DNA of 64,000 nt from an uncultured Gammaproteobacteria bacterium (GTDB lineage Bacteria > Patescibacteriota > Microgenomatia > Levybacterales > GWA1-39-11), in NCBI GenBank assembly GCA_964627245.1, contig CAZVGS010000001.1, positions 89,256 through 153,255 on the forward strand, given 5' to 3'. Below the pieces are notes generated by a model. That model searched no databases and was not told the DNA's origin. It was given only the letters and a program-made list of their open reading frames with translations. A program made the translations under genes and the position numbers. Shown piece by piece: positions 1 through 64,000 of this stretch; positions within the stretch are counted from its first letter, which is position 1, and each line of letters begins with the position of its first letter.

Positions 1-132
1 ACAGAACCAGTATCAGGAGCACGCTACATTGATATTCTAGAATGTGGCATTACAATAATAAGAAAAAACGGGGATAAATATGAACTACTGAAAATCGGTG
101 ACATTTCCCATCTCTCTATTCCACTGATTTAA
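1..132 (+). CDS. 3' end of an unidentified CDS (partial, enters from window start)
   Basis: Frame 1 is open from position 1 to TAA at 130-132 (…KNGDKYELLKIGDISHLSIPLI*). No motif recognised. Confidence 0.3.
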   Translation, partial: TEPVSGARYIDILECGITIIRKNGDKYELLKIGDISHLSIPLI

Positions 133-226
133 GCAATTGCTGCAAATGAATATTTGTAAAACTCAATCTCTTTCAGTGGTAGTTTGCTATAATAAGTTCG
201 AACATCGTTCTGTAGCTGACCCCAAT

Positions 227-967
227 TTAGTTCTGATCAGTGAATAGAAAAACTTTCCCTGGAATTTCCCTCAATATCCTAGCAGGTGTTGTAGCCAGAT
301 CTCCTTCTTCAGAAAGCAAACGCAAAACTGCTTCCTTTTTATTATTTCCCGCAACATAACATACCGCCACATCAATTTTTCTTATTAAATTCATTGTTGT
401 TGTTGCCCGCAATGGATACTGGTTTTTATCTCCAGCATCATACCCCACAACCAATTTTTCAGTGTTCCCACCATCAAACATCTCATAGAATTTTTGCGGA
501 TTTTCAGGATACGGCATCATGCCCGATACATGACCGTCTGCACCTACACCTACTGTTGCAACAATTTTCCCATCAGGATTTTCTTTTAACCAATCTAAAA
601 GTGCTTGGTTAAAGCGCTTTGCCAGATTTTCTTGACTCTCACCCTGCAAAACTCTAGTGTCTATCATGCCCGCCCCATTTTCGCGTGCTTTTCTAAAAAA
701 ATCCGTCTGGTCAATTTGCCCCATATTATTCTCTTCAGGATTTGTGCTGTACCTTTCATCGAAGGGACATATAGTAACAGCAGGAGAAATAAGGTCTTCA
801 TTTATTCCCGCTAAAATTTCCAACGACGATCCCCCCGATAGCAGAAGGAGAATTTTTTTTTGCTCCTCACCAGCCTCCTCAAGCAAGGCATTCATGCAAG
901 CTTTTGCCCCGTCTAATGGCCCCACTTTTTCTTTAATTTCGGGATTTTCTGTAGTTACTATAATCAT
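227..967 (-). CDS. 6-phosphogluconolactonase / glucosamine-6-phosphate deaminase superfamily protein
   Basis: 246-aa ORF with LLLLSGGSS, FDERY and GVGADGHVSGMMPY motifs typical of the 6PGL/NagB fold. Confidence 0.65.
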   Translation of the reverse strand: MIIVTTENPEIKEKVGPLDGAKACMNALLEEAGEEQKKILLLLSGGSSLEILAGINEDLISPAVTICPFDERYSTNPEENNMGQIDQTDFFRKARENGAGMIDTRVLQGESQENLAKRFNQALLDWLKENPDGKIVATVGVGADGHVSGMMPYPENPQKFYEMFDGGNTEKLVVGYDAGDKNQYPLRATTTMNLIRKIDVAVCYVAGNNKKEAVLRLLSEEGDLATTPARILREIPGKVFLFTDQN

Positions 968-970
968 GAC

Positions 971-2449
971 CTAAAAGCTGAACTTAATAAAAGAACAATT
1001 GTCCGTAGTAACACCCTGGGCAGGCGTAAAGGTCTTTAGCTGAAGCTGTTTTCTTTGAGCTTCTGTCAGAGTAGGAGTTGGCGTCGGAGCGTCTACATTA
1101 TTCTGCACATTCTGCTGACCAAAGCCGAATAACCCGGCAAAGAAATTAACAATTCTTCCCCATAGACTAACCGGCTTGACATCTTCCGCTGCAAGCACAA
1201 CCTTGGTTGGATAAGCGTTAAATATTGCGGCGGTTTTTCTGGAACAGTCGGGCTTTGCTTGTATTCTGTACGTTTGGGAAGTATCAAGATCTAAAGGTAA
1301 ATCCAAATTCCAAATAGCCTGATAACGCGCCAATGTCGGCGTGTCCTCAATAACGGTTGTTGGAACAGTTTCTTTCTTTACTTGGTCAACCACCGTCCCG
1401 CTGCCTTTATAAAAGACGAAGGTAAATGTCGGAATCTTTGCATAATTTGTATTCTCGCCTTCTACTTTCCCGTATGCAGTAACTTTTGTAGTTGTTCCTA
1501 GTGCTATCGAACCAAAATCAAGGCTGTCGCATTTGCACATCGACTCATCAAAAGGCAATGGTGTTGGTGTTGCTGTTGGAGTCGGGGTTGGACTCGATGT
1601 AGGTGTTGGTGTTGCTGTTGCAGTCGGAACCGGCGTTGAAGTTGGGCTTGGAGTCGAAGTAGGCGTGGGAGCATCAGTTGGTGTCGGAGTTGGTGTGGGG
1701 GTTGGCGACTTTGGGACAGTGGGTGTCGCCGATGGCTTTGTGGTTGGAGTCGACTGTGGAGGATTTGTCGGACAAACTCCGCAGTCCTGAGGACACGTGC
1801 TGCATGTTTCACCGCCGCTGCAAACATTATTTGGACATGTTTGAGAAGGTGTTGTTGGCGTAGGAATATTAGGCGGAGTTGTGGGAGTGGGTGTGTTGGG
1901 CTTGCACTGTGTAAAACAATAACCTGCTTGAGCGTTATTTGAATTATACTTTGATGAAGAACACCAATCGTCTCCGGCAGGATTCCAATTCGTAGCTCCA
2001 TTTGGACACGCTTTTGAAAAATTTCCATTTGAATCGGCGCAATAACCGGAACCTCCGGGACAAGGGGTTGGAGGAGCGGGACAAGTCAATTTTAACTGCA
2101 TGCTGATTGCATTACCGTTAGTACCGCATGTCGGACCGCTTAGCGTTGAGGTGCATCCGGGAGGAAATTGTGAAGTGGGAATGTTGACACATCCGGATGC
2201 ATAAGGCGGACAACTGCACCGGGTCAAATTTATTGTACCCCCGGGCCCGGCAGAACCTGACTCCCCTATGCAGTTTGCACCGTTGTCTCCGGGACAGCTT
2301 GCCGTAATCACCCCTCCGGGCCAATTCGTAGCCGAAACAGTAACACTCATTTTTAAGCAATTTGCCAAATTTTGAGCATTGGCGCTTTCGACTCGCAAAA
2401 AACCAAACAAGAATGCAGAAATTATAACTAGAAAAATTTTTAATTTCAT
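971..2449 (-). CDS. secreted Cys-rich protein with a long Pro/Thr-rich linker
   Basis: N-terminal signal peptide (MKLKIFLVIISAFLFGFLRVESANA). Many Cys residues, ~100 aa of PTPTPT-type linker, then a beta-rich C-terminal part. Start overlaps the upstream gene stop by 4 nt. Confidence 0.6.
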   Translation of the reverse strand: MKLKIFLVIISAFLFGFLRVESANAQNLANCLKMSVTVSATNWPGGVITASCPGDNGANCIGESGSAGPGGTINLTRCSCPPYASGCVNIPTSQFPPGCTSTLSGPTCGTNGNAISMQLKLTCPAPPTPCPGGSGYCADSNGNFSKACPNGATNWNPAGDDWCSSSKYNSNNAQAGYCFTQCKPNTPTPTTPPNIPTPTTPSQTCPNNVCSGGETCSTCPQDCGVCPTNPPQSTPTTKPSATPTVPKSPTPTPTPTPTDAPTPTSTPSPTSTPVPTATATPTPTSSPTPTPTATPTPLPFDESMCKCDSLDFGSIALGTTTKVTAYGKVEGENTNYAKIPTFTFVFYKGSGTVVDQVKKETVPTTVIEDTPTLARYQAIWNLDLPLDLDTSQTYRIQAKPDCSRKTAAIFNAYPTKVVLAAEDVKPVSLWGRIVNFFAGLFGFGQQNVQNNVDAPTPTPTLTEAQRKQLQLKTFTPAQGVTTDNCSFIKFSF

Positions 2450-3381
2450 AATTTTGAAATCTCTGAGGTATTATATATCACACCGGTTTCGATTTTAGAC
2501 TTCAGCCAAGAATCATAATCCACACTTTCGCCTTTTGTTACATCTATTACATTAATTACAGCCCCTCCTGAACCGTCCGGCCAAATCCCTTTTGCAACTT
2601 GTCCCTTTTGAGAACTAAAAAGAAGTGTAAAAAATGGCTTATCTTGATCATCCGCCTCGGCCTGCAAAACCCTTGGCTGGGCAGCATCTTCAGGCTTAAG
2701 GTTAGATACCAAAGCTCCATTTAGTCCCAATATTCCTTGAAAAAGAGGATACTTTTCAGCAGTGTCCTTTACTATTGAATACGGGTCATCGCCATTTCTA
2801 AAACGGGTTTGTATCTCATTTGCCATTTCGTTTTGCACCTTCCTTTGCTCCTCAAACTCAGGCAATTGCTCGTAGGGTTCGGGAGGAATCCACCAGCTGA
2901 TATCGTACTCCGTAACCGAAACAACTTTTCCTTGAGTCACTTCACTCTTAAGTTTTTGGTAAAACTCCGCGGGCTCACCCTCAATCTTAGTGTTAAGTCC
3001 CATTAGTTGAGCTTCATTTTCCAATATTGCTCTTTCAACAGCCACCGGAATCATTTCTTTAATTACAGAACTTGTTACTGCAGACCCCAGGTATGATTCG
3101 AGAGCTATCTTTTTTACGTCAGTGTATCTGACCTCTTTATCTCCAATAGTAGCTAAGAGTACGTTTGCGGGTTCAGGCGGGGGAAGGTTGGTTGTTTTAC
3201 TATTTGTAAAAAATATAAATGCAGCAACTGCGAATACCAATATTGAAACTAAAATTCCCGCAATTACAAACATTTTTTTGGACTTTTTTGTTGGCTGCTT
3301 TGGGCTTGTGGAACCGCCGTTTTCTAATGGTGTTTCAATTGCTTCTACATCAGTTTGAGGTTTTTTTACATCATTTTCCAT
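2446..3381 (-). CDS. N-terminally membrane-anchored envelope protein, possibly a SurA/PrsA-like chaperone
   Basis: One TM helix (FVIAGILVSILVFAVAAFIFF) after a charged N-terminus. The remainder loosely resembles SurA-N/PrsA-type chaperones. Function is tentative. Confidence 0.45.
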   Translation of the reverse strand: MENDVKKPQTDVEAIETPLENGGSTSPKQPTKKSKKMFVIAGILVSILVFAVAAFIFFTNSKTTNLPPPEPANVLLATIGDKEVRYTDVKKIALESYLGSAVTSSVIKEMIPVAVERAILENEAQLMGLNTKIEGEPAEFYQKLKSEVTQGKVVSVTEYDISWWIPPEPYEQLPEFEEQRKVQNEMANEIQTRFRNGDDPYSIVKDTAEKYPLFQGILGLNGALVSNLKPEDAAQPRVLQAEADDQDKPFFTLLFSSQKGQVAKGIWPDGSGGAVINVIDVTKGESVDYDSWLKSKIETGVIYNTSEISKL

Positions 3382-3387
3382 AAGAAC

Positions 3388-3948
3388 TTATAACACAAAT
3401 AACAAGAAACCGCCTACTAGAAGGATTGCAATTCCCCCAATTATAGAAACAGTTTGAAAAATGCTTCCCGGAGGCTCTATTGTGGGGGTTGCTGTCGGGG
3501 GGACAGGTGTTGCGGTTGGCGGAACCGGGGTCGGTGTATCAATGATGGCATCAGCCTCACAGAGAAGCTGGTCGGTTCCTGCAGCAGACAACCCCCCGCA
3601 AGAGCTGACAGCAACAACATCACACTTGTAAGTTCTCCCTTGAGTTATAGCAAAACTAACCTTTGCCGTGGAAGATGTTTGGGACGCATTATTTATGATA
3701 ATAGTACCTGTCTCAACTTCGGTTACCGTCACATTGAAAGACGCAGCATCAGCCTGAGTACTCCACGCGCAACTTGCGGTAGTCAAATCACAACTCTCAC
3801 CATTACAGCCCGGGTATTCAACCGTAACGCCTGTAGGGGTTGCAGGCGCTGCGCAAGCTTGAGCGTATGAAGAGTCAACTTTGGTAAGAAAAAAAATAAT
3901 TCCAAAAAGAAATATTATCAAAAACTTTTTTAGCATAAACTCTAACAC
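3388..3948 (-). CDS. secreted protein with PT linker and C-terminal hydrophobic anchor
   Basis: Signal peptide ending SSYAQA, a Cys-containing beta-rich domain, a repeated PTATPVPPTATP linker, and a terminal PPGS followed by a TM helix. Confidence 0.55.
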   Translation of the reverse strand: MLEFMLKKFLIIFLFGIIFFLTKVDSSYAQACAAPATPTGVTVEYPGCNGESCDLTTASCAWSTQADAASFNVTVTEVETGTIIINNASQTSSTAKVSFAITQGRTYKCDVVAVSSCGGLSAAGTDQLLCEADAIIDTPTPVPPTATPVPPTATPTIEPPGSIFQTVSIIGGIAILLVGGFLLFVL

Positions 3949-4121
3949 ATAAATGTATGTGTGCTTCCTATAATATACTCAGAAAATAACTTGAAGGTCA
4001 AGAGGAAATGGAAAAAATTTGTGAGCATGATGAGTATAGAATGGAACACCTTAGAATCCTCATTCATGCGAATCTATAATACTCTGAATAAGTATAACAT
4101 AGCGGTTCCTGCGTTTGCGTC

Positions 4122-4132
4122 TGTAGTATAAT
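4122..4132 (+). promoter_or_regulatory. -10 box TATAAT (4127-4132) 5 nt upstream of ATG 4138, preceded by TGTAGT
   Basis: Sequence tcTGTAGTATAATgccgtATG. The spacing suits a leaderless or near-leaderless transcript. Confidence 0.4.
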
Positions 4133-4137
4133 GCCGT

Positions 4138-4809
4138 ATGGAACTCCCATACAGTGAATATGTCTGGTTCTCTCCGCGATTCGCGATGAATTACCTCACA
4201 GACTTGATGAGAAAATACACTCCTGATGTTGTACTGAGAAGCCCCAAATACAAGAAAGAAAAAGAAGCATGGATTATGGGCGTAGCACTCTTCGGGGTTA
4301 TTAAAATCACCCGTGTTAGGTGGTGGTTACAAGTGCCAACTGATGACCCACCAGACATGAAGGCTATGATGTTAACGCCAGACCATGATAAAAACCTCAA
4401 TATCATGAATTATCGTGAAGTTGAAATAATGCAAATCACCAAACATACTAACGGAACTATTGTTGAGGAGATTTTGAGAAAGTTAAAGGGTAATTCATAC
4501 CCCAAGGAATGGGCACTAGTCGTCTACTTAAACCGTGCAATGTTTATAGAAGATATGCGAAAAATATCAAACGAACTCGTTGAGGCAAAACCGAAAATCG
4601 CAGATATATGGGTAGTTGCCAGCACTACACCAAATGCGAATAAATACATACTATTTTCTCTTTTCCCAGAGGTTCAGACAGTTACATACGATATTGATGA
4701 GGAGATGAGAAATTTAGAAATTGGAGACTCTATTGACCTCATGCCATACCATAAAGGTACGACAATGACATTAATCCGCAATGTTAAACGCACAAAATTT
4801 ATTCCCTGA
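4138..4809 (+). CDS. hypothetical protein (first gene of element)
   Basis: 223-aa ORF with no antisense competitor of similar quality. No motif recognised with confidence. Confidence 0.55.
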   Translation: MELPYSEYVWFSPRFAMNYLTDLMRKYTPDVVLRSPKYKKEKEAWIMGVALFGVIKITRVRWWLQVPTDDPPDMKAMMLTPDHDKNLNIMNYREVEIMQITKHTNGTIVEEILRKLKGNSYPKEWALVVYLNRAMFIEDMRKISNELVEAKPKIADIWVVASTTPNANKYILFSLFPEVQTVTYDIDEEMRNLEIGDSIDLMPYHKGTTMTLIRNVKRTKFIP

Positions 4810-4839
4810 CCTCTGAATTAGCTACTGCAAACCTCAAAA

Positions 4840-4862
4840 AAAACTTGACTTCCTGCCCGTTA
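4840..4862 (+). promoter_or_regulatory. conserved promoter/operator-like box, copy 1 (AAAACTTGACTTCCTGCCCGTTA)
   Basis: 22 of 23 nt identical to 10587-10609. Contains the -35-like TTGACT. Lies 20 nt upstream of the RHH gene. Confidence 0.5.
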
Positions 4863-4881
4863 TCCGATTACGGTTATCAGT

Positions 4882-5037
4882 ATGAAGTCAACACGTGCGA
4901 CAATCATACTCTCTTCAGACGTTCATGAAGCCTTAAGACGAATGGCGTTTCAAAGACGGCTAAGCATCTCAAAACTGGTCCGACTTTCCCTCATTGACTT
5001 CCTTTTGAAGCATGGGGAGAAAAGACCGGAGGAATAG
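4882..5037 (+). CDS. ribbon-helix-helix (CopG/Arc-like) DNA-binding protein, 51 aa
   Basis: Found by hand because it is below the ORF-track cutoff: MKSTRATIILSSDVHEALRRMAFQRRLSISKLVRLSLIDFLLKHGEKRPEE. It shows the beta-strand/helix/helix pattern of RHH repressors and antitoxins. Confidence 0.55.
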   Translation: MKSTRATIILSSDVHEALRRMAFQRRLSISKLVRLSLIDFLLKHGEKRPEE

Positions 5038-5088
5038 TATGACAGGGGTGAGATTGTCCATCCTTGCCCCGCATACTAATGATTAGCT

Positions 5089-5208
5089 ATGAGCGCAAAA
5101 GATTTAACAATGATTATAGAAATACTGGTACAGATGGATTACATCAGGATTAAGCTCGATGAAAATCAGCGGGTACTTGAGATACTGGCCAAGAGACTGA
5201 AACGATAA
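5089..5208 (+). CDS. possible small protein, 39 aa
   Basis: Hand-translated MSAKDLTMIIEILVQMDYIRIKLDENQRVLEILAKRLKR. The stop lies 1 nt before the next start. No other support. Confidence 0.25.
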   Translation: MSAKDLTMIIEILVQMDYIRIKLDENQRVLEILAKRLKR

Positions 5209-5209
5209 T

Positions 5210-5509
5210 ATGAATTTAGAATTTAACAAAACATGCGAATTATGCAGGGATGAGTTTACCCTTACCCACAGGCCACACAGAGGCGGAACAATAGTCTCAC
5301 GGTTGTGTCCTAATTGTGAATCAATCAAACCTGAGATTGAAAAGGTAATGTACGGCAAATCCTACTCAAGCGCAACGGATGAGGATAAAGCCAGAATCTT
5401 CGAACGCGCACGGGAAAACAGAACAGTCAGACGCGGACCGTTCTTCAATCCCAAAGACAACGGAACGGGCGGAAAAGTTCAGTCAGAATACGAAAGGAGA
5501 AAAAGGTAA
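5210..5509 (+). CDS. small zinc-ribbon protein
   Basis: 99 aa with CELC…CPNC (CxxC-x23-CxxC). Confidence 0.5.
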   Translation: MNLEFNKTCELCRDEFTLTHRPHRGGTIVSRLCPNCESIKPEIEKVMYGKSYSSATDEDKARIFERARENRTVRRGPFFNPKDNGTGGKVQSEYERRKR

Positions 5510-5712
5510 TGCCGACAAGAAATAATACAGAAGGAAAGGTATTCGGTGATATTGAGGGACAGACAAACCACCCTGAGGGACTGGACATGACAAAACAGTT
5601 AAAAATGAGGGAAGGACAGCGCAGCGGATTGGTCAGAATGGGAGTACCGAAAAGCATCGTCAGAGCAAGTATCAATCAGGCTCAGTTTAAGCCTACAAGA
5701 AAGGGTAAATAA
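5509..5712 (+). CDS. hypothetical small protein
   Basis: 67 aa. Its start shares one nucleotide with the upstream TAA (TAATG coupling). Confidence 0.45.
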   Translation: MPTRNNTEGKVFGDIEGQTNHPEGLDMTKQLKMREGQRSGLVRMGVPKSIVRASINQAQFKPTRKGK

Positions 5713-5795
5713 TGATCACTTACTGTTCGGAATGCGGGTACAGACTTTTCCGGGGTAAATACCGATACTACTGTATTAACAAAGAATGCTTATGA
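5712..5795 (+). CDS. possible 27-aa zinc-ribbon mini-protein
   Basis: Hand-translated MITYCSECGYRLFRGKYRYYCINKECL (CxxC…CxxxxC). The start abuts the upstream stop. It is very short, so speculative. Confidence 0.2.
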   Translation: MITYCSECGYRLFRGKYRYYCINKECL

Positions 5796-5968
5796 TAGAT
5801 GAATTACTTGATGATATGGCAATTGAGATTGAACGGCTAATGGTAAGCGATGCGGTTAAAGCCCGCCTGAGATTACAGCTTGCAGAGCTTGCGGATAATA
5901 CCCAGGAGCTACGGCTGAAAGCACTATTTGACTGTATTCTGTTCGAGGCCAAAAAACTAAACACATGA
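5786..5968 (+). CDS. hypothetical small helical protein
   Basis: 60-aa ORF with an ATGA overlap onto the next ORF. Confidence 0.4.
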   Translation: MLMIDELLDDMAIEIERLMVSDAVKARLRLQLAELADNTQELRLKALFDCILFEAKKLNT

Positions 5969-6264
5969 AACTATACGAAAAAGCAATAAAACAACTGGAG
6001 CGGGATAAACCTAAGGTAACTATTGAGGATAACACAGCCAAGAGAATAGAAATCCTGAACAAACTGTTACAGGCAGAATACGGATTCATTGAGCAGAACA
6101 AAGATGAAGTAACGAAAGAGCTGAAAGGACGGTTCAAAGAAACCCTGATAAATGAAGTACTTGAAGAGATTAAGAATCACAGCAATACCGGTAAAACACC
6201 GTACTATGTAGGACTACAGATCGCCAGCGATACGGTACAAAAACGAAAGGGAAAACAGCAATAA
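5965..6264 (+). CDS. hypothetical protein
   Basis: 99-aa ORF, charged and helical, translationally coupled to its neighbours. Confidence 0.5.
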   Translation: MKLYEKAIKQLERDKPKVTIEDNTAKRIEILNKLLQAEYGFIEQNKDEVTKELKGRFKETLINEVLEEIKNHSNTGKTPYYVGLQIASDTVQKRKGKQQ

Positions 6265-6265
6265 T

Positions 6266-6613
6266 ATGAAACAAAATAAGACCATTTCCCCCTTAGAAGG
6301 AAATAATGAGGAAGCCGAACAGGCTACAAAAGAGATACGGTCAGGCAAGTCAGCTAGTGGAAAGAAATCTTCCCCCCCCGTTCCCCGTCCCCAACAAACA
6401 CCGTTTAAGATAAACAAACTCTCGGATATCCGCAAAGCAAGTAAGGTACTCATGACTGATTTAATCAACAAGGAGGGCAGGTTCACGGTTGCAGAAAGCA
6501 GAGTATTCAAGGACATGGCAGAGCTGTACTTTAAGGCGGAGGAGAACATTACAACCAAGAGACTAATGAATAAGCTGAAGAAAGAAAACGACACGGACAG
6601 AAAGGGGCGGTAG
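6266..6613 (+). CDS. hypothetical basic protein
   Basis: 115-aa ORF that starts 1 nt after the upstream stop. Confidence 0.5.
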   Translation: MKQNKTISPLEGNNEEAEQATKEIRSGKSASGKKSSPPVPRPQQTPFKINKLSDIRKASKVLMTDLINKEGRFTVAESRVFKDMAELYFKAEENITTKRLMNKLKKENDTDRKGR

Positions 6614-6796
6614 CGCAGGGGTATGGGTACTGAATAAACTGTACGGTATTTCAATGATGCTACACCACCCCCCACCTATACCTACACCCCGCGCGGTGGG
6701 ACACGGGTAAAGGGAGTGACATATAGAGGAAGTACTTAACGGTGTACAGAAGGTAACCCATTGAAGCGAACTCTTATAAATTTTTTGGGAGATTTT

Positions 6797-6805
6797 TGTC
6801 ATAAT
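6797..6805 (+). promoter_or_regulatory. extended -10 (TGtCATAAT) 6 nt upstream of ATG 6812
   Basis: Sequence tttTGTCATAATaactgtATG. Confidence 0.35.
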
Positions 6806-6811
6806 AACTGT

Positions 6812-7006
6812 ATGAATGATACCAACTTTCTAATTTCTCTGGCTATTGGTTTTGTTATATTTTTACTTTTTTCATTTAGTGGCCCAAAAACGCATCGCGA
6901 TCCATTCTATGGTGATATTGATAACATTTCGCATAGTATTGCTGTTGGATTGATCTGTATGGGGGCAACGTACAGTATTTTGCAAATTATTAGTAGTATG
7001 TTTTGA
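6812..7006 (+). CDS. small two-TM membrane protein
   Basis: Internal Met of ORF 6761..7006. The product is MNDTNFLISLAIGFVIFLLF…GLICMGATYSILQIISSMF with two hydrophobic helices. The start was chosen because of the -10 box placement. Confidence 0.4.
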   Translation: MNDTNFLISLAIGFVIFLLFSFSGPKTHRDPFYGDIDNISHSIAVGLICMGATYSILQIISSMF

Positions 7007-7092
7007 TGTCCCAATTTGACAAAGATTGATTAGCACGATACGGTGTATAAGCTTGGTAAAGGATACTATGGCAGTATTCTAATCTACAAAGG

Positions 7093-7117
7093 AGCATCTC
7101 TCAGGAGGTGCTTTTTT
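7093..7117 (+). terminator. intrinsic terminator
   Basis: AGCATCTC-tcag-GAGGTGCT stem (8 bp, one G-U pair) followed by TTTTTT. It lies inside the N-terminal extension of track ORF 7043..7399. Confidence 0.55.
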
Positions 7118-7126
7118 GTGTCTATT

Positions 7127-7135
7127 TGGTATAAT
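7127..7135 (+). promoter_or_regulatory. extended -10 (TGgTATAAT) 6 nt upstream of ATG 7142
   Basis: Sequence attTGGTATAATgaattaATG. Confidence 0.45.
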
Positions 7136-7141
7136 GAATTA

Positions 7142-7399
7142 ATGGATTATAAAACTGCCAGTGAGCTACTTAGAGAACTTTCTCTACTTTGGATATGGGA
7201 AGCCGGAAACTATAATAATAAAATTCCATCCAACTTGCTTACCCGGGATCTTTGTTATTATGACCAGGCGTGCGACTATTTACGACGATTTCCTAAAACA
7301 GGTGATCTTGAACGTGTGGCCCTCGCTCAAATGCAGATGAATTACATTGACGATATTGAGGGGAATAATGAAATGGAAAAATTATTTTCCATCCTCTAA
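7142..7399 (+). CDS. hypothetical protein, 85 aa
   Basis: Internal Met (MDYKTASELL…) of track ORF 7043..7399. The upstream part of that ORF contains a terminator and a promoter. Confidence 0.4.
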   Translation: MDYKTASELLRELSLLWIWEAGNYNNKIPSNLLTRDLCYYDQACDYLRRFPKTGDLERVALAQMQMNYIDDIEGNNEMEKLFSIL

Positions 7400-7525
7400 C
7401 CTTTTAATTACATCAGCTCTTCTCTTCCGTACTTCATCAAGGAGTTTCTTACGTCTTTCACGGACTTCATTGTACATGGGTTTTACTACTACTCGTGGCT
7501 TTCTAAACTTCCCGTATTCAGTCAT
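7382..7525 (-). CDS. possible 47-aa basic protein at the end of the cargo operon
   Basis: Hand-translated MTEYGKFRKPRVVVKPMYNEVRERRKKLLDEVRKRRADVIKRLEDGK. The ATG lies 3 nt after the upstream stop. No other support. Confidence 0.2.
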   Translation of the reverse strand: MTEYGKFRKPRVVVKPMYNEVRERRKKLLDEVRKRRADVIKRLEDGK

Positions 7526-7528
7526 ACG

Positions 7529-7822
7529 TTAGTACTCTCCTACGCGTTCAGCCCATTGAGGAGGTGTTCTTTCGTCCTCTTCGCTATGTAATTGAGTTTC
7601 AAATGATATTTTCGAGGCGTGTTCTATAGTGGAATCTTTACCTACTTCGCCACCTATTCCGAGTACGGTAATTCCTACTTTTCCGCCTCCCTTGTCACTC
7701 TTGGTAACTGCAATATCAAATTTAACGGAGCTTGAAACATAATTACCGCCAGTGTGAGCGTCCTTTATCTGCCTGAGGCTTTCTTGTATGAAGTCTTTTA
7801 GTTCGTTATTTTCGTCTGCCAT
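7529..7822 (-). CDS. trypco2-like (trypsin-co-occurring domain 2 / CU044_2847-like) small protein; family assignment tentative
   Basis: 97 aa. The pattern LKDFIQESLRQIKDA…VKFDIAVTKSDKGGGKVGITVLGIGGEVGKDSTIEHASKISFETQL resembles the helix plus beta-hairpin Gly-rich pattern I recall for trypco2 domains. Confidence 0.45.
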   Translation of the reverse strand: MADENNELKDFIQESLRQIKDAHTGGNYVSSSVKFDIAVTKSDKGGGKVGITVLGIGGEVGKDSTIEHASKISFETQLHSEEDERTPPQWAERVGEY

Positions 7823-7823
7823 A

Positions 7824-8291
7824 TTATACGGTTACCTTCTTTTTCTTGAACCTTCTGTATCCTAAATATCCCAATCCCCCAAGTAGTGCCATTGCCACAA
7901 CCCCACCACCTCCACTATCTTCACTCGCTCCCTGAACGGCTATGGTTGGTGTAGGCTCTTTGGGCGAGGGTGTATTCGTGGGTTCATCCGTAGGTTCAGC
8001 GGTAGGAGTAGGAGTATTGGTAACAGCACGGGTTGGTATTCTCGAGGGTGCGGTTGTGTTTATCGGTGCAAATTGTTTTACGGGTGCGGTTGTTGCAACG
8101 GGTGCACTTTCAACCCTTTTTACGCTTCCGTCTGGGTTATGGTGGTGATATTCTCCAGAGCCTAAACCCCATTCTTCGCAATTAGTACGGCATCTATGAC
8201 CACCGCTCCCGTCGGTCCCTCCAGGATGGGCTTCTATAGGGGAAACAGATATATAGAAGAGCAGGGATAAGATAAGTAAAGTTTGATACAT
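7824..8291 (-). CDS. YHYH-domain secreted protein with PT linker and C-terminal TM/basic anchor
   Basis: Signal peptide, then AHPGGTDGSGGHRCRTNCEEWGLGSGEYHHHN (YHYH-family signature), a PT-rich linker, and GGGGVVAMALLGGLGYLGYRRFKKKK at the C-terminus. Confidence 0.7.
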   Translation of the reverse strand: MYQTLLILSLLFYISVSPIEAHPGGTDGSGGHRCRTNCEEWGLGSGEYHHHNPDGSVKRVESAPVATTAPVKQFAPINTTAPSRIPTRAVTNTPTPTAEPTDEPTNTPSPKEPTPTIAVQGASEDSGGGGVVAMALLGGLGYLGYRRFKKKKVTV

Positions 8292-8310
8292 TAACCAGTA
8301 TTATACTCCT

Positions 8311-10227
8311 TTAATCGTGCCAAATGTCATTACCTCTCGCATCCATACCTAACCACTGCTGAGATTTTTCTAATTCCTCACGCCAGTACCACCCGCCGGG
8401 AACTTTTTCTTCTGTCTTTTTCTTAATAGCTGGTTTCCGTGTTGGGGTCGGAGACGGAGCTTCAGTTGTTATCGGGCTAGGGGTAACTGATGGTATTGCG
8501 TTTACCGTTGCTACCGGAGAAAGAATTTCGAGAGCACTCACTTCTTTTATCTTTGTTGCCGAATCAAATAAATAGTAAGTAGTAAATCCAGATACAGTTG
8601 CAAATACAGAGATGAAAATAATGATTTGACTTACAGTGAGATAATTAGCTCTAATGTGTGAAAATGCATAATTAATCCGTTTTGATAGGGGTGGGATTTC
8701 ACTTAACCGTCTTTTGGTATTTCTCATCTGTACAACCAAAATAAACGTTATTATGAAATTCCAAAAAATCCAGAATTGAATAGAAAAATAATCAATATCA
8801 AATAAATGAATATCCCCTGTCCTTAGCCCAATCAGAATTAGAATAGTATAGAAAGTGAAATATATGGTTACAAACCGTGTCGTTTGTGAGAAAGCATGAG
8901 AGACAGATTTGTGTTTCGCGTTAGTTGAAACCCATCCGACAGATTTTTTGAACAATGCGGTTTTTACTGCGTGGGAATACGCATAAGTTCGAGCCATGAG
9001 AATTCCAAAATACCCGAATCGAAATTTAGCGACTGGGAATAACCACAGGTAAACAATTGCAAAAATTAAGTGAGGGTAAAAGAGCAAACTCTTACCGAGA
9101 GGAATATATTCATTGTATAAGAACAGTGTCCAAAAGAGATGGAAAGAGAAGAGGATCATCAAAGGGTGATGTAAATAGAACATAAACCCGGTAATAAAGC
9201 AGAATTTGGTTTTCCACGATGTCTTACCTTTCCAGAAAAATTTTGAAAGCATTAATCGCAAACTACCCATACACCATCTATGTTGTTGGTGGAAAAAGGC
9301 GTATTGATTATCCGGGCATAATCCAATAGATAGAAGTATCGGTACAAATAGAACCCTTAAACCTACTCTTGAAATAGCGTACCCAGTATGAGCATCTTCA
9401 CTGTATTCAATCTGATAGGGTCCGCCGATTGCCTCGATTGCACTTCTCCGATACAATGCACACGAACCACAGCATATAGCCCCCCCGAATCGACTTCTCG
9501 TCACTTGAATAAATCGGTAAAATGGCTCTTCGGCAAATGCTGCGTTATATGCGAATTTTGATTTTTTATATGCATTATCTGACAAATCAAAGTATTGAGG
9601 CGTTTGAACAATTCCGACAGTTGGATCATCCATATACGGGAGCGTTTCTTTTATAAAATCGGGATGGGGTGCGAAATCAGCATCAAAGATTGCGATAAAA
9701 TGACCATTAGACCTCTCAAAAGTATGTTTCAAATTTCCAGCCTTTTTCATATGTCCCTTATTCGGCCGTTCCATATAAACGAATCCAAAGTGTTGAGCCA
9801 ATTCTTTATGCGCCTCGAAATTTTCCTTCGAATCATCCAATACGTATACGGTTTTATTTTTATAGTTAATGTTTGATACGTGTTCCCAGGTATTTCTGAG
9901 TACGTCAACTTCTTCACCACAAATAGGCAAGAAAATATCAACGGGGGGTTCTTTGTCATATGATTTTACAAGTGCAAAGTGTTTCAGCAAGTCAAATTGA
10001 CGGTAAAACAAGTTAAGGCCAAAGCTGGCAAGGTGATAAATAGAGAGTAGTATAAAAATTGGAATGACAAAAAATGAATAAAACGGGTCTATCCCTATGA
10101 CGTTCCAGTACCCAAGCATAATCAAGATCCATGAGAAAATCCCAAATCCATACAGTAATCTAACTTTCCAGGTGGGAGTTTTTTCAATATACAGGTACTT
10201 ATTAATTGTCGAGGGGTTGGGGAGCAT
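8311..10227 (-). CDS. processive family-2 glycosyltransferase (cellulose/chitin-synthase-like) with a C-terminal PT-rich tail
   Basis: 638 aa, multi-TM, with VLDDS, FDADF, QTPQYF, SEDAHTG and QQHRW (QxxRW) motifs. There is an extra C-terminal TM region, a PT linker and a GGWYWREE…tail. Confidence 0.85.
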   Translation of the reverse strand: MLPNPSTINKYLYIEKTPTWKVRLLYGFGIFSWILIMLGYWNVIGIDPFYSFFVIPIFILLSIYHLASFGLNLFYRQFDLLKHFALVKSYDKEPPVDIFLPICGEEVDVLRNTWEHVSNINYKNKTVYVLDDSKENFEAHKELAQHFGFVYMERPNKGHMKKAGNLKHTFERSNGHFIAIFDADFAPHPDFIKETLPYMDDPTVGIVQTPQYFDLSDNAYKKSKFAYNAAFAEEPFYRFIQVTRSRFGGAICCGSCALYRRSAIEAIGGPYQIEYSEDAHTGYAISRVGLRVLFVPILLSIGLCPDNQYAFFHQQHRWCMGSLRLMLSKFFWKGKTSWKTKFCFITGFMFYLHHPLMILFSFHLFWTLFLYNEYIPLGKSLLFYPHLIFAIVYLWLFPVAKFRFGYFGILMARTYAYSHAVKTALFKKSVGWVSTNAKHKSVSHAFSQTTRFVTIYFTFYTILILIGLRTGDIHLFDIDYFSIQFWIFWNFIITFILVVQMRNTKRRLSEIPPLSKRINYAFSHIRANYLTVSQIIIFISVFATVSGFTTYYLFDSATKIKEVSALEILSPVATVNAIPSVTPSPITTEAPSPTPTRKPAIKKKTEEKVPGGWYWREELEKSQQWLGMDARGNDIWHD

Positions 10228-10232
10228 ACGAA

Positions 10233-10532
10233 CTAGTTACCACCATTTCGTACACGGGACACAAAATCTCTAATTCTTTGTTGAAAGTCATTGTTATATT
10301 CTTTGAATTCTGGATTACGAACAGCTTTACAGCTTGGATAAGAAATTTGTCGATTAAATGGAAGTTCGCGTGTTACAGTCTGACAAACAATAGTTACAGG
10401 TGTATGAGGATTATCATAAATTGGCGGTGTTACTCCACCTCCACCATAAGCAGAAGCTGTTGGAACGTTAAATAAGAATACGGAGAGAATAAATGTGAGT
10501 ATAAATAACTTTTTCATCCTTAAAAGCATCAT
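10233..10532 (-). CDS. small secreted protein (first gene of cargo operon)
   Basis: 99 aa with signal peptide MKKLFILTFILSVFLFNVPTASA. Separated from the GT2 gene by 5 nt. Confidence 0.55.
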   Translation of the reverse strand: MMLLRMKKLFILTFILSVFLFNVPTASAYGGGGVTPPIYDNPHTPVTIVCQTVTRELPFNRQISYPSCKAVRNPEFKEYNNDFQQRIRDFVSRVRNGGN

Positions 10533-10586
10533 AACAGATGCATCTTATAATATCAATACCCATTTCTTACAATATTTTAATTTTTG

Positions 10587-10609
10587 AAAACTTGACTTCC
10601 TGTCCGTTA
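10587..10609 (+). promoter_or_regulatory. conserved promoter/operator-like box, copy 2 (AAAACTTGACTTCCTGTCCGTTA)
   Basis: 22 of 23 nt identical to 4840-4862. Confidence 0.5.
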
Positions 10610-10656
10610 GTACGATAGGGTTTCATCATAAGCTAAACAGCCAAGCACTAGCACTT

Positions 10657-10692
10657 AGCGACTAATCGTATTTTCGAGAGGTCGCTTTTTTT
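10657..10692 (+). terminator. promoter-proximal intrinsic terminator in the leader of the 10790-16553 operon
   Basis: AGCGAC…GTCGCT stem with an internal loop, followed by TTTTTTT. It lies 47 nt after box copy 2 and about 100 nt before the first gene. Confidence 0.45.
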
Positions 10693-10789
10693 GTGGCTGG
10701 AATGTTGAAAAGCGGGGGTTCCTCCTTCAACAAGGGGTCCATAATGCCCCCGCCTTTGAGCCTTTCAGTTAAATGATACAAGGTTAAAT

Positions 10790-11062
10790 ATGAAGAAAGT
10801 AAGCAGAAACAATTTATACAGAGAGATAGACAAATTATTCCTTTGGTTAATTCAGTTACCCGATACTGATGCCGATGAGGATAAGTCTTTGCGTGAAATT
10901 CAGAAACATCTTGTCAGGTTATCAAATCTGAAAAGTGAGGAATACACTCAGGAAGCTCCTGAACAGCCGGAACAACCGCAACAGCAGGAACCGCAAAAGC
11001 CGTTAACCGATATGCAACGAAAAATTATGAGCGGGGAAATCTCGATAGGAGGACAGGAATAA
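10790..11062 (+). CDS. hypothetical acidic protein
   Basis: 90-aa ORF, first of a co-directional array of 7 ORFs. Confidence 0.5.
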   Translation: MKKVSRNNLYREIDKLFLWLIQLPDTDADEDKSLREIQKHLVRLSNLKSEEYTQEAPEQPEQPQQQEPQKPLTDMQRKIMSGEISIGGQE

Positions 11063-11063
11063 A

Positions 11064-12101
11064 ATGGCTTGGGGCGAACAGGGACAGAAAATTACATGGA
11101 CACCGAACGTAGTTTCAGACGATAAGAAACAACACGGCGGATGGTATGACAATCCTTCAACGGGATATAACCAACGGTGGTACTCAGGCGGTGCAACCAG
11201 TGAAAACGGTAACTCTTCCTCTAGTGGCTTCTCAATTCCTCAACCTGATATGGAAGCAATCAATCGGGAGTATCAGCCTATTTATGAGAATTATGCCCGT
11301 GATGAGCAGTTCTTAAAAGAATCCCAGGCAAGTGAGCAGGAAATGCTTAATGACAATTTTACTCTTGCCGATACCCGACTTGATAGGAATAAAACGGAGC
11401 GCGAGTTACACAACAAGGAACAGGAAACTACACTTAATAATCAATACCGCTCAGCGTACGAGGAAGTAGTACGCGCACAGAACGCATTAACACAGCAGGG
11501 AAATGTACGATTCGGAGGCACATCTTCAGCGGGTCGGGCTATGGGAGAAATCGCACAAAGTGAATTCTTCCGACAGTCAGGAAAAATACAGAATACCCAT
11601 CTTGAGAATATAGGCAGAATTCAGTCCGATTGGAGAAAATATCTTTCTTGGCATGCGGACGAAGAGCAAAGACTGGTCCAGGAGAAAAGACACGAAACCA
11701 CAAAACTTCAAAACACGTACAAACAGATGTATGTTCAGATTGCAAATAACCGTAACATCACAAAATCAGAACAGGCACGGGCACAGCGCAACGCTCAGGA
11801 AACATACCAGGCACGTAAGGCAGACCTTGAGAACTCTATCAAACTCAGACAGATGGCAATGGATGAGTACGCCCAAAAACTCAGAATGGAACTTGATGCG
11901 CAAATTGAGTTAGCGGGTAAAACAGCCTATTCGGTATCGGATAACACGTTTGCAAGTGATACTCAGTCAGATGTTGACGGTGTAAGTTATGTTCCTTCCG
12001 AGAACGGCAGTCTTATGAATATGAATACCAGTTATGTAAATCCGTTCGCACGCGCACGATACAGCGATGATGAATTTGAGGATAATCCTTATTTCGCTTA
12101 A
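11064..12101 (+). CDS. Gln/Asn/Glu-rich coiled-coil protein, function unknown
   Basis: 345-aa ORF. The N-terminus has GGWYDNPSTGYNQRWY and the centre is long, heptad-like and charged. It starts 1 nt after the upstream stop. Confidence 0.6.
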   Translation: MAWGEQGQKITWTPNVVSDDKKQHGGWYDNPSTGYNQRWYSGGATSENGNSSSSGFSIPQPDMEAINREYQPIYENYARDEQFLKESQASEQEMLNDNFTLADTRLDRNKTERELHNKEQETTLNNQYRSAYEEVVRAQNALTQQGNVRFGGTSSAGRAMGEIAQSEFFRQSGKIQNTHLENIGRIQSDWRKYLSWHADEEQRLVQEKRHETTKLQNTYKQMYVQIANNRNITKSEQARAQRNAQETYQARKADLENSIKLRQMAMDEYAQKLRMELDAQIELAGKTAYSVSDNTFASDTQSDVDGVSYVPSENGSLMNMNTSYVNPFARARYSDDEFEDNPYFA

Positions 12102-12106
12102 TAACT

Positions 12107-15100
12107 ATGGAATTAAAATCACTGCTCAGAGACGTTTCACGCCGTTATAACGAATATAACCGTAAACAGAAAAAACCACGCATACAGCCGAGTCTTATTG
12201 AAGATGTCGGGAACCGATTCCGCTCATTCGTAAAAGAACAGTCTCAGGAAGGCCAACCGCTCCACAAAATAACCCGCACCATTCAGGAATTACCGTTAGT
12301 TACACAACGCGAAGTAGATGAGGTCGGGACCCGCTTTCGCTCTTTCGTGGATGAAAGACAAAAAAATGTTGATGATGTGGGTAAACGATTCGGGGAATTC
12401 AAAGTAAAGGCTTCTCAGTTTTCAAAGGATTATGACCCGTTCAACTTTGATGAAAAAGCCCCGATAAATCAGCTTCCCGTTCTCGGCGATATCCGCAGAA
12501 CATTACAGCCGTATACAAATCCTTATAAATTAGGTCCTATGGAACTGATGCGCAGAAATACGGAACTCATGCAAAAAGAGAGTAAAGGAATTGCATTGAC
12601 CGATGAGGAAAAGGAATTTCAGAAGTATTACATGACCGAACAGGCTTCTATGGTTATGCCGATGGGTACGGTCGGTAAAGTGGCAAAACCCGCATTAACC
12701 GCATTGCAGAAAGAAGCCGTAAAGAAATTACCTAAAATACTCTATGAATTTGATGCTAAGACCGCAAACAAGGTAATTGATGAAGCAAAAGGAGCCTCTA
12801 AAGAATGGGTTGATGAATTCAAATCATGGGTAAATACCAGAGCATCCGCACAGCTTCAGGGACTGAATCAGCGGATGAAATTCAAGGATATGGATTCTGA
12901 GGGAATTGCAGGTATTTTTAAGTTCCAGGCAGGAGACAAGACGGGACGGTTTGCCGATGTGAAGAAATTTTTTGATTCCCGCTATTCAGAACTTCAGAAA
13001 GCAGGAGTTGAATTCAGATATAAACAGGAGTATCTACCGCAACTATGGCTTAATTCAAAAGAAGAGGTTGAGGAACGGCTCGGACGAACTCTTACTTCCC
13101 GTCCTTCCTTCTCTCTTCGATCAGTAATTGAGAATTATCAGAAAGGAATAGCTAACGGACTAAAACCGCGCTTTCAGACATTATCGGAACTTATCGGATG
13201 GTATGAGGCAAAAACGGCCAAAGTTATAGCGGATCAGAATTTTTACAACTACATGAAGAAGGCAAAGTATATTCTTCCTGAGGATACGGCTCCTGCATGG
13301 TGGAAAACGATAGATTCCGAGAAGTTTCCGAAGTTCACGGTTAAAGTAGGTTCGGAGGTTAAGAATCTGAACTATAAAGCTGAGGGAAGAATTGCGGATG
13401 CTATTAACAATTATCTTAATGACCCTGAAGGAGCATTACCAGCTTTTGCTGACTTTGCCACGAAGGTTAAGAATCTGGGATTATCGGCAGGCGTACCCCA
13501 TACTTCAATTAACTTTCACGGCTATAACATCTTCGTCCGTTCGGTCCTGGCAAGTAATAACCCCGTATCTTCTATTTTCAGAACAGGCCAATGGATGCTT
13601 AAACCCAAAATTGCGGAACGGTTTGTTATGAATAACCTTGAGGATGCGCAGTATTTTGTTAAAAACGGCATGACCATGAGTACCGAGGATTACGGACTGT
13701 TCGAGGCGGTTGAGAAGGTTAAAAAAAGCGGTGTAATTAATAAGACATTAGATAAATATGAGGAATGGTTCGGGGACCCTCTGTTTAAGAAATCCCTTCC
13801 CGCAATCAAAATTCAGTATACCCGCGCATTGTTTGATGATTTACTCAAAACATTGCCTGAAGAGGAAGCGGTAAAGATAGCCGTAAAAAGCGCAAATGAT
13901 GTATTCGGGGGAATTAATTTGAATGAACTGATGCGCAACAAACAAACACAAAATGTACTCCGTTCCGTTCTGCTCGCGCCAGACTGGGCTGAGTCTACAA
14001 TCAGAATGGGTAAAGGAATTGTTAAAGGAGTTGCCAACCCGTTAAGCCCCGAGTACAAAGCATACCGTACTTTTGCCAAAAACATGGTATTCGGGTATAT
14101 CACGGCCAACGTTGTGAATAAAGCTCTGTCAGGTCACTGGATGTTTGAAAATGAAGGTAACAATAAATTCAATATTGATACCGGTACATATACGGGAGAC
14201 GGTAAGAAACGGTACTTCAGAATCTGGGGTACGGCCGTTGATTTTGCCAGACTTCCTGTTGATATCGTTAACGGTCTCTCAAAAGGCGATCCGTCAGCAT
14301 TTGTCAGAACCTTCACTAACCGCTTATCCATGCCTGTAGGTTCAGCAGGACATTTACTATTCAATAAAGATTATCTCGGACGGCCCGTATACGGAAAAGA
14401 CCAATGGGGAAATGAAATCGACCCTATACAGTCAGCAGGAGGCATAACAAATGAAGTATTACGCGGTGTCGGAACTCCTACTCAGGTAATGGCGGGTATT
14501 GATTTACTTACAGGGCGTTCAAATCCCGAACAGGCTCTTGCTCAGTCACTTGAACTTCCGATGCGATATCAGGGAGGAGCAAGCTCGGACACACAGAAAA
14601 GAAGAAATGCAGCGTTTCAGTCTCTCGGCTTTGAAGGCGAAGCATTAGCCCGCGAAATGGAGAGAACAAAGGGTATGAGATATTCGGGAAGTCAGGGAGA
14701 AGAAAAGTCACTGCTTGACCATATCGGAGAAAAGTTCATGAGCGTATTCGGTAAGAAAGAACCTAACAGACCTCAGCCGAATGACCCGCTTACAAAGGCT
14801 TTTCTTGCGGATATCGAAAAGGATGAGAATGCTACCCGTGTAAGAGAAGTATTCAAATTAGGTTTAAGCAAGGAACAGACAGAACAGTTACTTGAAAAGG
14901 AAGGATTAGGTACGTATGAAGAAGCTGAATTGATAATTATGAAAGCTCTCGGTGTTGAGAACGGAACTCGTGGAAATTACATTCAGGAGATTACAAAGGG
15001 AATGGATGATGAAAGTAAAGAGGCCACTCTTTCCTATCTGGCCGAGAACGAAATTCTGACTACCTCAGTTATATCCCAATGGGTTGATGACGGGGAAATA

Positions 15101-15391
15101 ACAGACGAGGAAGCCGATTATCTGAAGGACCTGATTAAAAAAAGTAAAGGAACGTACAAAGGTCCGAAGGCAAAAGGCGGTAAGAAAGCGGGCGCAAAGA
15201 AAGTAACGGCAGGAAGTATCCCGACAATTAAGATTCCTACTTTTGCGGGCGGTACGGTTAAGAGTGTCAGCAAGGCATATTACAAACCGATACCAAAGAT
15301 TACCTATGAAAGACCTACGCCTACTTCAAAACAAAAAGTATCAGCTCCGAAGCCTGAGACTAATTTTAAATCATACGGAGGGAACAACTAA
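12107..15391 (+). CDS. large (1094 aa) protein of unknown function with N-terminal triple repeat and basic C-terminal tail
   Basis: Longest ORF of the element. It has three copies of (D/E)(D/E)VG(N/T/K)RF(R/G)(S/E)F in the first ~100 aa and a Lys-rich C-terminus (KAKGGKKAGAKK…). I found no Walker A or other catalytic motif. Confidence 0.75.
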   Translation: MELKSLLRDVSRRYNEYNRKQKKPRIQPSLIEDVGNRFRSFVKEQSQEGQPLHKITRTIQELPLVTQREVDEVGTRFRSFVDERQKNVDDVGKRFGEFKVKASQFSKDYDPFNFDEKAPINQLPVLGDIRRTLQPYTNPYKLGPMELMRRNTELMQKESKGIALTDEEKEFQKYYMTEQASMVMPMGTVGKVAKPALTALQKEAVKKLPKILYEFDAKTANKVIDEAKGASKEWVDEFKSWVNTRASAQLQGLNQRMKFKDMDSEGIAGIFKFQAGDKTGRFADVKKFFDSRYSELQKAGVEFRYKQEYLPQLWLNSKEEVEERLGRTLTSRPSFSLRSVIENYQKGIANGLKPRFQTLSELIGWYEAKTAKVIADQNFYNYMKKAKYILPEDTAPAWWKTIDSEKFPKFTVKVGSEVKNLNYKAEGRIADAINNYLNDPEGALPAFADFATKVKNLGLSAGVPHTSINFHGYNIFVRSVLASNNPVSSIFRTGQWMLKPKIAERFVMNNLEDAQYFVKNGMTMSTEDYGLFEAVEKVKKSGVINKTLDKYEEWFGDPLFKKSLPAIKIQYTRALFDDLLKTLPEEEAVKIAVKSANDVFGGINLNELMRNKQTQNVLRSVLLAPDWAESTIRMGKGIVKGVANPLSPEYKAYRTFAKNMVFGYITANVVNKALSGHWMFENEGNNKFNIDTGTYTGDGKKRYFRIWGTAVDFARLPVDIVNGLSKGDPSAFVRTFTNRLSMPVGSAGHLLFNKDYLGRPVYGKDQWGNEIDPIQSAGGITNEVLRGVGTPTQVMAGIDLLTGRSNPEQALAQSLELPMRYQGGASSDTQKRRNAAFQSLGFEGEALAREMERTKGMRYSGSQGEEKSLLDHIGEKFMSVFGKKEPNRPQPNDPLTKAFLADIEKDENATRVREVFKLGLSKEQTEQLLEKEGLGTYEEAELIIMKALGVENGTRGNYIQEITKGMDDESKEATLSYLAENEILTTSVISQWVDDGEITDEEADYLKDLIKKSKGTYKGPKAKGGKKAGAKKVTAGSIPTIKIPTFAGGTVKSVSKAYYKPIPKITYERPTPTSKQKVSAPKPETNFKSYGGNN

Positions 15392-15393
15392 TT

Positions 15394-15579
15394 ATGAATA
15401 AAAAGTGTCTTACATGCGGGACGGAATTACAGAAACGAAAACATGAAAGCCGGGCAAGATTTGAAAAAAAGCAGTTCTGTACGGCCGAACATGCCAGGAC
15501 ACATATGAAGGAAACAGGGCGTGGCTGGTGGAATCCGGAATTTGATAGAGGAAAACTCAGAGCAAAGGGGGTGAATTAA
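15394..15579 (+). CDS. small zinc-binding protein
   Basis: 61 aa with CLTC…CTAEH. Confidence 0.5.
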   Translation: MNKKCLTCGTELQKRKHESRARFEKKQFCTAEHARTHMKETGRGWWNPEFDRGKLRAKGVN

Positions 15580-15581
15580 AT

Positions 15582-15776
15582 ATGAACAAAGACCAATTAA
15601 GAGATGAAATGCAACAGGTAGCTTATGACACTATTCGGGGCGTTTCAGGACAACAGGTAAACGAGATTGATTACAAGAACGCGCTTGTATCAAAAACTCA
15701 GGAAGTCGTTGACGGAGCATATCAGCTCGGTTATAACGCGGGCTTTGAGGCGGGCAAAAACGCGCCACAAGGTTAA
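15582..15776 (+). CDS. hypothetical small protein
   Basis: 64-aa ORF, tightly packed against its neighbours. Confidence 0.5.
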   Translation: MNKDQLRDEMQQVAYDTIRGVSGQQVNEIDYKNALVSKTQEVVDGAYQLGYNAGFEAGKNAPQG

Positions 15777-15808
15777 GAAATATTAAAAATGAAAGGAGGT
15801 GTAAAAAT

Positions 15809-16201
15809 ATGATTCGCAGAGATAAAACAAATTACGATCCTAACAAGGATAAATACAACTGGACGAACGACATGTACCGACAGGATGAGCTTTCTAACAG
15901 GGATTTAGAAGAACAGAAAGCGATAATCAATAACTGGCAGGCTATGAGTGAAAGTAAAAATGAAGCTGAAAAAGCCGAATGGGAACTGAACAGAAGAATT
16001 GCAGCGGTTACCGAAACGGATAATGCAGACATCAGACAGAAAGAGGCAATTAAGAGATACAAAATAGCCCAAAAATATGACGAGATAATCCGTAGCAAAA
16101 TGACAAGAGGCCAGACAGAGGAAGAATTTGAAGAAGAACGTCATGAATACGGAGCATTGCATCGCAGGGCTTTAAAAGAGGCTATGCGGTCAATTGAATA
16201 A
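15809..16201 (+). CDS. hypothetical charged helical protein
   Basis: 130-aa ORF preceded by a strong SD (aaaggaggtgtaaaaatATG). Confidence 0.55.
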   Translation: MIRRDKTNYDPNKDKYNWTNDMYRQDELSNRDLEEQKAIINNWQAMSESKNEAEKAEWELNRRIAAVTETDNADIRQKEAIKRYKIAQKYDEIIRSKMTRGQTEEEFEEERHEYGALHRRALKEAMRSIE

Positions 16202-16553
16202 TATGAGGGACGAGAAATGTATTGAATGCAGTGAGCAATTCACGATTACGGAAAGTGAACAATCATTTTATGTAAAGATGGGGTTCTTTCTTCCGAAAAG
16301 ATGCGCTGATTGCAGAAGAAAAAGAAAAGCTCAATTCGGGCAGGAAAGGAGGTTTAACTTAATGAATAATTCAAAACTTACAACATCAAGAATTACAAAG
16401 GCCACGAAGCAGGAAGCACCTAAAAATGCTATAGATTTTGCTTCTGACCAGAGAAAGGGAGTAACCAACTCTCAGGCTCCTGAAATTCGTGCGAATAACG
16501 GAACCATCTCTAGCAACGGCGGACGGTTCGGCGGATTCCTTAAGAACCGCTAA
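16194..16553 (+). CDS. zinc-ribbon protein (zf-trcl-like CxxC…EQxFY…RCxxCR)
   Basis: 119 aa. CIECSEQFTITESEQSFYVKMGFFLPKRCADCRRKRK matches the pattern I recall for the 'probable zinc-ribbon' family. Confidence 0.55.
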   Translation: MNNMRDEKCIECSEQFTITESEQSFYVKMGFFLPKRCADCRRKRKAQFGQERRFNLMNNSKLTTSRITKATKQEAPKNAIDFASDQRKGVTNSQAPEIRANNGTISSNGGRFGGFLKNR

Positions 16554-16963
16554 CGGTAATTGGAGGGCAGGTTGTTGTTCGTGAGTTCAAACGGAAACGA
16601 GCAGTTTCCGGGTAATGTGTTCCTCATGAGCAACGCTCTGTCCTTCAGGACGGAATGGCTTACAGCCTGAGATTTCATAGCTCTCAGTCAACACCAACGG
16701 GCGGAGCGGGTAAAGAATGTGCAGGAAAATCAGTCTCACAATAATAACTTTACCTGCCCGCTACGAAGTGCATACTCTACGGCTCTGTAATGCCTCAAAA
16801 ACGAGAGGAAATGCCTGAATCATACACATATACCATTAACGGGGTAAGACACGAAAAACGAAACTATACGGCCTTCTGGACCATAGATGAATAATAAATA
16901 TATTATGTATGTACAGGCACATAATTAGTTAAGATAACAGTAATTACTTAACGTACTATAAGC

Positions 16964-16992
16964 TTGACAAGTCACTTCCAGCATGATACAAA
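16964..16992 (+). promoter_or_regulatory. sigma70-like promoter (TTGACA-17-TACAAA)
   Basis: Sequence agcTTGACAagtcacttccagcatgaTACAAA inside the 780-nt ORF-free region. Confidence 0.4.
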
Positions 16993-16999
16993 TAATATG

Positions 17000-17110
17000 T
17001 AGCAATAAAAAAGCTATCGGGTAATAAGTGTTTGAGCAAATGACCCTTTTCGGGTGCTGTTGTTCTAACTGCTTCAAACACGGCACAGCACTACCCGAAA
17101 GGGGTTTTTT
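17000..17110 (+). ncRNA. candidate ~110-nt small RNA (promoter to terminator unit)
   Basis: Bounded by the promoter at 16964-16992 and the strong terminator at 17043-17110. It contains a second helix (17028-17038 pairs with 17070-17081) interleaved with the terminator helix. Confidence 0.25.
17043..17110 (+). terminator. strong intrinsic terminator
   Basis: ACCCTTTTCGGGTGCTGT pairs with ACAGCA(cta)CCCGAAAGGGGT (12 + 6 bp with a 3-nt bulge and 24-nt loop), followed by TTTTTT. Confidence 0.7.
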
Positions 17111-17150
17111 ATTGGCTTACTACTAGCCCTATTAGTAGTGCACATACGGT

Positions 17151-17203
17151 AGAGGCAATCAGATGAATCGCGTAAAAGCGGAAAATCGGTTGTCTCTTTT
17201 TTT
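17151..17203 (+). terminator. second intrinsic terminator preceding the conserved leader box
   Basis: AGAGGCAA…TTGTCTCT outer stem with nested GAT/ATC and CGC/GCG pairs, followed by TTTTTTT. Confidence 0.45.
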
Positions 17204-17344
17204 GTGGCTTGAATGAGGGGAATCGTCAGCGCGTTCCTCTCCTTCAATTCGCAAGAATTGAGGTAAGTAGTTAAGTCCTTTGTCTGGCTGGCATTTGCTT
17301 CTTTGTCAGTCAGTCAAAGCATTTAAGGAAAGGGGGTGAAAATT

Positions 17345-17608
17345 ATGGACAAAAGTAACGAAAACAACCTATGCAATCATTCATTCGGCGAAATAACTGA
17401 ATCAACTGACGGAGTATTTTTTATTGACTGTGAACTTTGCGAAAAGAGAGTAAGAATGACTGATGAACAGTCTGAAGAATTCATGAAATTTAGAGAAAGT
17501 ATGTGTCAGAAATGCAAATCGAATACGGCCGATTGCGGTGATTTATGTAAACGTTGTGACGGTATTTACAAAATTTTAGAGGCTACAAGAACGGAAGAAT
17601 CATGGTAA
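17345..17608 (+). CDS. Cys-rich (double zinc-ribbon-like) small protein
   Basis: ATG at 17345, 8 nt after the GGGGG SD. The track ORF starts at GTG 17336. Motifs are CNH…CELC…CQKC…C…CKRC. Confidence 0.5.
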   Translation: MDKSNENNLCNHSFGEITESTDGVFFIDCELCEKRVRMTDEQSEEFMKFRESMCQKCKSNTADCGDLCKRCDGIYKILEATRTEESW

Positions 17609-17689
17609 GAGCTGAGAGTTTGTGAGTTTTGCCTGGAGTGGTCCCGGATCACTTCAGACAAAGAACATAAGAGAAGGAGGTGTATTAAT

Positions 17690-18106
17690 ATGGAACACAA
17701 AATATTTAATAAAAAGCATGGATTTACGCAGATTGAAAACTGTATTCTGCGCAGTTCTGTTTTAAGCCAGTCAGCAAAGTTGGTTTATGCTGACCTCGTT
17801 TCTTATGACTTTAATAGTAAAGGAGTTTTCCCGGGACAAGACAGAATGGCATGGGATTTGAGAATGTCACTTAGAACCATCATCCGCGCAATTAAAGAAC
17901 TGGAATCCTGGGGTTTGATAACCGTTGAGCGAAGGGGTAGGAACAAACCCAACTTTTACATTATTGAAGAGGTCCCCCAGAAATTAAAAGATATGTTCAA
18001 CTTTACCCAGCTCGAATGGAAAATACAAAAGGATATGTCACCGGAACAAAGAGCTGAAAGAAACAAAGTTGTGAAAAAACAATGGAAAGAATTCGGCTGG
18101 ATTTGA
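17690..18106 (+). CDS. winged-HTH protein, replication-initiator/DnaD-N-like
   Basis: 138 aa with a strong SD (gagaaggaggt). FTQIENCILRS…SAKLVYADLVSY…FPGQDRMAWDLRMSLRTIIRAIKELESWGLITVERRG resembles the HTH_36/phage replication-organiser N-terminal pattern. Confidence 0.55.
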   Translation: MEHKIFNKKHGFTQIENCILRSSVLSQSAKLVYADLVSYDFNSKGVFPGQDRMAWDLRMSLRTIIRAIKELESWGLITVERRGRNKPNFYIIEEVPQKLKDMFNFTQLEWKIQKDMSPEQRAERNKVVKKQWKEFGWI

Positions 18107-18109
18107 GCG

Positions 18110-18183
18110 GGATGTGACAAATGGGATACTTCAGGATGTGACACCAGAGTAACCGAAGAATACTAAGATCTAATAATACTAAG
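18110..18183. repeat. iteron-like direct repeats (candidate replication origin)
   Basis: GGATGTGACA at 18110 and 18134, with a related GGGATACT at 18122. AATACTAAG at 18159 and 18175. A TCGCT triplet run follows at ~18190-18212. Confidence 0.45.
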
Positions 18184-18345
18184 TCTCACACTCACTCGCT
18201 TTCGCTCGCTCGTTGGCGCAGCAGAAATAATTGTTTTACCACGAATGATTACTATTAAGTTTTCTTTCGAGGCTTTTCTTATTCTCGGCTATAACGACAA
18301 GAGGTTTTCGCTTATCATTAACTCTCACAAAAATGATCAATAGTG

Positions 18346-18374
18346 TTGAGTATATAAGATAAAAGTGCTATATT
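18346..18374 (+). promoter_or_regulatory. promoter for small ORF + recombinase (TTGAGT-17-TGcTATATT)
   Basis: -35 TTGAGT at 18346-18351, a 17-nt spacer ending in TGc, and -10 TATATT at 18369-18374. Confidence 0.45.
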
Positions 18375-18394
18375 GTATATATCTTTTCTGATAG

Positions 18395-18422
18395 AACGTG
18401 AGAGGTTCTACTTACTCACGTT
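18395..18422 (+). promoter_or_regulatory. perfect 8-bp inverted repeat abutting the start codon at 18423
   Basis: AACGTGAG-N12-CTCACGTT immediately followed by ATG. Could be an operator or a translation-occluding hairpin. Confidence 0.4.
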
Positions 18423-18560
18423 ATGACTATTCAGGAAAAAGAACAATTAAAAAATTTACCTCCCTTACCTGAAGAGGTTGAAGCTAAATTGCGTGCATTC
18501 GTTAATCTGATTATCGACCGCGTGCAGGAAGAACAGGCCAAGGGGGTAGTAAAAAAATGA
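18423..18560 (+). CDS. possible 45-aa protein translationally coupled to the recombinase (RDF/accessory candidate)
   Basis: Hand-translated MTIQEKEQLKNLPPLPEEVEAKLRAFVNLIIDRVQEEQAKGVVKK. Its TGA overlaps the recombinase ATG (ATGA). Confidence 0.3.
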   Translation: MTIQEKEQLKNLPPLPEEVEAKLRAFVNLIIDRVQEEQAKGVVKK

Positions 18561-20233
18561 AGTATCAGGCAGTTGCTTTACTCCGTGTATCATCGACAAA
18601 ACAGGGCCTTCAGGGCGATTCTCCAGACGACCAAAAAGTTCAGATTATAATCAAGGCTTCCACCTTCAACATCTTACCCGAACAGATTAAATTCTTTAAG
18701 CTCATACAGTCAGCATCGGGCGAAATTCAGCCCGCACAGGACGTTATAGACTTCTGTAAAACAAATCAGGTTGAATACTGCTTTATTAAATCCATTGACC
18801 GATTTACGCGCGGTGGTGCCGATTTTTATCCATATCTTAAGAATCAACTTATAAAAGTAGGTGTTCAGTTAGTAGATGTATTCGGTGTGATCAATCCGAC
18901 AGAAGTGAATACTCTTGAACATCTCGGAATGTCATTCAAGTGGAGCAAATACCACCCTTCCTATACCTCCGAATTACTGGAAGCCGAACGCGCAAAGTCT
19001 GAGGTCCGGGATATTCTTTCCAGACTTATCGGGGCGGAAATCCGTTATATCCGTATGGGTTATTGGGTAGGTCCACCGCCACAGGGATTAGTTACCGATA
19101 AGATAGAGACTGACTTTGACGGAAAAAGAACAATTCTTTCCCCTGACCCGAAGCGAAGCATCTTCTTTAAGCGGATGTTTGAACTTCGCGCTCAGGGTAA
19201 TCTTACCGACCATGAAATAGTTACCGCAATCAATGAAATGGGATATAAATCCCCTGAAAGACGAAGAAGAAAGAGCAAGCACGACCCGACCGTTATCGGA
19301 ATAATCGGTGGTACGCCGTTAACCTGCAAGCAGATGAGAAACTTTATCGAAAACCCCATATACGCGGGAATAATCGTTCACGGATTCTCACAATTCAAGC
19401 CCGTAAAAGCGAAGTTCGAAGGACTTGTGAGTGTTGGTACATGGAACAAGGCCAATAGAGGCAGAGCTACAATCGTAACAGACGGAGATACGATCAGAAT
19501 TCTCAGACAGGAACCTGAATCGTGGCAATTAACCAAGCAGAAGCAGAATCCTGAATTTCCGTACAGGGAGTTCGTATTATGTTCTGAGTGTAAACACCCG
19601 CTGAAAGGTTCATTCTCTACCGGGAAACTCGGCAAAAAGTATCCGGGATATCATTGTTCGCTCAGACATAAGCTTTATAGAATCCCGAGGAAGGACTTTG
19701 ATAAAACCATAGAGAAATTTGTATCAGAGGTAAAGTTCTCCGACCGATTCAAACTATATCTCAAAAAGTACGCGCTTGAGGAAATGGAGAAACGAAGAAT
19801 GCTTGCGGTTGATGATTCGCTGCATTTCCAACAACTCACGGCAAACCTGACGGCCGAGAAAAAACTAATCCTTGAGAAAGTGAAAATCCTCTCAAATCCT
19901 CTCATGCTCAAAGAACTTGAAAAACAGCTTGAAGATGTGGAGGCAAAGCTTATTCAGGCCAAGCAGAAGCGCAATAATAAGGAAGAAGCTGAGGTTCAAA
20001 TTGACACTTTAATTGCACATGCGAATTATTACATGGAACACCTCAAGGAATTACTCTTTTCAGGCACGAATCCGATACGGGACGCGGAGTTTTTCAGCCT
20101 GTTATTTGAAGAATTACCTACCTATAAAGAACTGGAGGATGGAACACCTAAATTAGATTGTCTGTTCAGGCTAAATGAAGCATTCAATACGCCTCAAAGT
20201 GATGTTGTGAGCGGCCAGGGACTCGAACCCTGA
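18557..20233 (+). CDS. large serine recombinase (integrase)
   Basis: 558 aa. N-terminal resolvase domain (ALLRVSSTKQ with catalytic Ser, IDRFTRGG), a recombinase domain (GYWVGPPPQG), a zinc ribbon (CSECKHPL…YHCS) and a C-terminal coiled coil. The last 26 nt overlap tRNA-Lys on the opposite strand. Confidence 0.9.
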   Translation: MKYQAVALLRVSSTKQGLQGDSPDDQKVQIIIKASTFNILPEQIKFFKLIQSASGEIQPAQDVIDFCKTNQVEYCFIKSIDRFTRGGADFYPYLKNQLIKVGVQLVDVFGVINPTEVNTLEHLGMSFKWSKYHPSYTSELLEAERAKSEVRDILSRLIGAEIRYIRMGYWVGPPPQGLVTDKIETDFDGKRTILSPDPKRSIFFKRMFELRAQGNLTDHEIVTAINEMGYKSPERRRRKSKHDPTVIGIIGGTPLTCKQMRNFIENPIYAGIIVHGFSQFKPVKAKFEGLVSVGTWNKANRGRATIVTDGDTIRILRQEPESWQLTKQKQNPEFPYREFVLCSECKHPLKGSFSTGKLGKKYPGYHCSLRHKLYRIPRKDFDKTIEKFVSEVKFSDRFKLYLKKYALEEMEKRRMLAVDDSLHFQQLTANLTAEKKLILEKVKILSNPLMLKELEKQLEDVEAKLIQAKQKRNNKEEAEVQIDTLIAHANYYMEHLKELLFSGTNPIRDAEFFSLLFEELPTYKELEDGTPKLDCLFRLNEAFNTPQSDVVSGQGLEP

Positions 20234-20279
20234 ACCGATTCCTTAAGAGGGAATTGCTCTACCATTGAGCTAGCCGCCC
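20208..20279 (-). tRNA. tRNA-Lys (anticodon CUU)
   Basis: Manual fold: GGGCGGC/TA/GCTC-AATGGTA-GAGC/A/ATTCC-CTCTTAA-GGAAT/CGGTT/CAGGG-TTCGAGT-CCCTG/GCCGCTC/A. All stems pair, with one G-U. CCA is not encoded. Confidence 0.9.
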
Positions 20280-20319
20280 GCGTAAAACTCACTGCGTTCG
20301 TCACGCGGTGAACCCTACT

Positions 20320-20607
20320 CTACATCTCACCGACCTTGTCACTGTGTGAATGATGTATTATATAATTTTTAAGTTGCTTTTTTAAGTAATTTCTTCCTGA
20401 ACCACTTTTTAAGAATTTTTCCTTTGAAGTGGCATCGGATCTGTTCAAATAGGCCTCACAGTATATAAGCTTCCAAGGCTTATAAGATTTAGTTGATTGA
20501 ACTAAACCCTTGTTATGTTTGCCCAAACGAACTATCACATTTGATGGTGTGAATCCGATATACCACTTTTTCGTGCTTATACTTTCTAGAACGTAAACTT
20601 TATACAT
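20320..20607 (-). CDS. small GIY-YIG nuclease-domain protein (UPF0213/URI-like)
   Basis: The start was moved to MYKVYVLES… because the track ORF start overlaps tRNA-Arg. Motifs are KVYVL…KWYIGFT…R…H…WKLIYCE…A…E…K. Confidence 0.7.
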   Translation of the reverse strand: MYKVYVLESISTKKWYIGFTPSNVIVRLGKHNKGLVQSTKSYKPWKLIYCEAYLNRSDATSKEKFLKSGSGRNYLKKQLKNYIIHHSHSDKVGEM

Positions 20608-20628
20608 TCCGCTCTTGCTTGCAACGTG

Positions 20629-20646
20629 ATCCCGCAATTGCGGGAT
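20629..20646. repeat. 18-bp perfect palindrome ATCCCGCAATTGCGGGAT between tRNA-Arg and the GIY-YIG gene
   Basis: Read directly. It lies 9 nt downstream of the tRNA-Arg 3' end on the minus strand and 21 nt upstream of the GIY-YIG start. The T-run is only on the plus strand. Confidence 0.5.
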
Positions 20647-20655
20647 TTTACGCTG

Positions 20656-20728
20656 CGCGCCCGAAGGGAGTCGAACCCCCAACCGTCTCGTCCGAAGCGA
20701 GATGCTCTATCCATTAAGCTACGGGCGC
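20656..20728 (-). tRNA. tRNA-Arg (anticodon UCG)
   Basis: Manual fold: GCGCCCG/TA/GCTT-AATGGATA-GAGC/A/TCTCG-CTTCGGA-CGAGA/CGGTT/GGGGG-TTCGACT-CCCTT/CGGGCGC/G. CCA is not encoded. Confidence 0.88.
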
Positions 20729-20852
20729 CCGAACTCCTTCACTAAAAAAGCTATAGGTTTGAATGAACTTACTTATTTTACCAGAAAGTATGTTTTACCT
20801 CAATTCGTATATTTTTGGACTTTTTTTTGCTATACTCAGTTTGAGGTCAAAT

Positions 20853-21800
20853 ATGAATCCTGAATTTTCAGTTATAGTTCCTGTTTTTAACGAAGAAGAA
20901 AGTCTTTCCGAGCTTATAGCGCGTATTGGATCTGGTTTTAAGAGTTTTGGCAGAACTTACGAGATAATTTTTGTTGATGACGGATCAACAGATGCGTCAC
21001 TTGAGCTTTGCAAAAAATATGCACGTGATCACAAGAATATTCATGTGCTTTCATTTAGAAAAAATCTCGGAAAGTCTCCTGCATTAACAGTAGGTTTTGA
21101 GCATGCAAAAGGCGATTTTATTGTTACAATGGATGCCGATTTGCAAGACGATCCTAACAATATTCCCAAGTTGTTTGCAAAACTTGAAAAGGACAATTTA
21201 GATCTGGTGTCAGGATGGAGAAAAGAAAGACGTGACAGTTTTACAAAAAAAATCTCATCAAAACTATTTAATAAAGTTATTATTCCTGTTCTTTTTAACG
21301 TTAACTTTCATGATATGAATTGCGGACTCAAACTTTATAAAAAAAGCTTGGCAAAAGAGTTGAGGATTTACGGAGGAATGCACAGATTTATCCCTGTATT
21401 GGCATCTGAGATGGGATACAAGGCAGCAGAGGAAGCCATAGTCCATCATGCCAGAAAATACGGCTACTCAAAATACAAACCAACTAAAATACTAACGGAC
21501 ATCCCCGATATTTTTACGATGTTTTTCTTAACAAAGTACACAAGACGTCCTCTTCATTTCTTTTTCCAACTGGGTGCTATTTTGCTTTTTTTAGGATTTT
21601 CAATACTTTTATATTTAACATTTATCAAGTTGTTTCTTGGGGAAACTATTGGAGGTAGACCTCTTTTAATATTTGGCGTACTTTTTGTAATCGGAGGAGC
21701 ACAAACTATATTTACGGGTCTTCTTGCCGACTTGATAGTAAAAGTAAATGAAAAAAGCATTAATAACTATCTCATAAAATTTAAGTCGCCTTCTTTATGA
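20853..21800 (+). CDS. family-2 glycosyltransferase, polyprenyl-phosphate sugar transferase type (GtrB/DPM1-like)
   Basis: FSVIVPVFNEEESL, VDDGSTD and DADLQDDP motifs plus two C-terminal TM helices. The start at 20853 is supported by TGcTATACT and a GAGG SD upstream. The track ORF starts at 20763. Confidence 0.8.
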   Translation: MNPEFSVIVPVFNEEESLSELIARIGSGFKSFGRTYEIIFVDDGSTDASLELCKKYARDHKNIHVLSFRKNLGKSPALTVGFEHAKGDFIVTMDADLQDDPNNIPKLFAKLEKDNLDLVSGWRKERRDSFTKKISSKLFNKVIIPVLFNVNFHDMNCGLKLYKKSLAKELRIYGGMHRFIPVLASEMGYKAAEEAIVHHARKYGYSKYKPTKILTDIPDIFTMFFLTKYTRRPLHFFFQLGAILLFLGFSILLYLTFIKLFLGETIGGRPLLIFGVLFVIGGAQTIFTGLLADLIVKVNEKSINNYLIKFKSPSL

Positions 21801-24079
21801 ATTTGAAGAATCTGCTCCGTTTTTTCTTAGGAATTCCTCTAACAATAATTGCGTTCATTTTTATAGGAAAAATTTTTGTTGACGGACGCTATCAAATATT
21901 TGACTCAATCAAAACAATCAAGCCAGAGCTTTTTTTTCTTGGATTTTTATTTTATGCTACCTTTTTTGCGGTTAAGTCTTTTGCTTGGATTAAGATTTTA
22001 TCCGCGCGCGGACACAGCCCAGATCCCAGACAAACCATTTACCACTACTCTCTTTCCGAAATAAGAAGATACATACCCGGTAGTATTTTTGCATTCATCG
22101 GCAGGGTTGACACACACAAAACAATTCCTAAAAAAGAAACCCTGAAAGGAATTGGCATTGAAGCAATTCTTTTAGTAAGCTCTGCACTAATTGTTTCAAT
22201 GCCGGCACTTTTTTTCCTTGTACAAAAAACTCTTCCGCAGATATTGCTGGGTATGAAGATTTTAGTTATATCCCTTACTGTTTTTTTTATATTTTTGTCA
22301 TTATTTAAAAAGAAAGTTGGTACTATAGTAATAAAGTATATAAACTTATTTTTTATCTTCGTGATTGCCTGGTCCTTCTATGCTATTGGCAGTCTTCTTA
22401 TTTTTTTATCTCTCACTTTTGTAAATCCGCAAGATTATATAACAATAGCATCAATTTTTACGCTTTCATGGATGGGAGGATACTTACTTTTTATAACCCC
22501 TATGGGTCTTGGGGCAAGGGAACTTATTACGACTTTTGCACTCTCTTTTTATATTTCGCCTGCACTTGCAGGAGCGCTAGCCGTTATTACAAGACTTTCA
22601 ATGATATGCGGTGAATTATTTTACCTTGCATTTTCTTACTCTTTCTCAAAAGTAAAAAACAATTCTTTTATTGTTAAAGTAAATCCTTTTCTTACAATAG
22701 TTGTTGCGATTGCATTTCTTTATTTTATTTTTTTCTCCTACTACAGCATCGCAAAACACGACACTTTCTTGACTGGACGGTTTGATCTGGGGAATATGGA
22801 TCAGACCGTTTGGAATACTCTACACGGGAGATTTTTTGAACTTACAAATCCTGACGGGGTGAATAATATTTCAAGACTTGGAGTACATTCCGATATTTTT
22901 CTCATTTTTCTAGCTCCTCTTTATCTGCTTTGGGAAAGCCCAAAAATACTTCTTATCTTTCAATCATTATCTTTAGCCACAGCTGGAATTTTGATTTATC
23001 TAATCGCAAAAAAAATAACCGGTAAAGAAATAATTTCTTTTATCTTCGCCCTGTCTTTTTATTCAAATTTTTGGATTCATGAACAAAATCTCTTTGATTT
23101 TCATGCCGTATCAATTGCAACCATGCTACTGCTTGCTGCGTTTTACTTTCTTATTGAGAAGAAAGCACGGTTGTTTCTGTTTTTTCTTCTGCTTGCAGCA
23201 TCCACAAAAGAAAATATATTTTTTATTCTTTCTATATTCGGATTGTTCTTTCTCAAGAAAAAAGCCTGGGGTATTGGTCTAGTTTTAACCATTGTACCAA
23301 TTATAATTTTTTTCTTTCTGATAACTTATGCCATACCTGTAGCAAGAGGAGAAGAGCATTTTGCTCTTGATGCTTATCAATATCTCGGAAATTCACCGAT
23401 AAATATGCTAAAAAATGCAATACTAAATCCTTCAATAATAAGTCGTCAAATATTCAATTATTCTACTTTTGAGTATCTTAATAATCATTTTTTCCCTACT
23501 GGATATTTAACATTGCTTTCCCCTTTTTATATTCTTTTTGCATTACCCGATATGGCAATTTATCTATTCTCCGCAAATTTTGGCTACAGATCATACCAGT
23601 ACCATTTTGGAGCAGCAATTCTTCCCTTTATCTATATTGGCGCTATGTTTGGTTTTAATAAACTCATCACCAAATTTAAGAATTATAAATCAGAAAACAT
23701 TATTTACTATTACTTAGTATTTATAACCTTATATACTCTTTACTATTACTCGCCAATTCCGGGAATGAAGAATGGAGACGCCTCACCGCTTTATGTTAAA
23801 AACGCGGAAGTTATTGAAAAATATCTTACTTATATTCCGTCAACTATCGATGTTGCCGCGTCAAATTCGCTTGGAGCTCATTTATCCCAAAGAGAAAAAA
23901 TTTATGTTATCCCTTACGGAATAAATCGATCTACATATATAGCCCTGTATAAGGAACAGCAGGCAATACTTGACATGGTAGACTGGACTAAGTATGACTT
24001 TGTTATACGGGATGAAAAAAATAATTTTTTTATACTTAGGAGAAAATTCAATTTAACATGCGCGGACTGCATGCCCTAA
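21797..24079 (+). CDS. large polytopic membrane protein: flippase-like (UPF0104/LPG-synthase TM) N-terminal half fused to a DUF2079-like half
   Basis: 760 aa with more than 15 TM helices. GRFDLGNMDQTVWNTLHGRFFE…RLGVHSDIFLIFLAPLY matches the pattern I recall for DUF2079. ATGA coupling to the GT2 gene. Confidence 0.55.
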   Translation: MNLKNLLRFFLGIPLTIIAFIFIGKIFVDGRYQIFDSIKTIKPELFFLGFLFYATFFAVKSFAWIKILSARGHSPDPRQTIYHYSLSEIRRYIPGSIFAFIGRVDTHKTIPKKETLKGIGIEAILLVSSALIVSMPALFFLVQKTLPQILLGMKILVISLTVFFIFLSLFKKKVGTIVIKYINLFFIFVIAWSFYAIGSLLIFLSLTFVNPQDYITIASIFTLSWMGGYLLFITPMGLGARELITTFALSFYISPALAGALAVITRLSMICGELFYLAFSYSFSKVKNNSFIVKVNPFLTIVVAIAFLYFIFFSYYSIAKHDTFLTGRFDLGNMDQTVWNTLHGRFFELTNPDGVNNISRLGVHSDIFLIFLAPLYLLWESPKILLIFQSLSLATAGILIYLIAKKITGKEIISFIFALSFYSNFWIHEQNLFDFHAVSIATMLLLAAFYFLIEKKARLFLFFLLLAASTKENIFFILSIFGLFFLKKKAWGIGLVLTIVPIIIFFFLITYAIPVARGEEHFALDAYQYLGNSPINMLKNAILNPSIISRQIFNYSTFEYLNNHFFPTGYLTLLSPFYILFALPDMAIYLFSANFGYRSYQYHFGAAILPFIYIGAMFGFNKLITKFKNYKSENIIYYYLVFITLYTLYYYSPIPGMKNGDASPLYVKNAEVIEKYLTYIPSTIDVAASNSLGAHLSQREKIYVIPYGINRSTYIALYKEQQAILDMVDWTKYDFVIRDEKNNFFILRRKFNLTCADCMP

Positions 24080-25426
24080 TTAGTCTTTCAAAACATTATA
24101 CTCTTTCGGAAAATATAAAAAAGAAGCAGGAACATCATCTGTTAAATACTTCTGAAAATCGGAATATATCTTTTTTCTCTCCTCAACATCTGTAATTGAT
24201 CTTCCGTCTTCAAGTAATTTATCTATTCTAAGATTTTTATAGAAAGTTATGTTATTAACTTGATCGGAATGCCAAAGTACGTATTGATCGGGATCCTTAG
24301 GAAGCTTAATTTTATACATGAAGGCTTGAAAGTCGGAAGGCATATCTCCCACAATTTTTATTTTTGAATCTATTCCAATTTTCTTCCAAGCTTTTTGCAC
24401 CTCTTCAGCAACCTTGTGATATTCATCTGTTGTTGAAATTTCGATAGGCTCTATCGGCTTATCCTCAACCATATCAAGTATAGTTTTTGCAAGCTCAAAA
24501 TCAGCAATTTTATAAGAGGGAGGCTGACTAAAATATTGGGAGGTCGGCGGTATGGGACCAAAAGCTCTCTCGCCTGCATCCAGGCCCCCCGGAAGAGCAT
24601 AATTTAAGGCTTGACGTATTTTTTTATTATTTAACACTGAGTCATTGCTGTTATAAAAAATTGCAACAAGGGAATCGTAATTAATGTAAGCCTCCGACTT
24701 AACCTTTCCCCACTTTGAAAGATCAGTATTGTCAATAAGAGTATTTGAAACTCCATAGATCCTGCTGACTTCACCTAACATAAAAGCAATTTTTAAGGCC
24801 CTTTGGGTTGGATAAAAGTATATTTTCTGCTTTTTTTCTTTTGACTTAGGATCCGACAAAGTCAAACTCCTGACATAACCTCCATTAAGATCAACGTCAG
24901 ATACCTTATACTTGCCTATTCCCGATAAATTTTTTCCGAATATAGGCCTGGAGGTGCTTACAAGAAAAGGTGAGTATGCGTTTTTTAGAGTATAAGAAAT
25001 AGTATATTTATCTACAGGTTTTACCAAAACATCCGCAAAATTGAGGTCAACATTCTCACTGGTTAGTTCTTTTCCATCATGAAATTTTATACCTTTCTTC
25101 AGCTTGAATGTATAAGTTTTTTCGTCTTTAACTGTCCATGACTCAGCAGCGCCCGGCTGAATTTCTCCTTTTTCGTTCACTTTGGTAAGTCCATAGCTTA
25201 CATTTTCCAATATGTCATCAGGCAGTGTTTGAATAGTATAAGTTCCGGCATAACCAATATCCTGACTCGTCTTGAAGATTAGTGGTCTGAAGTAATAATT
25301 TAGAAGCCCAATGAATGCAAAAAAAACAAATATCCCAAGAATCGCAGAACTTATTATAGTTTTGCTCATTTTCCTGAAATACGCCTTGATAAGCCACGCG
25401 TAGTAGCGCCTCTTTAAACTTGCCAT
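24080..25426 (-). CDS. ABC-transporter substrate-binding protein, family 5 (peptide/nickel type), membrane-anchored
   Basis: N-terminal TM helix. GLTKVNEKGEIQPGAAESWTVKDEKTYTFKLKKGIKFHDGKELTSENV is typical of SBP_bac_5. Confidence 0.6.
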   Translation of the reverse strand: MASLKRRYYAWLIKAYFRKMSKTIISSAILGIFVFFAFIGLLNYYFRPLIFKTSQDIGYAGTYTIQTLPDDILENVSYGLTKVNEKGEIQPGAAESWTVKDEKTYTFKLKKGIKFHDGKELTSENVDLNFADVLVKPVDKYTISYTLKNAYSPFLVSTSRPIFGKNLSGIGKYKVSDVDLNGGYVRSLTLSDPKSKEKKQKIYFYPTQRALKIAFMLGEVSRIYGVSNTLIDNTDLSKWGKVKSEAYINYDSLVAIFYNSNDSVLNNKKIRQALNYALPGGLDAGERAFGPIPPTSQYFSQPPSYKIADFELAKTILDMVEDKPIEPIEISTTDEYHKVAEEVQKAWKKIGIDSKIKIVGDMPSDFQAFMYKIKLPKDPDQYVLWHSDQVNNITFYKNLRIDKLLEDGRSITDVEERKKIYSDFQKYLTDDVPASFLYFPKEYNVLKD

Positions 25427-25433
25427 ATAAAAA

Positions 25434-25649
25434 CTACTGCAGTACGAGAGCTAAGATGGAGTTGGCCGCAAAAAGAACAGCTAGTATTATTGTTGCGTAA
25501 AATAAGAATTTTTCAAGACCCCGCTTGCTCCGAAAACTCTCTCCGCCGCCGCCAAATGCAATTCCTGCTTCACTTCCCCTTCTTTGAAGGGTAATGACCA
25601 GAACTAAACCTATTGATAAGAATACCTGAACAATAGCAAAAATATTCAT
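25434..25649 (-). CDS. secG: preprotein translocase subunit SecG
   Basis: 71 aa with two TM helices and the central Gly-rich loop LQRRGSEAGIAFGGGGESF. Confidence 0.6.
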   Translation of the reverse strand: MNIFAIVQVFLSIGLVLVITLQRRGSEAGIAFGGGGESFRSKRGLEKFLFYATIILAVLFAANSILALVLQ

Positions 25650-25650
25650 T

Positions 25651-26055
25651 TTATTTCCCGAAAAGCCAGTTTATGACCTTAGTGATGAGGTATATTGTAA
25701 CAGAAATGAGCACGTAAGACAAAAGGGTTGTTACGTAAAATCGGTGGACTTCAATTCCCCAAAAACTATATCCGGAAAAGGTAAACGGCCTTATTTCAAT
25801 CGGAGGATATATAAGGGTTATTAGAAAGAGTATAAAAGCAATTATAAGCACGCTGAATAATCCAAGGCTTATTAAATTGAAAGGTAAAGAGATAATAGAC
25901 AATACAGGCTTTAACACTTTATAGCCTATTGCAAGAAGTATTCCCCCAATAAAAAGCGTGTTAAATCCTCCGTGAAGCACCAATCCCTCAAAAATAATTT
26001 GAGTTAAATAAAGAGCGAATGCGTAAAGCAGGATGTTTTTTAGAATTGCTTTCAT
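25651..26055 (-). CDS. four-TM membrane protein of the holin-4 superfamily/DUF360 type
   Basis: 134 aa. The pattern …GFNTLFIGGILLAIGYKVLKPVLSIISLPFNLISLGLFSVLI… resembles PF04020-like proteins. Confidence 0.5.
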   Translation of the reverse strand: MKAILKNILLYAFALYLTQIIFEGLVLHGGFNTLFIGGILLAIGYKVLKPVLSIISLPFNLISLGLFSVLIIAFILFLITLIYPPIEIRPFTFSGYSFWGIEVHRFYVTTLLSYVLISVTIYLITKVINWLFGK

Positions 26056-26085
26056 CTATATAGAATAACATAAATGAAGGTGAAA

Positions 26086-27378
26086 TTATTGCTTCTTGGC
26101 TATAAAATTTCTCTTTCTGAGCAACCTATGATATGTAATTGCAAATCTGTGCGCTTCATCTCTAATCCTTCTTACTAAATTTATTCCTGGTGTTGATTTA
26201 GGAAGTCTGACTTCGGCAAATTCAAGACTCCTAATATTTTTAAGCGGTACTATTATTGTTTCTTCTTTTTTTGCGAGCCCAACAAGAGGAAATTTTACAC
26301 TTTGTGAAGCAAGAGACTTTAGCGCAGCACTTACTTGACCCTTTCCACCATCAATTATTACAAGATCTGGACTTGGCCAATCCTGTTTCTTAAATCTTCT
26401 TGCAAGCATTTCGCTCATCATAAAAAAATCGTCAGGAGTATCTTTTGTTTTTATCTTAAAACGTCTATACTCTGATGACTTTTTATCTCCGTTTTCAAAA
26501 ACAACCATGCTACCTGTAGCGTTTTTTCCCGAAATGTTTGAAATATCATAGCACTCAATTCTTGTAAGTTTTTTAAGATCGGGAAAATAAGGCTTAAGCA
26601 GCTCAACTAGAGATGTTAATTCATTTCTTATCCTTTCATAGTAAAAATCCGGCTTTTCAATGTAATGGAACGGCTCAAAGGTAGAACTCGTTATAAGATT
26701 TATCCTATCTATTCTTTCTTGAACAGCTGATGCATTTTCAAACTCTTCCTTCTTCGAAAAATCATCCCGCTCTTTTACAAGATTATTTATAACAAGCTCT
26801 TTCTTGCCCATCAAAAACTTTTCAATTGAGGAAAGATTTTTTTTGTAAACCTGAAGGTTTTGAGGCTCTGCAGGCACACACGGACAAAGACCAATATGAT
26901 AGTAAAGGCATTTTCTTTTTGGATGATTTTTTACGGATTGATAAGGAAATATTCTTCGGAGTAACCTTAACACTGCTTTAAGAGCCGAAGCATCGGAATA
27001 CGGTCCAAAATACTTTGCATTTTTATCAATTTTTTTTCGTGTAAGTGTAACTGATGGATTTCCATTATTTGTTACTTCAATCATCGGATAAGACTTGTCA
27101 TCAACTAGCTTGATATTGTAAAAAGGTCTGTGCTTTTTTATAAGCTCGGATTCCAGTAAAAAAGCTTCAATCTCAGAGGCTACACTGATAGTTTTAATAT
27201 CCCTAATTTGGCTGACAAGCGTAATGGTCTTTGCATCAAGTGCCTTATTTGAAAAATAGGAAGATACCCGCTTTTTAAGGTCCTTAGCTTTACCTACGTA
27301 TAGAATTTTTCTTTTTTCGTCTTTGAACAAGTAAACTCCCGGTGTGGAAGGTAACTGCCGCAGTAATGATTGATACAC
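26086..27378 (-). CDS. uvrC: excinuclease ABC subunit C, short form lacking the C-terminal (HhH)2 domain
   Basis: GIY-YIG N-terminus (PGVYLFKDEKRKILYVGKAKDLKKRVSSYF), a UVR-like helix, and an RNase-H-like endonuclease domain (IECYDISN…IIDGGKGQ…DEAHRFAITYHR). The protein ends there at 430 aa. Confidence 0.8.
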   Translation of the reverse strand: MYQSLLRQLPSTPGVYLFKDEKRKILYVGKAKDLKKRVSSYFSNKALDAKTITLVSQIRDIKTISVASEIEAFLLESELIKKHRPFYNIKLVDDKSYPMIEVTNNGNPSVTLTRKKIDKNAKYFGPYSDASALKAVLRLLRRIFPYQSVKNHPKRKCLYYHIGLCPCVPAEPQNLQVYKKNLSSIEKFLMGKKELVINNLVKERDDFSKKEEFENASAVQERIDRINLITSSTFEPFHYIEKPDFYYERIRNELTSLVELLKPYFPDLKKLTRIECYDISNISGKNATGSMVVFENGDKKSSEYRRFKIKTKDTPDDFFMMSEMLARRFKKQDWPSPDLVIIDGGKGQVSAALKSLASQSVKFPLVGLAKKEETIIVPLKNIRSLEFAEVRLPKSTPGINLVRRIRDEAHRFAITYHRLLRKRNFIAKKQ

Positions 27379-29128
27379 CTATAATTCCTCCTAATATCAA
27401 AAGAAGTTTTATATCAGGAATAAAAGAAACACTTATATTCTTTTTATATCCCTTCTTTCCAACCTGAATTGTAATTATATATTTATCTTTTGTCAAAATA
27501 GGCGTATCCGAAAATGAGGTGGTTATCTCTTTGTGGCCATAAGGCGGAATATAGCCAATACTGAATTGTCTTTTTGAGCCCGTTGATGTCGTAATGTCTA
27601 CGGTCAAGTCCGAAAGAGGCGTATTCCCCGAGTTCTTAATTGAAACTGTTCCCTGAATTCCAAATTTGGGAAAAACAGCATTTGGAAAAGTATCACTAAT
27701 ACTTACTCCCTCAATCTTCTTAAACTCCTCAGCCGAAGCAAATTCTATTCCAACGTCCTTCGACTCTTTACTAAATTTGTAACCGCCTGCAGGAATTGGA
27801 TATTCACTGTCTTTCCCCTTTATCGCAAAAGCTACATGGGAAAAATCAAGTGAATTAAAATAGTCCATGCCATTTGTCGTATTCCCCCACGTTGGGTCTA
27901 TCATTATCCACTTTTTGCCTTTTGAATCGTAATACTCAGGCCATGCATGCAGTATGTCACTTACCAAAGAAAGCGGTCTTAGCTTCGAGTTGGTTGTATA
28001 AGCAAATCCCTCAACAGCTCTTGCCGGAATTCCGCTGGCTCTTGCGAGAGATATGAAAAGGTCGGTAAATTCTAGACAAACGCTATTTTTTGAGTCAGAA
28101 AGCGCTCCTTTCCCACCCAAGCGCAAATTGTCAGTCGCTATCTTATTTTTGTTATATAAAAGATTTGTTCTGACAAATTCATAAATCTGCTCAGGTGTTT
28201 TAAGGTCTCTGGACACCTCAATTATATCCGGATCGGATGCATCCCAGAATTTTTTACCCACAGTAAATTCCTGCTTTTTTTCATTATCAATATCTTCCAT
28301 CTTTGCCTCTGCAAGAACTTCAACTACACCCTTCACCTCAACCGTCTTTTTTTGCTGTGGCAACAGATTGTATTCCGCTATCCAATTACCATCATAATCT
28401 GCAGTTACGTTAAGCGGGTCTTCTGAGAAGGACGTAACTATAGTATTCTGGTAATTCGTTGTAGGGGGAAGTGCAATCTCAGTTGTTACTGGAAATAAAT
28501 TAGGGTTTGAAATATTGTACTTAAGGTGGAACTTGTAGTATTGCCTTAATCCAAAAAGGATATAAATACCCGACTTTCCAATTTCATTTTTGTCATATTT
28601 CAAAATTTTTGAATTAGCAACTTTTGAAGGTTTAGAAATTTTCGCTACCCCAAAAGTCTCAGGTACAGTAATTTGCGCGTAGTAAGAGTCAAATTCCGAA
28701 AGGTCTTCAATCCCGGGAACAGTAACCTCCCAAACCGACCCCTGTTTTTTTGCAATATCCTTTGTTACGAATTTAATTGTAAATTTATGGGTCTCACCAA
28801 GACCTGCGTACCTTTCCTGAAATGTTAACTTGATACTCTTGTTGTCGGGGTCTTTTGCATCAAAAGTTGCAGGTATTATACCGTCGTCATTGAATGCCTG
28901 AATATTTGATACATCTGAAAAACCTACCTTCATAGTGTAGCTTGGGGTGTAATAAAATTCGGTTTTGTTAGTTATTGATATATCTTGTGTAACCTCAGTT
29001 GACCCTTCTTCATCCACTTCATACAATGCCTCTACGTCAATTTCAAATTGTTCAGCAGCATATGAATTTTGGGGTAAAAAAACAAAAAGAAAAGCAAAAA
29101 GAAAAATTAGATAAAACTTCTTTGCCAT
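27290..29128 (-). CDS. transglutaminase-like domain protein, secreted with a C-terminal TM anchor
   Basis: Signal peptide. TGase core CLEFTDLFISLARASGIPAR…HAWPEYY…IDPTW (Cys-His-Asp). C-terminal TM helix plus RRKKK tail. It overlaps uvrA by 1 nt and uvrC by 89 nt. Confidence 0.7.
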   Translation of the reverse strand: MAKKFYLIFLFAFLFVFLPQNSYAAEQFEIDVEALYEVDEEGSTEVTQDISITNKTEFYYTPSYTMKVGFSDVSNIQAFNDDGIIPATFDAKDPDNKSIKLTFQERYAGLGETHKFTIKFVTKDIAKKQGSVWEVTVPGIEDLSEFDSYYAQITVPETFGVAKISKPSKVANSKILKYDKNEIGKSGIYILFGLRQYYKFHLKYNISNPNLFPVTTEIALPPTTNYQNTIVTSFSEDPLNVTADYDGNWIAEYNLLPQQKKTVEVKGVVEVLAEAKMEDIDNEKKQEFTVGKKFWDASDPDIIEVSRDLKTPEQIYEFVRTNLLYNKNKIATDNLRLGGKGALSDSKNSVCLEFTDLFISLARASGIPARAVEGFAYTTNSKLRPLSLVSDILHAWPEYYDSKGKKWIMIDPTWGNTTNGMDYFNSLDFSHVAFAIKGKDSEYPIPAGGYKFSKESKDVGIEFASAEEFKKIEGVSISDTFPNAVFPKFGIQGTVSIKNSGNTPLSDLTVDITTSTGSKRQFSIGYIPPYGHKEITTSFSDTPILTKDKYIITIQVGKKGYKKNISVSFIPDIKLLLILGGIIGVSIITAAVTFHTGSLLVQRRKKKNSIRR

Positions 29129-32010
29129 TAGGTCATCTCCTTCGCAAGATATTGCCCCGTGTATGATTCCTTAATTTTTGAAACTTCTTCTGGGGTTCCG
29201 GATGCAATGATATTTCCCCCCTGATCTCCGCCTTCAGGACCCAAGTCGATAATGTAATCCGAATTTTTAATTAAATCCAAATTGTGCTCAATAACAACAA
29301 CCGTATTTCCTTTATCAACTAACCGCCTAAGAACAAGTATTAGTTTTTCGAGATCTGCAAAGTGGAGACCGGTTGTTGGCTCATCCAAAACGTATAGAGA
29401 CCCGCCTCCTCCTTTTTTCGAAAGCTCCGAAGCAAGTTTTATTCTTTGAGCTTCTCCCCCTGATAAGGTTGTAGCAGGCTGACCAAGTCTAATGTATGAA
29501 AGCCCTACCTCTTTAAGAGTTGTCAATCTTGAGGAAAGCGGCTCATGGAAGGAGAAAAAAGGGATAGCTTCTTCAACTGACATGTTGAGTATTTCTGAGA
29601 TATTTTTTCCCTCAAACTGAATTTCCAAGGTGTCTTGAGTGTATCTCGTTCCGTTGCATGATTCGCATTTAACATAAACGTCAGACAAAAATTGCATTTC
29701 TATTTTTATCTGACCTTCACCCTCGCAAGTCTCACATCTTCCTCCTTTAACGTTGAATGAAAACCTCCCTGGACCATACCCCCTCATCCTTGCATCTCTT
29801 GAATTTGCAAATATATCTCTAATATATGTGAATGCTCCCGTGTACGTTGCAGGGTTTGACCTTGGAGTTCTACCTATAGGACTTTGATCTATCATAAATA
29901 TTCTTTTTATCTCATCTTGTCCTGTAATCTCATCGAATTTACCCGGTCTTTCTTTATGGAACGGATTTTTGTAATGCGCAATCGCATGATAAAAGACATC
30001 ATTTATAAGCGTTGACTTTCCGCTTCCCGAAACACCGGTTATACAGATGAATTTGCCTAAAGGAAACTTTACGTTAACATTCTTTAAGTTGTGCTCGGAT
30101 ACTCCCGTTAAGGTTATATACCTTTGACTCTCGGGCTCAATAAGCTTTTCCTTTTTTATTTTTATCTTTACCTTTCCGGATAGATACTGACCGGTAATAG
30201 ACTTGTCGTCATTGATGATTTGTTTTGGAGTACCGTGCGCGATAATATGTCCCCCATGTTCTCCCGCCCCGGGGCCGAAATCAAATATATAATCGCTCTC
30301 TTCCATCATTTCTTTATCATGTTCCACAACCAAAACACTATTTCCAATATCCCTCAAGTGCTTTAGTGTGCCTATCAATTTAGTATTGTCTCTCGGATGA
30401 AGTCCTATGGAGGGCTCGTCCAAAACGTACAAAACACCCGACAGACCGCTTCCTATCTGCGACGCTAGCCTGATCCTTTGCGCTTCTCCTCCTGCCAATG
30501 ACTCGGCTGATCTTGAAAGTGTCAAATAGGAAAGACCGACATCGAATAAAAATTTAAGACGGGAATTGATCTCCTTTAGAATTATTGTCGCTATTTCAAG
30601 CTCCTTTCCGCTTAGCTTTTTATCAAGATTTTTCATAAAATCATAACAATTCTCAATAGACATATCCGATACTTCAACAATTGACTTGTCAAGTATAGTC
30701 ACAGCCAGTGATTCGACCTTTAGTCTGGCACCAAGACACATATCGCATATTTTTGCTGTCATAAATTTTTGGATTTCTTTTTTAATAAGCTCACTGTCAG
30801 TCTCTAAATACCTTGCCTGCAAATATCCGACAACTCCGGGATAAGGCTCATAAATGGAAGTGTTTTCCCCAAACCTGTTGCGCCCCTTAACCTTGTAAAC
30901 CCTATCCCCTGTGCCGTAAAGAATTATTTTCTTCTGCTCGTGAGTTAATGTCATGATAAGATCAGTCATCGGTATATCATTTTCCTCAAATGCGGTTTTT
31001 AGAGTTCTTGTAAGCCAGGTGTCTCTATCATATAGATTGGCAAAAGCCAAAATCCCGCCCTCTGCAATCGTCAGGTTGGGATTTAAGACCAAATCTTCAT
31101 CAACAGTCATAATAGTCCCAAGACCGTTACACTCGGGACACGCACCAAAGGGGGAGTTGAAGGAAAAAATCCTCGGCTCAATTTTTGGCATAGGCGTAGC
31201 ATCATACGGGCATGCAAACTTCTCAGAATAAAAAGTGTCCTCCATTTCAGCCGGATACTCGGGAAAACTAAAGCTTTTATCGTTTACTTTTGCAACTATT
31301 ACCTCGCCATTTCCAAGTGCTAAAGCCTGCTCCACAGAATCCAGTATCCTTTGTCTTTCATAATTTTTATCCAAAATTATCTTGTCAACAACCGCTTCAA
31401 TGCTGTGCTTGTTGGTCTTTATGAGGGAAATGTCCGAAGAAAGACTTAATACTTTTCCGTCAATTCTTACTTGCTGAAAAGATCTTTTCCGAAGATCCTT
31501 AAATAAATCAACGTACTCTCCTTTTCTTCCGGATACAATTGGAGACAGAATCATGATCTTGACTGGATGAACAAGCGCAAATTTCGAAATTATTTCTTCA
31601 ACTATTTTTTCCTTTGTAGTTCTTGTAATCTCACGCCCGCACTTAGGACAGTGAGGGTGTCCGATACGGGCATATAAAAGTCTTAAATAATCATATATCT
31701 CAGTAACCGTTCCAACTGTTGATCTGGGATTGTGTGAAGTTGTCTTTTGATCGATTGAAATTGCAGGGGACAGACCTTCAATAAAATCCACATTGGGCTT
31801 CTTCATAATACCCAAAAACTGCCGGGCATATGACGAAAGACTTTCAACATATCGGCGCTGTCCTTCCGCATAAATCGTGTCAAAAGCAAGGGACGACTTT
31901 CCGCTTCCTGAAAGTCCTGTAAAGACGACTAATTTGTCTTTGGGAATTTCGATATCGATATTTTTAAGATTGTGTTCCCTTGCTCCTTTAATTATTATTT
32001 TTTTCTCCAT
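29128..32010 (-). CDS. uvrA: excinuclease ABC subunit A
   Basis: Two ABC ATPase modules ([26 protein letters not shown] twice) and zinc-finger Cys clusters. The start is set at [18 protein letters not shown]. The track ORF adds 12 aa that include a hairpin region. Confidence 0.92.
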
Positions 32011-32085
32011 GAAACGAGAGGATGATCCGGCAAAGTGTCCGGACAAAGTTAACTATTGTACACCCAAATGAGGACAAACTTCAAG

Positions 32086-33360
32086 CTATGCTGCGTGATC
32101 CCAGGTGTATCCGCGGAATTGGATCTGTGGTTTATCAGTTATTTCTCCAGCTATTGCCGCTTCTTGTCCTTCATCTTCCGCCATGTTTACCACTTTTCTT
32201 GCTTCCGCAATATTTTCTGTAACTACCAAAAGTCCAATCCCTCTATTCCATTGCTGACATGCAATTCTATCATTTAGATTAACTTCTTCTGCAAGTTTTG
32301 CGGGCAACTCGCTCGCAAGCTTCATAAGTGAAACAACAGCTGGGGGATCAGGAAATACAGCATCCACCGCAGCTCCAAGTCCATGCGGTTCGACCATCCT
32401 TTTGGCTTTTTCAGGAACTCCACCTCCCGAGATGTGCGCTACTCCGGTAATATTTACATTTGAAGGTTCGTCAATATTGCCTAACAAAGAATACATCACT
32501 CTCCCATAAAGTTTTGAGGGTAATAAAAGCTCTCTTGCTATTTCAGGATTTTTAACATGCCAAGGAGTCAATACCTGCTCAATTGTATCATGTCCAAAAA
32601 CTCTTTCCAAAGTGCCCGCAAGCCTATCCCTATCATTTACAGTAACAGCCTCATCGCGTTCTAATTCTTGAACGATATAATCAAGCTTTTCATCTAACCC
32701 AAGACTTGCTAAAAAAACTGCTTCTGCAATGCTTCGTGCTTTTGTTAATCCATTAGATCTTATTGATTTTTCTCCAAATGCAACAATGGGTTGCCCTGGT
32801 TTTAGCCTATCACCCAATATCAGTTTATCTTTGTTAAAAATACTGATAGCAACAGCATTCCAGTTGAGTCTGTCTTTCCCATATCCGCTGGTTCTGTAAC
32901 CAAGCTCAGCAGTCTCTCCATTTAAGATAGCGACTTGTTCTTCATTTGCTGCTTCACGCAAACCTCTCGCAGCATTTGAAGCAATATCGGGATTTTTAGC
33001 ATTGTTTACGTCAAAAATATTTGCAACTCCAACCGGGTATCTGCCAAATCGCCACTCGTCTGTAGTTACCATTGCGAGCAGATCCCTTGCAACTGATCTA
33101 AATAACTCAGGCTCTGGCTTGCCTGTCAACAAACTTAAATCATAAAGTCTTTCAGCCATTTCAGGCTTTGTACCTACACCATCTGCTGTTGGCCAAAATT
33201 CATAAGGAAAAAGGTTTATTCCAGCAATTGTGTAGTGAGGTGTTTCTAGATAAATGTTTGGTCGAAATCTTTTATCAGGAAAGTTGTTTGCGGTCTGTTT
33301 TATAACACCCCCAAATGTAATAGAGGCCAGCGCCTTCTCGTCATGTTGAATCTCATTCAT
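32086..33360 (-). CDS. PurM-like (AIR synthase-related family) ATP-dependent enzyme, atypically long
   Basis: ADGVGTKPE, NGETAELG, SIRSNGLTKAR and AHISGGGVPEK correspond to conserved PurM/AIRS-family motifs. 424 aa. Confidence 0.6.
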   Translation of the reverse strand: MNEIQHDEKALASITFGGVIKQTANNFPDKRFRPNIYLETPHYTIAGINLFPYEFWPTADGVGTKPEMAERLYDLSLLTGKPEPELFRSVARDLLAMVTTDEWRFGRYPVGVANIFDVNNAKNPDIASNAARGLREAANEEQVAILNGETAELGYRTSGYGKDRLNWNAVAISIFNKDKLILGDRLKPGQPIVAFGEKSIRSNGLTKARSIAEAVFLASLGLDEKLDYIVQELERDEAVTVNDRDRLAGTLERVFGHDTIEQVLTPWHVKNPEIARELLLPSKLYGRVMYSLLGNIDEPSNVNITGVAHISGGGVPEKAKRMVEPHGLGAAVDAVFPDPPAVVSLMKLASELPAKLAEEVNLNDRIACQQWNRGIGLLVVTENIAEARKVVNMAEDEGQEAAIAGEITDKPQIQFRGYTWDHAA

Positions 33361-33417
33361 CGCAAAGGGGCAATTTGGAGTTAGTATAGATTATTGATAA
33401 TTCTTTGTAAATAGCTC

Positions 33418-34392
33418 TCATTTCCAAATTTTTTCAGTCGCGGCTAAACCTTTTTTACCAAGATTTAACCAGTGGTTATTTTCTTTAGAATCACGGCCTT
33501 CTTCTTTTTCCCTGGTTGCACGAATAACGTGCATAGCATGGGAAAGCTTTATAAATAAAGGCAAAACTTCTAATTCTTTTTTTGTCAGCTTTTCGTATTT
33601 TTGATATTCTTCAAGAAGCAATTTGTAATATTTTTCAACTCCTATTTTACCTGTTGGATCAAACATAACATCGCACATAAGCACTGCAAGCTCAACAATT
33701 CTTGGATAGAAATTCGCGACAGAATAATCGACGAAGTATATTTTTTCTTTAGATTTTATGATATTCGTACTTATTAAATCACCATGCACTAATGCGTGGG
33801 GCAGTGCTTTCACATCAAACTTATCAAACTCATCCTTCAACTTATCAAGAACTGCCAAATCATCCTCAGACAAATACTTTCTTGCCTTTTTCAATTCGTT
33901 ATTAAAATTAATAAGTGCCCAGCTGTCATAAAGAGGCGCCGGTTTATAATCAATTTTATTTGAGATAGCAGCCATTTTTATTATTTCTTTAAGATCGTCT
34001 AAAGCCGGGTTCTTTTTTAATTCATAGTAAGTTTTTCCTTCAATCCATTCAAATACTGCAAGCCTTATATTGAATTGCTCATATTGGTTTCTAAAAATAT
34101 AACCCACATCTCTTTTCAAAAATTGCGGATGGGAAATTCCCTTATCAAGGGCACTTTTTATGACATTAATAAGCCGTAGGCATTCTGCATCATCACGGTT
34201 GTCCGCGAAAATTTTTACAAAGTAGTTACCTTTTGAGGTAATAAGCTTTATATTTACGTCTTCGTATCCTGCTTTTATAAATCCAAAATCCAAAAAACTC
34301 CCGATTTTATAAGAACTTGAAACATCACTCAGAAGCTCGCTAAATTCTCCTTGAAAATTTATTCTATTACGAAGATGTGGGGGTATATTCAC
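33418..34392 (-). CDS. aminoglycoside-phosphotransferase/homoserine-kinase-II-like small-molecule kinase
   Basis: LVHGDLISTNIIKSKEKIYFVDYSVANF (HGDxxxxN…D catalytic/Mg loop) and N-lobe Lys (YFVKIF). Confidence 0.6.
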   Translation of the reverse strand: MNIPPHLRNRINFQGEFSELLSDVSSSYKIGSFLDFGFIKAGYEDVNIKLITSKGNYFVKIFADNRDDAECLRLINVIKSALDKGISHPQFLKRDVGYIFRNQYEQFNIRLAVFEWIEGKTYYELKKNPALDDLKEIIKMAAISNKIDYKPAPLYDSWALINFNNELKKARKYLSEDDLAVLDKLKDEFDKFDVKALPHALVHGDLISTNIIKSKEKIYFVDYSVANFYPRIVELAVLMCDVMFDPTGKIGVEKYYKLLLEEYQKYEKLTKKELEVLPLFIKLSHAMHVIRATREKEEGRDSKENNHWLNLGKKGLAATEKIWK

Positions 34393-34416
34393 ACTCCATT
34401 ATAGCATACTTTGAAG

Positions 34417-36390
34417 CTAATTTTGCTGCAGGAATTTAACCTTATCACGAATAAGCGCTGCGGTTTCAAAATCAAGGTCTTTGGCGGCTGCTATCATTTC
34501 TTTTCTCAAACTCTTTATCAGCTTCTCCTTTTCGTCAGGAAGCAAAACATCTTTTTCAATTAATGGCTTTAGGTCTTCCAAAATTCTTTCGCGCTCAATT
34601 AATTTTGCCCGTATCTCCTTTTCGACTGTTTTGGCAGTTATCCCATGGTCTTTGTTGTACTTTAGCTGATACTCCCGCCTTCTATTAACTTCCCCAATTG
34701 CTTCTTCCATGGATCCTGTCACATTATCCGCATATAGAATAACGTGTGAATCAACTCTTCTTGCCCCCCTTCCCATTATTTGAATGAGTGAACTTTTTGA
34801 ACGTAAAAACCCTTCCTTGTCAGCATCCAAAATTGCAACTAACCCCACTTCAGGAAGATCAAGACCTTCTCGAAGCAGATTTATACCGACCAATACGTCA
34901 TACACACCGGATCTCAAATCATCCAAAACGTCCTGTCTTGATAAAGTATCAACATCCGAATGAAGATAATTAACCTTTATTCCTTTTTCCTCTAAATATG
35001 TCGTCAAGTCTTCAGACATCCTTTTGGTCAATGTGTTGACGAGCACTCTTTCACCTTTTTTAATTACTCTTTCAATCTCTATTATCAAATCCTGTATCTG
35101 CCCTTCTGTTGATCTGACTTCTATTTCCGGGTCTACAACACCTGTCGGTCTTATCAATTGCTCCGCAATATTTTCTTTCCCCGATTTTTCGATTTCATAA
35201 TCACTTGGGGTTGCTGACATATAGATTGTCCGCTTCACTTTCGGCCAGAACTCCTCTGCCTTAAGAGGTCTGTTGTCGTATGCTGCAGGAAGCCGGAAGC
35301 CGTAATCAATCAATGTCGTTTTTCTTGCTCTATCCCCGTTATACATTCCTCTAACTTGCGGAATAGTCATGTGGGATTCATCCATTACAAGCAGCCAGTC
35401 TTTTGATACTTGGTTGAAGAATTCTAAAAGGGAATATGGAGGATCACCAGGGGATCTCCCGTCAAAATACCGTGAGTAATTTTCAATACCGTTGACATAG
35501 CCCAATTCTTTGATCATCTTAAGGTCATATTCAGTTCTTTGTCTGATTCTTTGCGCCTCAACCAATTTACCTGCTTTTTCAAACTTTTTGACCTGTCCTT
35601 TCATGTCAGATCTTATTTCATCAAACACCCTCTCGTATGTCGATGCATCCGTTACATAATGCTTGGCCGGATAAATAATGACTTCTTTTTCTTCTTTTAC
35701 TATGTCCCCTGTCAAAGGGTCTACCTGCTCAATTTTTTCAATAAAATCCCCATTGAAAGTAATCCTGAACGACTTGTCTTCATAGCCCGGTATTATTTCA
35801 ACAACATCTCCCCTGACCCGAAAAGTGCTTCTTGTGAAATTGTAATCATTTCTTTGATACATCAGATCCAAAAGCCTGTCTACGACTGAAGTGCGTGTTA
35901 TTTTCTCACCTATTGCGACGCGAAGAGTTAGCTTGCCGTATTCATCAGGAGAACCTAGATTGTATATGCACGACACTGATGCAACAACAATTGTGTCAGG
36001 TCTTGTCATTAGATTGGTTGTTGCTGCGAGCCTGAGCTTGTCAATCTCGTCATTTATTTCTGTCTCCTTTGCAATATATGTATCGGTTGTCGGAATATAC
36101 GCCTCTGGCTGGTAGTAGTCATAGTAAGAAACGAAATATGATACAGCATTATTGGGAAAAAAATCCCTCAACTCCTGATAAAGCTGAGCAGCAAGCGTTT
36201 TGTTGTGAGACATGACCAAGGTCGGTCTCCCGTAATTTTTGATGACATTAGCGATTGTATAAGTCTTTCCGCTTCCCGTAACCCCAAGGAGAACTTGATC
36301 TTTTTTATTTTTTTCCAAACCAGAAGATAATTTTGCAATGGCATTTGGCTGGTCTCCGGTTGGCTTGTATTTGCTTACTAAGTCAAACAT
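34417..36390 (-). CDS. uvrB: excinuclease ABC subunit B
   Basis: GVTGSGKT, DESH and helicase motifs, with a C-terminal UVR domain (DFETAALIRDKV). 657 aa. Confidence 0.95.
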   Translation of the reverse strand: MFDLVSKYKPTGDQPNAIAKLSSGLEKNKKDQVLLGVTGSGKTYTIANVIKNYGRPTLVMSHNKTLAAQLYQELRDFFPNNAVSYFVSYYDYYQPEAYIPTTDTYIAKETEINDEIDKLRLAATTNLMTRPDTIVVASVSCIYNLGSPDEYGKLTLRVAIGEKITRTSVVDRLLDLMYQRNDYNFTRSTFRVRGDVVEIIPGYEDKSFRITFNGDFIEKIEQVDPLTGDIVKEEKEVIIYPAKHYVTDASTYERVFDEIRSDMKGQVKKFEKAGKLVEAQRIRQRTEYDLKMIKELGYVNGIENYSRYFDGRSPGDPPYSLLEFFNQVSKDWLLVMDESHMTIPQVRGMYNGDRARKTTLIDYGFRLPAAYDNRPLKAEEFWPKVKRTIYMSATPSDYEIEKSGKENIAEQLIRPTGVVDPEIEVRSTEGQIQDLIIEIERVIKKGERVLVNTLTKRMSEDLTTYLEEKGIKVNYLHSDVDTLSRQDVLDDLRSGVYDVLVGINLLREGLDLPEVGLVAILDADKEGFLRSKSSLIQIMGRGARRVDSHVILYADNVTGSMEEAIGEVNRRREYQLKYNKDHGITAKTVEKEIRAKLIERERILEDLKPLIEKDVLLPDEKEKLIKSLRKEMIAAAKDLDFETAALIRDKVKFLQQN

Positions 36391-36444
36391 AATTCTTTAT
36401 AAAGTTAACTTATAATTATAGCACAAATTTGAGGCTATACTACA

Positions 36445-36461
36445 TTTGGTAAGATACCAAA
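36445..36461. promoter_or_regulatory. 17-bp palindrome TTTGGTA-AGA-TACCAAA in the uvrB-lexA divergent region
   Basis: Read directly. It is flanked by ACTACA (36439-36444). Confidence 0.4.
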
Positions 36462-36497
36462 CTCAATACTGATATAGTTTGTAGTAATTTGCATATC

Positions 36498-36527
36498 TTG
36501 ACATACTTCTACTTTTTTTCGTATAAA
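36498..36527 (+). promoter_or_regulatory. lexA promoter (TTGACA-18-TATAAA)
   Basis: -35 at 36498-36503 and -10 at 36522-36527, about 45 nt upstream of the lexA ATG. Confidence 0.5.
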
Positions 36528-36532
36528 TTTAG

Positions 36533-36557
36533 TGTAGTTTACTAATAATTAACTACA
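36533..36557. promoter_or_regulatory. palindrome TGTAGTT-N11-AACTACA overlapping the predicted lexA transcription start (candidate operator)
   Basis: Perfect 7-bp arms, read directly. Located 6 nt downstream of the -10 box. Confidence 0.45.
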
Positions 36558-36571
36558 ACTTTTTTCTAATT

Positions 36572-37225
36572 ATGACAGCAGTTCTTTACAGACGAGAGCG
36601 TGAACTTTTAACATTTATCTGGCAATTCCAGGAAAGGAATGGGTACTCTCCTACTCTTCGTGAAATGGCAGATGCCATGAACAGACGGGCACCTTCAACA
36701 ATTCATTCACTCATTAGAGGGTTGGTGGAAAAAGGTTATCTTCAAAAAGTCGACGGAAATATGCGTACCCTAAAAATTCTCAAGAAAGAACAAATCGGTG
36801 CGCTCATTGGAGAAAAACTCAAAGGAGTAGGAACAACCATATCGCTACCTTTAATGGGCTATATTGCCGCGGGAGCACCCCTAGAACCCCATTCTGACCC
36901 TGAAGCCTCACTTGACGTAGCGTCATCAATGATATCGGGCAAAAAAACCTCATATGCTCTCCAAGTAAAAGGAAATTCTATGATAGAGGATGGGATATTT
37001 GACGGGGACTTTGTAGTTGTTGAGAAGACCGATGTCTGTAGCGAGGGAGATATTGTTGTAGCGTTGGTGGATGACAGCCTGGCGACTTTAAAAAGGTTTT
37101 ATAAAAAAGACGGCAGAATAGTTCTTATGCCTTCAAATAGCGAAATGGATCCAATTTATCCGAATGAATGCCGAATACAAGGAGTTGTTACAGGGCTTGT
37201 CAGGAAGTTTGGAACAGTCAACTAA
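36572..37225 (+). CDS. lexA: LexA repressor
   Basis: N-terminal wHTH (GYSPTLREMADAM), an Ala-Gly cleavage site (YIAAGAPLE), and the S24 peptidase Ser (KGNSM) and Lys (ATLKRF). Confidence 0.88.
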   Translation: MTAVLYRRERELLTFIWQFQERNGYSPTLREMADAMNRRAPSTIHSLIRGLVEKGYLQKVDGNMRTLKILKKEQIGALIGEKLKGVGTTISLPLMGYIAAGAPLEPHSDPEASLDVASSMISGKKTSYALQVKGNSMIEDGIFDGDFVVVEKTDVCSEGDIVVALVDDSLATLKRFYKKDGRIVLMPSNSEMDPIYPNECRIQGVVTGLVRKFGTVN

Positions 37226-37917
37226 CTCTTTTGTTTTTCTTTAACGGCTTTTTTTATTTCCTTATATGACGTTGCTGCCTCTTTCTCTTTTCTTTTTTGA
37301 AGTCTGTGCTTTATTACTTCAAATATCATCGGTAATAAAGAGACAAAAATAATTAAATAAATTGCATATTCGAAATTATCTTTCACTATTGGCAAATTTC
37401 CAAAGAAATAACCGGCAAAAACAAGACTTGTTACCCACACAAACCCACCAATGATATTGTAACTGAGAAAAACACTGTATTTCATATTCCCTATTCCAGC
37501 CACAAAGGGAGCAAATGTTCTAACAATTGGCACAAACCGTGCAATTATAATAGTTTTACCTCCGTATTTTTCATAAAACTCTTCAGTTTTCTTCAGATAT
37601 TTCCTGTTAAATATCTTTGAATTTTCATTTTTAAAAACTTTAGCACCGAGTTTGTTCCCAAACCAATAATTTGCTGTGTCTCCTAATACAGCCGCTATTA
37701 GCAAAATTACATAGGCAACCCAAATATTTAAGTGTCCTAGCCCAGCAAAAGCACCCACGATAAAAAGAAAAGAGTCTCCGGGTAAAAATGGAGTAACCAC
37801 AAAACCGGTTTCGGCGAATATCACTAGAAAAAGAATTATGTATGTCCAAACTCCAAAAATAGATATGATTTGCGTAAGATAATCACCAAGGTGCAAGAAG
37901 AGATCGATAATTTGCAT
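37222..37917 (-). CDS. DedA/SNARE-associated family membrane protein
   Basis: FAETGFVVTPFLPGDSFLF…GAFAG and RFVPIVRTFAPFVAG motifs. 231 aa. Confidence 0.7.
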   Translation of the reverse strand: MQIIDLFLHLGDYLTQIISIFGVWTYIILFLVIFAETGFVVTPFLPGDSFLFIVGAFAGLGHLNIWVAYVILLIAAVLGDTANYWFGNKLGAKVFKNENSKIFNRKYLKKTEEFYEKYGGKTIIIARFVPIVRTFAPFVAGIGNMKYSVFLSYNIIGGFVWVTSLVFAGYFFGNLPIVKDNFEYAIYLIIFVSLLPMIFEVIKHRLQKRKEKEAATSYKEIKKAVKEKQKS

Positions 37918-37975
37918 TGTAAAATTTTATCAAGAGTCGCTGGTAAATAGCAATCAGTTAAATTAAAATACAAAA

Positions 37976-38653
37976 ATGCACAACAAAGAAAATTTATACA
38001 TAGTTGCAACGCCGATTGGAAATCTCATGGACATAACTTTACGTGCCTTAGAAATCTTAAAAGAGGTCGGCACAATTGTCTGCGAAGACACTAGGGTGAC
38101 TTCAATACTCCTGAATAAGTACGGAATTAAAAAACCGCTTGTCCCGCTTAATGAATACAACGAAGAACAGACAGTTTATTCCATTCTTGCAAAACTTGAG
38201 ACTGAAAGCGTAGCACTGGTAAGTGATGCCGGAACACCGCTTATATCAGATCCAGGATTTAGACTTGTTTCAATGGCCAAAAAGAAGGGATTTAAGGTAA
38301 TACCAATACCCGGCCCCTCAGCACTTATTGCCTCGCTTAGCGCATCAGCACTTCCTACAGATAAATTTATTTTCTTAGGTTTTTTGCCAAAAACTCCTTC
38401 AAAAGCAGAAAGCGTACTTATGTCAGTCAAGAATCTTGGCATGACTGTTATTATCTACGAATCTCCGCATAGAATTCTTCAGACCTTAAAAGTCATTCAG
38501 GAGATTTTTGGAGACATAGAAATAACACTTGCGAGGGAGCTGACAAAAAAATTTGAAGAGATAAAAAACCTTAAGGTATCTCAACACTTACTAGAGTATG
38601 TATCCAAAAATCCGAAGGGAGAATTTACTATACTTTTTTCCTCCAAACCCTAG
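37976..38653 (+). CDS. rsmI: 16S rRNA (cytidine1402-2'-O)-methyltransferase
   Basis: LYIVATPIGNLMDITLRALEILKEVGTIVCEDTR and SDAGTPLISDPG motifs. Confidence 0.8.
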   Translation: MHNKENLYIVATPIGNLMDITLRALEILKEVGTIVCEDTRVTSILLNKYGIKKPLVPLNEYNEEQTVYSILAKLETESVALVSDAGTPLISDPGFRLVSMAKKKGFKVIPIPGPSALIASLSASALPTDKFIFLGFLPKTPSKAESVLMSVKNLGMTVIIYESPHRILQTLKVIQEIFGDIEITLARELTKKFEEIKNLKVSQHLLEYVSKNPKGEFTILFSSKP

Positions 38654-39915
38654 ACAAATTTTCCCTGAGATAACTCCATAGAGATTGCGGAAAGCCTATT
38701 GTATTTTGCAATTCTTTCACGGGCCGGAGCTCCGAATTTAACATAGTCTGCATCAATTGCCGCCGCAAAATCAACAATAAAATCATCATCTGTTTCCCCG
38801 CTTCTGCCACTTACGATTATCTTTAACTGCTTAAACCTTGCGATTTCGGCAACTGCCAATGCTTCACTTACTGTCCCTATTTGATTTGGCTTTATCACGA
38901 TAGCATTCAAAATATTACTATTAAGTGCTGCCTGAAGTCTATAAGGATTTGTACTAGTCACTTCATCTCCTGAAACCAATACTTTTGAAGAAAATGCAGT
39001 GTACATTTTTTTCCAGCCGTCCCAATCGTCTTCAGCAAATGGATCCTCAAAATAAACCAACGAAAATTCATTCTGTAAATCCTGATAAATTTGTATCAGA
39101 TCATCTTGATCCAATTGACCATTCTTGTCTTTGATAACATATTTTTTGTTGGAAAGAATTGAATTTGCGCCAACATCTAGGCCCAAAAATACGTCTTTAA
39201 GAAATCCGAATTTGGATTGCTCAATAACTGTCTTAAGCATTTTCAAGGCATCCGCATTTGAAGCAAAAGAGGGAGCAAACCCTCCCTCATCCGCTACAAG
39301 AACCGACTGATTATTGTCGATCAAAAATGACCTTGTCTTTTTGTATATCGTAACCCCTATCTCCAATGCTTCGGAAAGCGTATGAGAAGTAGCAGGAATT
39401 ACCAAAAACTCCTGAAAATTTAGTGTATTTTCAGCATGTTTCCCTCCTTCAACGATATTAAACATTGGAGTCGGTATTTTATGCCTTGCGGAAGCTAGCG
39501 ATATAAACTGTCTTATATGAAGAACTAACGGAAGAAGCGAACTTTTTGCAGCTGCTTTGCAAACGGCTTGGGATATTGGAAGGATTGCGTTACTCCCCAA
39601 TTTTACTTTATTCTGTGTTCCATCAAGCTCTATCAATGCCTTGTCGATACTCTGCTGTTCATGCGCCTCCATGCCAACTATTTTAGGAGCAATAATTGTA
39701 TTAATATTATCAATTGCGCGCATAACCCCAAGTCCAAAATATCTTTCCGGATCTGCGTCTCTTAAGGGTTGAGCCTCATATGTTCCCTGGGATGCACCGG
39801 TTGGAACGCTTGAAGAAGCAACAGTCCCGTCATCGAGCGATACTATTGCCTCGACGGTAGGGTTACCTTTTGTATCAAGAATTTCTCTTGCTGTTATTTG
39901 TTCAATTTTTGCCAT
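38650..39915 (-). CDS. eno: enolase
   Basis: AREILDTKGNPTVEA, FQEFLVIP, ADEGGFAP, FEDPF, IKPNQIGT and RSGETDDDF motifs. The usual SHRSGET reads SGRSGET here. Confidence 0.9.
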   Translation of the reverse strand: MAKIEQITAREILDTKGNPTVEAIVSLDDGTVASSSVPTGASQGTYEAQPLRDADPERYFGLGVMRAIDNINTIIAPKIVGMEAHEQQSIDKALIELDGTQNKVKLGSNAILPISQAVCKAAAKSSLLPLVLHIRQFISLASARHKIPTPMFNIVEGGKHAENTLNFQEFLVIPATSHTLSEALEIGVTIYKKTRSFLIDNNQSVLVADEGGFAPSFASNADALKMLKTVIEQSKFGFLKDVFLGLDVGANSILSNKKYVIKDKNGQLDQDDLIQIYQDLQNEFSLVYFEDPFAEDDWDGWKKMYTAFSSKVLVSGDEVTSTNPYRLQAALNSNILNAIVIKPNQIGTVSEALAVAEIARFKQLKIIVSGRSGETDDDFIVDFAAAIDADYVKFGAPARERIAKYNRLSAISMELSQGKFV

Positions 39916-39916
39916 T

Positions 39917-41095
39917 TTATGAAACGAGCATGCTGCCTCTTTTTATCTCTCCGGTTGTAGCGTTTAGACTGACCACGTCCCCTGTTGAGTAAAGCAGAGG
40001 TTTTTTATTTTTTCTTACTAGAGTTGGAATTCCGGCATTTTTCAACACGTCTGCTACTTCGGGCTCGGGTTCCTCACCCAAAACAATTCCCTTTGCCCTC
40101 TTTACTGTTTCGATCATTTTCCTGTCAAGTCTTTGTAAAACAACAATTTCATCACTGAGAATAACTCCTGAATGCTTTACCTCATCGATAACCTTGAGTT
40201 TTCCGACGGTTACCCCAGGATGAACGGTGATGTTCTCGATCAAAGAATTAAATGTATCTTTATAGTCTATCAGGTCACTATTTGCCAAGATTTTTGTTAC
40301 AAAAAAATTGTTCTCAAATTTTTCCCAAAATGCCGTATGGGGGTGATAAAATACCTCTTCTACCTTTTTTGCAGTATCAAGAAGCAATTTTATTTCGGAG
40401 GGCGTTAACGCGTCCTTAATTCCCCCAGGCAGTACTTCGCCTTTTTCAATTTTTCCGGAATGCTTATTGAAAGAAAATTTTACCATCGAATAAGCCTCAA
40501 TTTCATATTCATGCTTAGATAAAATCTTCACATGCCCCGAAAGAGTGTAATTAAACACAGGGAAAATGGCGATAACAACTCTGAACTCATGGTGATTTTG
40601 ATGATGTATTTTGTATGAAGCTAAATTCTTGACCGTAAATAAATCACTCCAGGCCTCTCTTACTTTTTCAACTACTGAAGCGTCCCCCTTCAAATCATTA
40701 AATTCTGCCGCTGAAATAAGTTTCTTTCCTTCATAATAATACGCCTTCAAAGAGATGCTCCTGTCTTCAAATGCCTCAAGTTTTTTATACATAGGCTTGT
40801 ATACTTCTTCAGGAATTTTTGATTTTAGAATAAGCTTTCGTATGTGATTTGAAATTTGCGAAACTGAATCGTGCCTATCGTGGTTGATTGATCCTAAAAG
40901 ATGCTTTATTTGCTCGTTGATATTATTAACTTCCTTAAAATAGATAAAAGAACTTGCAGTAACTACAAGGCGGGGCAAACATTCAATATTATTTCTCAAC
41001 AGTTCTCCAAATCCAGCCAACTCTTCACCGACTTCGTCTTTGTCATTAAATGACAGTTCTTTATCCCACACTACATAATCTCCGGGCAGAAGCAT
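39917..41095 (-). CDS. PEP-utilising-enzyme-like protein (PPDK_N-like N-terminus plus mobile-domain-like C-terminus lacking the phospho-His)
   Basis: C-terminal GVTVGKLKVI…EIVVLQRLDRKMIETVKRAKGIVLGEEPEPEVADVLKNAGIPTLV aligns by eye to the swivel domain, but GGxTSHAA is replaced by GEEPEPEV. Confidence 0.45.
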   Translation of the reverse strand: MLLPGDYVVWDKELSFNDKDEVGEELAGFGELLRNNIECLPRLVVTASSFIYFKEVNNINEQIKHLLGSINHDRHDSVSQISNHIRKLILKSKIPEEVYKPMYKKLEAFEDRSISLKAYYYEGKKLISAAEFNDLKGDASVVEKVREAWSDLFTVKNLASYKIHHQNHHEFRVVIAIFPVFNYTLSGHVKILSKHEYEIEAYSMVKFSFNKHSGKIEKGEVLPGGIKDALTPSEIKLLLDTAKKVEEVFYHPHTAFWEKFENNFFVTKILANSDLIDYKDTFNSLIENITVHPGVTVGKLKVIDEVKHSGVILSDEIVVLQRLDRKMIETVKRAKGIVLGEEPEPEVADVLKNAGIPTLVRKNKKPLLYSTGDVVSLNATTGEIKRGSMLVS

Positions 41096-41159
41096 ATAGT
41101 TCTATTGTGGAGAATTTACAAGAAAAAAGCAAGAACAGATGAGGCTACATAACAGTGGT

Positions 41160-42092
41160 TTATGTTTGTGATTCAGATCCGGGAACTATGAGATCAAAGG
41201 ACTTCGTATCCGATCCATAAGCCTTAGGACCATAATCGCTAACATAATTTCCAATATTGTCTCTGAAATATTGCGGCTTCGATGCTTGGATTTTTCCTAC
41301 TATATAGTAGGTCATAGCCATCATGCCCGCAAAATTGATGTTCCCGCTTGGGAAAATATCCCAACGGCTCTGGGTTTCCCCAAAGAAGTCATTTTTACTG
41401 CCAATTGAAATTACAAGCTCATCTTTATCTCTTATAACAAATTTTGCATGTCTTGCATGTCCCTGGCTGAAAGCCCTTAAGGACAATTTTGGACCAAATA
41501 ACTCACTTTTTTTAATCTCTAGCATCGGGCAGATAGGCATAAATTTGTCAGGCAATACAAAAGCATATGAACTATAACTGCCGAAATTCTCAGGAAAACC
41601 AAGCGCTAGAACTTCTTCTTTAATCCCAGTAGGGTTTTCTTTTGTTGATGCCATAATCATGCCCATATATGTAGAAGTGTTATATGTGTATGGTTCTGCT
41701 ATTGATTTGAATACGTATACCTTATCCGCAATTTTAGCAGCATCTGACTCTCCTTTTGTAGTTAAGAGAGATGTTGTAAGCCCATGCTTCTTCGCAAGCT
41801 CAATCTCCCAGACCGAATCTTTGCCTCCTGAAGCTGAGATAACAACAGCTTGGGTTATCATTTTGTTTTCAATTGCTTTTTCATAAGAGACAATAATTTT
41901 TTTGAAATTGCTTTCATCGGCAAATATTGCAGAGCTTTCAGAAAAAAGGATAAGTCCGGTATTGTAAGCGTTGCCTGAACCGACAACAAACGGCAAATTA
42001 TAGTCAGACACTTCGAATGGAGGTGGGGTATTACCTGCAAAAAAATCTAGTGCCTTGATTACAACTTCATCTAAATTTAATATATTATCCAT
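41160..42092 (-). CDS. SIS-domain sugar-phosphate isomerase-like protein (possibly PGI/PMI type)
   Basis: VVGSGNAYNTG and VVISASGGKDSVWEIELAKKHG resemble SIS nucleotide/sugar-phosphate binding segments. Tentative. Confidence 0.4.
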   Translation of the reverse strand: MDNILNLDEVVIKALDFFAGNTPPPFEVSDYNLPFVVGSGNAYNTGLILFSESSAIFADESNFKKIIVSYEKAIENKMITQAVVISASGGKDSVWEIELAKKHGLTTSLLTTKGESDAAKIADKVYVFKSIAEPYTYNTSTYMGMIMASTKENPTGIKEEVLALGFPENFGSYSSYAFVLPDKFMPICPMLEIKKSELFGPKLSLRAFSQGHARHAKFVIRDKDELVISIGSKNDFFGETQSRWDIFPSGNINFAGMMAMTYYIVGKIQASKPQYFRDNIGNYVSDYGPKAYGSDTKSFDLIVPGSESQT

Positions 42093-42094
42093 AA

Positions 42095-42934
42095 TTAGTC
42101 ATCCCCCAAATACTTACTTCTCTCAGCCCTTCTTACCTCATCTGTCTGATCACCTCTAGCGTATTTATCGTGAATTCTCCATGTGGTACTTCCATCCTCT
42201 GGTGTCGATACTTCATATACATCCATCTTGGATACCCCTTTATGCCTATGTCTTTGTCCAACTTTAGTAGTATATCCCTTATCATACTCTAACGGAAATT
42301 CAACAAGCTCCCTCTTCTGATTTTCCATAACCATCATGCAGCTGCCGTATGACATATAGTAGCTTTCAACTTTTACTGCGTGCGCCTGGAGTGAAAGCCA
42401 ACCGTCTTGCTCGATATGAAGTATCTTCATTGCTATCGGATCTCCTTCAGATTTTTTAGAGAATATAGGCTCATTACCCCATGGCTTGCTATAATCAACA
42501 GCTACAAATGGTTCGGCGGTAAATTTCCCGCTTTCAACTTTTTGACTTGGATTTTTTTCACTTCCCTCAATAATACGTGTTTTACCTTCTGTCTCAATGC
42601 CGTAGTTTTGCCCTGATTGAATTCTAAAACCGACAGCATATTCCATAGGCAGTCTTTGCATCACTCCATTTGCGTCTTCAAGAATAATTGTTCCTTTCCC
42701 ATCCCGAAGCGTTAGGATGCGGAATCTATCGCTCACATTAACCGGAATACTCCTTCCTTCATCGATTTGAAGTTCCTTTCCTAAATAATTAACGCTTTCA
42801 GGAGTCCAGGTAACGATTTTACCCCATTCAATTGCGTCTTCATGGCGATAGGGATCATTCGTAAAAGTAGAAGGATCATACTCATTCTTGTGATTTTCGT
42901 AGTCGGATAATGATTGCGCGGTCTTAGGATCCAT
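42095..42934 (-). CDS. double-cupin protein, type II mannose-6-phosphate-isomerase-like (paralog A)
   Basis: KPWGNEPIF…ILHIEQDGWLSLQAHAVKVESYY…G is a PMI type-2 cupin motif. The N-terminal half repeats the WG…G…R(F)RIL pattern. Confidence 0.5.
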   Translation of the reverse strand: MDPKTAQSLSDYENHKNEYDPSTFTNDPYRHEDAIEWGKIVTWTPESVNYLGKELQIDEGRSIPVNVSDRFRILTLRDGKGTIILEDANGVMQRLPMEYAVGFRIQSGQNYGIETEGKTRIIEGSEKNPSQKVESGKFTAEPFVAVDYSKPWGNEPIFSKKSEGDPIAMKILHIEQDGWLSLQAHAVKVESYYMSYGSCMMVMENQKRELVEFPLEYDKGYTTKVGQRHRHKGVSKMDVYEVSTPEDGSTTWRIHDKYARGDQTDEVRRAERSKYLGDD

Positions 42935-42938
42935 ACCT

Positions 42939-43775
42939 CTAAAAACTCTGCCCTCTCTCTAATTTTCTTTGTTCATCTGTTTCATCCGGTCTTTCATAAT
43001 CATCCTGAACCCTCCATGTCTTGCCGTGCTCGGGTGTACTTACCTCAAAAACAGCACAATCAGTCATTCCCTGCTGTCTATGCCTTTGACCGACCGCAGT
43101 TGTATAACCTTTATCGTACTCCAAATTAAATGTAACCATTTGCCTGTCCGAATTCTCAGCTATCACATCGCACTGCCCATCAAGTATCCAATAGCTCTCT
43201 CTTTTTACTCTATGCGCCTTTTCGGATAGTCTGTCACCGGCGTTTATATGCAAGATCTTTACCATCAAAGGATCATCCTCTTTAGCAAAGTGAAGTTCGT
43301 GTCCCCAGGGTTTTCCTATACGCAAAACGTATTCCTCCGACTGGAAGTGATTGCGGTGCACCTCTCCATCCCAAGCCTCAGACATGGTACCCTCTAAAAT
43401 TCTGCTCACTACATGTGCCTCTATACTAAACCTTTGACCCTTGTGAAGTCTGTACCCAAGACCGGTCTCCATTTGTTCCTCAACAATATTTCCCTGCGGG
43501 TCTTCCATTCGAAGCGTTGCACGGCCGTCACGGAAAACAAGTATTCTAAATCTGTCATTTATCTGCTCGTCCATTTTCCCTCCTTCGTTAAACCTCAACT
43601 CAGAACCAATATACGGAAGCCCTTCGGGAGTAAAAAGATGTCTTTCTCCCCACGGGGCTGTTTCAACTTTTACAAAAGGGGTAACTGAAAAAGTTGAAGG
43701 ATCAAAATACCTTGCAGCATCCTGATAATTCAAGTTGTTAATGTCTATCTCTTCTTTTGTAGAATCCATGTTCAA
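42939..43775 (-). CDS. double-cupin protein, type II mannose-6-phosphate-isomerase-like (paralog B)
   Basis: KPWGHELHF…ILHINAGDRLSEKAHRVKRESYWILDG. Same length and architecture as the downstream neighbour. Confidence 0.5.
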   Translation of the reverse strand: MNMDSTKEEIDINNLNYQDAARYFDPSTFSVTPFVKVETAPWGERHLFTPEGLPYIGSELRFNEGGKMDEQINDRFRILVFRDGRATLRMEDPQGNIVEEQMETGLGYRLHKGQRFSIEAHVVSRILEGTMSEAWDGEVHRNHFQSEEYVLRIGKPWGHELHFAKEDDPLMVKILHINAGDRLSEKAHRVKRESYWILDGQCDVIAENSDRQMVTFNLEYDKGYTTAVGQRHRQQGMTDCAVFEVSTPEHGKTWRVQDDYERPDETDEQRKLERGQSF

Positions 43776-43851
43776 AATACGTCCACTCTTATCGTTGCAA
43801 GAATATCCTCAATTTTTTTTGGTTAAGAATTTTTCTGATCTCAGCCATGAG

Positions 43852-45234
43852 TTATTTAATAAGTGACTCTATGAGAGCTTTTAATTTATCTCTTTTTGCT
43901 TCCATCTCATTTTTATCAAAAGACTCAACATTTAACCTTAGAAGCGGCTCCGTATTTGACGTTCTGACAGACATTCTCCATGTCGGGTAAGAAATTGCGA
44001 CTCCATCCATTGTTTCAATCTCGCCGTCTGAATATTTCTCCTTCAGTGCATCAAGAATTTCCGGCGCATTTGTAACCTTAAAGTTAAATTCACCCGACTC
44101 AAAACTTCTTCTATTTTCCTCAACTATCTCAGAAAGCGGCCGCGCTTCTTCAGTCATGACCTGTAGAACGGTCAAAATCATAGGCATTTGACTTTCTGCG
44201 TTTCCTGTATTTCTAAAAAAGTAATGGCCTGAGGATTCGCCTGCAAAAATACCACCCGAATCATTCAATCCTTCAGTAATGTAAGCGTGTCCGACTTTGG
44301 TAACCATCATTTTTCCGCCATTCTCCTCAATGATTTTTTTAGGGGTAAGAAGGTACCTAATATCAACCAGTATCTGCTCACCCGGATTTTCCTTAAGAAG
44401 CTCTTTTGCAACTATTGAGGTAATTATTGTAGGAGGAATTATCTGGCCCTTTTCATCTATAAAAAATAGCCTGTCCCCATCCCCATCCGGCGCAAGACCA
44501 AGATCGGCATTTTCTTCTATAACTTTTTTCTGAAGATCAACCAGAGTCTCAGATTGCAACGGATCAGGCTGGTGCGCAGGGAAATTTCCATCTAAATCAA
44601 AGTTCATCTTGACTAAATCTGCATCAACTTTAGAAAAAATTGCGCCTATGTATTGTGCTCCCATAGCATTTGCGGTATCGGCAACAATCTTAAATTTATT
44701 AAAATTCGGATTACCTACAATTTTTAAGGCATTTTCCACTTCCTCCTCTAAGAAACCGTCCTTCTTGTCAACTTTTCCTCCTTCTTTTTCAGGCAAACTC
44801 TCTCCGGAAAGGGCCATCTTCTTTATTTCTTCCAGGCCTTGAGATCTTCCAATTTTCAACAGCCCTTTGGGACTGTTTTTTACGATTTTAATACCGTTCC
44901 ATTCTTTAGGATTGTGTGATGCCGTAACCTGAAAGCCCGCTTCGTATCCATAGTGACTGACACAAAAATAAAAGGTGGGAGTTGAGACAACCCCGATATC
45001 AATCACATGCGCTCCTAAAGAAACTAGTGTTTTAATAGCTGCTTCTGTTAATGACGGTGAGGATGTGCGCATATCCGTACCGACAACCAATTTTAACGGC
45101 TCGTTTTCGTCTTTTCCTTCGTGTAAAAATTTATAAATTGCCTTAACAATCGGAACTATTTTTTCTTCGTCCATCTCGTCCGGATATATTGCGCGGATAT
45201 CGTAACCTTTGAAGATGTGTTCGGGTATATTCAT
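43852..45234 (-). CDS. phosphomannomutase/phosphoglucomutase
   Basis: TASHNPKEWNGIK (phospho-Ser loop), PDGDGDR (Mg loop) and GESSGH motifs. Confidence 0.85.
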   Translation of the reverse strand: MNIPEHIFKGYDIRAIYPDEMDEEKIVPIVKAIYKFLHEGKDENEPLKLVVGTDMRTSSPSLTEAAIKTLVSLGAHVIDIGVVSTPTFYFCVSHYGYEAGFQVTASHNPKEWNGIKIVKNSPKGLLKIGRSQGLEEIKKMALSGESLPEKEGGKVDKKDGFLEEEVENALKIVGNPNFNKFKIVADTANAMGAQYIGAIFSKVDADLVKMNFDLDGNFPAHQPDPLQSETLVDLQKKVIEENADLGLAPDGDGDRLFFIDEKGQIIPPTIITSIVAKELLKENPGEQILVDIRYLLTPKKIIEENGGKMMVTKVGHAYITEGLNDSGGIFAGESSGHYFFRNTGNAESQMPMILTVLQVMTEEARPLSEIVEENRRSFESGEFNFKVTNAPEILDALKEKYSDGEIETMDGVAISYPTWRMSVRTSNTEPLLRLNVESFDKNEMEAKRDKLKALIESLIK

Positions 45235-45242
45235 TCGGTAGA

Positions 45243-45920
45243 TTATGTTAACTTTGAAAGTATTAAGATGTCAAGATGCTTTGATAAACTGGTTGGTAAA
45301 GCCCCGGTCTTGAGTTTGATTTCCGTCTGCTTGAGCGCTTCGTAGAATGAAAAGAGACTTTCTTTCTTCCACATCTGAATTTGTCTTTTAAGATTTGATA
45401 GCTGCCATGGGGACATTTTTTCGGTTTCCTCGGTTCTTTCGCCTTTTGAGATCACAACCAGCTGTCTTACTCTTTTAAGTAGTGAATAGAAAACCTGCTC
45501 CGGTGCGTAGCTTTGTAAAAGCTCATGGTAAAGCTTAAAAGATTCTTTTTTACTTCTTGGGGAAAGTGTATCCAAAAATCTAAAATAATAGCTTGGAAGT
45601 AAAAATTCCTCAATTTTTGCGTTCTTAAGGGACGAAAAGCTGGTTTTTAATGCTTTTTTATCCTCCCATAAAATAATTGGAAATGTGGATTTTTCTGTAC
45701 TTAAATAGGAAAGGATTTCTTTTTTTTTCGGATTTTTAGTAATGTTTTCGACAACAACTGCCTTGTTCTCTTCAAAAAGCCCTGATGATAAAATGCTTTC
45801 CTCAAGTTCTTTTAACTGTAAATATTTACCGTCAAAAGTATTTGTGATCAATCCTTCACAAAGCGCAATCAAACGTTTGCGTGAGCTGGTTGTGTCGTCT
45901 CCATGCAGTATATAAATCAT
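45243..45920 (-). CDS. holA: possible DNA polymerase III delta subunit (short)
   Basis: N-terminal MIYILHGDD… and the overall helical pattern resemble HolA. 225 aa is short. Tentative. Confidence 0.4.
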   Translation of the reverse strand: MIYILHGDDTTSSRKRLIALCEGLITNTFDGKYLQLKELEESILSSGLFEENKAVVVENITKNPKKKEILSYLSTEKSTFPIILWEDKKALKTSFSSLKNAKIEEFLLPSYYFRFLDTLSPRSKKESFKLYHELLQSYAPEQVFYSLLKRVRQLVVISKGERTEETEKMSPWQLSNLKRQIQMWKKESLFSFYEALKQTEIKLKTGALPTSLSKHLDILILSKLT

Positions 45921-46360
45921 AATTTTGCCGAATTTTTATATCTATCAAACAATGTATTAACCTCCCTGTCAATTCTTGTGTTTCCGTACTTATGGGGAAG
46001 AAGACTCCCGGAAAAGTTTTTCGGTATGTGTAAAAGCTCATGAATAATAACTTTTTTTCTGTCTTCATGATTTAGCCTGTCAAATTTTTCAGATATTATT
46101 TCCATGACATAAGCGGGATCTATCTCAAGCGCTGTCTGGAAGATCTTTGGAAATGACCAGATCCTGGCGTAAGCCCGGGCTTTTGAACCGGTAGTCCTGT
46201 AGCAAAAAACCCTCTTTGAATCTATATGAGACATATCAAGAGCGTCTATTATTTCTTCCATCTCCTTTTGAATTGCATGATCAACCTCCCATTCGAGCTT
46301 AACCGTTTTTTTTCTTTTAATAACTTTCTTTTTGGGTTTTGATGTAAAGAAAAATGTCAT
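45917..46360 (-). CDS. predicted metallopeptidase (HExxH, COG4900-like)
   Basis: RAYARIWSFPKIFQ…VIIHELLHIPKNFSGSLLPH. Confidence 0.45.
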   Translation of the reverse strand: MTFFFTSKPKKKVIKRKKTVKLEWEVDHAIQKEMEEIIDALDMSHIDSKRVFCYRTTGSKARAYARIWSFPKIFQTALEIDPAYVMEIISEKFDRLNHEDRKKVIIHELLHIPKNFSGSLLPHKYGNTRIDREVNTLFDRYKNSAKL

Positions 46361-46361
46361 C

Positions 46362-47507
46362 TTAAAAGAACAGCTTAACGAATTCTACTACAACAATTTT
46401 TGATATGTCAGTATCATTCCTATTGCTTTCGAGTAATTTCCTAAATTCTGATATCTTTTCAACGGCTGCCCCTTTAACGGCCTCAAGAAGAGGCTGGCCT
46501 TTCTTCTTTTCCATCTTTTGACTTTGTTCATAATATTTTGTCTGCCTGCCATCCTTCACAAATGAAAATGTGTCAAACACTCCTCCCTGGGAACTCAAAA
46601 GAAAAGGGGTAATTGCAACGATTTTGTCACTGTCGTTATTCCAAAAATTCTCATAAGCAATTTTATAGTAATTGGCTATTAGACTTTCAGGGAGCTTGGT
46701 GCTGTCCCATCCGGTCTCCGTAATAAAGGCGGGTTTTTTACCATTTGTGTGCGAGTTTATGAGGTTGTATTCGAATTGATACGTTGTTATTCCGACTGGC
46801 TTATTTTTTAAGGGAGGCGCTACAAACCCGGGATTAGGATATGAATGAGAAGCAAAACCGTCAATTTTGTTAAAAATTTCCGGATTATACTCAACCATTT
46901 CTTCCAGAAAAACCATATTATCCATATACTTCACCCTGTCATTTGGCGACGCATTATCAAGCCCCGCCATGATCATGTAGAAATTTGTATTTCTATTTTT
47001 AAATATCTCTACTGCATAAGAAAGGATGTCAGCATATTCTTTCGGATTTGGAGGCTCACCGGACCATTCATCAAACCTGTTTACTTCGTTGAAAAGTATC
47101 ACATACCTATTCTCAACCGGCCACGAAAGACTATCTAAAAAATTGGCAAAGTCCAAAACATCAAGCGTTGTGGGCTTAGACCAAACCGAGGTATTTTGAT
47201 AATCCGCTTGAGTTGCAAGCCTAATAATCGGTATCAACTTATAAGTCTTACAATCGTTCATGAATTTTTGCCATTTCTCAAGATCTTTGTCTCCTGCCTG
47301 AATGGGAATCGTTACATAACCCCATTCGCCTGTTTTGGAATTAACAAGATTTGCGGCATCAGAAAGCTCGGAAGGAAATAAAATGTGAATGCCGTGGAAA
47401 TTATTCGGACGCGACAAAGGATCAAAAAAAGCTCTTGAGTAATTCTTAGGGTAAAAAAGAAAAAGAATTAGTAAAAATAACCATACAAAAAAAACTATTT
47501 TTCTCAT
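46362..47507 (-). CDS. secreted clan GH-A-like glycoside hydrolase
   Basis: Signal/TM N-terminus. Candidate acid/base in ILFNEVN and nucleophile in AFITETGW. Confidence 0.55.
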   Translation of the reverse strand: MRKIVFFVWLFLLILFLFYPKNYSRAFFDPLSRPNNFHGIHILFPSELSDAANLVNSKTGEWGYVTIPIQAGDKDLEKWQKFMNDCKTYKLIPIIRLATQADYQNTSVWSKPTTLDVLDFANFLDSLSWPVENRYVILFNEVNRFDEWSGEPPNPKEYADILSYAVEIFKNRNTNFYMIMAGLDNASPNDRVKYMDNMVFLEEMVEYNPEIFNKIDGFASHSYPNPGFVAPPLKNKPVGITTYQFEYNLINSHTNGKKPAFITETGWDSTKLPESLIANYYKIAYENFWNNDSDKIVAITPFLLSSQGGVFDTFSFVKDGRQTKYYEQSQKMEKKKGQPLLEAVKGAAVEKISEFRKLLESNRNDTDISKIVVVEFVKLFF

Positions 47508-47549
47508 CGTGAATAATCATAAAGGAATTGAGGCTTGAGGTCAAACGTA

Positions 47550-47723
47550 TTAGCTTTTTTTCCTTGAGCTTTTTTCAGGTAAAAACCAAAGGATAACTCC
47601 GCCGACAGCAAAAAGTGCGCCGGTCAACTGACTTCCTTCTGAGGTAAATTGCTGAAATTGGGGGTAAAAATAAATGATAACTCCAACTACTACTAAAATT
47701 AGGGCAAGATTGCGCTTGTTCAT
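47550..47723 (-). CDS. small two-TM membrane protein
   Basis: Internal Met (MNKRNLALILVVVGVIIYF…) of track ORF 47550..47810. The longer form would overlap the dus start region. Confidence 0.35.
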   Translation of the reverse strand: MNKRNLALILVVVGVIIYFYPQFQQFTSEGSQLTGALFAVGGVILWFLPEKSSRKKS

Positions 47724-47792
47724 ATCCCATTTAGCGTACCACCTTTCAAAAAAAATTGTCAATAGGTAAAAAAAGATAAAGTATAATACAGT

Positions 47793-48770
47793 ATGAAATT
47801 TTCTTGGCAAAATATAGAAAAACCCTTTTTTGTACTAGCTCCCATGGAGGGAGGGACAGACACTGTTTTTAGACAAATCGTCGCTTCTTGCGGCAGACCT
47901 GATGTGATGTTTACTGAATTTACGAATGTTGAGGGGCTTATGTCCAAAGGCAGGGATGACGTTGCAATAAGACTTAAATTTGAAAAATTTGAAAAACCTT
48001 TGATTGCACAAATCTGGGGAAAAGATCCCAATTCTTATTTTGAAGTTGCAAAACAGCTGGTTGAAATGGGGTTTGACGGGATAGATATCAATATGGGATG
48101 CCCGGAGCGCACGGTTGTTAGAAATGGATGCTGCTCTGCCCTTATTGAAAACCACGCACTTGCTAAAGAAATAATTGACGCAGTCAAAAAAGGAGCAGAA
48201 AACCTACCCGTTAGTGTCAAAACACGCATCGGATTTAAAACTATCCAAACAGAAGAGTGGCTCGGTTTTCTTCTGCAACAAAATCTCGATGCCCTGACGA
48301 TCCATTTCCGTACTCAAAAAGAAATGTCATTGGTTCCTGCCCACTGGGAAGAAGCGAAAATGGCTGTGAGCATGCGCAATAATATCTCAAAACAAACTGT
48401 AATTATTGGAAATGGAGACGTAATGAGCCGTAATCAAGGCATAGAGTTGGCACAAAAATACAGCTTGGACGGGATCATGATAGGACGCGGAGTTTTTCAC
48501 AATCCATACGTATTTGACGAATCGGTAAATTATGAATTACAGACTAAACAGGAGAAAATAGAACTGTTAAAAAAACACCTGAATCTTTTTGAAAAAACCT
48601 GGAAAGATAAGTACAAAGTCGATGAAAAAACTTATAACAAGCTTTATCCTCCCCTAAAAAGGTTTTTCAATATATATATAAGTGGATTCGACGGAGCAGC
48701 TGAGCTTAGAGGTGAATTAATGTTTACCACAAATATCGAAGAGGCAAGACTGATTTTTTCTAAAATGTAA
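47793..48770 (+). CDS. dus: tRNA-dihydrouridine synthase
   Basis: LAPMEGGTDTVFRQI, DINMGCP, and TIM-barrel FMN-binding segments. Confidence 0.8.
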   Translation: MKFSWQNIEKPFFVLAPMEGGTDTVFRQIVASCGRPDVMFTEFTNVEGLMSKGRDDVAIRLKFEKFEKPLIAQIWGKDPNSYFEVAKQLVEMGFDGIDINMGCPERTVVRNGCCSALIENHALAKEIIDAVKKGAENLPVSVKTRIGFKTIQTEEWLGFLLQQNLDALTIHFRTQKEMSLVPAHWEEAKMAVSMRNNISKQTVIIGNGDVMSRNQGIELAQKYSLDGIMIGRGVFHNPYVFDESVNYELQTKQEKIELLKKHLNLFEKTWKDKYKVDEKTYNKLYPPLKRFFNIYISGFDGAAELRGELMFTTNIEEARLIFSKM

Positions 48771-48801
48771 TCAAGCGATATGCTTGTGCTATTATTTACA
48801 G

Positions 48802-49287
48802 GTGAGAATACTCGGAATCGACCCCGGAATTGGGCGTATGGGGTGGGGAATAATCGACAAGGAGGGACAAAAAGTAGCCCCGGTTGATTTTGGCTGCTCG
48901 ACAACCGAGTCGACAACCGATATAGCCACAAGGCTCAAAGAGATACACAGATGTGTTGCCGATTTGATCGCAAAATACGAGCCTACTGAATTTGCAATTG
49001 AAGAGCTCTTCTTCAATACCAATGCAAAAACAGCTTTTGTCGTTGGCCAAGCACGGGGAGTTATACTTCTTGCCGCAGGGCAAAACAATCTTACGCCTGC
49101 CATATACACCCCCCTGCAAGTAAAAATTGCGCTCACAGGATACGGCAGAGCCGAAAAAAGACAGGTGGGAGAGATGGTCAAAAACAGTCTCAAGCTTGAA
49201 AAAATACCAACCCCCGACGACACGGCGGACGCATTAGCAGTAGCCCTTACCCATGCCTTTTCAGTTAAGCAGAAAAGGGTGCTATAA
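48802..49287 (+). CDS. ruvC: crossover junction endodeoxyribonuclease RuvC
   Basis: GTG start giving VRILGIDPGIGRMGWGII. Also EELFFN and TPDDTADALAVAL motifs. Confidence 0.85.
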   Translation: MRILGIDPGIGRMGWGIIDKEGQKVAPVDFGCSTTESTTDIATRLKEIHRCVADLIAKYEPTEFAIEELFFNTNAKTAFVVGQARGVILLAAGQNNLTPAIYTPLQVKIALTGYGRAEKRQVGEMVKNSLKLEKIPTPDDTADALAVALTHAFSVKQKRVL

Positions 49288-49294
49288 TCACTTC

Positions 49295-49867
49295 ATGATC
49301 GGACTTGTTAAAGGAACAGTTGATACCATACGCTCATCATTTATCCTGATTGATACCGGACCTGTTGGCTACAAAGTACTCGTAACCCAAAATATCCTGG
49401 CAAAAAAAAAGGTAGGAGACAGCATCAAGTTATATACATATACCCATGTCAGGGAAGACGCTTTGGATCTTTTCGGATTTAGTACCGTTGAAGATTTATC
49501 TCTTTTCGAACTTTTCTTGACTGTTCCAGGAGTAGGACCCAAAACTGCACTCGGCATTTTTTCAGCAGGAGATTCAAAGCAGATAACAAACGCGGTACTG
49601 ACCGCAGATGTTGCCTTTTTTGCAAAAGTGCCCAGGCTCGGAAAAAAGAACGCTCAAAAGGTAATTCTTGAGCTGAGAGGCAAATTGGGAGACACCGAAT
49701 CAACTTTGGACTTTGCAGCGCAAGACGAAGAAAAAGAGATATCAGCGGCTCTGAAAGGCTTTGGATTTAAGCCTGAGGAAATTTCCGAAGTTCTCAAAAA
49801 AATCCGCGGACACGACGGGACAGTCGAGCAAAAAATGAAACTGGCTCTCAAGCAATTGGCAAAATGA
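49295..49867 (+). CDS. ruvA: Holliday junction branch migration protein RuvA
   Basis: MIGLVKGTV… OB-fold N-terminus and HhH motifs (VPGVGPKTALGI, VPRLGKKNAQKV). The start is moved to the internal Met of the track ORF. Confidence 0.85.
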   Translation: MIGLVKGTVDTIRSSFILIDTGPVGYKVLVTQNILAKKKVGDSIKLYTYTHVREDALDLFGFSTVEDLSLFELFLTVPGVGPKTALGIFSAGDSKQITNAVLTADVAFFAKVPRLGKKNAQKVILELRGKLGDTESTLDFAAQDEEKEISAALKGFGFKPEEISEVLKKIRGHDGTVEQKMKLALKQLAK

Positions 49868-50892
49868 CACAAGATACAAAACCCAAAAAAAAGGCAGACG
49901 TCATAGACTCAGAGGAAGAAGTGGTATTTACCTCTCTTCGTGCCACTTCGTGGGATGAATTTTGCGGCCAGGCGACTGTCAAAAAATCCCTCCAGATAGC
50001 AATTGCAGCAGCACAAAATAGATCGGAGGCGATCGAGCACGTACTTCTTTACGGCCCTCCCGGTCTTGGAAAAACGAGCCTTTCACACCTGATCGCCCGC
50101 GAGATGAATTCAAATATCAGAATGACTTCAGGACCTGCGATCGTTAGGGTCGGGGATTTGGCAGCAATTTTAACCAACCTTGAAAAGGGAGATGTGTTAT
50201 TTATCGATGAAATCCACCGGCTTAATACGGCGGTTGAGGAAACACTTTACTCTGCTATGGAAGATTACGCTCTTGATGTAATTATGGGAAAGGGTCCCTC
50301 CGCCCGTACTTTACGCCTTGATCTTCCTCAATTTACCGTAATAGGTGCAACGACTAGGGTAGGCATGCTCTCCGCTCCCCTCAGAGACAGATTTGGTGTT
50401 ATTCATCACCTCACCTTTTACAATCCGTCAGAGCTTTCGGTCATCATAAAAAAGGCCGCCAAAAAACTCACCATCGGAATCGATGACGATGCTGTGGGGG
50501 AATTAGCAAAAAGAGCGCGGGGCACACCTAGAATAGCATTAAGACTACTCAAAAGGGCACGCGACTACGCAAGCGTGCACGAAAAAACAACGGTTAACTG
50601 CGATGTGGTAATCGATGCTTTAGATCTTATCGAGATCGACCCACTAGGACTGGATCCCATCGACAGGCACTATCTGAATGCTGTTATCAACAAACACGGT
50701 GGAGGGCCTGTGGGAGTGGAGACAATAGCTGCAAGCATTTCAGAGGATGTAGAGACAATCGAGGAAGTAGTCGAGCCGTATCTCATGCAGATAGGGTTTA
50801 TTAAGAGATCCCCAAGAGGAAGAGTAGCAACTGACGCTTCCTATTATCACTTGGGAATAAACCTGCCGAAAGAGAGAGTTAGCGAAAAATAA
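49864..50892 (+). CDS. ruvB: Holliday junction ATP-dependent DNA helicase RuvB
   Basis: LLYGPPGLGKTSL, FIDEIHRL and GTPRIALRLL motifs. ATGA coupling with ruvA. Confidence 0.93.
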   Translation: MTQDTKPKKKADVIDSEEEVVFTSLRATSWDEFCGQATVKKSLQIAIAAAQNRSEAIEHVLLYGPPGLGKTSLSHLIAREMNSNIRMTSGPAIVRVGDLAAILTNLEKGDVLFIDEIHRLNTAVEETLYSAMEDYALDVIMGKGPSARTLRLDLPQFTVIGATTRVGMLSAPLRDRFGVIHHLTFYNPSELSVIIKKAAKKLTIGIDDDAVGELAKRARGTPRIALRLLKRARDYASVHEKTTVNCDVVIDALDLIEIDPLGLDPIDRHYLNAVINKHGGGPVGVETIAASISEDVETIEEVVEPYLMQIGFIKRSPRGRVATDASYYHLGINLPKERVSEK

Positions 50893-50939
50893 AGCAAAGA
50901 TAGACAGCAAAACCTGTCAATAGCCTCCACAGTATCTGT

Positions 50940-51671
50940 TTATTTTTTGGAAATATTGAGGACTTTTTTTACAGGTGTTGCTTTTTTTGAAAGTGTTTTT
51001 TTAACAATCTCATTAATTATTATTCCATCTTTAAGCTCAATATTTCTCTGAGCTAATTTAGCGTACTCAGATTCATGAGTAACCATAATAATAGTTTGAC
51101 CCTGCCGATGCAAATCTAAAAAAATATCCAGCACTTTTTCAGAGGATTCGGAATCAAGATTTGCGGTAGGCTCATCGGCAAAAAGAATTTTTGGATTGTG
51201 AACAATTGCCCTTGCAATACTTACGCGTTGTTGCTGCCCGCCGGAAAGTTGGCTTGGAAGATTATCCAACCTATCCTGAAGATCAACCTTCATAAGAGCA
51301 TCTATAGCTTTTTTTTGAGCCACGCTTTCATCTAAACCCTGCATGAGAAGTGGCATCATGACATTTTCTTTGGCAGTAAGCATAGGAAGGATGGCATAGT
51401 CTTGGAAGATATATCCCAAATTTTTTAGCCTAAATGATATTTTTTCCTCACTCGTCAGTTTAGTTGTGTCTATGTCCTCAATAGTAACAGTGCCCTGATT
51501 TGGTGTGTCAAGCAAGCTAAGCTGATATAATAATGTGCTCTTGCCGGACCCTGACATGCCTGTAATTGCTAAGAACTGTCCACCCGGTACACTAAAGCTA
51601 ATTTTTTTTAATGCCGTTAGTGTGTTGTCACCGATTGTAAATATTCTCGTTACGTCTTTTACTGTGATCAT
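50940..51671 (-). CDS. ABC transporter ATP-binding protein (MacB/LolD type)
   Basis: [17 protein letters not shown] and LFADEPT motifs. Confidence 0.85.
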   Translation of the reverse strand: MITVKDVTRIFTIGDNTLTALKKISFSVPGGQFLAITGMSGSGKSTLLYQLSLLDTPNQGTVTIEDIDTTKLTSEEKISFRLKNLGYIFQDYAILPMLTAKENVMMPLLMQGLDESVAQKKAIDALMKVDLQDRLDNLPSQLSGGQQQRVSIARAIVHNPKILFADEPTANLDSESSEKVLDIFLDLHRQGQTIIMVTHESEYAKLAQRNIELKDGIIINEIVKKTLSKKATPVKKVLNISKK

Positions 51672-51674
51672 ATA

Positions 51675-52949
51675 TTATCTTCCTAAAATCGCATCTAACG
51701 TATTTTGTTTGGTTACCATTCTTGCCGGAACATACCCCGAGATAAATGCGGTTAGAGTCAGGATAAGGCCTCGCATAACAAGCCCGCTTGTGGTAACTGC
51801 TAACTTCCCTTCCGTTACCGGGAATTTGAGAGGGTGAATATCAAACCAAGGCGCTAAAAACCAGATAATAATAAGACTTGAAAAAATTATTCCAGATAAG
51901 GCATAAAATAGTGACTGCATCACATACGAGACCTCAATTGACCGAGCTGATATCCCAATACCCTTCATGATACCTATATATTTTCTTCTTGTTATGGCAT
52001 TTACAAAAATTACAATAAAAATTGTAATAGCGCCTACAATAAGAGAAATTACACCCACAATATTACCCAGCATTGAAAAAGTCTTTTTCATATCAGATAT
52101 AGCTTTTGGCAATGTTTCTTCTGCGGTTTCGACAATAACGTCGGTGTCATAAGAGAAATTTTTTAGTATATACTCCTTTGCTTCTTCCCTGCTTGAGTCA
52201 GGGTTCAACAATACTGCAATTTCACTAGCATTAAGACTATGATTGTTGATAAGTGGACGCATTGTACTTTCAAGCATGAATGCACGGCCGTCGACCGTGC
52301 TATTTCCTGTATCAACTATTCCCCTCACAAAAACGTCGATATCCTCATTGCCAATAATCAGCTTTAGTCGAGATCCAATGGTTATATCCTTCAACCGTGG
52401 CTCTGTTGAGGAGCCCTGAGAGTATTCTACAAGAAGACTTTTTCCCAGTATAATTCCATCCGTGTCATATTCCTTCAAATATTCGCCTAAAATAATTTCA
52501 GAGGATATTCCCGTAACTGCATCTTCATCTTTCGGATTAATTCCAACTATCGTGCTGTTTACTCTCTGTCCAATATCAATAGCGCGGATTTTTACTTTAT
52601 TTTCATTTTCTAGTATTGCTGGTGTCGTGTATCTGCTTGAAGACGCCTGATAAGAAGGCAGGCTTTTTATCACAGAATTCAACATGCTAGACTGCGATAT
52701 TGAGACGTACTGAGTAGCTGGTTTTATTAAAATGTCTGACGAATAATAAGTCTTAAAAGAATTCATCATACCTTCAGCCAAACCGGTCAAAATTCCACCC
52801 ATCAACACCATATTAAGGAAAGTTAGTGACATTACAAAAATAATAAGAGCAGTTGACCAGGGATTATTACGTTTTAATTCTCGGAAAGCTAAGAATTGAC
52901 CTACAAATATATCTTTCTGAAATTTACTGAAGAGATCTAGTATTTTCAT
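51675..52949 (-). CDS. ABC transporter permease (FtsX/MacB type)
   Basis: N-terminal TM helix, a large extracytoplasmic domain, and a C-terminal FtsX-like 3-TM bundle. Confidence 0.75.
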   Translation of the reverse strand: MKILDLFSKFQKDIFVGQFLAFRELKRNNPWSTALIIFVMSLTFLNMVLMGGILTGLAEGMMNSFKTYYSSDILIKPATQYVSISQSSMLNSVIKSLPSYQASSSRYTTPAILENENKVKIRAIDIGQRVNSTIVGINPKDEDAVTGISSEIILGEYLKEYDTDGIILGKSLLVEYSQGSSTEPRLKDITIGSRLKLIIGNEDIDVFVRGIVDTGNSTVDGRAFMLESTMRPLINNHSLNASEIAVLLNPDSSREEAKEYILKNFSYDTDVIVETAEETLPKAISDMKKTFSMLGNIVGVISLIVGAITIFIVIFVNAITRRKYIGIMKGIGISARSIEVSYVMQSLFYALSGIIFSSLIIIWFLAPWFDIHPLKFPVTEGKLAVTTSGLVMRGLILTLTAFISGYVPARMVTKQNTLDAILGR

Positions 52950-53899
52950 GGACTTTTACTATCTGGCCTTGCAAGAACTTCTGTTCCATTATTAAGACCG
53001 GATAGTATTTCGGCTTTTACAAATCCTTTTTCACCAATTTTTACTTCTGTAAGCTGACCGTCTCTGTCTTCAGCTTTTTGTACATATATTTTTCCGTCTC
53101 TATAAATTAAAGCACTCATAGGAACAGTAAGCGTATCTTCTTTGCGGATAAGTTGAATTGTAGCTATTGCAGTCATATTTGGTTTTACACTTGCAGGCAG
53201 GTCGTTAACTTGAATTTTTGATTCAAAAGTCACAACTCCTCCATCGATGGCTCCAGCTGTATCGATAGATTTGACTTTTCCCGACAAAGACAAGTCTTTA
53301 ATCGCATCAAAAGTGATATCCACTTTTTGTCCGGAAGAGATTTTTGGAGCATATATCTCATTGATATAAACAGTTAAATATGGCTCATCTTCCAAAGTAT
53401 CTTCATACGCAATCTTTGCCAGATTTACTTGAGCTTGAGCTGCTGAAATAGCAATGTCTGCCTCCTTGTACTTTGTTTCTGCTGATCGGAAATCTTTTTC
53501 TGCTTCAACAAGGACAGAGTCTATGCTTAATTTTTCGAGGGTTGTATACTCATCCTTAGTAGCCGGATTGGTCGTATTATCATTTTTATAATTCACACTG
53601 TTTTCTGCATCCAAAACTGCCTGTCTTTTCACCCACATCGCAGCATCTGCAGCCTGTTTGTTTTGCTTTGCGGTAGCTAATGAGTTAATTGCGCTTTGAT
53701 ATTCTGCGTATGCTGACGCTTTTTCTGTATCGGTTGCTGTCTTATGAAATGTGCCGCTTACCTGAACAGTTTCAAGAAAGGTTTCTTTTTGTACCGTATG
53801 CAACAGACGGGTATCAGGCTTTTGCAATACCAGAAATTTAAATCCGATGGCAGATATTACTATAAAAGCGACGACAAAATAAATTTTACGTAGTTTCAT
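52946..53899 (-). CDS. HlyD/MacA-type periplasmic adaptor-like protein
   Basis: N-terminal anchor, a coiled-coil hairpin and beta-barrel segments. ATGA-type overlap with the permease. Confidence 0.65.
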   Translation of the reverse strand: MKLRKIYFVVAFIVISAIGFKFLVLQKPDTRLLHTVQKETFLETVQVSGTFHKTATDTEKASAYAEYQSAINSLATAKQNKQAADAAMWVKRQAVLDAENSVNYKNDNTTNPATKDEYTTLEKLSIDSVLVEAEKDFRSAETKYKEADIAISAAQAQVNLAKIAYEDTLEDEPYLTVYINEIYAPKISSGQKVDITFDAIKDLSLSGKVKSIDTAGAIDGGVVTFESKIQVNDLPASVKPNMTAIATIQLIRKEDTLTVPMSALIYRDGKIYVQKAEDRDGQLTEVKIGEKGFVKAEILSGLNNGTEVLARPDSKSP

Positions 53900-53900
53900 G

Positions 53901-54338
53901 TTATTTAATTTTAGCTTGAGAGTCCAATATGCTGGTAAATATTCTTATCATCTCTTTGATGTCATTTTCAGGAATGGCTTTAAAGACATTAAAATGAGTT
54001 TTTTGTAGTTGATCTTTAAACACTTTTGTCTGTTTTACCCCATCTTGAGTAATAGAAAGACAAATAATTCTGCGGTCGGATGAGCTATTTTCTCTTTTAA
54101 TGAAATTTCCCTCAGCAAGACGATTGGTAAGTTGAGTTGTTGCGGATATTGACATCGATAACTCATCTGCAAGAGACCCGACAGAAGCATTAGGATTCTC
54201 GTAGATGAATGAAAGTGCCTGGGCTTGAAGAAGCGTTACTGCCTTGTCTTCAAAAGAACTTGTTTGCTCGATGAGCTTTCGGACCTTGATTGCTTTGCTA
54301 AAAAATTCAGACAATAATTTTGGGTTAATATTTTTCAT
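53901..54338 (-). CDS. MarR family transcriptional regulator
   Basis: 145 aa. wHTH segment VGSLADELSMSISATTQLTNRLAEGNFIKRENSSSDRR. Confidence 0.75.
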   Translation of the reverse strand: MKNINPKLLSEFFSKAIKVRKLIEQTSSFEDKAVTLLQAQALSFIYENPNASVGSLADELSMSISATTQLTNRLAEGNFIKRENSSSDRRIICLSITQDGVKQTKVFKDQLQKTHFNVFKAIPENDIKEMIRIFTSILDSQAKIK

Positions 54339-54350
54339 TCTTTTAAGAAG

Positions 54351-54387
54351 ATAGTTTATGACATAAATATTTTATAGTATAAACTAT
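54351..54387. promoter_or_regulatory. inverted repeat ATAGTTTAT-N19-ATAAACTAT (candidate MarR operator)
   Basis: Perfect 9-bp arms, starting 12 nt upstream of the marR start on the minus strand. Confidence 0.4.
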
Positions 54388-54563
54388 ATTCTGTCAAGGA
54401 ACGATTTCATAATACAGATTTTAAATTCAAACCTTTTTACCTAAATACTTATTTGTAAGCAGTGCTTTCGAATATAGAAATTCAGGTATATCCTAAATGT
54501 AATCTTATTGGAGAAAGACTGTCAACCTAAGTAATCAAAAAAAGTTAAGATATTCCGCCAATG

Positions 54564-54572
54564 TGGTATAAT
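54564..54572 (+). promoter_or_regulatory. extended -10 TGgTATAAT for the kinase-to-radical-SAM operon
   Basis: Sequence ccaatgTGGTATAATttgtcc, 45 nt upstream of ATG 54618. Confidence 0.45.
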
Positions 54573-54617
54573 TTGTCCACAAAAATACCAAAGAAGTACT
54601 CAGACCAGTAATATTCT

Positions 54618-55601
54618 ATGGAAAGACACATTAGTGAATTGGACTCTCAATATACTCCCGAAGTTCTAAAAACTGTAAGGCAGGACCCATTTCTTGCGAA
54701 TTTGAAGGAAATTAATGAAATCACTCCTGTTTCAAATGGTGTTTCTCATTACGTATATAAAATTACTACAGACAAAGATAATTTTTTTTTGAAGATACGA
54801 GAGAATCACTTTTCAAGGCTTCCTGAAATTGCAATAAGACCAGAGGACATTAAGAGTGAATATAAAGCACTAACCATTTACGAATCTTTCATGCCAAATA
54901 ATTTCCCCCAAATAGTCTCTTTTAGTGACCAAAAACACTACCTAATAACTACAGACGCAACATTCAATGGTATGTTGTTCCAGGAAACTTTAATAAGTGG
55001 AGACGCTACAGGAGAAATGGTTTATAATCTTGGATCAACATTGAAGGAGATTCATACTTCAACTGCAGCATACACGGATGATATCAGGGAAGAGGGGGAT
55101 AGCACCCATTATGATCTGAAGCTATTGCATAGATTTGAATTCGCTAAAAACGATGGACTCGATGAGGTAGTTGAGAAATTAAAAAAACAAAAAAAACAAT
55201 TAATTTTGGGGGACCCAGCCCCTAAAAACATTGGCATCAATAATAATGGACTACTCTTTATCTTCTTTGATCTCGAAGATGCTCATCAAGGTAATCCCAT
55301 CTTTGACTGTGGCTATTTGCTTGGTCATATATTATTACATAATCTTTTGGATCCAAAAAAAGCGAGCGAATTAGCGGATGACTATACAAGCGGTTATGGA
55401 ATAGAAAAGTTTGATGAAGATATGCTTAAAAAAATTGCATTGGGAATAGTAAGATACCGATTAGGAGGTAAAATTCCATATCCGGCACCAAATATTCCGC
55501 AAGACATGAAAATACCGATAATGAATAGAATCGAAAACATTTTTCAGGTAAATCTCAAAACTTCAGATTGGACTACAATATTTACTTATTTGAAAGCGTG
55601 A
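54618..55601 (+). CDS. APH/MtnK-like small-molecule kinase
   Basis: LGDPAPKNIGINNNG…FFDLEDAHQGNPIFDCGYLLGHILLH resembles the methylthioribose-kinase/aminoglycoside-kinase catalytic region. Confidence 0.55.
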   Translation: MERHISELDSQYTPEVLKTVRQDPFLANLKEINEITPVSNGVSHYVYKITTDKDNFFLKIRENHFSRLPEIAIRPEDIKSEYKALTIYESFMPNNFPQIVSFSDQKHYLITTDATFNGMLFQETLISGDATGEMVYNLGSTLKEIHTSTAAYTDDIREEGDSTHYDLKLLHRFEFAKNDGLDEVVEKLKKQKKQLILGDPAPKNIGINNNGLLFIFFDLEDAHQGNPIFDCGYLLGHILLHNLLDPKKASELADDYTSGYGIEKFDEDMLKKIALGIVRYRLGGKIPYPAPNIPQDMKIPIMNRIENIFQVNLKTSDWTTIFTYLKA

Positions 55602-57040
55602 AAAAATTAAATTTAATGCTTATTGGCGTGGGTCCGCATGCAAAGCGGATTTATTATCCAATTTGCAAACAGGAAAAGTCTTTAGGCGTTAAAATTGTAT
55701 GTGGGGTTGATTTAATAGAAAAAAGGAACGACATTGAGGAATACTTTGAAAAATATCAAGATAGAATGCCCATGCATTATGTGGCTAAGAATGCATATTC
55801 TAAAAAACTAACAAAACAAACAGCAGCAGCACTTAACAAGCTTGTACGAAAATATCAAGTCGATGGAGTAATCATTTCAACTGATCCTTTAGCTCACCTT
55901 CGCTATGGCTTGTGGGCCATTAGCCAAAATCTTCACGTATTGATGGATAAACCTATCTCTGCAGTCCCAGGATCATCAGTAAATGAGACAGCAGCAAGTG
56001 AAATTCTTTCTGATTTTTATTTACTGAAGAAAGCTCATATCAAAACAGGTAAAGATGCAATATTTAGTATCATGGCTCAAAGGCGGTTTCATCAAACATA
56101 TATAAAAGTACGCAAAATGGTAGAGGAAATTTTCAAAAAAACTAATTGTCCTATTACTTCTATTCAAACCGCTCACTCTGACGGTCAATGGAGACTTCCA
56201 TCGGAAATAATTGATATGGATTATCATTCTTTTGATCAGGGCTTAGGCAAGATTTCTCATTCTGGGTATCACTTCCTAGATATGATTTGCTGGCTTATAA
56301 GCGCTGCTACTACAGAGAAGAAGAAGGTAAATAATGTTGACATTTTTGCGCAAGCAATGCGTCCTACTGATTTTATCTCTCAAATAAATTTTTCTGATTA
56401 CAAAAATTTATTTGCAGATTTTTCCAAAATAAACAAATATTCCGAAAAAGAATTTAGAGAAATAACAAAAAAATACGGAGAAATTGACACATTTATCAAT
56501 TTCGCTTTCAAACATAATTCTGATGTAATTACTTTGAGTAGCTCAAATTTAATGCATAATGGTTTCTCTCAGCGAGGTTGGCTATTACCTAAGAAAGATT
56601 TGTACAAGGGAAATGGAAGAGTGAGACAGGAAGCAATGTTCATCGAACAAGGCCCCTTTCAGTCTATTTCGCTCGTCTCTTATCAGTCAAATGAAATAAA
56701 TAAAAATTCTAATAAAAAAGTTTATGATATAGGCGGTGAGTACCACTTGGACGTACATGTTTTTAGAAATAACAATTATAATCCAGAGTGGAAAGACTAT
56801 GAAAAGTTCTCGGTTGAGGATTTATCAGAAAATAGACTAAGAGGTTATTCTAGGGGTCATCAAGAAGATGCACGAAGAAACTCGATTATTGAATTTATAG
56901 AATGCGCGAAAGGTAATCACATAAAACAAAAATCTAGTCTGCTATCTCATGAATCTACTGTTAAACTTATGAGTGGAACATATCTTTCAATGGCGAAAAA
57001 ATTTAATTCTGAAAATCCTGTTGTAAATATCAGGCTCTAG
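55598..57040 (+). CDS. Gfo/Idh/MocA-like NAD(P)-dependent oxidoreductase (long form)
   Basis: GTG start overlapping the kinase stop (GTGA). Rossmann N-terminus LNLMLIGVGPHAKRIYYP and VDGVIISTDPLAHLRYGLWAISQNLHVLMDKP. Confidence 0.55.
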   Translation: MKKLNLMLIGVGPHAKRIYYPICKQEKSLGVKIVCGVDLIEKRNDIEEYFEKYQDRMPMHYVAKNAYSKKLTKQTAAALNKLVRKYQVDGVIISTDPLAHLRYGLWAISQNLHVLMDKPISAVPGSSVNETAASEILSDFYLLKKAHIKTGKDAIFSIMAQRRFHQTYIKVRKMVEEIFKKTNCPITSIQTAHSDGQWRLPSEIIDMDYHSFDQGLGKISHSGYHFLDMICWLISAATTEKKKVNNVDIFAQAMRPTDFISQINFSDYKNLFADFSKINKYSEKEFREITKKYGEIDTFINFAFKHNSDVITLSSSNLMHNGFSQRGWLLPKKDLYKGNGRVRQEAMFIEQGPFQSISLVSYQSNEINKNSNKKVYDIGGEYHLDVHVFRNNNYNPEWKDYEKFSVEDLSENRLRGYSRGHQEDARRNSIIEFIECAKGNHIKQKSSLLSHESTVKLMSGTYLSMAKKFNSENPVVNIRL

Positions 57041-57043
57041 TCC

Positions 57044-57739
57044 ATGAGATTTCAAATACTAGGAAGGAATACTATTGAGAAGGCTTCAGGTCTCGTTGTG
57101 GTAATAGACGTCCTCAGAGCGTTTACAACAGCATGCTACATATTTTCAAAAGGAGCAAAAGAAATCGTGCTTGCATCAACTCCCGAGGAGGGACTTCTTT
57201 TGAAAAAGCAGTATCCTAAATATCTTTTAGTAGGTGAGCGTAAGGGGCTAAAACTCACAGGATATGATTATGGAAACTCTCCATTTGAAATAAAACAAGC
57301 CAGTCTTTTAGATAAGACTGTCGTGATGACAACTTCCCTGGGGACCTCAACTCTTCTTGATTTGTACACATTATCAAAAGGCAAAGAATTTATTACTGGA
57401 AGTTTTGTTAATGCATCGGCCATTATTAACTACATAAAAAAAAGCAAATATGAAATAGTGAGCCTTATATGCACAGACGACTCCTTCAATGATAACGAGG
57501 ATTACATGTGTGCAAAATATATAGTAAGCAACTTTATAGGAAAATCTCTTGACTTTCAAAAAATAAAGGAAGATTTGACCAAACATCCAATATCTGAAGG
57601 GTTTCTTAAAAAACCTTTAACTAAATACGCACCAGATGATTTCAATCTGTGTTTGCAAGTGAATAAATTTAGGTTTATTATAATGTCAAATAGATCAGCT
57701 GAGAGAATACTTTTGAAGCCTATAAATTATGAGCGCTGA
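57044..57739 (+). CDS. 2-phosphosulfolactate phosphatase (ComB) family protein
   Basis: VVIDVLRAFTTACY and GERKGLKLTGYDYGNSPFE…VVMTTSLGT match ComB-family signatures. Confidence 0.65.
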   Translation: MRFQILGRNTIEKASGLVVVIDVLRAFTTACYIFSKGAKEIVLASTPEEGLLLKKQYPKYLLVGERKGLKLTGYDYGNSPFEIKQASLLDKTVVMTTSLGTSTLLDLYTLSKGKEFITGSFVNASAIINYIKKSKYEIVSLICTDDSFNDNEDYMCAKYIVSNFIGKSLDFQKIKEDLTKHPISEGFLKKPLTKYAPDDFNLCLQVNKFRFIIMSNRSAERILLKPINYER

Positions 57740-59201
57740 AAGAAGTCAAGGTGCACCCAATAGATTTACGCTCCGAAAAGAATACTTTGGCGGTCTGGTC
57801 CTTGATTCCCATTCACCCAAGAATGAATTTATCCAGCCAGATGAATATGAGTTTTTAAGCGAATTAAAAGAAACAGAAGCGGCTATATATGATCAAGTCG
57901 CCCAAAATAATCCCAATTTAGCCCAAAGAGTTGATGCTTTTGCCCAGACTGGATTTGTGGAAAAAGGTCCTAATGGTGAAATTCTTTTGACAAACATCAG
58001 ACTTGTGGATCCTCCTCAAACAATCCGCGAAGGCGTTCTTACCGCTCCCATACGTGTATACGATATGTATACCAGAAAATGCAATCTCACCTGCGAACAT
58101 TGCTACGCTGCAAGCAATCCATTTATTAAAGAGGATAGACGCACCTTAGATCAGACAGCAGATATCATGAGGAAGTTTTATGATGCCGGAGCTATAGAAT
58201 GGCGCTTCACGGGTGGGGAACCCACAGTTTACCCTGACTTATTTGACGCTATTGATGTTGCGCAAGGATTAGGTATGAATGTTAGCCTGAATTCAAATGG
58301 ATGGTGGAGCGAAAATACTGCAAAAAAAGTACTTAGTGCTGGAATATCAGAAATGGTAATTAGCATTGAAGGTGAACCAGGAACAAATGACTTAAGAAGA
58401 AAGGTGGGTTCTTATGATCATGTAGTCGACACTCTCGATAAAGTGGCGCATCACAATAAATTATATCCGGATAAATATATGAATGTAATTATAAATACCG
58501 CGGTAGGCAGGGATAATATAAATGACGTAGAATTTGTGGTAAGACTGGCTGCAAAATATGGACACGATATGAACTTTCTTCCATTAAAACCCAGCGGAAG
58601 AGCAAGACATGGACTGCAAACCACGATGCTAAGCCCAAGGGAATGGATGGAATTTTCAAGAAAAGTAAACGAACTTAGATCGGATCCCGAAATAAAAGAT
58701 TCAGGAATTAAACTCAGTCATAAATATAAAGATCTGTTCTGCCCTACTGCTCCTGATCAATCCAATAAACCTTATCCCTTTAACTATGCTGAGTGTGGAG
58801 CAACAACCACAGCTATAAGCATGTTTCCAGATGGAAGGGTTTTCGCATGCCCCTTCGTAATAGAATTTGATGTTAATAATAAATTCGTTGGCCCCAATAT
58901 GATTACGTCATCAGTGGAAGACGCATGGAACGACTTACATATTGACACATTCAGAACTGCCGAGAAAACGCAAGGCTGCTCTAATTGCGGACATCTATCA
59001 AAAGGGTGCAGGGGTGCATGCAAGGCAACAGTTCTTGGGTATGGAGGAGAAATATCGGACGGTAAATTAAAAGGAGAAGATCCGTATTGCTATGCAAATC
59101 TCATGAACGAGAATGGCAAAAACATAGTAATTCCTGAAGACAAAAAGCAAGGACGCCAAATGCTCCCACTTATTGCAATAGATGATATCCCCACACTATA
59201 A
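57729..59201 (+). CDS. radical SAM enzyme with C-terminal SPASM domain and ~100-aa N-terminal extension
   Basis: CNLTCEHC (CX3CX2C), GGEPT, and a C-terminal Cys cluster (CGATT…ACPF…GCSNCGHLSKGCRGAC…C). The N-terminus FTLRKEYFGGLVLDS… looks like a PqqD/RRE domain. It overlaps comB-like by 11 nt. Confidence 0.75.
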   Translation: MSAERSQGAPNRFTLRKEYFGGLVLDSHSPKNEFIQPDEYEFLSELKETEAAIYDQVAQNNPNLAQRVDAFAQTGFVEKGPNGEILLTNIRLVDPPQTIREGVLTAPIRVYDMYTRKCNLTCEHCYAASNPFIKEDRRTLDQTADIMRKFYDAGAIEWRFTGGEPTVYPDLFDAIDVAQGLGMNVSLNSNGWWSENTAKKVLSAGISEMVISIEGEPGTNDLRRKVGSYDHVVDTLDKVAHHNKLYPDKYMNVIINTAVGRDNINDVEFVVRLAAKYGHDMNFLPLKPSGRARHGLQTTMLSPREWMEFSRKVNELRSDPEIKDSGIKLSHKYKDLFCPTAPDQSNKPYPFNYAECGATTTAISMFPDGRVFACPFVIEFDVNNKFVGPNMITSSVEDAWNDLHIDTFRTAEKTQGCSNCGHLSKGCRGACKATVLGYGGEISDGKLKGEDPYCYANLMNENGKNIVIPEDKKQGRQMLPLIAIDDIPTL

Positions 59202-59483
59202 GTTCTATTAAAAATCTTGATACTTTCAGATTTTATATTTGGATTAATCCAGACAATTCCGCATAATAACTTCAATCTCGTAGAATAACTAGGTTAATAA
59301 CCTTGAATAGTCACCCATTCAACATGTTAATCAAATTAATATTATATGAAAAACTGATTGGGAACGAGAAAATATACTAAAATTAGGCTATCTAAGGTCA
59401 ATTACTTAAATTTTGTTATTAAATCCTGATTTGTTTGAGGCATTAATTTAGTTGGTCGCATAACTGTTGTGAGCTACCCGACC

Positions 59484-59633
59484 CTATTTTCGAACGGATT
59501 GTTTCTCACGCTTTAAAGGTTTGGGAAGTGTACCAGCAGCTTCTCTAGCTAGGAAATCATCAGCTAGTAATTCTGCAAGCTCATCTAATATTTCATCTTC
59601 AGTTTTCTTTTTCTTAACTACCTGACGGGACAT
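59484..59633 (-). CDS. possible 49-aa protein
   Basis: Hand-translated MSRQVVKKKKTEDEILDELAELLADDFLAREAAGTLPKPLKREKQSVRK. It overlaps the upstream stop by 16 nt. No other support. Confidence 0.2.
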   Translation of the reverse strand: MSRQVVKKKKTEDEILDELAELLADDFLAREAAGTLPKPLKREKQSVRK

Positions 59634-60103
59634 AATATAAAAGCATGATGATGAACAATAGTATTTTTATATTCTATTGATTCAAGAGAGGTAGTAACAC
59701 TTGTTTCAGGGTAACTACCGGTTAGTTTATATCTGTATTGCCAATCTCCCTCAGGTTCAGGTTCACAATCTTCCATTAATCTAGTCTTCTCTCCAAGTTC
59801 TAATATCATATGTTTTAAATATGAGCCCACTTCTTTATCAGATATACCTAATGACGATAAAACTTCATCATTTGGTGTTCCGCCAGCATACAAACGAGTA
59901 AAGGTTTCATCTCCTACACGGACCAGTTCCTGTCCCCCACCAGAGCTACTAGCAAACCACTCGTCATGATAAGTTGCACCCTCTGGAAGCTCAACATGAC
60001 TCACATTACCAGAAAAATCTCCACGATTTATACTTTCAGGTTTGCCTCCAGCATACCCAGCGTTTAGACCGTTTGTTAAAGCTGATTTAAATTCCTGTTT
60101 CAC
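59618..60103 (-). CDS. hypothetical protein (possibly DUF5680-like)
   Basis: 161 aa with a GTG start 7 nt downstream of a TATAAT box (60111-60116, minus strand). The GYAGG…YHDEW…GGGQELV…YAGG pattern is vaguely DUF5680-like. Confidence 0.45.
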   Translation of the reverse strand: MKQEFKSALTNGLNAGYAGGKPESINRGDFSGNVSHVELPEGATYHDEWFASSSGGGQELVRVGDETFTRLYAGGTPNDEVLSSLGISDKEVGSYLKHMILELGEKTRLMEDCEPEPEGDWQYRYKLTGSYPETSVTTSLESIEYKNTIVHHHAFILCPVR

Positions 60104-60129
60104 TAAGTTGATTATACACCACAGCCATA

Positions 60130-60141
60130 AGGGACTCGAAC
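60130..60141. repeat. orphan copy of the tRNA-Lys T-arm segment (AGGGACTCGAAC)
   Basis: 12-mer identical to 60231-60242 (inside tRNA-Lys UUU) and to 20217-20228 (inside tRNA-Lys CUU). Confidence 0.5.
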
Positions 60142-60221
60142 GAAAAGTGAAGCTATAAATTAAAAGTTAAAAGTGGAAATAGTGTTTTCGAACCAAGTTT
60201 TGAGGTCAAAAAGAAATGTTG

Positions 60222-60293
60222 TGATCCGGCAGGGACTCGAACCCTGAACCCAAAGCTTAAAAGGCTTTTGCTCTACCATTGAGCTACCGGACC
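60222..60293 (-). tRNA. tRNA-Lys (anticodon UUU)
   Basis: Manual fold: GGTCCGG/TA/GCTC-AATGGTA-GAGC/A/AAAGC-CTTTTAA-GCTTT/GGGTT/CAGGG-TTCGAGT-CCCTG/CCGGATC/A. CCA is not encoded. Confidence 0.9.
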
Positions 60294-60441
60294 ATTCGGC
60301 TCAACCTTGGCCTTGTTCCACATAACCTCAATTGAACCGACCCTAATTTTACCAAATTTAGCCTTGTCTACGCAAATACCCCGTTAATTTGACAAAAAGT
60401 AAAAAGTTGCCCATACTATGCGTGAAAGGAGGTGAAAGATA

Positions 60442-61098
60442 ATGAATAGTGTTAATGACATTTTAATTAACACCCTCAACGGCTCGGTCACAACAATAAT
60501 ATCTTTTATTCCGCTCTTTCTATCAGGCTTCATAATTCTTCTAATTGGAGTAATAGCTTCAACTTTTTTAAGACAAATTGTAAGAGAAAGCTTGAAATTT
60601 ATTAAGTTCGAGAGTTTTCTAAGAAAATACGGAGTACCGCAAACAAAAGAAGCAGCCGACTGGAGCACAATCCTATCAGAAATCGCCAGATGGTTTATTA
60701 TAATTGTCTTTCTGATACCAGCAGCTCAAATCTGGGGACTTGGAAAATTTGGAGATGTTTTGAATAACTTACTTCTCTTCTTACCAAATGTTTTTATATC
60801 TGTATTACTGCTTTTGGTAGGATTTGTTGTATCAAAGCTTGTTTATGACCTTTTGATTGCATCTGTACAAGGGCTTTCTAGAGACGGTGCCAAGAGCATT
60901 GCTTTAACCGGGAAATGGGCTGTCTTGGCATTTGTTTTTTTGATAGTATTAAATCAGCTTGGTATTGCAAGCGATCTAATACAAATTCTCTTCTCTGGAA
61001 TTGTAGCAATGATCGCTATTGCAGGAGGTCTGGCTTTTGGGCTTGGAGGTAAAGATACCGCCAAAGATATTATCGAAAAATTTAAAAAAAGACTTTGA
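60442..61098 (+). CDS. membrane protein with repeated 'conserved TM helix' segments (MscS-N-like)
   Basis: 218 aa with 4-5 TM helices. Good SD (aaggaggtgaaagataATG) and TTGACA/TACTAT promoter-like boxes upstream. Confidence 0.45.
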   Translation: MNSVNDILINTLNGSVTTIISFIPLFLSGFIILLIGVIASTFLRQIVRESLKFIKFESFLRKYGVPQTKEAADWSTILSEIARWFIIIVFLIPAAQIWGLGKFGDVLNNLLLFLPNVFISVLLLLVGFVVSKLVYDLLIASVQGLSRDGAKSIALTGKWAVLAFVFLIVLNQLGIASDLIQILFSGIVAMIAIAGGLAFGLGGKDTAKDIIEKFKKRL

Positions 61099-61143
61099 TT
61101 TGAGTTGAAACAAAATTTTTCGTATAATACGATTGCAACAAAA

Positions 61144-61217
61144 GGCCCCATCGTCTAGTGGCCTAGGACGTCGGGCTTTCATCCCGAAAATCGCGGGTTC
61201 GACTCCCGCTGGGGTCA
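61144..61217 (+). tRNA. tRNA-Glu (anticodon UUC)
   Basis: Manual fold: GGCCCCA/TC/GTCT-AGTGGCCTA-GGAC/G/TCGGG-CTTTCAT-CCCGA/AAATC/GCGGG-TTCGACT-CCCGC/TGGGGTC/A. CCA is not encoded. Confidence 0.88.
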
Positions 61218-61259
61218 CAATTAACTTGCTCACTTTGGTTGAGATTTATTTTGTCATTA

Positions 61260-62533
61260 TGGGTGTAGTACTTATTTTAGGAACTCAGTGGGGAGATGAG
61301 GGAAAGGGAAAAGTTATCGATGCGCTGAGCAAAAACTCGGAATTCGTTGTCCGCTTCCAGGGCGGTAACAACGCAGGACATACGGTCATAAATCCTCTTG
61401 GAGAATTCAAACTTCACCTAATTCCTGCTGGTGTATTTGAAAAAAAATCAAAAGTAGCAATAGCAAATGGTGTTGTAATTGATCCTGAAGTACTTGTTGA
61501 AGAAATTGAAAGTCTTGAAAAAGCAGGAATTGATCTCAAAAATAGGCTATACATATCTCCAAGATGCCATATTATTTTGCCTTATCATAAGCTTTTGGAA
61601 AAGGTGTATGAGGAGGCAAAAGGAAAAGGCAAAACAGGAACCACGGGGCGTGGAATAGGTCCTGTCTATTCGGATAAAGTCGGCTACAACGGCATCAGAC
61701 TTTATGACTTAATGGATCCTAAAAAATTTAAGAACAAGCTTGAAATTCAGCTTGGGTTAAAAAATGCAATTCTTAAATCATACGGAATAAAACCTTTGTC
61801 ATTTAGCACCATAGAAAAAACAATGAAACCTATACGAAAAAAGTTGCTGCCGTATATTAATGAACCCTTTCCCTTCATCCAAGAAGCATTAAAGAAAAAT
61901 AAAAAAATTATGATCGAGGGCGCGCAAGCTGTTTTTCTTGACAACGACTGGGGAACCTACCCATTCGTGACTGCTTCAACCATCGTTTCTGGCGGCATAA
62001 CGGGAGGTGCGGGAATTGCACCTAAATACCTGAAAGAAATTATTGGAGTAATCAAAGCATATACCACAAGAGTTGGTGAAGGACCTTTTCCGACTGAATT
62101 TGATGCTAGCGAAAGTGAGCATATCAGAAACCTTGGCCTGGAATTTGGAGCAACGACAGGAAGGGCAAGAAGGTGCGGATGGCTTGATTTGGAGATGGTA
62201 AGATTTGCAGTCGAGTTGAATGGAATTACTGACCTTGCACTAACCAAAATTGATGTCCTAGATACATACAAAGAAATAAAGCTCTGCACCGGCTACAAAT
62301 TGGAAGGCAAAATCCTGAGGTATTATGACGGTGATGAAATCTTTCTTGATAACGTAGAACCTGTATACAAGACGATGAAAGGCTGGCAATCAAGCACAAA
62401 AGGCGTAACCTTATTTGATAAGCTTCCTAGAGAAGCAAAAGCTTACATCGCGGAGATTGAAAAGCAGACAGGAGTAAAAGTCGCATACATCTCAACAGGT
62501 CCTTCAAGGGAAGAGATGATAGCAAGAAGCTAG
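61260..62533 (+). CDS. purA: adenylosuccinate synthetase
   Basis: MGVVLILGTQWGDEGKGKVID, GGNNAGHT, TTGRGIGP and GATTGRARRCGWLD motifs. The start is moved downstream of tRNA-Glu, which the track ORF overlaps. Confidence 0.92.
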
Positions 62534-62994
62534 TCTATTTTTATAATCATATAGAAGACTTCGCCTTTCGGAGCATTTAGCACTGCCATATCTCCAACTT
62601 TTTTACCAATAAGTACCTTTCCCAAAGGTGAATGCTGAGAAATTTTTCTATTTGAAGGATCAGCTTCATAGTCTCCTACTATTGAAAAGACCGCTTGGTT
62701 TTTATTGTTTTCCACGGTAACTTTTGACCCTATACATACTCTATCCGAACCTGCTGTATCAGAAACTTCAGCAAGCTTTATCTGAATATCGAGTCTGAAT
62801 ATTTGGTTGTCAATTGACCTAAGCCTTGCTTTAGCAGCAGTATATAGCCCGTTTTCCGAAAGATCCCCCATACCTCGAGCATCAGCCAAGGTTCTGACTG
62901 CCTCAGGTCTTTCTTTTTTGAGTTTTTGAAGCTCATCTTGAAGTTTTTGGTATCCCTCCTTTGTTACGGGAATTCTTTTAATTTTCTTAATCAC
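62530..62994 (-). CDS. greA: transcription elongation factor GreA
   Basis: GTG start. VTKEGYQKLQDELQKLKK…DLSENGLYTAAK coiled-coil plus a C-terminal FKBP-like domain. Confidence 0.85.
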   Translation of the reverse strand: MIKKIKRIPVTKEGYQKLQDELQKLKKERPEAVRTLADARGMGDLSENGLYTAAKARLRSIDNQIFRLDIQIKLAEVSDTAGSDRVCIGSKVTVENNKNQAVFSIVGDYEADPSNRKISQHSPLGKVLIGKKVGDMAVLNAPKGEVFYMIIKID

Positions 62995-63020
62995 AATAAA
63001 GTGTATTATACCCTATTCTG

Positions 63021-63029
63021 TGGTATAAT
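63021..63029 (+). promoter_or_regulatory. extended -10 TGgTATAAT upstream of typA
   Basis: Sequence ttctgTGGTATAATtaac. Confidence 0.4.
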
Positions 63030-63044
63030 TAACACATACTACAG

Positions 63045-63070
63045 GACACGAGCAACTCGTGTCTTTTTTT
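63045..63070 (+). terminator. perfect hairpin plus U7 located between the promoter and the typA start codon
   Basis: GACACGAG-caa-CTCGTGTC followed by TTTTTTT. It ends 7 nt before ATG 63078. Confidence 0.55.
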
Positions 63071-63077
63071 GACTAAC

Positions 63078-64000
63078 ATGGACAGCGATCAAATAAGAAA
63101 TATTGCAATAATTGCTCACGTCGACCACGGCAAAACAACCCTTGTCGATTCTATGCTCAAGCAAACTCATACATTCAGGGATAACCAAAAAGAAATGAGT
63201 GAAAATCTTATCATGGACTCAAATGATCTTGAGAAAGAAAAAGGTATTACAATTCTGTCAAAAAATAACTCGGTTAAATATAACAATGACAGTATGCCAC
63301 ACGGTGTAAAAATAAATATTATCGATACTCCAGGGCATGCCGATTTTGGCGGTGAAGTTGAGAGGATACTCAATATGGCGGATGGAGCAATTCTATTGGT
63401 TGACGCAGTTGAAGGACCTCTTCCCCAAACCAAATTCGTACTTAAAAAAGCTCTTGAGAGACATCTTAAAATAATTCTTCTTATTAATAAAATAGACAAA
63501 AAAGACGCACGCCCCAATGAAATTATTCAGGAAGTCGAAGGACTTTTTCTAGAATTAGCAACACACGATGACCACCTAAATTTCAAAACCCTATATGCTG
63601 TGGGCCGTGATGGCAAGGCTTTTGACAAGCTTCCTCAGAATTACGACACAAATACGCAAGGGGATCTCAAACCATTGTTTGAAGCGATTGTTTCAGAAAT
63701 TCCGAACAGTATTAAAGATCAGAATAAACCTTTTCAAATGCTTATCTCAACACTTGATGCAGATCCTCATGTCGGAAAGATATGTATCGGAAAGGTAACT
63801 CAGGGAAAATTGAAAAAAGGAGACATGGTAGCGCTGGTTGATGAGGATAGAGTAATTGGAACCAACAGGGTCCAGAAATTATTTACAAGCATCGGTCTTG
63901 AGAGGGTTGAAGTTGATGAAGTAACTGCAGGAGATATTGTAGCAATTGCAGGAATTCCAAATCTTACAATTGGCCAAACCGTCGCAGACCCTTCAAATCC
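63078..64000 (+). CDS. typA: translational GTPase TypA/BipA (5' part, runs off window end)
   Basis: Hand-translated MDSDQIRNIAIIAHVDHGKTTLVDSMLKQT…DTPGHADFGGEVER…NKIDK. It is not in the ORF track because it has no stop inside the window. Confidence 0.9.
   Translation, partial: MDSDQIRNIAIIAHVDHGKTTLVDSMLKQTHTFRDNQKEMSENLIMDSNDLEKEKGITILSKNNSVKYNNDSMPHGVKINIIDTPGHADFGGEVERILNMADGAILLVDAVEGPLPQTKFVLKKALERHLKIILLINKIDKKDARPNEIIQEVEGLFLELATHDDHLNFKTLYAVGRDGKAFDKLPQNYDTNTQGDLKPLFEAIVSEIPNSIKDQNKPFQMLISTLDADPHVGKICIGKVTQGKLKKGDMVALVDEDRVIGTNRVQKLFTSIGLERVEVDEVTAGDIVAIAGIPNLTIGQTVADPSN

What the first reader, a model, noticed from the sequence alone, without database searches (positions are those of the whole stretch)
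10587..10789. Promoter-like box, then terminator, then conserved leader before the large-protein operon: possible antitermination switch
Downstream of box copy 2 there is a hairpin plus T7 terminator (10657-10692). Its T-run is the start of a 19-nt box, TTTTTTTGTGGCTGGAATG (10686-10704). That box recurs with one mismatch at 17197-17215, again fused to the T-run of a terminator (17151-17203) and again upstream of the first gene of a module (17345). Both copies are followed by GTTCCTC(TC)CTTCAA (10718-10730 and 17233-17247) embedded in GC-rich hairpins (GCGGGGG…CCCCCGC; CAATTC-gcaa-GAATTG). A promoter followed within ~100 nt by a terminator in front of the main operon is the layout of lambdoid PR'-tR'/Q control or of put/N-type RNA-based antitermination. 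The conserved post-terminator box could be part of the recognition element.
Basis: partly seen in the sequence, partly recalled or inferred. Interest (0 to 1): 0.65.

Follow-up and report, generated by a model that had tools for sequence, protein, structure and literature searches.

The report
Terminator-containing structured leader of a prophage operon
The flagged stretch is the conserved, folded RNA leader of the main operon of a small integrated virus-like element in a candidate-phyla-radiation bacterium; it holds a built-in transcription stop signal that must be read through, and the repeated 19-base "box" is the tail of that stop signal plus the start of the next RNA fold, not a separate recognition site.

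Summary
The hairpin+T7 (10657-10692), the 19-nt box (10686-10704; one mismatch at 17197-17215) and the second motif (10718-10730 / 17233-17247) are all where stated, and the repeat is not chance.

The region is a conserved 5' leader:
- a promoter, TTGACT-N10-TTAGT-NN-GATAGGGT;
- a ~65-nt two-hairpin RNA: P1, with an invariant GCAC loop, then an intrinsic terminator with U7;
- a structured 5'UTR domain;
- a first gene with no Shine-Dalgarno sequence.

Orthologous leaders occur in at least 7 related elements. P1 and the downstream domain covary, and G·U pairs fix the strand as +. Leader 1 is more conserved (77.5%) than the adjacent genes (58-71%).

Promoter-hairpin-terminator cassettes precede most operons in these elements, sometimes with two terminators in tandem. 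In one relative the ATG lies 12 nt after the terminator, so read-through is obligatory.

The box is the U-tract plus a linker into the next helix. Its recurrence shows that leader 2 is a paralogue. Across relatives only T6-7 + R-T-K-(G)C survives.

A lambda-like terminator/antiterminator logic is the best reading, but it is inferred. No Q, N, NusG-like or Rfam match exists. It is a new variant of a known kind, of moderate interest.

The parts
10587..10622 (+). Promoter of leader 1: 23-nt box shared with 4840-4862, -35 TTGACT (10592-10597), spacer motif TTAGT (10608-10612), -10 region GATAGGGT (10615-10622)
   Evidence: D18. Alignment A4 has TTGAC and TAGT invariant in 6 orthologous leaders. 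The same TTGACA-N9/10-TTAGT-NN-gATAsGgT plan is found at about 15 places in related elements.
10632..10659 (+). P1 hairpin, with the invariant GCAC (10645-10648) in its loop
   Evidence: RNAalifold: 7 of 8 pairs show compensatory changes. 91.7% of cells are paired against 60.5% in shuffles, 0/500 shuffles reach the score, and slid controls collapse.
10657..10692 (+). Intrinsic-terminator hairpin (AGCGACU...GGUCGCU) plus U7 (10686-10692)
   Evidence: pair probability 1.00. Orthologous stems differ in sequence but keep pairing (AGCGAC/GTCGCT, AGACGC/GCGTCT, AGAGAC/GTCTCT, AGACAGC/GCTGTCT), always followed by T7.
10686..10704 (+).
   Evidence: Across relatives only T6-7 + R-T-K-(G)C is kept.
10702..10773 (+). 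Structured 5'UTR domain: UUGAAAAG, stem CGGGGG/CCCCCG, inner hairpin with the CU-rich GUUCCUCCUUCAA (10718-10730), GGUCCAUAAU, then CCUUUGAGCC
   Evidence: RNAalifold: 7 of 14 outer pairs are compensatory. 95.2% of cells are paired, 0/500 shuffles reach the score, and invariant U·G pairs fix the + strand. The covariance model scores + strand 74.6 bits against - strand 21.5 bits.
10774..10792 (+). End of the leader and start codon (ATG 10790) of the conserved 90-aa first gene; only AAGG as a possible SD
   Evidence: protein conserved in 6 elements. (no usable SD in 6/6 leaders, whereas neighbouring genes carry AAGGAGGT).
16964..16992 (+). Promoter of leader 2 (TTGACA-17-TACAAA)
   Evidence: Conserved in L001 at 8408.
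17042..17110 (+). Leader 2, first terminator: long hairpin plus T6, followed by ATTGGCTTAC
17151..17215 (+). Leader 2, second terminator (17151-17197), U7 (17197-17203) and box copy (17197-17215)
17209..17344 (+). Leader 2 downstream hairpins (UUGAAUG-AGGGGAA...UUCCUCU-CCUUCAA with the motif at 17233-17247; CAAUUC/GAAUUG; 17271-17326), then SD and ATG 17345
7016..7120 (+). Third cassette of the same kind: promoter TTGACA-N8-TTAGC-NN-GATACGGT, P1 hairpin, terminator plus T6 GTG, in front of ORF 7143-7399
4840..4874 (+). Sister promoter carrying the same 23-nt box but no terminator, directly in front of the ribbon-helix-helix gene 4882-5037

Best explanation
Region 10587-10789 is the transcribed leader of the main operon of an integrated virus-like element. 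The operon encodes a 90-aa, a 345-aa coiled-coil and a 1094-aa protein, plus smaller ones. The host is a Candidatus Levyibacteriota (CPR) bacterium.

Shown:
- A sigma-70-like promoter is followed by a ~65-nt RNA made of two independent hairpins.
- The first hairpin, P1, has a covarying stem and an invariant GCAC loop.
- The second is an intrinsic terminator with a U7 tract, and no competing fold exists.
- Transcripts that pass it continue into a covarying structured 5'UTR domain and then a first gene without a Shine-Dalgarno sequence.
- The 19-nt box is the U-tract plus the linker into that domain. It recurs at 17197 because the second leader carries a paralogous terminator+domain module.

Inferred:
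- The default state is termination. Operon expression needs a factor that makes RNA polymerase read through, in the manner of lambda N/Q or LoaP.
- The factor probably recognises P1 and/or the TTAGT promoter spacer.
- It is probably encoded by the only operon that lacks a promoter-proximal terminator, the RHH operon at 4882-7006.
- The terminators also insulate the operon from upstream transcription.
For: - Conservation: orthologous leaders with the same plan occur in L001, L039/L040, L041, L042, L043, L020/L025 and L003.
- Selection: leader 1 is 77.5% identical to its L001 orthologue (83.7% from the T-run to the domain end). The adjacent genes are 58-71% identical.
- RNA structure: P1 and the domain helix covary, and G·U pairs fix the + strand.
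- Default termination: 12 of 12 cassettes fold as 53-75-nt two-hairpin RNAs with terminator pair probability 1.00. The T-run starts 82-105 nt after the -35.
- Strength of the block: tandem terminators occur in window leader 2, L001 leader 2, L003, L019 and L042.
- Obligatory read-through: in L041 the ATG is 12 nt after T7GTG, and no promoter-like site lies between terminator and gene in the window.
- Cascade logic: the RHH-operon promoters (window 4845, L019 -2404, L020 1141) are the only ones of this type without a terminator.
- Insulation: in L001 and L042 a restriction-modification operon ends 0-4 nt before the leader promoter on the same strand.
- Precedent: the dfn leader has a small hairpin essential for antitermination followed by an intrinsic terminator, acted on by LoaP (PMC12691694).
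Against: - No protein of the element matches a known antiterminator (Q, N, NusG/LoaP) in Pfam, PHROGs or NCBIfam.
- No candidate protein is shared by all elements by BLASTP.
- No expression data exist, and termination in a CPR host is untested.
- The sample is small: 6-8 independent leaders.
- P1 loops differ between cassettes of one element. A single factor reading all P1 hairpins is therefore not obvious.
- The conserved R-T-K-(G)C after the U-tract (T at +2 in 21/24 by my count; p about 3e-8) and the function of the downstream domain are not explained by this model.
Confidence: 0.55

Rival explanations
1. Constitutive leaky attenuator and insulator. The terminators have no dedicated antiterminator. 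They let a fixed small fraction of transcripts through and stop read-in from upstream genes. The structured 5'UTR serves mRNA stability or Shine-Dalgarno-independent translation of the first gene.
For: - No antiterminator gene was found.
- Restriction-modification operons run straight into the leader in L001 and L042.
- The first gene lacks an SD in 6/6 leaders, which suggests the 5'UTR matters for translation.
- Promoters 4845 and 10592 share a 23-nt box. Regulation could therefore be at initiation, for example by the RHH protein.
Against: - Tandem strong terminators, and a terminator probability of 1.00 with perfect U6-7 tracts, are hard to reconcile with useful basal read-through of a major operon.
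- An insulator would be expected upstream of the promoter, not downstream.
- P1 conservation (covarying stem, invariant loop) is left without a role.
Confidence: 0.22
2. One reading: the post-terminator box TTTTTTTGTGGCTKGAATG is itself the recognition element of a Q-, N- or put-type antitermination system.
For: - The box is 22/24 identical between the two leaders of the window. That is more than between orthologues (76-80%).
- R-T-K-(G)C after the T-run is enriched at hairpin-preceded T-runs across the family.
- GTG is complementary to the invariant GCAC of the P1 loop.
Against: - The 12 nt after the U-tract are transcribed only after the termination decision.
- In L001 the two leaders share only 61.5% there.
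- L039, L041 and L042 keep only GTG, and in L041 the gene follows at once.
- In the window the sequence is accounted for as linker and 5' flank of a covarying helix.
- A DNA-level role (downstream duplex or non-template strand) is not excluded, but nothing supports it.
Confidence: 0.1
3. The promoter-P1-terminator units are genes for independent ~65-nt small RNAs, for example antisense or immunity RNAs as in P4 or pCF10. They merely lie upstream of operons.
For: - The two-hairpin architecture is uniform, and the distance from -35 to T-run is narrow (82-105 nt).
- Promoters have a strong consensus -35.
- The loop motif is conserved.
Against: - The units always point into an operon that has no other promoter. 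In L041 there is no room for one.
- Sequence conservation continues through the terminator into the 5'UTR.
- No complementary target was found. The only inverted match, to 19383-19408, is 73% and lies inside the recombinase gene (I7).
Confidence: 0.1
4. A DNA-level element, such as a recombination site, origin or packaging site, rather than an RNA.
For: The two direct copies bracket the 345/1094-aa module.
Against: - Helices contain G·U pairs, including invariant ones. These would be A·C on the other strand or mismatches in a cruciform.
- Covariation preserves pairing, not sequence.
- The covariance model scores are strongly strand-asymmetric.
Confidence: 0.03

Closest known systems
Lambdoid late control: PR' - 6S leader - tR' with antiterminator Q (from my own knowledge)
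   Same: A strong promoter is followed within ~100-200 nt by an intrinsic terminator in front of the late operon, and expression is by read-through. A conserved element sits in the promoter spacer (TTAGT here), where the lambda Q-binding element lies.
   Different: No Q-family protein is detected. The leader hairpin P1 is under RNA-level selection, which Q does not need. The cassette precedes several operons rather than one. The host is a CPR bacterium.
Lambda N / nut (boxA-boxB) early antitermination (from my own knowledge)
   Same: A small hairpin with a conserved loop and covarying stem lies upstream of terminators at the start of several operons. A terminator-less 'immediate-early' operon could supply the factor.
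   Different: No N-like protein or boxA could be established upstream of the terminator. The terminators here are intrinsic and lie only 3-6 nt after the hairpin. P1 loops differ between operons of one element.
LoaP-dependent dfn leader of Bacillus velezensis (PMC12691694)
   Same: [quoted passage not shown] This is the same order as P1 then terminator.
   Different: No NusG paralogue is encoded in or next to the element. This is a mobile element or phage, not a polyketide cluster.
HK022 put RNA (from my own knowledge)
   Same: A ~65-70-nt two-stem-loop RNA sits immediately downstream of the promoters of several operons of one phage.
   Different: Here the second stem-loop is itself a canonical terminator with U7. 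No sequence or structure match was tested, because no model was available. Put acts without a protein, which would make the terminator pointless unless it serves as an insulator.
Countertranscript-driven attenuation (pT181/pIP501 rep leaders, pCF10 prgQ-IRS1) and P4 CI-RNA immunity (from my own knowledge)
   Same: The main operon of a mobile element sits behind a promoter-proximal terminator, and short terminated leader RNAs are made.
   Different: No antisense promoter lies in the leader. No alternative antiterminator fold exists, since the terminator probability is 1.00.

Membership tests
Lambda Q-type antitermination | A Q-family protein encoded by the element | tested here: not met
   Pfam, PHROGs and NCBIfam scans of the element's main ORFs gave no antiterminator family. 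A few small ORFs (e.g. 7143-7399) were not scanned.
Lambda Q-type antitermination | A Q-binding element in the promoter, and a sigma-dependent promoter-proximal pause element | tested here: inconclusive
   An invariant TAGT (TTAGT in most leaders) sits in the spacer. No consistent -10-like element was seen in the initially transcribed region by inspection of A4.
Lambda Q-type antitermination | An intrinsic terminator between the promoter and the late genes | tested here: met
Lambda N / nut | A boxB-type hairpin with a conserved loop upstream of the terminator | tested here: met
   The P1 stem covaries and the GCAC loop is invariant in orthologous leaders. This is a resemblance in layout only.
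Lambda N / nut | A boxA sequence next to the hairpin, and an arginine-rich N protein | tested here: not met
   No boxA-like sequence lies between the promoter and the terminator. BoxA-like strings (CUCUUUAAC in L001, UGCUCUUUU in L039) lie after the terminator and are not conserved. No N family hit was found.
LoaP / NusG-paralogue leaders | An adjacent NusG-paralogue gene | tested here: not met
   No NusG or KOW hit in any scanned element ORF.
Riboswitch or classical attenuator | A mutually exclusive antiterminator structure competing with the terminator | tested here: not met
   The terminator stem has probability 1.00 in 12/12 cassettes. P1 and the terminator overlap by 3 nt only in the window and L001, not in L039, L041, L042 or L043.
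Any Rfam family | A covariance-model match | tested here: not met
   Only tRNAs reach the gathering threshold in the window. With E up to 10 on both leaders only chance snoRNA and miRNA hits appear.
Countertranscript attenuation (pT181/pCF10 type) | An antisense promoter and RNA within the leader | tested here: inconclusive
   The sigma-70 scan found no minus-strand promoter-like site inside 10620-10790. The element's own promoter type was not found on the minus strand there either. There are no expression data.
HK022 put | Sequence and structure of the put two-stem RNA, acting on the RNA polymerase beta-prime zinc domain | not testable with these tools
   No put model was available. Only the overall size and position are similar.

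The most novel reading that the evidence does not exclude
The ~65-nt promoter-proximal two-hairpin cassette and the downstream UUGAAA...UUUGAGCC domain are a new RNA-based gene-control system of CPR phages. There are two versions. In one, P1 acts as a put-like cis element, or as the target of an unrecognised family of small zinc-finger antiterminators, governing all but the immediate-early operon. In the other, a 5'UTR domain carrying a mimic of the 16S anti-Shine-Dalgarno sequence (CCUCCUU, AUCACCUUCUUA) drives or gates Shine-Dalgarno-independent translation of the first gene. The conserved R-T-K-GC after the U-tract would then be a functional part of a new terminator or antiterminator signal.
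Probability: 0.15. Interest if true: 0.75.

Novelty: new variant of a known kind. Interest (0 to 1): 0.5.

Why it matters
Gene regulation in candidate-phyla-radiation bacteria and their viruses is essentially uncharted. These leaders give sequence-level, covariation-supported evidence for three things in that setting: recognisable sigma-70-type promoters, canonical intrinsic terminators, and a lambda-like 'everything behind a terminator except one early operon' logic. They also define two RNA motifs absent from Rfam (P1+terminator, and the UUGAAA...UUUGAGCC domain). These motifs can be used to find more such elements and to look for the missing antiterminator. If the factor is found, it would probably be a new antiterminator family.

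Tried and rejected
- Rfam at gathering and at E up to 10: nothing relevant.
- Leader-peptide idea: in the window and L001 an SD-like AAGGGG precedes ATG CCC CCG CCT (MPPP...). The ATG is absent in L039, L042 and L043, so I rejected it as a general mechanism. GTG 10693 opens a 27-codon frame in the window but hits a stop after two codons in L001.
- Sigma-54 reading of TGGCTG-N5-TTGA: the -12 element is not kept in leader 2 or in relatives. Rejected.
- A Bacteroidetes-type promoter in the T-run, or a second sigma-70 promoter after the terminator: no -10 at the right distance.
- 18-mer GGTCCATAATGCCCCCGC in viral contigs: two chance hits in high-GC coding DNA.
- 14-mer CTTTTTTTGTGGCT in viral contigs: the scan saturated at 120 loci, 50 preceded by hairpins, none with the family promoter. 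It says nothing about enrichment.
- Genome-contig scan with the 1094-aa alignment: no relative.
- Covariance model of the domain over 522 kb of related loci: only the training copies were found.
- nhmmer with the leaders: only L001, and weakly L003.
- 345-aa alignment in viral contigs: no further leaders.
- GenBank phages: no DNA or protein match.
- Function of the 1094-aa and 345-aa proteins: no PDB sequence hit. AlphaFold pLDDT was 54 and Foldseek found no PDB match.
- BLASTP for an accessory protein shared by all elements, as an antiterminator candidate: none.
- boxA-like, T7 epsilon-like and anti-SD-like strings in the domain were recalled from memory only. They are not conserved enough to claim.

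Full report
**Observation.**
- The 19-nt box at 10686-10704 recurs once, with one mismatch, at 17197-17215. A search allowing 3 mismatches finds no other copy. Expected by chance 0.06, and 0 of 100 shuffles gave two matches. The shared stretch is 24 nt, 22 identical (D16).
- Both T-runs close hairpins of about -15 and -20 kcal/mol.
- Both leaders fold much better than shuffled controls (z -3.9 and -4.9).

**Context.**
- The host is a CPR bacterium. UvrB of the window is 86-91% identical to that of Candidatus Levyibacteriota MAGs.
- Positions ~4.1-20.3 kb form an integrated element. GC is 41-43% there against 34-39% in the host part. A large serine recombinase (18557-20233) abuts tRNA-Lys.
- The operon behind leader 1 encodes a conserved 90-aa protein, a 345-aa coiled-coil protein and a 1094-aa protein. 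Their homologues are extremely rare: 6-7 in 5.8 billion proteins, with more in viral and metagenome contigs.
- In viral contigs the gene pair follows a terminase and an SU10-type portal, or precedes an SU10-type adaptor. It is probably a virion module. Its function could not be established.

**The leader is a family.** I fetched contigs through the 345-aa and 1094-aa proteins. These gave orthologous leaders in L001, L039/L040, L041, L042, L043, L020/L025 and, more distantly, L003. All share one plan, in this order:
- a promoter, TTGACA-N9/10-TTAGT-NN-gATAsGgT;
- a short single-stranded 5' end;
- hairpin P1;
- a 3-6-nt linker;
- a GC-rich hairpin followed by T7 (T6 in L020 and at the first L003 terminator) and mostly GTG;
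- zero (L041), one (window, L001, L020) or two (L039, L042, L043) copies of a structured domain;
- a conserved small first gene.

Leader 1 is 77.5% identical between the window and L001, and 83.7% from the T-run to the domain end. The adjacent genes are 58-71% identical at the nucleotide level. The leader is therefore under stronger constraint than the coding sequence.

**RNA-level selection.**
- P1: 7 of 8 pairs show compensatory changes. 91.7% of cells are paired against 60.5% in shuffles, 0/500 shuffles reach the covariation score, and slid registers collapse to 25-43%. Its loop carries an invariant GCAC.
- Terminator stems differ in sequence but stay paired: AGCGAC/GTCGCT, AGACGC/GCGTCT, AGAGAC/GTCTCT, AGACAGC/GCTGTCT.
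- The outer helix of the downstream domain (UUGAAAAG-stem ... stem-CCUUUGAGCC) has 7 of 14 compensatory pairs. 95.2% of cells are paired, and 0/500 shuffles reach the score.
- Invariant U·G pairs, and a covariance-model score of 74.6 bits on + against 21.5 on -, fix the strand. This rules out a DNA-level site.
- Neither motif matches any Rfam family.

**What the box is.**
- In the fold of leader 1, the U-tract ends the terminator. GUGGCUGGAAUG is the linker that runs into the 5' flank (UUGAAAAG) of the domain helix.
- In leader 2, the box's UUGAAUG is itself the 5' flank of a minimal version of the same helix: AGGGGAA/UUCCUCU, then CCUUCAA.
- Across relatives the 12 nt after the T-run drift: GTGGTTTGAAAA, GTAGCTTAACTG, GTGGCTTTATGC, GTGCTCTTTTGC, GTGCAAAAAACA, ATTGCCTGAATA, ATTGCTGAATTG. 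Only T6-7 + R-T-K-(G)C persists.
- That residue is real. By my count from the cassette terminators listed, T at +2 occurs in 21 of 24, against 32% at other T-runs (p about 3e-8). It remains unexplained.
- It lies downstream of the point where termination is decided, so it cannot be a nut- or put-type RNA signal for that terminator.

**A general cassette.**
- A pattern search for the promoter found the same unit several times per element. The unit is promoter, then P1, then terminator. It occurs at window 7016-7120 (in front of ORF 7143-7399), at 10592, and, found by direct inspection rather than the pattern search, with two terminators at 16964-17203. It also occurs at L003 (two sites), L019 (two terminators), L020 (two sites), L032 and L041 (two sites). 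L042 has two terminators.
- All 12 cassettes tested fold as 53-75-nt two-hairpin RNAs with terminator pair probability 1.00. The T-run starts 82-105 nt after the -35. There is no competing antiterminator fold, so this is not a riboswitch or a classical attenuator.
- In L041 the ATG is 12 nt after T7GTG, and no other promoter lies between terminator and gene in the window. The operons can therefore only be expressed by read-through.
- The only promoters of this type without a terminator sit directly in front of a ribbon-helix-helix gene: window 4845, L019 -2404 and L020 1141. The window's 4845 and 10592 promoters share a 23-nt box.

**Mechanism.**
- Shown: a conserved promoter, a conserved structured leader, and strong intrinsic terminators, often in tandem, between the promoter and the genes.
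- Inferred: termination is the default, and a factor made from the terminator-less early operon allows read-through, as in lambda N/Q. Among characterised systems, the closest match in layout is the LoaP dfn leader, which has a small hairpin essential for antitermination followed by an intrinsic terminator (PMC12691694).
- The recognition determinant is more likely P1, its GCAC loop, or the TTAGT spacer than the box.
- The terminators would also block read-in from the restriction-modification operons that end 0-4 nt before the leader promoter in L001 and L042.
- Against this reading: no Q, N or NusG-like protein is detectable. No accessory protein is shared by all elements. P1 loops differ between cassettes. 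There are no expression data.
- A constitutive leaky attenuator/insulator is the main rival.

**Open points.**
- The function of the downstream domain is unknown. It contains a CU-rich stretch (GUUCCUCCUUCAA; AUCACCUUCUUA in L039 and L043). From memory this resembles the 3' end of 16S rRNA.
- The first gene lacks a usable Shine-Dalgarno sequence in 6/6 leaders, although neighbouring genes carry AAGGAGGT. A role in translation is possible but untested.
- The GCAC loop of P1 is complementary to the GUG(C) after the U-tract. Both are invariant, so covariation cannot test this.

**Verdict.** This is a real, conserved regulatory leader with a promoter-proximal terminator: a new variant of a known kind of control, in a lineage where nothing of the sort has been described. 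The specific role proposed for the box does not.

Noticed in passing
window 4100-20280: An integrated ~16-kb element. GC is 41-43% against 34-39% in the host part. A large serine recombinase (18557-20233) abuts tRNA-Lys(CTT) at 20207-20279(-). An HTH_36 replication-initiator-like gene sits at 17690-18106. No terminase, portal or capsid hit was found, so it may be a satellite or a very small virus of a Levyibacteriota (CPR) host.
   Followed up: partly
window 11064-15391: An orphan gene pair: a 345-aa coiled-coil protein and a 1094-aa mostly helical protein. Each has only 6-7 homologues in 5.8 billion proteins, and neither has a Pfam, PHROG, PDB or GenBank-phage match. In viral contigs the pair follows a terminase and an SU10-type portal (L012) or precedes an SU10 adaptor (L007).
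   Followed up: partly
window 7016-7120: A third promoter-hairpin-terminator cassette of the same type (TTGACA-N8-TTAGC-NN-GATACGGT ... T6GTG) in front of a small ORF at 7143-7399.
   Followed up: yes
window 4840-5037; L019 (-)2404; L020 1141: The only promoters of the family without a promoter-proximal terminator sit directly in front of a ~50-aa ribbon-helix-helix gene. The window copy shares a 23-nt box with the leader-1 promoter, which may be an operator.
   Followed up: partly
window 10790; L001 2673; L039 3243; L041 3405; L042 3549; L043 7806: The conserved 63-90-aa first gene behind the leader has no usable Shine-Dalgarno sequence in 6 of 6 elements. Neighbouring genes carry AAGGAGGT.
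   Followed up: partly
window 10744-10783 (also L001 2583-2660): An SD-like AAGGGG lies 6 nt before ATG CCC CCG CCT (MPPPLSLSVK*) inside the structured domain. This would be a polyproline mini-ORF. The ATG is absent in L039, L042 and L043.
   Followed up: yes
window 10693, 17204, 17111, 7118 and about 20 terminators in L001-L043: Terminator U-tracts in this group of elements are followed by R-T-K-(G)C, often GTGGCT or ATTGGCT (T at +2 in 21/24 by my count, p about 3e-8). The cause is unknown.
   Followed up: partly
window 10645-10648 versus 10693-10696 (and orthologues): The invariant GCAC in the P1 loop is complementary to the GUG(C) that follows the U-tract (7 bp in L041: UGCACAA / UUGUGCA). 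Both are invariant, so no covariation test is possible.
   Followed up: no
window 7529-10532 (-): A minus-strand module inside the element includes a 638-aa family-2 glycosyltransferase, which may be a lysogenic-conversion moron. Relatives L001 and L042 carry a methylase/restriction enzyme/Vsr operon at the corresponding place.
   Followed up: no
L004 4301-4498: A related element encodes a ribosomal protein S21 homologue.
   Followed up: no
L044-L069 record titles: Many MAGs whose UvrB is 86-91% identical to the window's are titled 'uncultured Gammaproteobacteria' although they cluster with Levyibacteriota. These are probably generic or mislabelled titles.
   Followed up: no

Follow-up and report, generated by a model that had tools for sequence, protein, structure and literature searches.

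A candidate podovirus-type ejection module on a putative satellite-like integrated element of a Levyibacteriota bacterium

The stretch of DNA analysed here (the window, 64,000 nucleotides) carries an integrated element, whose host is a Levyibacteriota (CPR) bacterium. The element spans about 4.04-20.15 kb, and is thus ~16.1 kb long if the two copies of an 11-nt direct repeat are its ends. Its main features are the following.

4041..4051, no strand: left copy of the 11-nt direct repeat ATGGAACACCT, candidate att core
7529..10532, minus strand: cargo block inside the element, opposite in strand to the pair
10790..11062, plus strand: 90-aa ORF heading the operon of the pair, conserved in the related locus L003
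11064..12101, plus strand: 345-aa ORF, upstream partner of the large protein; ATG start, no cysteine, coiled-coil
12107..15391, plus strand: 1094-aa ORF; ATG start, no cysteine; member of a large unannotated family that resembles phage-type polyvalent and internal-virion proteins
15394..16553, plus strand: small ORFs of 61, 64, 130 and 119 aa downstream of the pair, co-conserved with it in L003, L007 and L001
17690..18106, plus strand: HTH_36 / replication-initiator-like protein (Pfam HTH_36, 3.5e-10; PHROG replication initiation, 7e-13)
18557..20233, plus strand: large serine recombinase (integrase), full length, at the right end of the element
20139..20149, no strand: right copy of the 11-nt repeat ATGGAACACCT, candidate att core
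20207-20279, minus strand: tRNA-Lys(CTT), overlapping the 3' end of the integrase gene

The 345-aa and 1094-aa ORFs are both intact and adjacent, and they are kept together as a pair in relatives. Much of what the initial annotation had read from the letters of these two ORFs stands. Their coordinates and lengths are exactly as claimed, and the smaller protein is indeed rich in Q, N and E and in long helices (E 9.0, Q 9.0, N 8.4 and S 8.4%). The N-terminal part of the 1094-aa protein contains the three tandem copies described of the motif [DE][DE]VG.RF..F, at residues 32, 71 and 89 (nt 12200-12229, 12317-12346 and 12371-12400); no copy at all arose in 20,000 shuffled versions of the protein. 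The large protein, whose highest Kyte-Doolittle mean over 19 residues is 0.95, has no transmembrane segment, and it lacks a Walker A motif, in line with the reported lack of membrane and NTPase motifs. The lysine-rich C-terminal tail is also confirmed, the last 70 residues having 13 K, 8 P and a net charge of +12, and a basic tail rich in K and P recurs among homologs. An origin of the large ORF by assembly fusion, a possibility raised at the same time, is ruled out by homologs that are colinear with it: one of 1124 aa, which aligns over 100% of the query at 58% identity, and one of 1092 aa.

The smaller protein was modelled using AlphaFold2.

11250..11924, plus strand: antiparallel helical hairpin, residues 63-287 (AlphaFold2, pLDDT about 95 over residues 63-250)
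11511-11537: hairpin tip motif FGGTSSAGR, residues 150-158, Gly/Ser-rich and conserved

In the model, one very long helix covers residues 63-150 and a second covers residues 155-287, and the ends of the protein are predicted to be disordered and rich in Q, N and S. From the helix lengths, the predicted hairpin would be roughly 13 nm long. F150, G151, S155 and G157, all within the tip, are nearly invariant across the family. In L001-L007, L008/L021, L009, L018 and L108 a homolog sits immediately 5' of the large gene, and the two genes are adjacent and in the same order in every tested related locus that covers the upstream side. The initial annotation compared this protein to a scaffold, fibre or tape-measure, for which we see no specific support. 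Its helical hairpin shape and its constant place just ahead of the large protein agree better with a partner in ejection or in the internal core, and the 345-aa protein is thus a candidate internal-core/ejection protein, by analogy with IVP-B/C.

The larger protein belongs to an unannotated family of 3,393 clusters at 50% identity. It is predicted to be divided as follows.

12107..12781, plus strand: variable N-terminal arm, residues 1-225, low-confidence helices, holding the three EDVGxRFxSF copies
12794..14686, plus strand: conserved all-alpha core of ~630 residues (230-860)
14819..15151, plus strand: small helical C-terminal domain, acidic by its charge profile, residues 905-1015 (pLDDT about 90)
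15179..15388, plus strand: disordered Lys/Pro-rich basic tail, residues 1025-1094, charge +12, candidate DNA-contacting segment

The core carries the motifs WVNTR, YLPQLW, GLxPRF, NNYL, INxHG, LAPDW, GTAxDFxRxP, NRLS and ELPxRY, and has no match in Pfam, PHROG or the PDB. No Pfam domain, and no recognisable effector domain, was identified anywhere in the window's 1094-aa protein, nor did the Pfam and PHROG searches find homology to any non-structural enzyme family, a result that the initial annotation had named as one that would speak against its proposal. The Pfam LPD models match neither this protein nor any of 30 long relatives scanned, so that the core lies outside those models. Some of the 30 relatives do contain recognisable domains, namely ART-PolyVal (in two), HNH, RelA_SpoT, PARP, SprT-like, ParB_N and HATPase_c. 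In these longer proteins the conserved core is C-terminal, and the effector domains occupy the position of the N-terminal arm. Such domain combinations have been described in proteins that are injected together with DNA, and RelA/SpoT is listed as confined to phage-type polyvalent proteins (Iyer, Burroughs, Anand, de Souza and Aravind, 2017; PMC5512222).

The predicted structure of the large protein was compared with the predicted viral models in BFVD using Foldseek, as initially proposed. This gave 15 matches at E<=1e-3 with probability 1.0, the TM-scores being 0.2-0.5 and the targets themselves predicted models. The best are annotated as 'Large polyvalent protein associated domain-containing protein [uncultured Caudovirales phage]' (E 2.7e-15), and others as an LPD38 protein of a podovirus, Zeta toxin and methylase. 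A further match between predicted models, to A8HNV9_2 (1316 aa, E 2.2e-6), is most likely to one half of BA3_0002 (2631 aa; YP_001552271), judging from its length and the order of accessions. BA3_0002 is listed as the IVP-D homolog of phage BA3 (Hardies et al., PMC4819975). At the level of predicted structure, the core resembles phage 'large polyvalent' or IVP-D-type proteins in fold.

No link at the sequence level to any characterised ejection protein was found. The family profile showed no similarity in hhalign to T7 gp16 (E 0.78) or BA3_0002 (E 0.17), and none was found to T7 gp15; a four-sequence profile of the C-terminal modules of BA3, Pondi, Pavlov and PK1 gave E 0.15 and a probability of 0.4% over 300 colinear columns.

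Cysteine is almost completely excluded from the pair, with 2 in 101,168 residues of the 1094-aa family and 0 in 5,251 residues of the partner family; in the window's other ORFs it makes up 1.39%. T7 gp15 (0/747), T7 gp16 (0/1318) and BA3_0002 (0/2631) are likewise free of cysteine, as are Pondi_77, Pavlov20 and the PK1 giant protein. Cysteine is present in the portal, capsid and tail proteins of these comparison phages. Other exported or extracellular proteins are also depleted in cysteine, and the feature is therefore not specific to ejection proteins. The absence of any cysteine from both window proteins had been missed in the initial annotation.

The genomic setting of relatives is informative. 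In phage contigs of 30-45 kb, the pair forms the end of the tail module. The 37-kb IMG/VR contig L021 has, in order, a tail fibre, phrog_6013 (a tail protein), a tail/virion protein of 651 aa and a virion structural protein of 318 aa, and then homologs of the pair, one of 449 aa for the 345-aa protein (hhalign 99.1%) and one of 1129 aa for the large protein. In L012, tail/host-specificity and tail-fibre genes are followed by the homolog and then by a replication module with PolA on the opposite strand. The position in both contigs is that of gp13-gp16 in T7, and the internal virion proteins of most podoviruses have the same end-of-tail-module position (Hardies et al., PMC4819975). As the window element itself has no tail or head gene, the argument from synteny rests on relatives that are 35-42% identical.

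Comparison with T7 gp15/gp16 (IVP-C/IVP-D) and the extended IVP-D family (PMC4819975) shows several parallels: a smaller protein and a very large one, which in relatives close the tail module, both extensively α-helical in the predicted models and both wholly free of cysteine. All IVP-C/D candidates are extensively α-helical (Hardies et al., PMC4819975). As in the family studied here, the N-terminal part of IVP-D proteins is variable and hosts add-on domains. In T7 gp16 the add-on is a transglycosylase. H66 gp60 carries a methylase there, and N4 gp50 an RNA polymerase (Hardies et al., 2016, PMC4819975). The window pair differs in the size of the partner (345 rather than about 750 residues), in the absence of a muralytic domain, in its location on an element devoid of head and tail genes, and in having a CPR bacterium as host. 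P22 gp7, gp20 and gp16 are also α-helical and occupy a syntenic internal-virion position, with different sizes, and have been described as an alternative solution to DNA injection (Hardies et al., PMC4819975). The resemblance to polyvalent proteins (PMC5512222) lies in the LPD-annotated models being the best structural matches, and in the ART-PolyVal, RelA/SpoT, HNH, SprT-like, ParB_N and HATPase domains of the relatives. Polyvalent proteins combine at least two disparate domains in one polypeptide, as the longer relatives do but the window protein does not; having no recognisable effector domain, the latter would be a bare carrier module.

On the basis of synteny in phages, fusion to effector domains, similarity of fold and exclusion of cysteine, we consider that the 1094-aa protein is probably an internal-virion or ejection protein, which supports the guess made in the initial annotation. 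The reading that we favour, with a probability of roughly 55%, is that the pair is a podovirus-type internal-virion (DNA-ejection) module on a satellite-like element. Both proteins would be made late and packed in a phage head. At infection they would leave the head through the portal-tail channel in an unfolded state, before the DNA, and would then refold at or in the Levyibacteriota envelope to open or line a route for the DNA, with the 345-aa protein as the smaller core or conduit partner. The N-terminal arm holds the three EDVGxRFxSF helices, in the place that is taken in relatives by injected effector enzymes. A role of the Lys-rich tail in binding nucleic acid is plausible, and with its charge of +12 it probably contacts the DNA.

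No gene for a capsid, portal, terminase or tail is present in the element, judging by ORF sizes and by Pfam and PHROG searches, which gave no structural match; the only ORFs of capsid, portal or terminase size are the pair, the integrase and a glycosyltransferase. The element would thus be unable to build a virion alone, and the module would act only in the particles of another phage. We therefore suggest that the element is a satellite-like hitchhiker that brings its own ejection proteins. Phage satellites such as PICI, P4-like elements, PLE and capsid-forming PICI are the natural comparison. The window element resembles them in being ~16 kb long and integrated, with an integrase adjoining a tRNA gene, in having a replication initiator (primase-helicase in relatives), regulators and cargo, and in lacking capsid and tail genes, one relative having a terminase-like gene. 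It differs in its large serine recombinase, and no homology to known satellite marker genes was seen. We recognised no packaging-redirection gene (TerS, Sid or Cpm type) in the window, and no helper phage for the element was found. To our knowledge, no satellite family carries ejection or internal-virion proteins of its own.

The same layout, with a large serine recombinase and the pair and no conserved gene of capsid size, is common to the window element and five related small elements (L001, L002, L004, L007 and L108), and L007 has small ORFs in common with both halves of the window element. One of these five elements, the IMG/VR contig 3300020192_000784, encodes a serine recombinase, a terminase-like ATPase, a PrimPol and a D5-type helicase besides the pair. 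Its ends overlap imperfectly over about 245 nt, which indicates that the genome is circular or terminally redundant, with a size of about 16.3 kb. L108 is the only related element with a TerS-like and a Terminase_6N ORF, neither of which has a tblastn match in the window or in the other loci.

These small elements bear on the possibility that the locus is a decayed prophage, in which the pair was left behind after deletion of a podovirus head and tail and has no current function. The missing head and tail genes and the cargo block that interrupts the element on the opposite strand would agree with this, as would the searches for an empty site, a junction or an excised form of this element, which gave only chance matches. 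However, every ORF is intact, including the 1094-aa frame, and the integrase is full length; regulatory repeats of 23 and 24 nt are conserved within the element; and independent contigs share the same small layout of serine recombinase, pair and small ORFs without capsid genes, one of them apparently circular and from a virome collection. We regard decay as unlikely.

It is distinctly unlikely that the element is mobile by a route unrelated to phages, with the large protein as a pilot or anti-defence protein of polyvalent type, moved by conjugation, mobilisation or a competence-like route, and the coiled-coil protein as chaperone or adaptor. Polyvalent proteins are about equally common in conjugative elements and phages (PMC5512222), and the element does combine an integrase and an initiator with no virion genes, related elements having primase-helicases. 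Yet a tblastn search of 72,556 plasmids gave no match, none of the related loci contains a relaxase or T4SS gene, and family members lie among the tail genes of IMG/VR phage contigs. The terminase-like ATPase on one small element also implies packaging into a portal-bearing capsid that is not encoded there.

The initial annotation considered the element as a possible virus with the pair at its structural core, which the absence of genes of capsid, portal, terminase or tail size makes doubtful. We give little credence to the version in which the 15-16 kb elements are complete genomes of an autonomous novel virus, with a non-HK97 virion built mainly from the pair. The pair does occupy 27% of the element, as first noted (the figure fits the 16.1 kb bounded by the repeat), with no other large conserved gene; the core fold is unmatched among solved structures; and the 16.3-kb genome in IMG/VR is apparently circular. 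Against this, contigs of ordinary tailed phages, with tail fibres, carry the family as a late gene; giant virion-associated proteins of Caudoviricetes match it in predicted fold; and the terminase-like ATPase again points to a portal-bearing capsid. We know of no capsid fold that an all-α protein of 630 residues would resemble.

A tape-measure or scaffolding role, in which the helical proteins set tail length or capsid size and are not ejected, is highly improbable. Both have long helices and no cysteine, and weak BFVD matches include tape-measure annotations, but at probabilities of 0.06 and 0.66 these are not significant. The high-confidence core of the large protein, 630 residues long, is compact and is not one extended helix, and its gene comes last in the module, behind the tail fibres; in L012 and L021 no neighbouring gene is annotated as tail chaperone or baseplate.

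Among the remaining genes of the element, the 119-aa downstream ORF contains a treble-clef finger (zf_Tbcl). The cargo block encodes proteins of 97, 155, 638 and 99 aa, of which the second is a surface protein, the third a family-2 glycosyltransferase and the fourth secreted, and at the equivalent site L003 carries a restriction-modification system.

The two open reading frames (ORFs) described in the initial annotation are present as claimed, on the plus strand and 5 nt apart. They belong to a plus-strand block that closes with a large serine recombinase, and host genes are found on either flank of the region. The window belongs to a Candidatus Levyibacteriota genome (Patescibacteria/CPR); the UvrA that it encodes is up to 90% identical to UvrA of Levyibacteriota metagenome-assembled genomes. 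The features needed here are:

4041 and 20139, two copies of the 11-nt direct repeat ATGGAACACCT, spacing 16.1 kb
7529-10532, minus strand, cargo block with a 638-aa GT2 (cellulose-synthase-like) glycosyltransferase and small secreted/surface proteins
11064-12101, plus strand, 345-aa protein
12107-15391, plus strand, 1094-aa protein
18557-20233, plus strand, large serine recombinase (phrog_95, 2.6e-31), the 3' end of its gene overlapping tRNA-Lys(CTT)

The 1094-aa protein carries three copies of [DE][DE]VG.RF..F, at aa 32, 71 and 89 (nt 12200-12400), and no copy arose in 20,000 shuffles of its sequence. It has neither a TM segment nor a Walker A motif, and its C-terminal tail is basic (net charge +12 over the final 70 residues), all as first described. 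A fusion artefact of assembly was looked for and none was found, since the ORF is colinear with homologues of 1124 and 1092 aa.

Word-indexed searches returned only 7 and 6 relatives for the pair. In a collection of 15 billion proteins the 1094-aa protein is filed under a cluster represented by a 41-aa fragment, which is why the window's own protein was missing from the first homology search. An exhaustive profile search identified 3,393 clusters (50% identity) at E<=1e-3, 802 of them at E<=1e-30. Members of this family are 620-2067 aa long and have a core of about 600 aa in common, which is covered by neither Pfam nor PHROGs. Scans with both libraries, run on the two proteins and all their neighbours, gave no match for the pair; nor did PDB sequence searches with the family profiles. 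The 1094-aa protein had no tblastn match among 50,697 phage records or 72,556 plasmids, and a scan of GTDB species-representative genomes with a 5-sequence alignment turned up no relative.

The family relatives provide clues as to function. Among 30 long members, some contain ART-PolyVal, PARP-like, RelA/SpoT, HNH, SprT-like zincin, ParB_N or HATPase_c domains, the effector-type domains being located N-terminal to the core. Such N-terminal fusions are the hallmark of 'polyvalent proteins', whose predicted fate is packaging followed by injection along with the DNA; RelA/SpoT is reported solely for those of the phage type (PMC5512222).

The AlphaFold2 model of the 1094-aa protein, generated from an 89-sequence alignment, is almost wholly α-helical, with pLDDT above 90 at aa 230-860 and around 90 at aa 905-1015. 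Foldseek against BFVD, a set of predicted viral structures, gave 15 matches at probability 1.0. The top match is a 'Large polyvalent protein associated domain-containing protein' of an uncultured Caudovirales (E 2.7e-15); others are a podovirus LPD38 protein, giants annotated as methylase and Zeta-toxin, and A8HNV9_2. [quoted passage not shown] Its C-terminal module is also present in Escherichia phage Pondi and Bacillus phages Pavlov and PK1, and in Pavlov a tail fibre and a 'lytic tail protein' are encoded ahead of the giant gene, with the holin and endolysin genes after it.

At the level of profiles, hhalign against T7 gp15, T7 gp16 and BA3_0002 was not significant and gave no link to the family; a small BA3/Pondi/Pavlov/PK1 profile aligned colinearly across 300 columns, with a non-significant E of 0.15. 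No solved ejectosome structure matches the model. We therefore do not place the 1094-aa protein in the gp16 family; we propose that it has a predicted fold in common with phage proteins of the IVP-D/polyvalent class, and that it works like IVP-D or a polyvalent carrier.

Gene order points in the same direction. Family members occur at 15 loci in IMG/VR. A 37-kb phage contig (L021) encodes, in this order, a tail fibre and a tail protein, a tail/virion protein of 651 aa, a virion structural protein of 318 aa, a 449-aa protein homologous to the 345-aa one (hhalign 99.1%) and then a 1129-aa homologue of the large protein. On a 45-kb contig (L012) the homologue ends a block that holds tail/host-specificity and tail-fibre genes, and adjoins a replication module on the opposite strand, which has DUF3987, PolA-UDG and ParB-methylase genes; PHROG annotation of the upstream half of this phage (L104) was uninformative. 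The position of the homologues on L021 and L012 is that of gp13-gp16 in T7, and of the internal virion proteins of nearly all non-Picovirinae podoviruses (Hardies et al., PMC4819975).

A further feature, missed by the initial annotation, is that neither protein of the pair contains cysteine. In the large family 2 of 101,168 residues are cysteine and in the partner family none of 5,251, compared with 1.39% in the other ORFs of the window. This exclusion resembles that in T7 gp15 (0/747) and gp16 (0/1318) and in four giant podoviral proteins of the virion module (1474-2631 aa), namely BA3_0002 (0/2631), Pondi_77 (0/2192), Pavlov20 (0/1679) and the PK1 giant (0/1474), whereas the portal, capsid and tail proteins of these phages do contain cysteine. 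Cysteine exclusion would reflect a constraint on proteins that cross the portal-tail channel unfolded and refold beyond the cytoplasm. The absence of cysteine may be a general marker of ejected proteins; if the ejection reading of the pair is correct, finding almost no cysteine in a large α-helical late protein could be used to predict ejection proteins simply, from the sequence alone.

The 345-aa protein is enriched in E, Q, N and S, in line with its earlier description as Q/N/E-rich. AlphaFold2, run on a 7-sequence alignment, predicts a helical hairpin (aa 63-150 and 155-287, pLDDT around 95), which we estimate from the helix lengths to be about 13 nm long. Both ends are disordered, and a conserved FGGTSSAGR lies at the hairpin tip, within a motif RFGGxSSAGRA common to the homologues. 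Foldseek against BFVD gave only non-specific coiled-coil matches, one of them at E<=1e-3. The suggestion of a scaffold, fibre or tape-measure gained no specific support. Wherever a related contig extends to the upstream side, a small homologue of 330-450 aa directly precedes a large one of 1000-1400 aa. Being invariably upstream of the large protein, free of cysteine and helical, the 345-aa protein fits an IVP-B/C-like partner and could act as a core-stack or conduit subunit or as an assembly factor.

Taken as a combined statement, the best supported reading is that the pair are ejection proteins, to which we give a probability of roughly 0.55. The earlier guess of an ejection protein is thus favoured by gene context, domain fusions, fold and lack of cysteine; the idea of a virus with a novel structural core that went with it is not supported, since Pfam and PHROG scans matched no capsid, portal, terminase or tail family in the element. 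What is new is a very large, unannotated, cysteine-free family resembling IVP-D and polyvalent carriers, which in this window is encoded by an integrative element that lacks capsid genes and resides in a CPR bacterium.

The limits of this element would be marked by the candidate 11-nt att repeats. We estimate, by hand, a probability of about 0.006 that the two junction zones would have an exact 11-mer in common by chance. A degenerate attL/attR/attB/attP pattern found only unrelated chance matches in metagenome and viral contigs, so the ends are proposed rather than established. A 33-nt imperfect repeat (76% identical, 20033-20065 and 20139-20171) lies within the 3'-terminal part of the integrase gene and opens with the sequence of the candidate att core, read in another frame; it may be left over from an earlier recombination event or belong to the attachment-site architecture. 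A related contig (L007) has homologues of small ORFs from the left part (5786-5968; 7382-7525, minus strand) as well as of right-part ones, and 4.1-20.2 kb is therefore a single type of element. Besides the pair, the integrase and the glycosyltransferase, its ORFs are at most 223 aa long. The glycosyltransferase block is regarded as cargo because the closest relative, L003, has a restriction-modification system at the equivalent place:

L003 219-2440, DNA methylase, R.HinP1I-like endonuclease and Vsr repair nuclease

This cargo hot spot is directly upstream of the operon holding the pair. To the left of the element (971-3948) are PT-rich surface proteins with no Pfam match, which may have been horizontally acquired. 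GC content is 0.40-0.46 in the first 20 kb, host-like genes upstream of the element included, and 0.34-0.40 downstream of two tRNA genes (21000-47000).

The window element and five related contigs (L001, L002, L004, L007 and L108) all have a large serine recombinase, the pair and many small ORFs, with no conserved capsid-sized gene and with variable replication genes:

L001, DnaG-DnaB fusion
L108, PrimPol and D5 helicase
window element, HTH_36 protein

L108 also has a TerS-like ORF and a Terminase_6N ORF. It forms, with L011, IMG/VR contig 3300020192_000784 (16,505 nt). The two ends of this contig overlap imperfectly over about 245 nt, which implies that the genome is circular or has terminal redundancy and measures about 16.3 kb. 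A 392-aa ORF on L108 (12854-14032, minus strand) resembles, by eye from its translation, an IS200/IS605-type TnpB, being RuvC-like with a C-terminal CxxC...CxxC. Exact terminal repeats are absent from eight whole contigs of about 15 kb or otherwise complete (L001, L003, L004, L006, L007, L008, L014 and L016), and tRNA genes from seven (L001, L002, L004, L005, L007, L011 and L016).

That this capsid-less layout recurs, with its genes intact, speaks against the random decay of a prophage and for a satellite-like way of life: the element would ride inside the particles of a helper phage and contribute its own ejection proteins. Since searches of species-representative genomes and of metagenome and viral contigs revealed neither a helper nor an excised form or empty site, we put the satellite part forward tentatively, at somewhat less than an even chance. 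An inovirus-like reading was dropped because neither a Zot/pI-type ATPase nor small TM coat proteins adjoin the pair.

If the ejection reading is correct, a family of thousands of clusters that is blank in current phage annotation libraries gains a functional handle, 'ejected with the DNA'. This would help most with CPR phages, whose entry is almost wholly uncharted, and the N-terminal arm would be a natural place to insert effectors for injection (ART, RelA/SpoT, HNH and others), a point that bears on anti-defence biology. If the satellite part is also correct, some small integrative elements in ultra-small bacteria would ride on phages while supplying their own entry machinery, a new and testable satellite strategy. 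A wider reading, which we consider rather doubtful, is that CPR bacteria have undescribed integrative satellites of about 15-16 kb, with their own cysteine-free ejection module in place of capsid-remodelling genes, and that the 630-aa all-α core defines a superfamily of more than 3,000 clusters (50% identity), outside Pfam and PHROGs, that carries injected effectors in phages of uncultivated bacteria.

The element also contains short repeats. A 23-nt repeat, AAAACTTGACTTCCTG(C/T)CCGTTA, includes a TTGACT -35-like hexamer and occurs at 4840-4862, upstream of a 51-aa ORF (4882-5037) that is ribbon-helix-helix-like by eye, and at 10587-10609, upstream of the operon holding the pair; it is probably a promoter/operator common to the units of the element. 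A 24-nt repeat, GTC(G/T)CTTTTTTTGTGGCT(G/T)GAATG, is found in the regions 10640-10704 and 17150-17215, preceded by a short hairpin resembling an intrinsic terminator. It closes a segment with no ORF of at least 60 aa downstream of the promoter-like repeat at 10587, and recurs in a 780-nt ORF-poor non-coding gap (16553-17336). An Rfam scan of the repeat and gap region gave no match. The gap contains a promoter-like site, TTGACA-17-TACAAA (16964), and a strong hairpin with a T-run (17038-17115), and the ORF-poor segments with the 24-nt repeat may represent small RNAs or a region of replication origin.

What the first reader, a model, noticed from the sequence alone, without database searches (positions are those of the whole stretch)
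54339..59201. Four-gene operon: APH/MtnK-like kinase, long Gfo/Idh/MocA-like oxidoreductase, ComB-family phosphatase and radical SAM/SPASM enzyme, with no visible precursor peptide
The genes are translationally coupled (GTGA overlap at 55598, a 3-nt gap, then an 11-nt overlap). They sit behind a TGgTATAAT promoter, divergent from MarR and its exporter. The radical SAM enzyme has CX3CX2C, a full SPASM Cys cluster and a ~100-aa N-terminal extension (FTLRKEYFGGLVLD…) that looks like a PqqD/RRE peptide-recognition domain. Yet I find no plausible precursor ORF in the flanking 280-nt regions (only 19 aa or less, without an RBS). The partner enzymes instead suggest chemistry on a phosphorylated sugar, cyclitol or hydroxy-acid. 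That would mean kinase and ComB-type phosphatase bracketing a redox step, with a BtrN/anSME-like radical dehydrogenation. I do not know of a described pathway with this combination. It lies next to tRNA-Lys(UUU) and att-like remnants, so it may be a horizontally acquired metabolic island.
Basis: partly seen in the sequence, partly recalled or inferred. Interest (0 to 1): 0.7.

Follow-up and report, generated by a model that had tools for sequence, protein, structure and literature searches.

The report
Uncharacterised kinase–dehydrogenase–phosphatase–radical SAM cassette
This is a real, tightly packed four-gene operon, conserved in many tiny "candidate phyla radiation" bacteria, that most likely remodels a phosphorylated sugar or nucleotide by radical chemistry; its product is unknown and no paper I could search describes it.

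Summary
Four translationally coupled genes encode an APH-family kinase, a 480-aa Gfo/Idh/MocA-fold dehydrogenase, a ComB-family phosphatase and a radical SAM/SPASM enzyme with a roughly 95-aa N-terminal domain.

The cassette recurs in at least 15 non-redundant Patescibacteria loci. Its invariant core is the dehydrogenase plus the radical SAM enzyme (27 of 34 loci; most exceptions are truncated contigs).

No conserved small ORF lies near the cassette in 49 loci. The N-domain has the three-strand, three-helix order of a peptide-recognition (RRE) domain, and the whole model resembles SuiB, CteB, SkfB and anSME. Alone, however, the N-domain matches no PqqD/RRE sequence.

Context points to sugar or nucleotide chemistry:
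- The dehydrogenase family (about 1,750 homologues in CPR, DPANN archaea, Clostridia and actinomycetes) elsewhere pairs with thymidylate-kinase-like kinases, NUDIX, HD and histidine phosphatases, or viperin-like and MoaA-like radical SAM enzymes.
- An NrdJ-like ribonucleotide reductase sits divergently beside 13 cassettes.
- Distant radical SAM relatives sharing the N-terminal R-x-EYFGG-x3-D motif sit with NUDIX (once fused), HD, NTP-transferase and GDPGP1-like genes.

Best reading (about 0.5): a small-molecule pathway on a phosphorylated or nucleotide-linked sugar, not a conventional RiPP cluster. The horizontally acquired island idea is unsupported. No curated family or searchable paper covers it.

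The parts
54545..54572 (+). Promoter-like site (TTAAGA, 16 nt, TG-extended TATAAT), 45 nt upstream of the first gene
   Evidence: This is a consensus match only. The number of such sites in the region is not above the shuffled expectation.
54618..55601 (+). APH-family (aminoglycoside/sugar-kinase-type) phosphotransferase, 327 aa
   Evidence: PF01636 scores 44.6 bits against a cut-off of 23.2. There is no NCBIfam hit. A 13-member alignment keeps invariant D199, K203, N204, D218 and E220, which I read as the catalytic and Mg-binding motifs. A family profile finds no solved relative at E<0.01. Homologues sit next to the dehydrogenase in CPR and in actinomycetes.
55598..57040 (+). Long (480 aa) Gfo/Idh/MocA-fold NAD(P)-dependent dehydrogenase; one half of the conserved core
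   Evidence: The AlphaFold model has pLDDT 90.7. Foldseek top hits are glucuronide-3-dehydrogenase 8tdi, levoglucosan dehydrogenase, scyllo-inositol dehydrogenase and WlbA. G10-x-G12-x2-A15, D117-K118-P119, H225 and D228 are invariant. There are 1,759 homologues at E<=1e-5.
57044..57739 (+). ComB-family (2-phosphosulfolactate-phosphatase fold) phosphatase, 231 aa
   Evidence: PF04029 scores 146.7 bits. All NCBIfam ComB equivalogs are below cut-off, the best at 115 against 235. PDB relatives are 2yyv and 1vr0 at E 4e-33 and 2e-30. It is present in 19 of 34 related loci.
57729..59201 (+). Radical SAM/SPASM enzyme, 490 aa; the other half of the conserved core
   Evidence: PF04055 and PF13186 are above cut-off. 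All 61 NCBIfam matches are below cut-off; the best is MftC at 100.5 against 265. About 108 family members (>=39% identity) are nearly all Patescibacteria. The model has pLDDT 89.1. The nearest structures are SuiB, SkfB, CteB and anSME.
57729..58022 (+). N-terminal domain (aa 1-98) with RRE-like strand-strand-strand-helix-helix-helix order and an invariant R16-x-E18-Y-F-G-G-x3-D26 motif
   Evidence: Predicted strands are 13-18, 21-26 and 32-35; helices are 37-49, 54-60 and 62-74, at pLDDT above 90. Full-length profile alignments to SuiB and CteB start at query residues 9 and 19. The domain alone has no PDB or Pfam sequence match at E<=10. The motif is shared with relatives of 21-30% identity.
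58080..58103 (+). CX3CX2C radical SAM cluster motif (C118, C122, C125)
   Evidence: Invariant in 55 of 55 sequences.
58794..59090 (+). SPASM auxiliary-cluster region: C356-x12-G-x4-C374 ... C417-x2-C420-x6-C427-x3-C431 ... C454
   Evidence: All seven cysteines are invariant. An eighth candidate, C338, is cysteine in only 69% of members.
53901..54338 (-). Divergent MarR-family regulator (context only; not conserved next to the cassette elsewhere)
   Evidence: PF01047 scores 45 bits. It is absent from the closest relative's flanks.

Best explanation
The operon is a small-molecule tailoring cassette that acts on a phosphorylated or nucleotide-linked sugar, possibly the ribose of a nucleotide.

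Proposed order, all inferred:
1. The APH-type kinase phosphorylates a sugar or nucleoside hydroxyl.
2. The Gfo/Idh/MocA-fold enzyme interconverts a secondary alcohol and a ketone on the ring with NAD(P).
3. The radical SAM/SPASM enzyme abstracts a ring hydrogen with the 5'-deoxyadenosyl radical. It then either dehydrogenates the substrate or eliminates a neighbouring hydroxyl or phosphate. With the dehydrogenase this gives a net deoxygenation, epimerisation or rearrangement.
4. The ComB-type phosphatase removes the activating phosphate.

The dehydrogenase and the radical SAM enzyme form the obligatory pair. The kinase and phosphatase are exchangeable accessories. The RRE-like N-domain is proposed to have been inherited from peptide maturases and reused, for substrate or partner binding, rather than to bind a leader peptide.

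Shown here: gene order and coupling, family and fold assignments, conservation and co-occurrence. Inferred: substrate class, reaction order and chemistry.
For: 1. The cassette is conserved. All four genes occur in 14 non-redundant loci plus the window. The dehydrogenase is within 7 kb of the radical SAM gene in 27 of 34 loci, and four of the seven exceptions are truncated or short contigs.

2. The dehydrogenase has a confident Gfo/Idh/MocA sugar-dehydrogenase fold, with an invariant Rossmann motif, D-K-P, and His/Asp.

3. In loci without this radical SAM enzyme, the same dehydrogenase family sits with different kinases (thymidylate-kinase-like, 26 loci; APH in actinomycetes). It also sits with different phosphohydrolases (NUDIX, HD, histidine phosphatase), dCMP deaminase, methyl-, carbamoyl- and glycosyl-transferases. 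In Clostridia it sits with a viperin-like radical SAM enzyme, and in L019 with a MoaA-like one. Non-homologous replacement of the kinase and the phosphatase around one dehydrogenase is what a metabolic pathway would show.

4. An NrdJ-like ribonucleotide reductase is divergently adjacent in 13 non-redundant cassettes. A bona fide UMP kinase follows the pair in L005.

5. Radical SAM relatives at 21-30% identity share the N-terminal EYFGG motif. They lie in multi-radical-SAM operons with NUDIX (once fused to a radical SAM/SPASM protein), HD, NTP_transferase, DUF4922/GDPGP1-like, NDK-like and GT2 genes.

6. No conserved small ORF lies within 2 kb of the cassette in 49 loci.

7. Precedent for 'Gfo-type dehydrogenase plus Nudix plus phosphatase' on a nucleotide exists in Pur10/Pur7/Pur3 and AdgB-E (PMC11641026, PMC9239236).
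Against: - The N-domain has the topology of a peptide-recognition element. Among the solved relatives found here, those with such an N-terminal domain (SuiB, CteB) act on peptides.
- A precursor encoded elsewhere in the genome, or shorter than 12 aa, would have been missed.
- No substrate is identified. 'Sugar' and 'nucleotide' cannot be separated, and the neighbour evidence is guilt by association.
- ComB's characterised substrates are 2-phospho-hydroxy-acids, not sugars (my knowledge).
Confidence: 0.5

Rival explanations
1. The radical SAM enzyme is a genuine RRE-dependent peptide maturase (RiPP-type, or a peptide-derived cofactor as in PQQ or mycofactocin). Its precursor would be encoded elsewhere or be too small or divergent to detect. 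The kinase, dehydrogenase and phosphatase would tailor the peptide or use the product.
For: - The N-domain has the RRE-like strand and helix order at high confidence.
- The best structural matches are SuiB (384 aligned residues, so reaching beyond the core into the N-terminal region), CteB, SkfB, ChlB and PqqE.
- The best NCBIfam hit is the mycofactocin maturase, though far below cut-off.
- APH-type kinases do phosphorylate RiPP precursors in some pathways (my knowledge).
Against: - No conserved small ORF was found in 49 loci.
- No protease, transporter or other RiPP accessory gene recurs.
- The obligatory partner is a sugar-type dehydrogenase whose family mostly lives without any such radical SAM enzyme, among nucleotide or sugar enzymes.
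- The N-domain carries a strictly invariant R-x-EYFGG-x3-D motif, shared with paralogues of 21-30% identity in NUDIX/HD/nucleotidyl-transferase operons. I read that as unlike leader-specific RREs.
- The N-domain has no sequence match to PqqD or RRE structures.
Confidence: 0.2
2. The radical SAM enzyme is a protein maturase, as anSME is for sulfatases. It would install a modification on its constant partner, the Gfo-like dehydrogenase, or on another cassette protein.
For: - The radical SAM gene is almost never found without the dehydrogenase gene.
- An RRE-like domain could dock onto a partner's tail.
Against: - Dehydrogenases linked to the radical SAM enzyme (28) show no group-specific conserved residue against those not linked (45). 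Only M159 and N473 differ in frequency, and no Cys, Ser, Lys, Tyr or Trp signature appears.
- On a neighbour-joining tree they are interleaved with unlinked ones.
- About 1,750 dehydrogenase homologues exist against about 108 radical SAM family members, so most function without it.
Confidence: 0.08
3. The cassette functionally serves the adjacent NrdJ-like ribonucleotide reductase or deoxynucleotide supply. It might provide radical SAM-based deoxygenation of a phosphorylated nucleoside, or supply or replace the radical cofactor for a B12-type reductase in organisms that cannot make B12.
For: - An NrdJ-like reductase (310-320 bits against a cut-off of 400, so divergent) is divergently adjacent to the kinase gene in 13 non-redundant cassettes whose proteins are only about 50% identical to one another.
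- Other contexts include thymidylate-kinase-like kinases, dCMP deaminase and UMP kinase.
Against: - The window itself, its closest relative and all two-gene (dehydrogenase plus radical SAM) loci lack the adjacent reductase. No reductase is in the 64-kb window.
- The link could be inherited synteny within one CPR lineage.
Confidence: 0.06

Closest known systems
RRE-radical SAM-SPASM peptide maturases (SuiB, CteB; also SkfB, ChlB, PqqE)
   Different: There is no precursor peptide gene, protease or exporter in 49 loci. The N-domain has no sequence similarity to known RREs and carries its own invariant motif. The constant partner is a sugar-type dehydrogenase.
Sugar- or nucleoside-acting radical SAM enzymes with auxiliary clusters (BlsE, DesII, BtrN, AprD4 with its partner reductase AprD3, AbmM)
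   Different: Structural similarity is lower than to the peptide modifiers (DesII 18.5, AbmM 16.1, BtrN 13.7, AprD4 10.5). To my knowledge none of these has an RRE-like N-domain, and none is known with a ComB-type phosphatase.
Aminonucleoside and kanosamine logic: Pur10 (NAD-dependent ATP dehydrogenase), Pur7 (Nudix) and Pur3 (phosphatase); AdgB-E; RifL/K/M/N
   Same: A Gfo-type dehydrogenase acts on a nucleotide or nucleotide-sugar, flanked by a phosphohydrolase and (in Rif, my knowledge) a kinase (PMC11641026, PMC9239236). Relatives of the window's dehydrogenase sit with NUDIX and nucleotide-kinase-like genes.
   Different: No aminotransferase (Pur4/RifK equivalent) is in the cassette; a radical SAM enzyme takes that place. 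The dehydrogenase is about 480 aa with large insertions. Direct similarity to Pur10 could not be tested because no sequence was available.
ComB, 2-phosphosulfolactate phosphatase of coenzyme M biosynthesis
   Same: It belongs to the same Pfam family (146.7 bits) and has solved relatives at E 4e-33 (2yyv) and 2e-30 (1vr0).
   Different: It is below every NCBIfam ComB equivalog cut-off. No ComA, ComC or ComDE genes are nearby. The host is a CPR bacterium, not a methanogen.
Prokaryotic viperins with associated kinases
   Same: A radical SAM enzyme is encoded beside a kinase in a nucleotide context. The Clostridial relatives of the dehydrogenase sit beside a viperin-like enzyme (103 bits on NCBIfam, 112 bits on PADLOC).
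   Different: The window's enzyme matches only the generic radical SAM core of viperin models (about 55-69 bits over residues 115-266). Unlike viperin (my knowledge), it also has a SPASM domain and an N-terminal domain.

Membership tests
Radical SAM superfamily | CX3CX2C motif binding the SAM-cleaving [4Fe-4S] cluster; PF04055 above cut-off | tested here: met
   C118, C122 and C125 are invariant in 55 of 55 sequences. PF04055 scores 61.8 bits against 29.5.
SPASM subfamily | C-terminal seven-cysteine motif CX9-15GX4C ... CX2CX5-6CX3C ... C for two auxiliary clusters | tested here: met
   C356-x12-G369-x4-C374, C417-x2-C420-x6-C427-x3-C431 and C454 are all invariant. PF13186 scores 25.3 bits against 21.5.
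RRE-dependent RiPP maturase (SuiB/CteB type) | N-terminal PqqD-like RiPP recognition element | tested here: inconclusive
   The predicted topology (three strands, then three helices) has pLDDT above 90, and full-length alignments to SuiB and CteB reach the N-terminus. The domain alone gives no PDB or Pfam match at E<=10.
RRE-dependent RiPP maturase (SuiB/CteB type) | Co-located precursor peptide gene | tested here: not met
   No conserved ORF of 12-110 aa lies within 2 kb of the cassette in 49 loci. The ORFs in the window's flanks have no counterpart elsewhere. Precursors encoded at a distance were not tested.
Mycofactocin maturase MftC | TIGR03962 score above cut-off; MftA and MftB neighbours | tested here: not met
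   The score is 100.5 bits against a cut-off of 265. No MftA- or MftB-like genes are in any locus.
BtrN/anSME-type radical dehydrogenases | Close structural and sequence relationship to BtrN or anSME, and their substrates' genes nearby | tested here: inconclusive
Gfo/Idh/MocA oxidoreductases | N-terminal Rossmann GxGxxA, (E/D)KP motif, C-terminal alpha/beta domain with catalytic His/Asp | tested here: met
   The fold match has E 1e-17 to 1e-14. G10, G12, A15, D117-K118-P119, H225 and D228 are invariant. The Pfam sequence score is below cut-off (19.4 against 24).
ComB of the coenzyme M pathway | Equivalog-level score and ComA/ComC/ComDE context | tested here: not met
   It is a family member (PF04029, 146.7 bits), but the best equivalog scores 115 against 235. 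No CoM genes are nearby.
APH/MtnK-type kinases | PF01636 above cut-off with a catalytic Asp/Asn loop and an Mg-binding Asp | tested here: met
   The score is 44.6 bits against 23.2. D199, N204 and D218 are invariant. Membership of the MtnK subfamily specifically is not shown: there is no NCBIfam hit and no PDB hit.
Puromycin-type aminonucleoside pathway | Pur10-like dehydrogenase plus Pur4 aminotransferase plus Pur7 Nudix plus Pur3 phosphatase | tested here: not met
   No aminotransferase or Nudix gene is in the window's operon. Nudix occurs only in related loci without this radical SAM enzyme.
Anti-phage defence systems (PADLOC) | Match to a defence-system protein model | tested here: not met
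   There are only partial pVip matches to the generic radical SAM core (68.7 bits, residues 115-266). The other three proteins have no match.

The most novel reading that the evidence does not exclude
A whole family of RRE-topology radical SAM enzymes, marked by the invariant R-x-EYFGG-x3-D motif, works without any peptide. In this reading the window's cassette performs a viperin- or RNR-like radical deoxygenation or rearrangement of a phosphorylated nucleoside in CPR bacteria. It would be tied functionally to the divergently encoded NrdJ-like ribonucleotide reductase, giving a previously unknown route in nucleotide metabolism for organisms with minimal genomes.
Probability: 0.08. Interest if true: 0.85.

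Novelty: new variant of a known kind. Interest (0 to 1): 0.45.

Why it matters
CPR bacteria and DPANN archaea have very small genomes, so a four-gene cassette kept in many lineages is likely to matter to them. Both its core enzymes lack any curated functional family.

If the radical SAM enzyme acts on a sugar phosphate or nucleotide, it would show a peptide-recognition fold reused outside peptide chemistry. It would also add a reaction type to radical sugar or nucleotide modification, possibly producing a deoxy- or rearranged sugar or nucleoside used on the cell surface, in salvage, or as an antimetabolite.

If instead a hidden peptide exists, the cassette would be an unusual RiPP or cofactor system with kinase, dehydrogenase and phosphatase tailoring.

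Either way, the finding defines a testable enzyme set of four soluble proteins.

Tried and rejected
- **Small ORFs.** I searched for conserved small ORFs, first in 14 loci (blastp-short) and then in 49 loci (phmmer, 12-110 aa, within 2 kb). Nothing was shared beyond near-duplicate contigs. One stretch conserved in several frames looks non-coding.
- **Window flank ORFs.** I ran tblastn of the ORFs of 22, 28, 49 and 161 aa against all loci and found no counterpart.
- **Riboswitch or leader RNA.** An Rfam E-value scan of 54000-61300 found only the two tRNAs.
- **N-domain alone.** A search against PDB sequences and Pfam at E<=10 found nothing.
- **Kinase profile.** A search against PDB found nothing.
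- **Defence-system models (PADLOC).** There were only generic radical SAM matches.
- **Group-specific residues.** I looked for residues in the dehydrogenase that might mark a modification site and found none.
- **Island signatures.** There are no bracketing direct repeats. The only pair is 27 nt at 78% identity, with both copies inside coding sequence. GC is 0.33-0.41 against a window mean of 0.39.
- **Literature.** Five completed full-text searches found no paper on this cassette. Three further attempts failed on term syntax.
- **AlphaFold database fold search.** This was unavailable, so a direct comparison with Pur10, RifL or fungal Cns1 was not possible.
- **UMP kinase link.** I considered this and then downgraded it. 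It is bona fide in L005 only, and the AA_kinase in L007 is a different protein.

Full report
**1. What is in the window**

Four ORFs lie head to tail on the + strand at 54618-55601, 55598-57040, 57044-57739 and 57729-59201. I read the junctions directly from the sequence:
- GTG 55598-55600 overlaps the TGA at 55599-55601.
- The second gene ends at TAG 57038-57040 and the third starts at ATG 57044.
- The fourth starts at ATG 57729, 11 nt before the end of the third gene's stop at 57739.

The GTG start of the second gene, rather than the upstream TTG at 55568, matches the N-termini of 41 homologues. A TTAAGA-16-TG-n-TATAAT site lies at 54545-54572. Promoter-like sites are no commoner here than in shuffled sequence, so it is only plausible. 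Upstream and divergent lie a MarR gene, then an FtsX-type permease and an ABC ATPase. tRNA-Lys(ttt) is about 1 kb downstream.

**2. What the four proteins are**

- *Gene 1* is an APH-family phosphotransferase: PF01636 at 44.6 bits, no NCBIfam match, and no solved relative by profile search. Its catalytic-loop Asp/Asn and metal-binding Asp are invariant among 13 orthologues.
- *Gene 2* scores below Pfam's Gfo/Idh/MocA threshold. Its AlphaFold model (pLDDT 90.7), however, matches glucuronide-3-dehydrogenase, levoglucosan dehydrogenase, scyllo-inositol dehydrogenase and WlbA at E 1e-17 to 1e-14. The Rossmann GxGxxA, D-K-P and His/Asp positions are invariant.
- *Gene 3* is a ComB-family phosphatase (PF04029 at 146.7 bits; PDB 2yyv and 1vr0 at E 4e-33 and 2e-30). 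It is below every ComB equivalog cut-off.
- *Gene 4* is a radical SAM/SPASM enzyme. CX3CX2C and seven C-terminal cysteines are invariant in 55 sequences. All 61 NCBIfam matches are below threshold; the best is the mycofactocin maturase at 100.5 against 265.

**3. The N-terminal domain**

The model of the radical SAM enzyme (pLDDT 89.1) places three strands (13-18, 21-26, 32-35) and then three helices (37-49, 54-60, 62-74) in front of the barrel. That is the order seen in RiPP recognition elements.

The domain alone, however, finds nothing in PDB sequences or Pfam even at E<=10. It carries an invariant R16-x-E18-Y-F-G-G-x3-D26 motif. RRE-like fold is therefore supported; RRE function is open.

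**4. Is there a precursor peptide?**

No conserved one was found. In the window's flanks the ORFs of at least 20 aa are 22, 28 and 36 aa upstream and 23-61 aa downstream. None has a counterpart in any related locus.

Across 49 loci that carry the radical SAM gene, a phmmer all-against-all of intergenic ORFs (12-110 aa, within 2 kb) found nothing shared beyond near-identical contigs. The one exception is conserved in several frames on both strands, so it looks like non-coding DNA or RNA.

**5. How the cassette is distributed**

The radical SAM family has about 108 cluster representatives at 39% identity or more, and almost all named ones are Patescibacteria. Among 34 non-redundant loci:
- the dehydrogenase is within 7 kb in 27;
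- of the other seven, four are truncated or short contigs and three (L116, L117, L009) sit in other radical SAM contexts;
- ComB is present in 19 and the kinase in 14;
- all four genes are present in 14, plus the window;
- ten loci have only dehydrogenase plus radical SAM.

The core is therefore the dehydrogenase-radical SAM pair.

**6. The dehydrogenase family is much larger and tells more**

It has 1,759 homologues at E<=1e-5. They occur in CPR bacteria, DPANN archaea, Clostridia, actinomycetes, Planctomycetota and Nitrospirota. The neighbours fall into recurring types:
- NUDIX plus a thymidylate-kinase-like P-loop kinase (26 loci). Some also carry an HD phosphohydrolase, a carbamoyltransferase or a dCMP deaminase.
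- GT8, GT2, NUDIX, a methyltransferase and a kinase.
- In Clostridia, a viperin-like radical SAM enzyme, a methyltransferase and a histidine phosphatase.
- In one CPR locus, a MoaA-like radical SAM enzyme.
- In actinomycetes, an APH homologue of the window's kinase together with a phosphodiester glycosidase, a WbqC-like protein and PKS genes. The RefSeq annotation of an Embleya plasmid shows most of these and adds a PIG-L deacetylase.

One dehydrogenase is thus surrounded by non-homologous kinases and phosphohydrolases. That is the signature of a small-molecule pathway on a phosphorylated substrate.

On a neighbour-joining tree, the dehydrogenases linked to the radical SAM enzyme fall into two or three clades interleaved with unlinked ones. 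They carry no group-specific conserved residue that could mark a modification site. This argues against the radical SAM enzyme being a maturase of the dehydrogenase.

**7. Nucleotide and sugar signals around the radical SAM enzyme itself**

An NrdJ-like ribonucleotide reductase (310-320 bits against a cut-off of 400) is divergently adjacent to the kinase gene in 13 non-redundant cassettes. It is absent from the window and from its closest relative.

Relatives at 21-30% identity keep the EYFGG motif. They lie in operons of three to six radical SAM genes that also carry:
- a B12-binding radical SAM enzyme;
- NUDIX, once as a NUDIX-radical SAM-SPASM fusion;
- HD, NTP_transferase, DUF4922/GDPGP1-like nucleotidyl-transferase, NDK-like and GT2 genes.

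None of these contexts looks like a RiPP cluster.

**8. Mechanism proposed**

My best reading (about 0.5) runs as follows:
1. The kinase activates a sugar or nucleoside hydroxyl.
2. The dehydrogenase and the radical SAM enzyme act in sequence on the ring, by alcohol/ketone interconversion and radical hydrogen abstraction. The radical step either dehydrogenates or eliminates a neighbouring hydroxyl or phosphate.
3. ComB removes the phosphate.

The nearest mechanistic analogues are the AprD4/AprD3 pair, DesII, BtrN and BlsE (function from my knowledge; structural distances). The gene logic resembles the Pur10/Pur7/Pur3 and AdgB-E pathways, where a Gfo-type dehydrogenase oxidises a nucleotide flanked by phosphohydrolases (PMC11641026, PMC9239236).

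Every chemical step here is inferred. Only anatomy, families, folds and co-occurrence are shown.

**9. What speaks against it**

By structure the enzyme is at least as close to the peptide or protein modifiers (SkfB 27.5, anSME 27.1, SuiB 27.0, CteB 26.3, ChlB 26.2) as to BlsE (22.5). It is far from BtrN (13.7) and AprD4 (10.5). An unlinked or very short precursor cannot be excluded. I therefore keep the RiPP or cofactor reading at about 0.2, a protein-maturase reading at about 0.08 and a reductase-linked reading at about 0.06.

**10. The island idea**

There are no bracketing repeats. The one 27-nt pair, at 78% identity, lies inside coding sequence. GC across the operon is 0.33-0.41 against a window mean of 0.39. 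The only hint of mobility is that the closest relative (Levybacteria MAG L011, and L092; proteins 70-82% identical) has different flanking genes.

**11. Novelty and score**

No curated model (Pfam, NCBIfam release 20, PADLOC) reaches threshold for the two core enzymes beyond superfamily level. Five full-text searches found no description.

The parts belong to known kinds: radical SAM/SPASM, Gfo/Idh/MocA, APH and ComB. Pairings of a radical enzyme with a dehydrogenase on sugars are also known. I therefore rate it a new variant of a known kind, with interest 0.45. It is real, conserved and undescribed, with an unusual RRE-topology domain in a non-RiPP context, but no function is established.

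Noticed in passing
L008 7468-7638; L108 9350-9625; L109 6780-7230; L111 9346-9750; L121 972-1426: In loci with only the dehydrogenase and radical SAM genes, a 200-450 nt stretch just downstream of the radical SAM gene is conserved in several reading frames on both strands. This suggests a conserved non-coding RNA or DNA element. Rfam assigns only a nearby tRNA in L111.
   Followed up: partly
L015 1522-3285(-), L094 3056-4771(-), L098 3047-4768(-) and 10 further loci: A short (about 570-595 aa) NrdJ-like ribonucleotide reductase is divergently adjacent to the kinase gene in 13 non-redundant cassettes. It scores below the NrdJ equivalog cut-off (310-320 against 400 bits). It is not present in this window.
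   Followed up: partly
L136/L151 (operon about 5022-13297 in L136), L134, L137, L149, L150: CPR and DPANN-like contigs carry operons of three to six radical SAM genes. These include a B12-binding type, a NUDIX-radical SAM-SPASM fusion and up to three paralogues with the same N-terminal EYFGG motif. They also carry HD, NTP_transferase, DUF4922/GDPGP1-like, NDK-like and GT2 genes. This looks like an elaborate, undescribed nucleotide- or sugar-modifying pathway.
   Followed up: partly
L080, L081, L083, L084, L086, L087 (gut and other Clostridia MAGs): The Gfo-like dehydrogenase sits beside a 283-289 aa viperin-like radical SAM enzyme (below the prokaryotic-viperin cut-off, 103 against 180 bits), a methyltransferase and a histidine phosphatase.
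   Followed up: no
L039-L078 (Streptomyces, Lentzea, Actinosynnema, Embleya plasmid NZ_CP108778.1 about 98.8-106.9 kb = L091 13855-21915): Actinomycete homologues of the dehydrogenase (36-41% identity) are followed by a homologue of the window's APH kinase. Around them lie a phosphodiester glycosidase, a WbqC-like protein and a phosphopantetheinyl transferase, with split KS-AT and KR-DH polyketide synthase genes in the Streptomyces loci; the Embleya plasmid adds a PIG-L deacetylase. This appears to be an unassigned biosynthetic cluster.
   Followed up: no
window 59484-59633 (-) and 59618-60103 (-): A 161-aa ORF with no Pfam or NCBIfam match is followed, with a 16-nt overlap, by a 49-aa ORF with an acidic helix-like stretch (EDEILDELAELLADDFLAREA). 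Both converge on the radical SAM gene. Neither is found in any related locus.
   Followed up: yes
window 18557-20728: A 558-aa recombinase-domain protein (PF07508) ends inside or next to tRNA-Lys(ctt) at 20207-20279(-), with tRNA-Arg(tcg) at 20655-20728(-). Upstream (about 4-18 kb) are many short ORFs and a 1,094-aa ORF. This may be an integrated element unrelated to the finding.
   Followed up: no
window 57729-59201, residues 461-490: The window's radical SAM protein has a roughly 30-aa C-terminal tail (pLDDT below 50). Similar tails occur only in P0003 and P0059, and in the closest relatives of similar length; the rest of the family ends at about residue 460.
   Followed up: no
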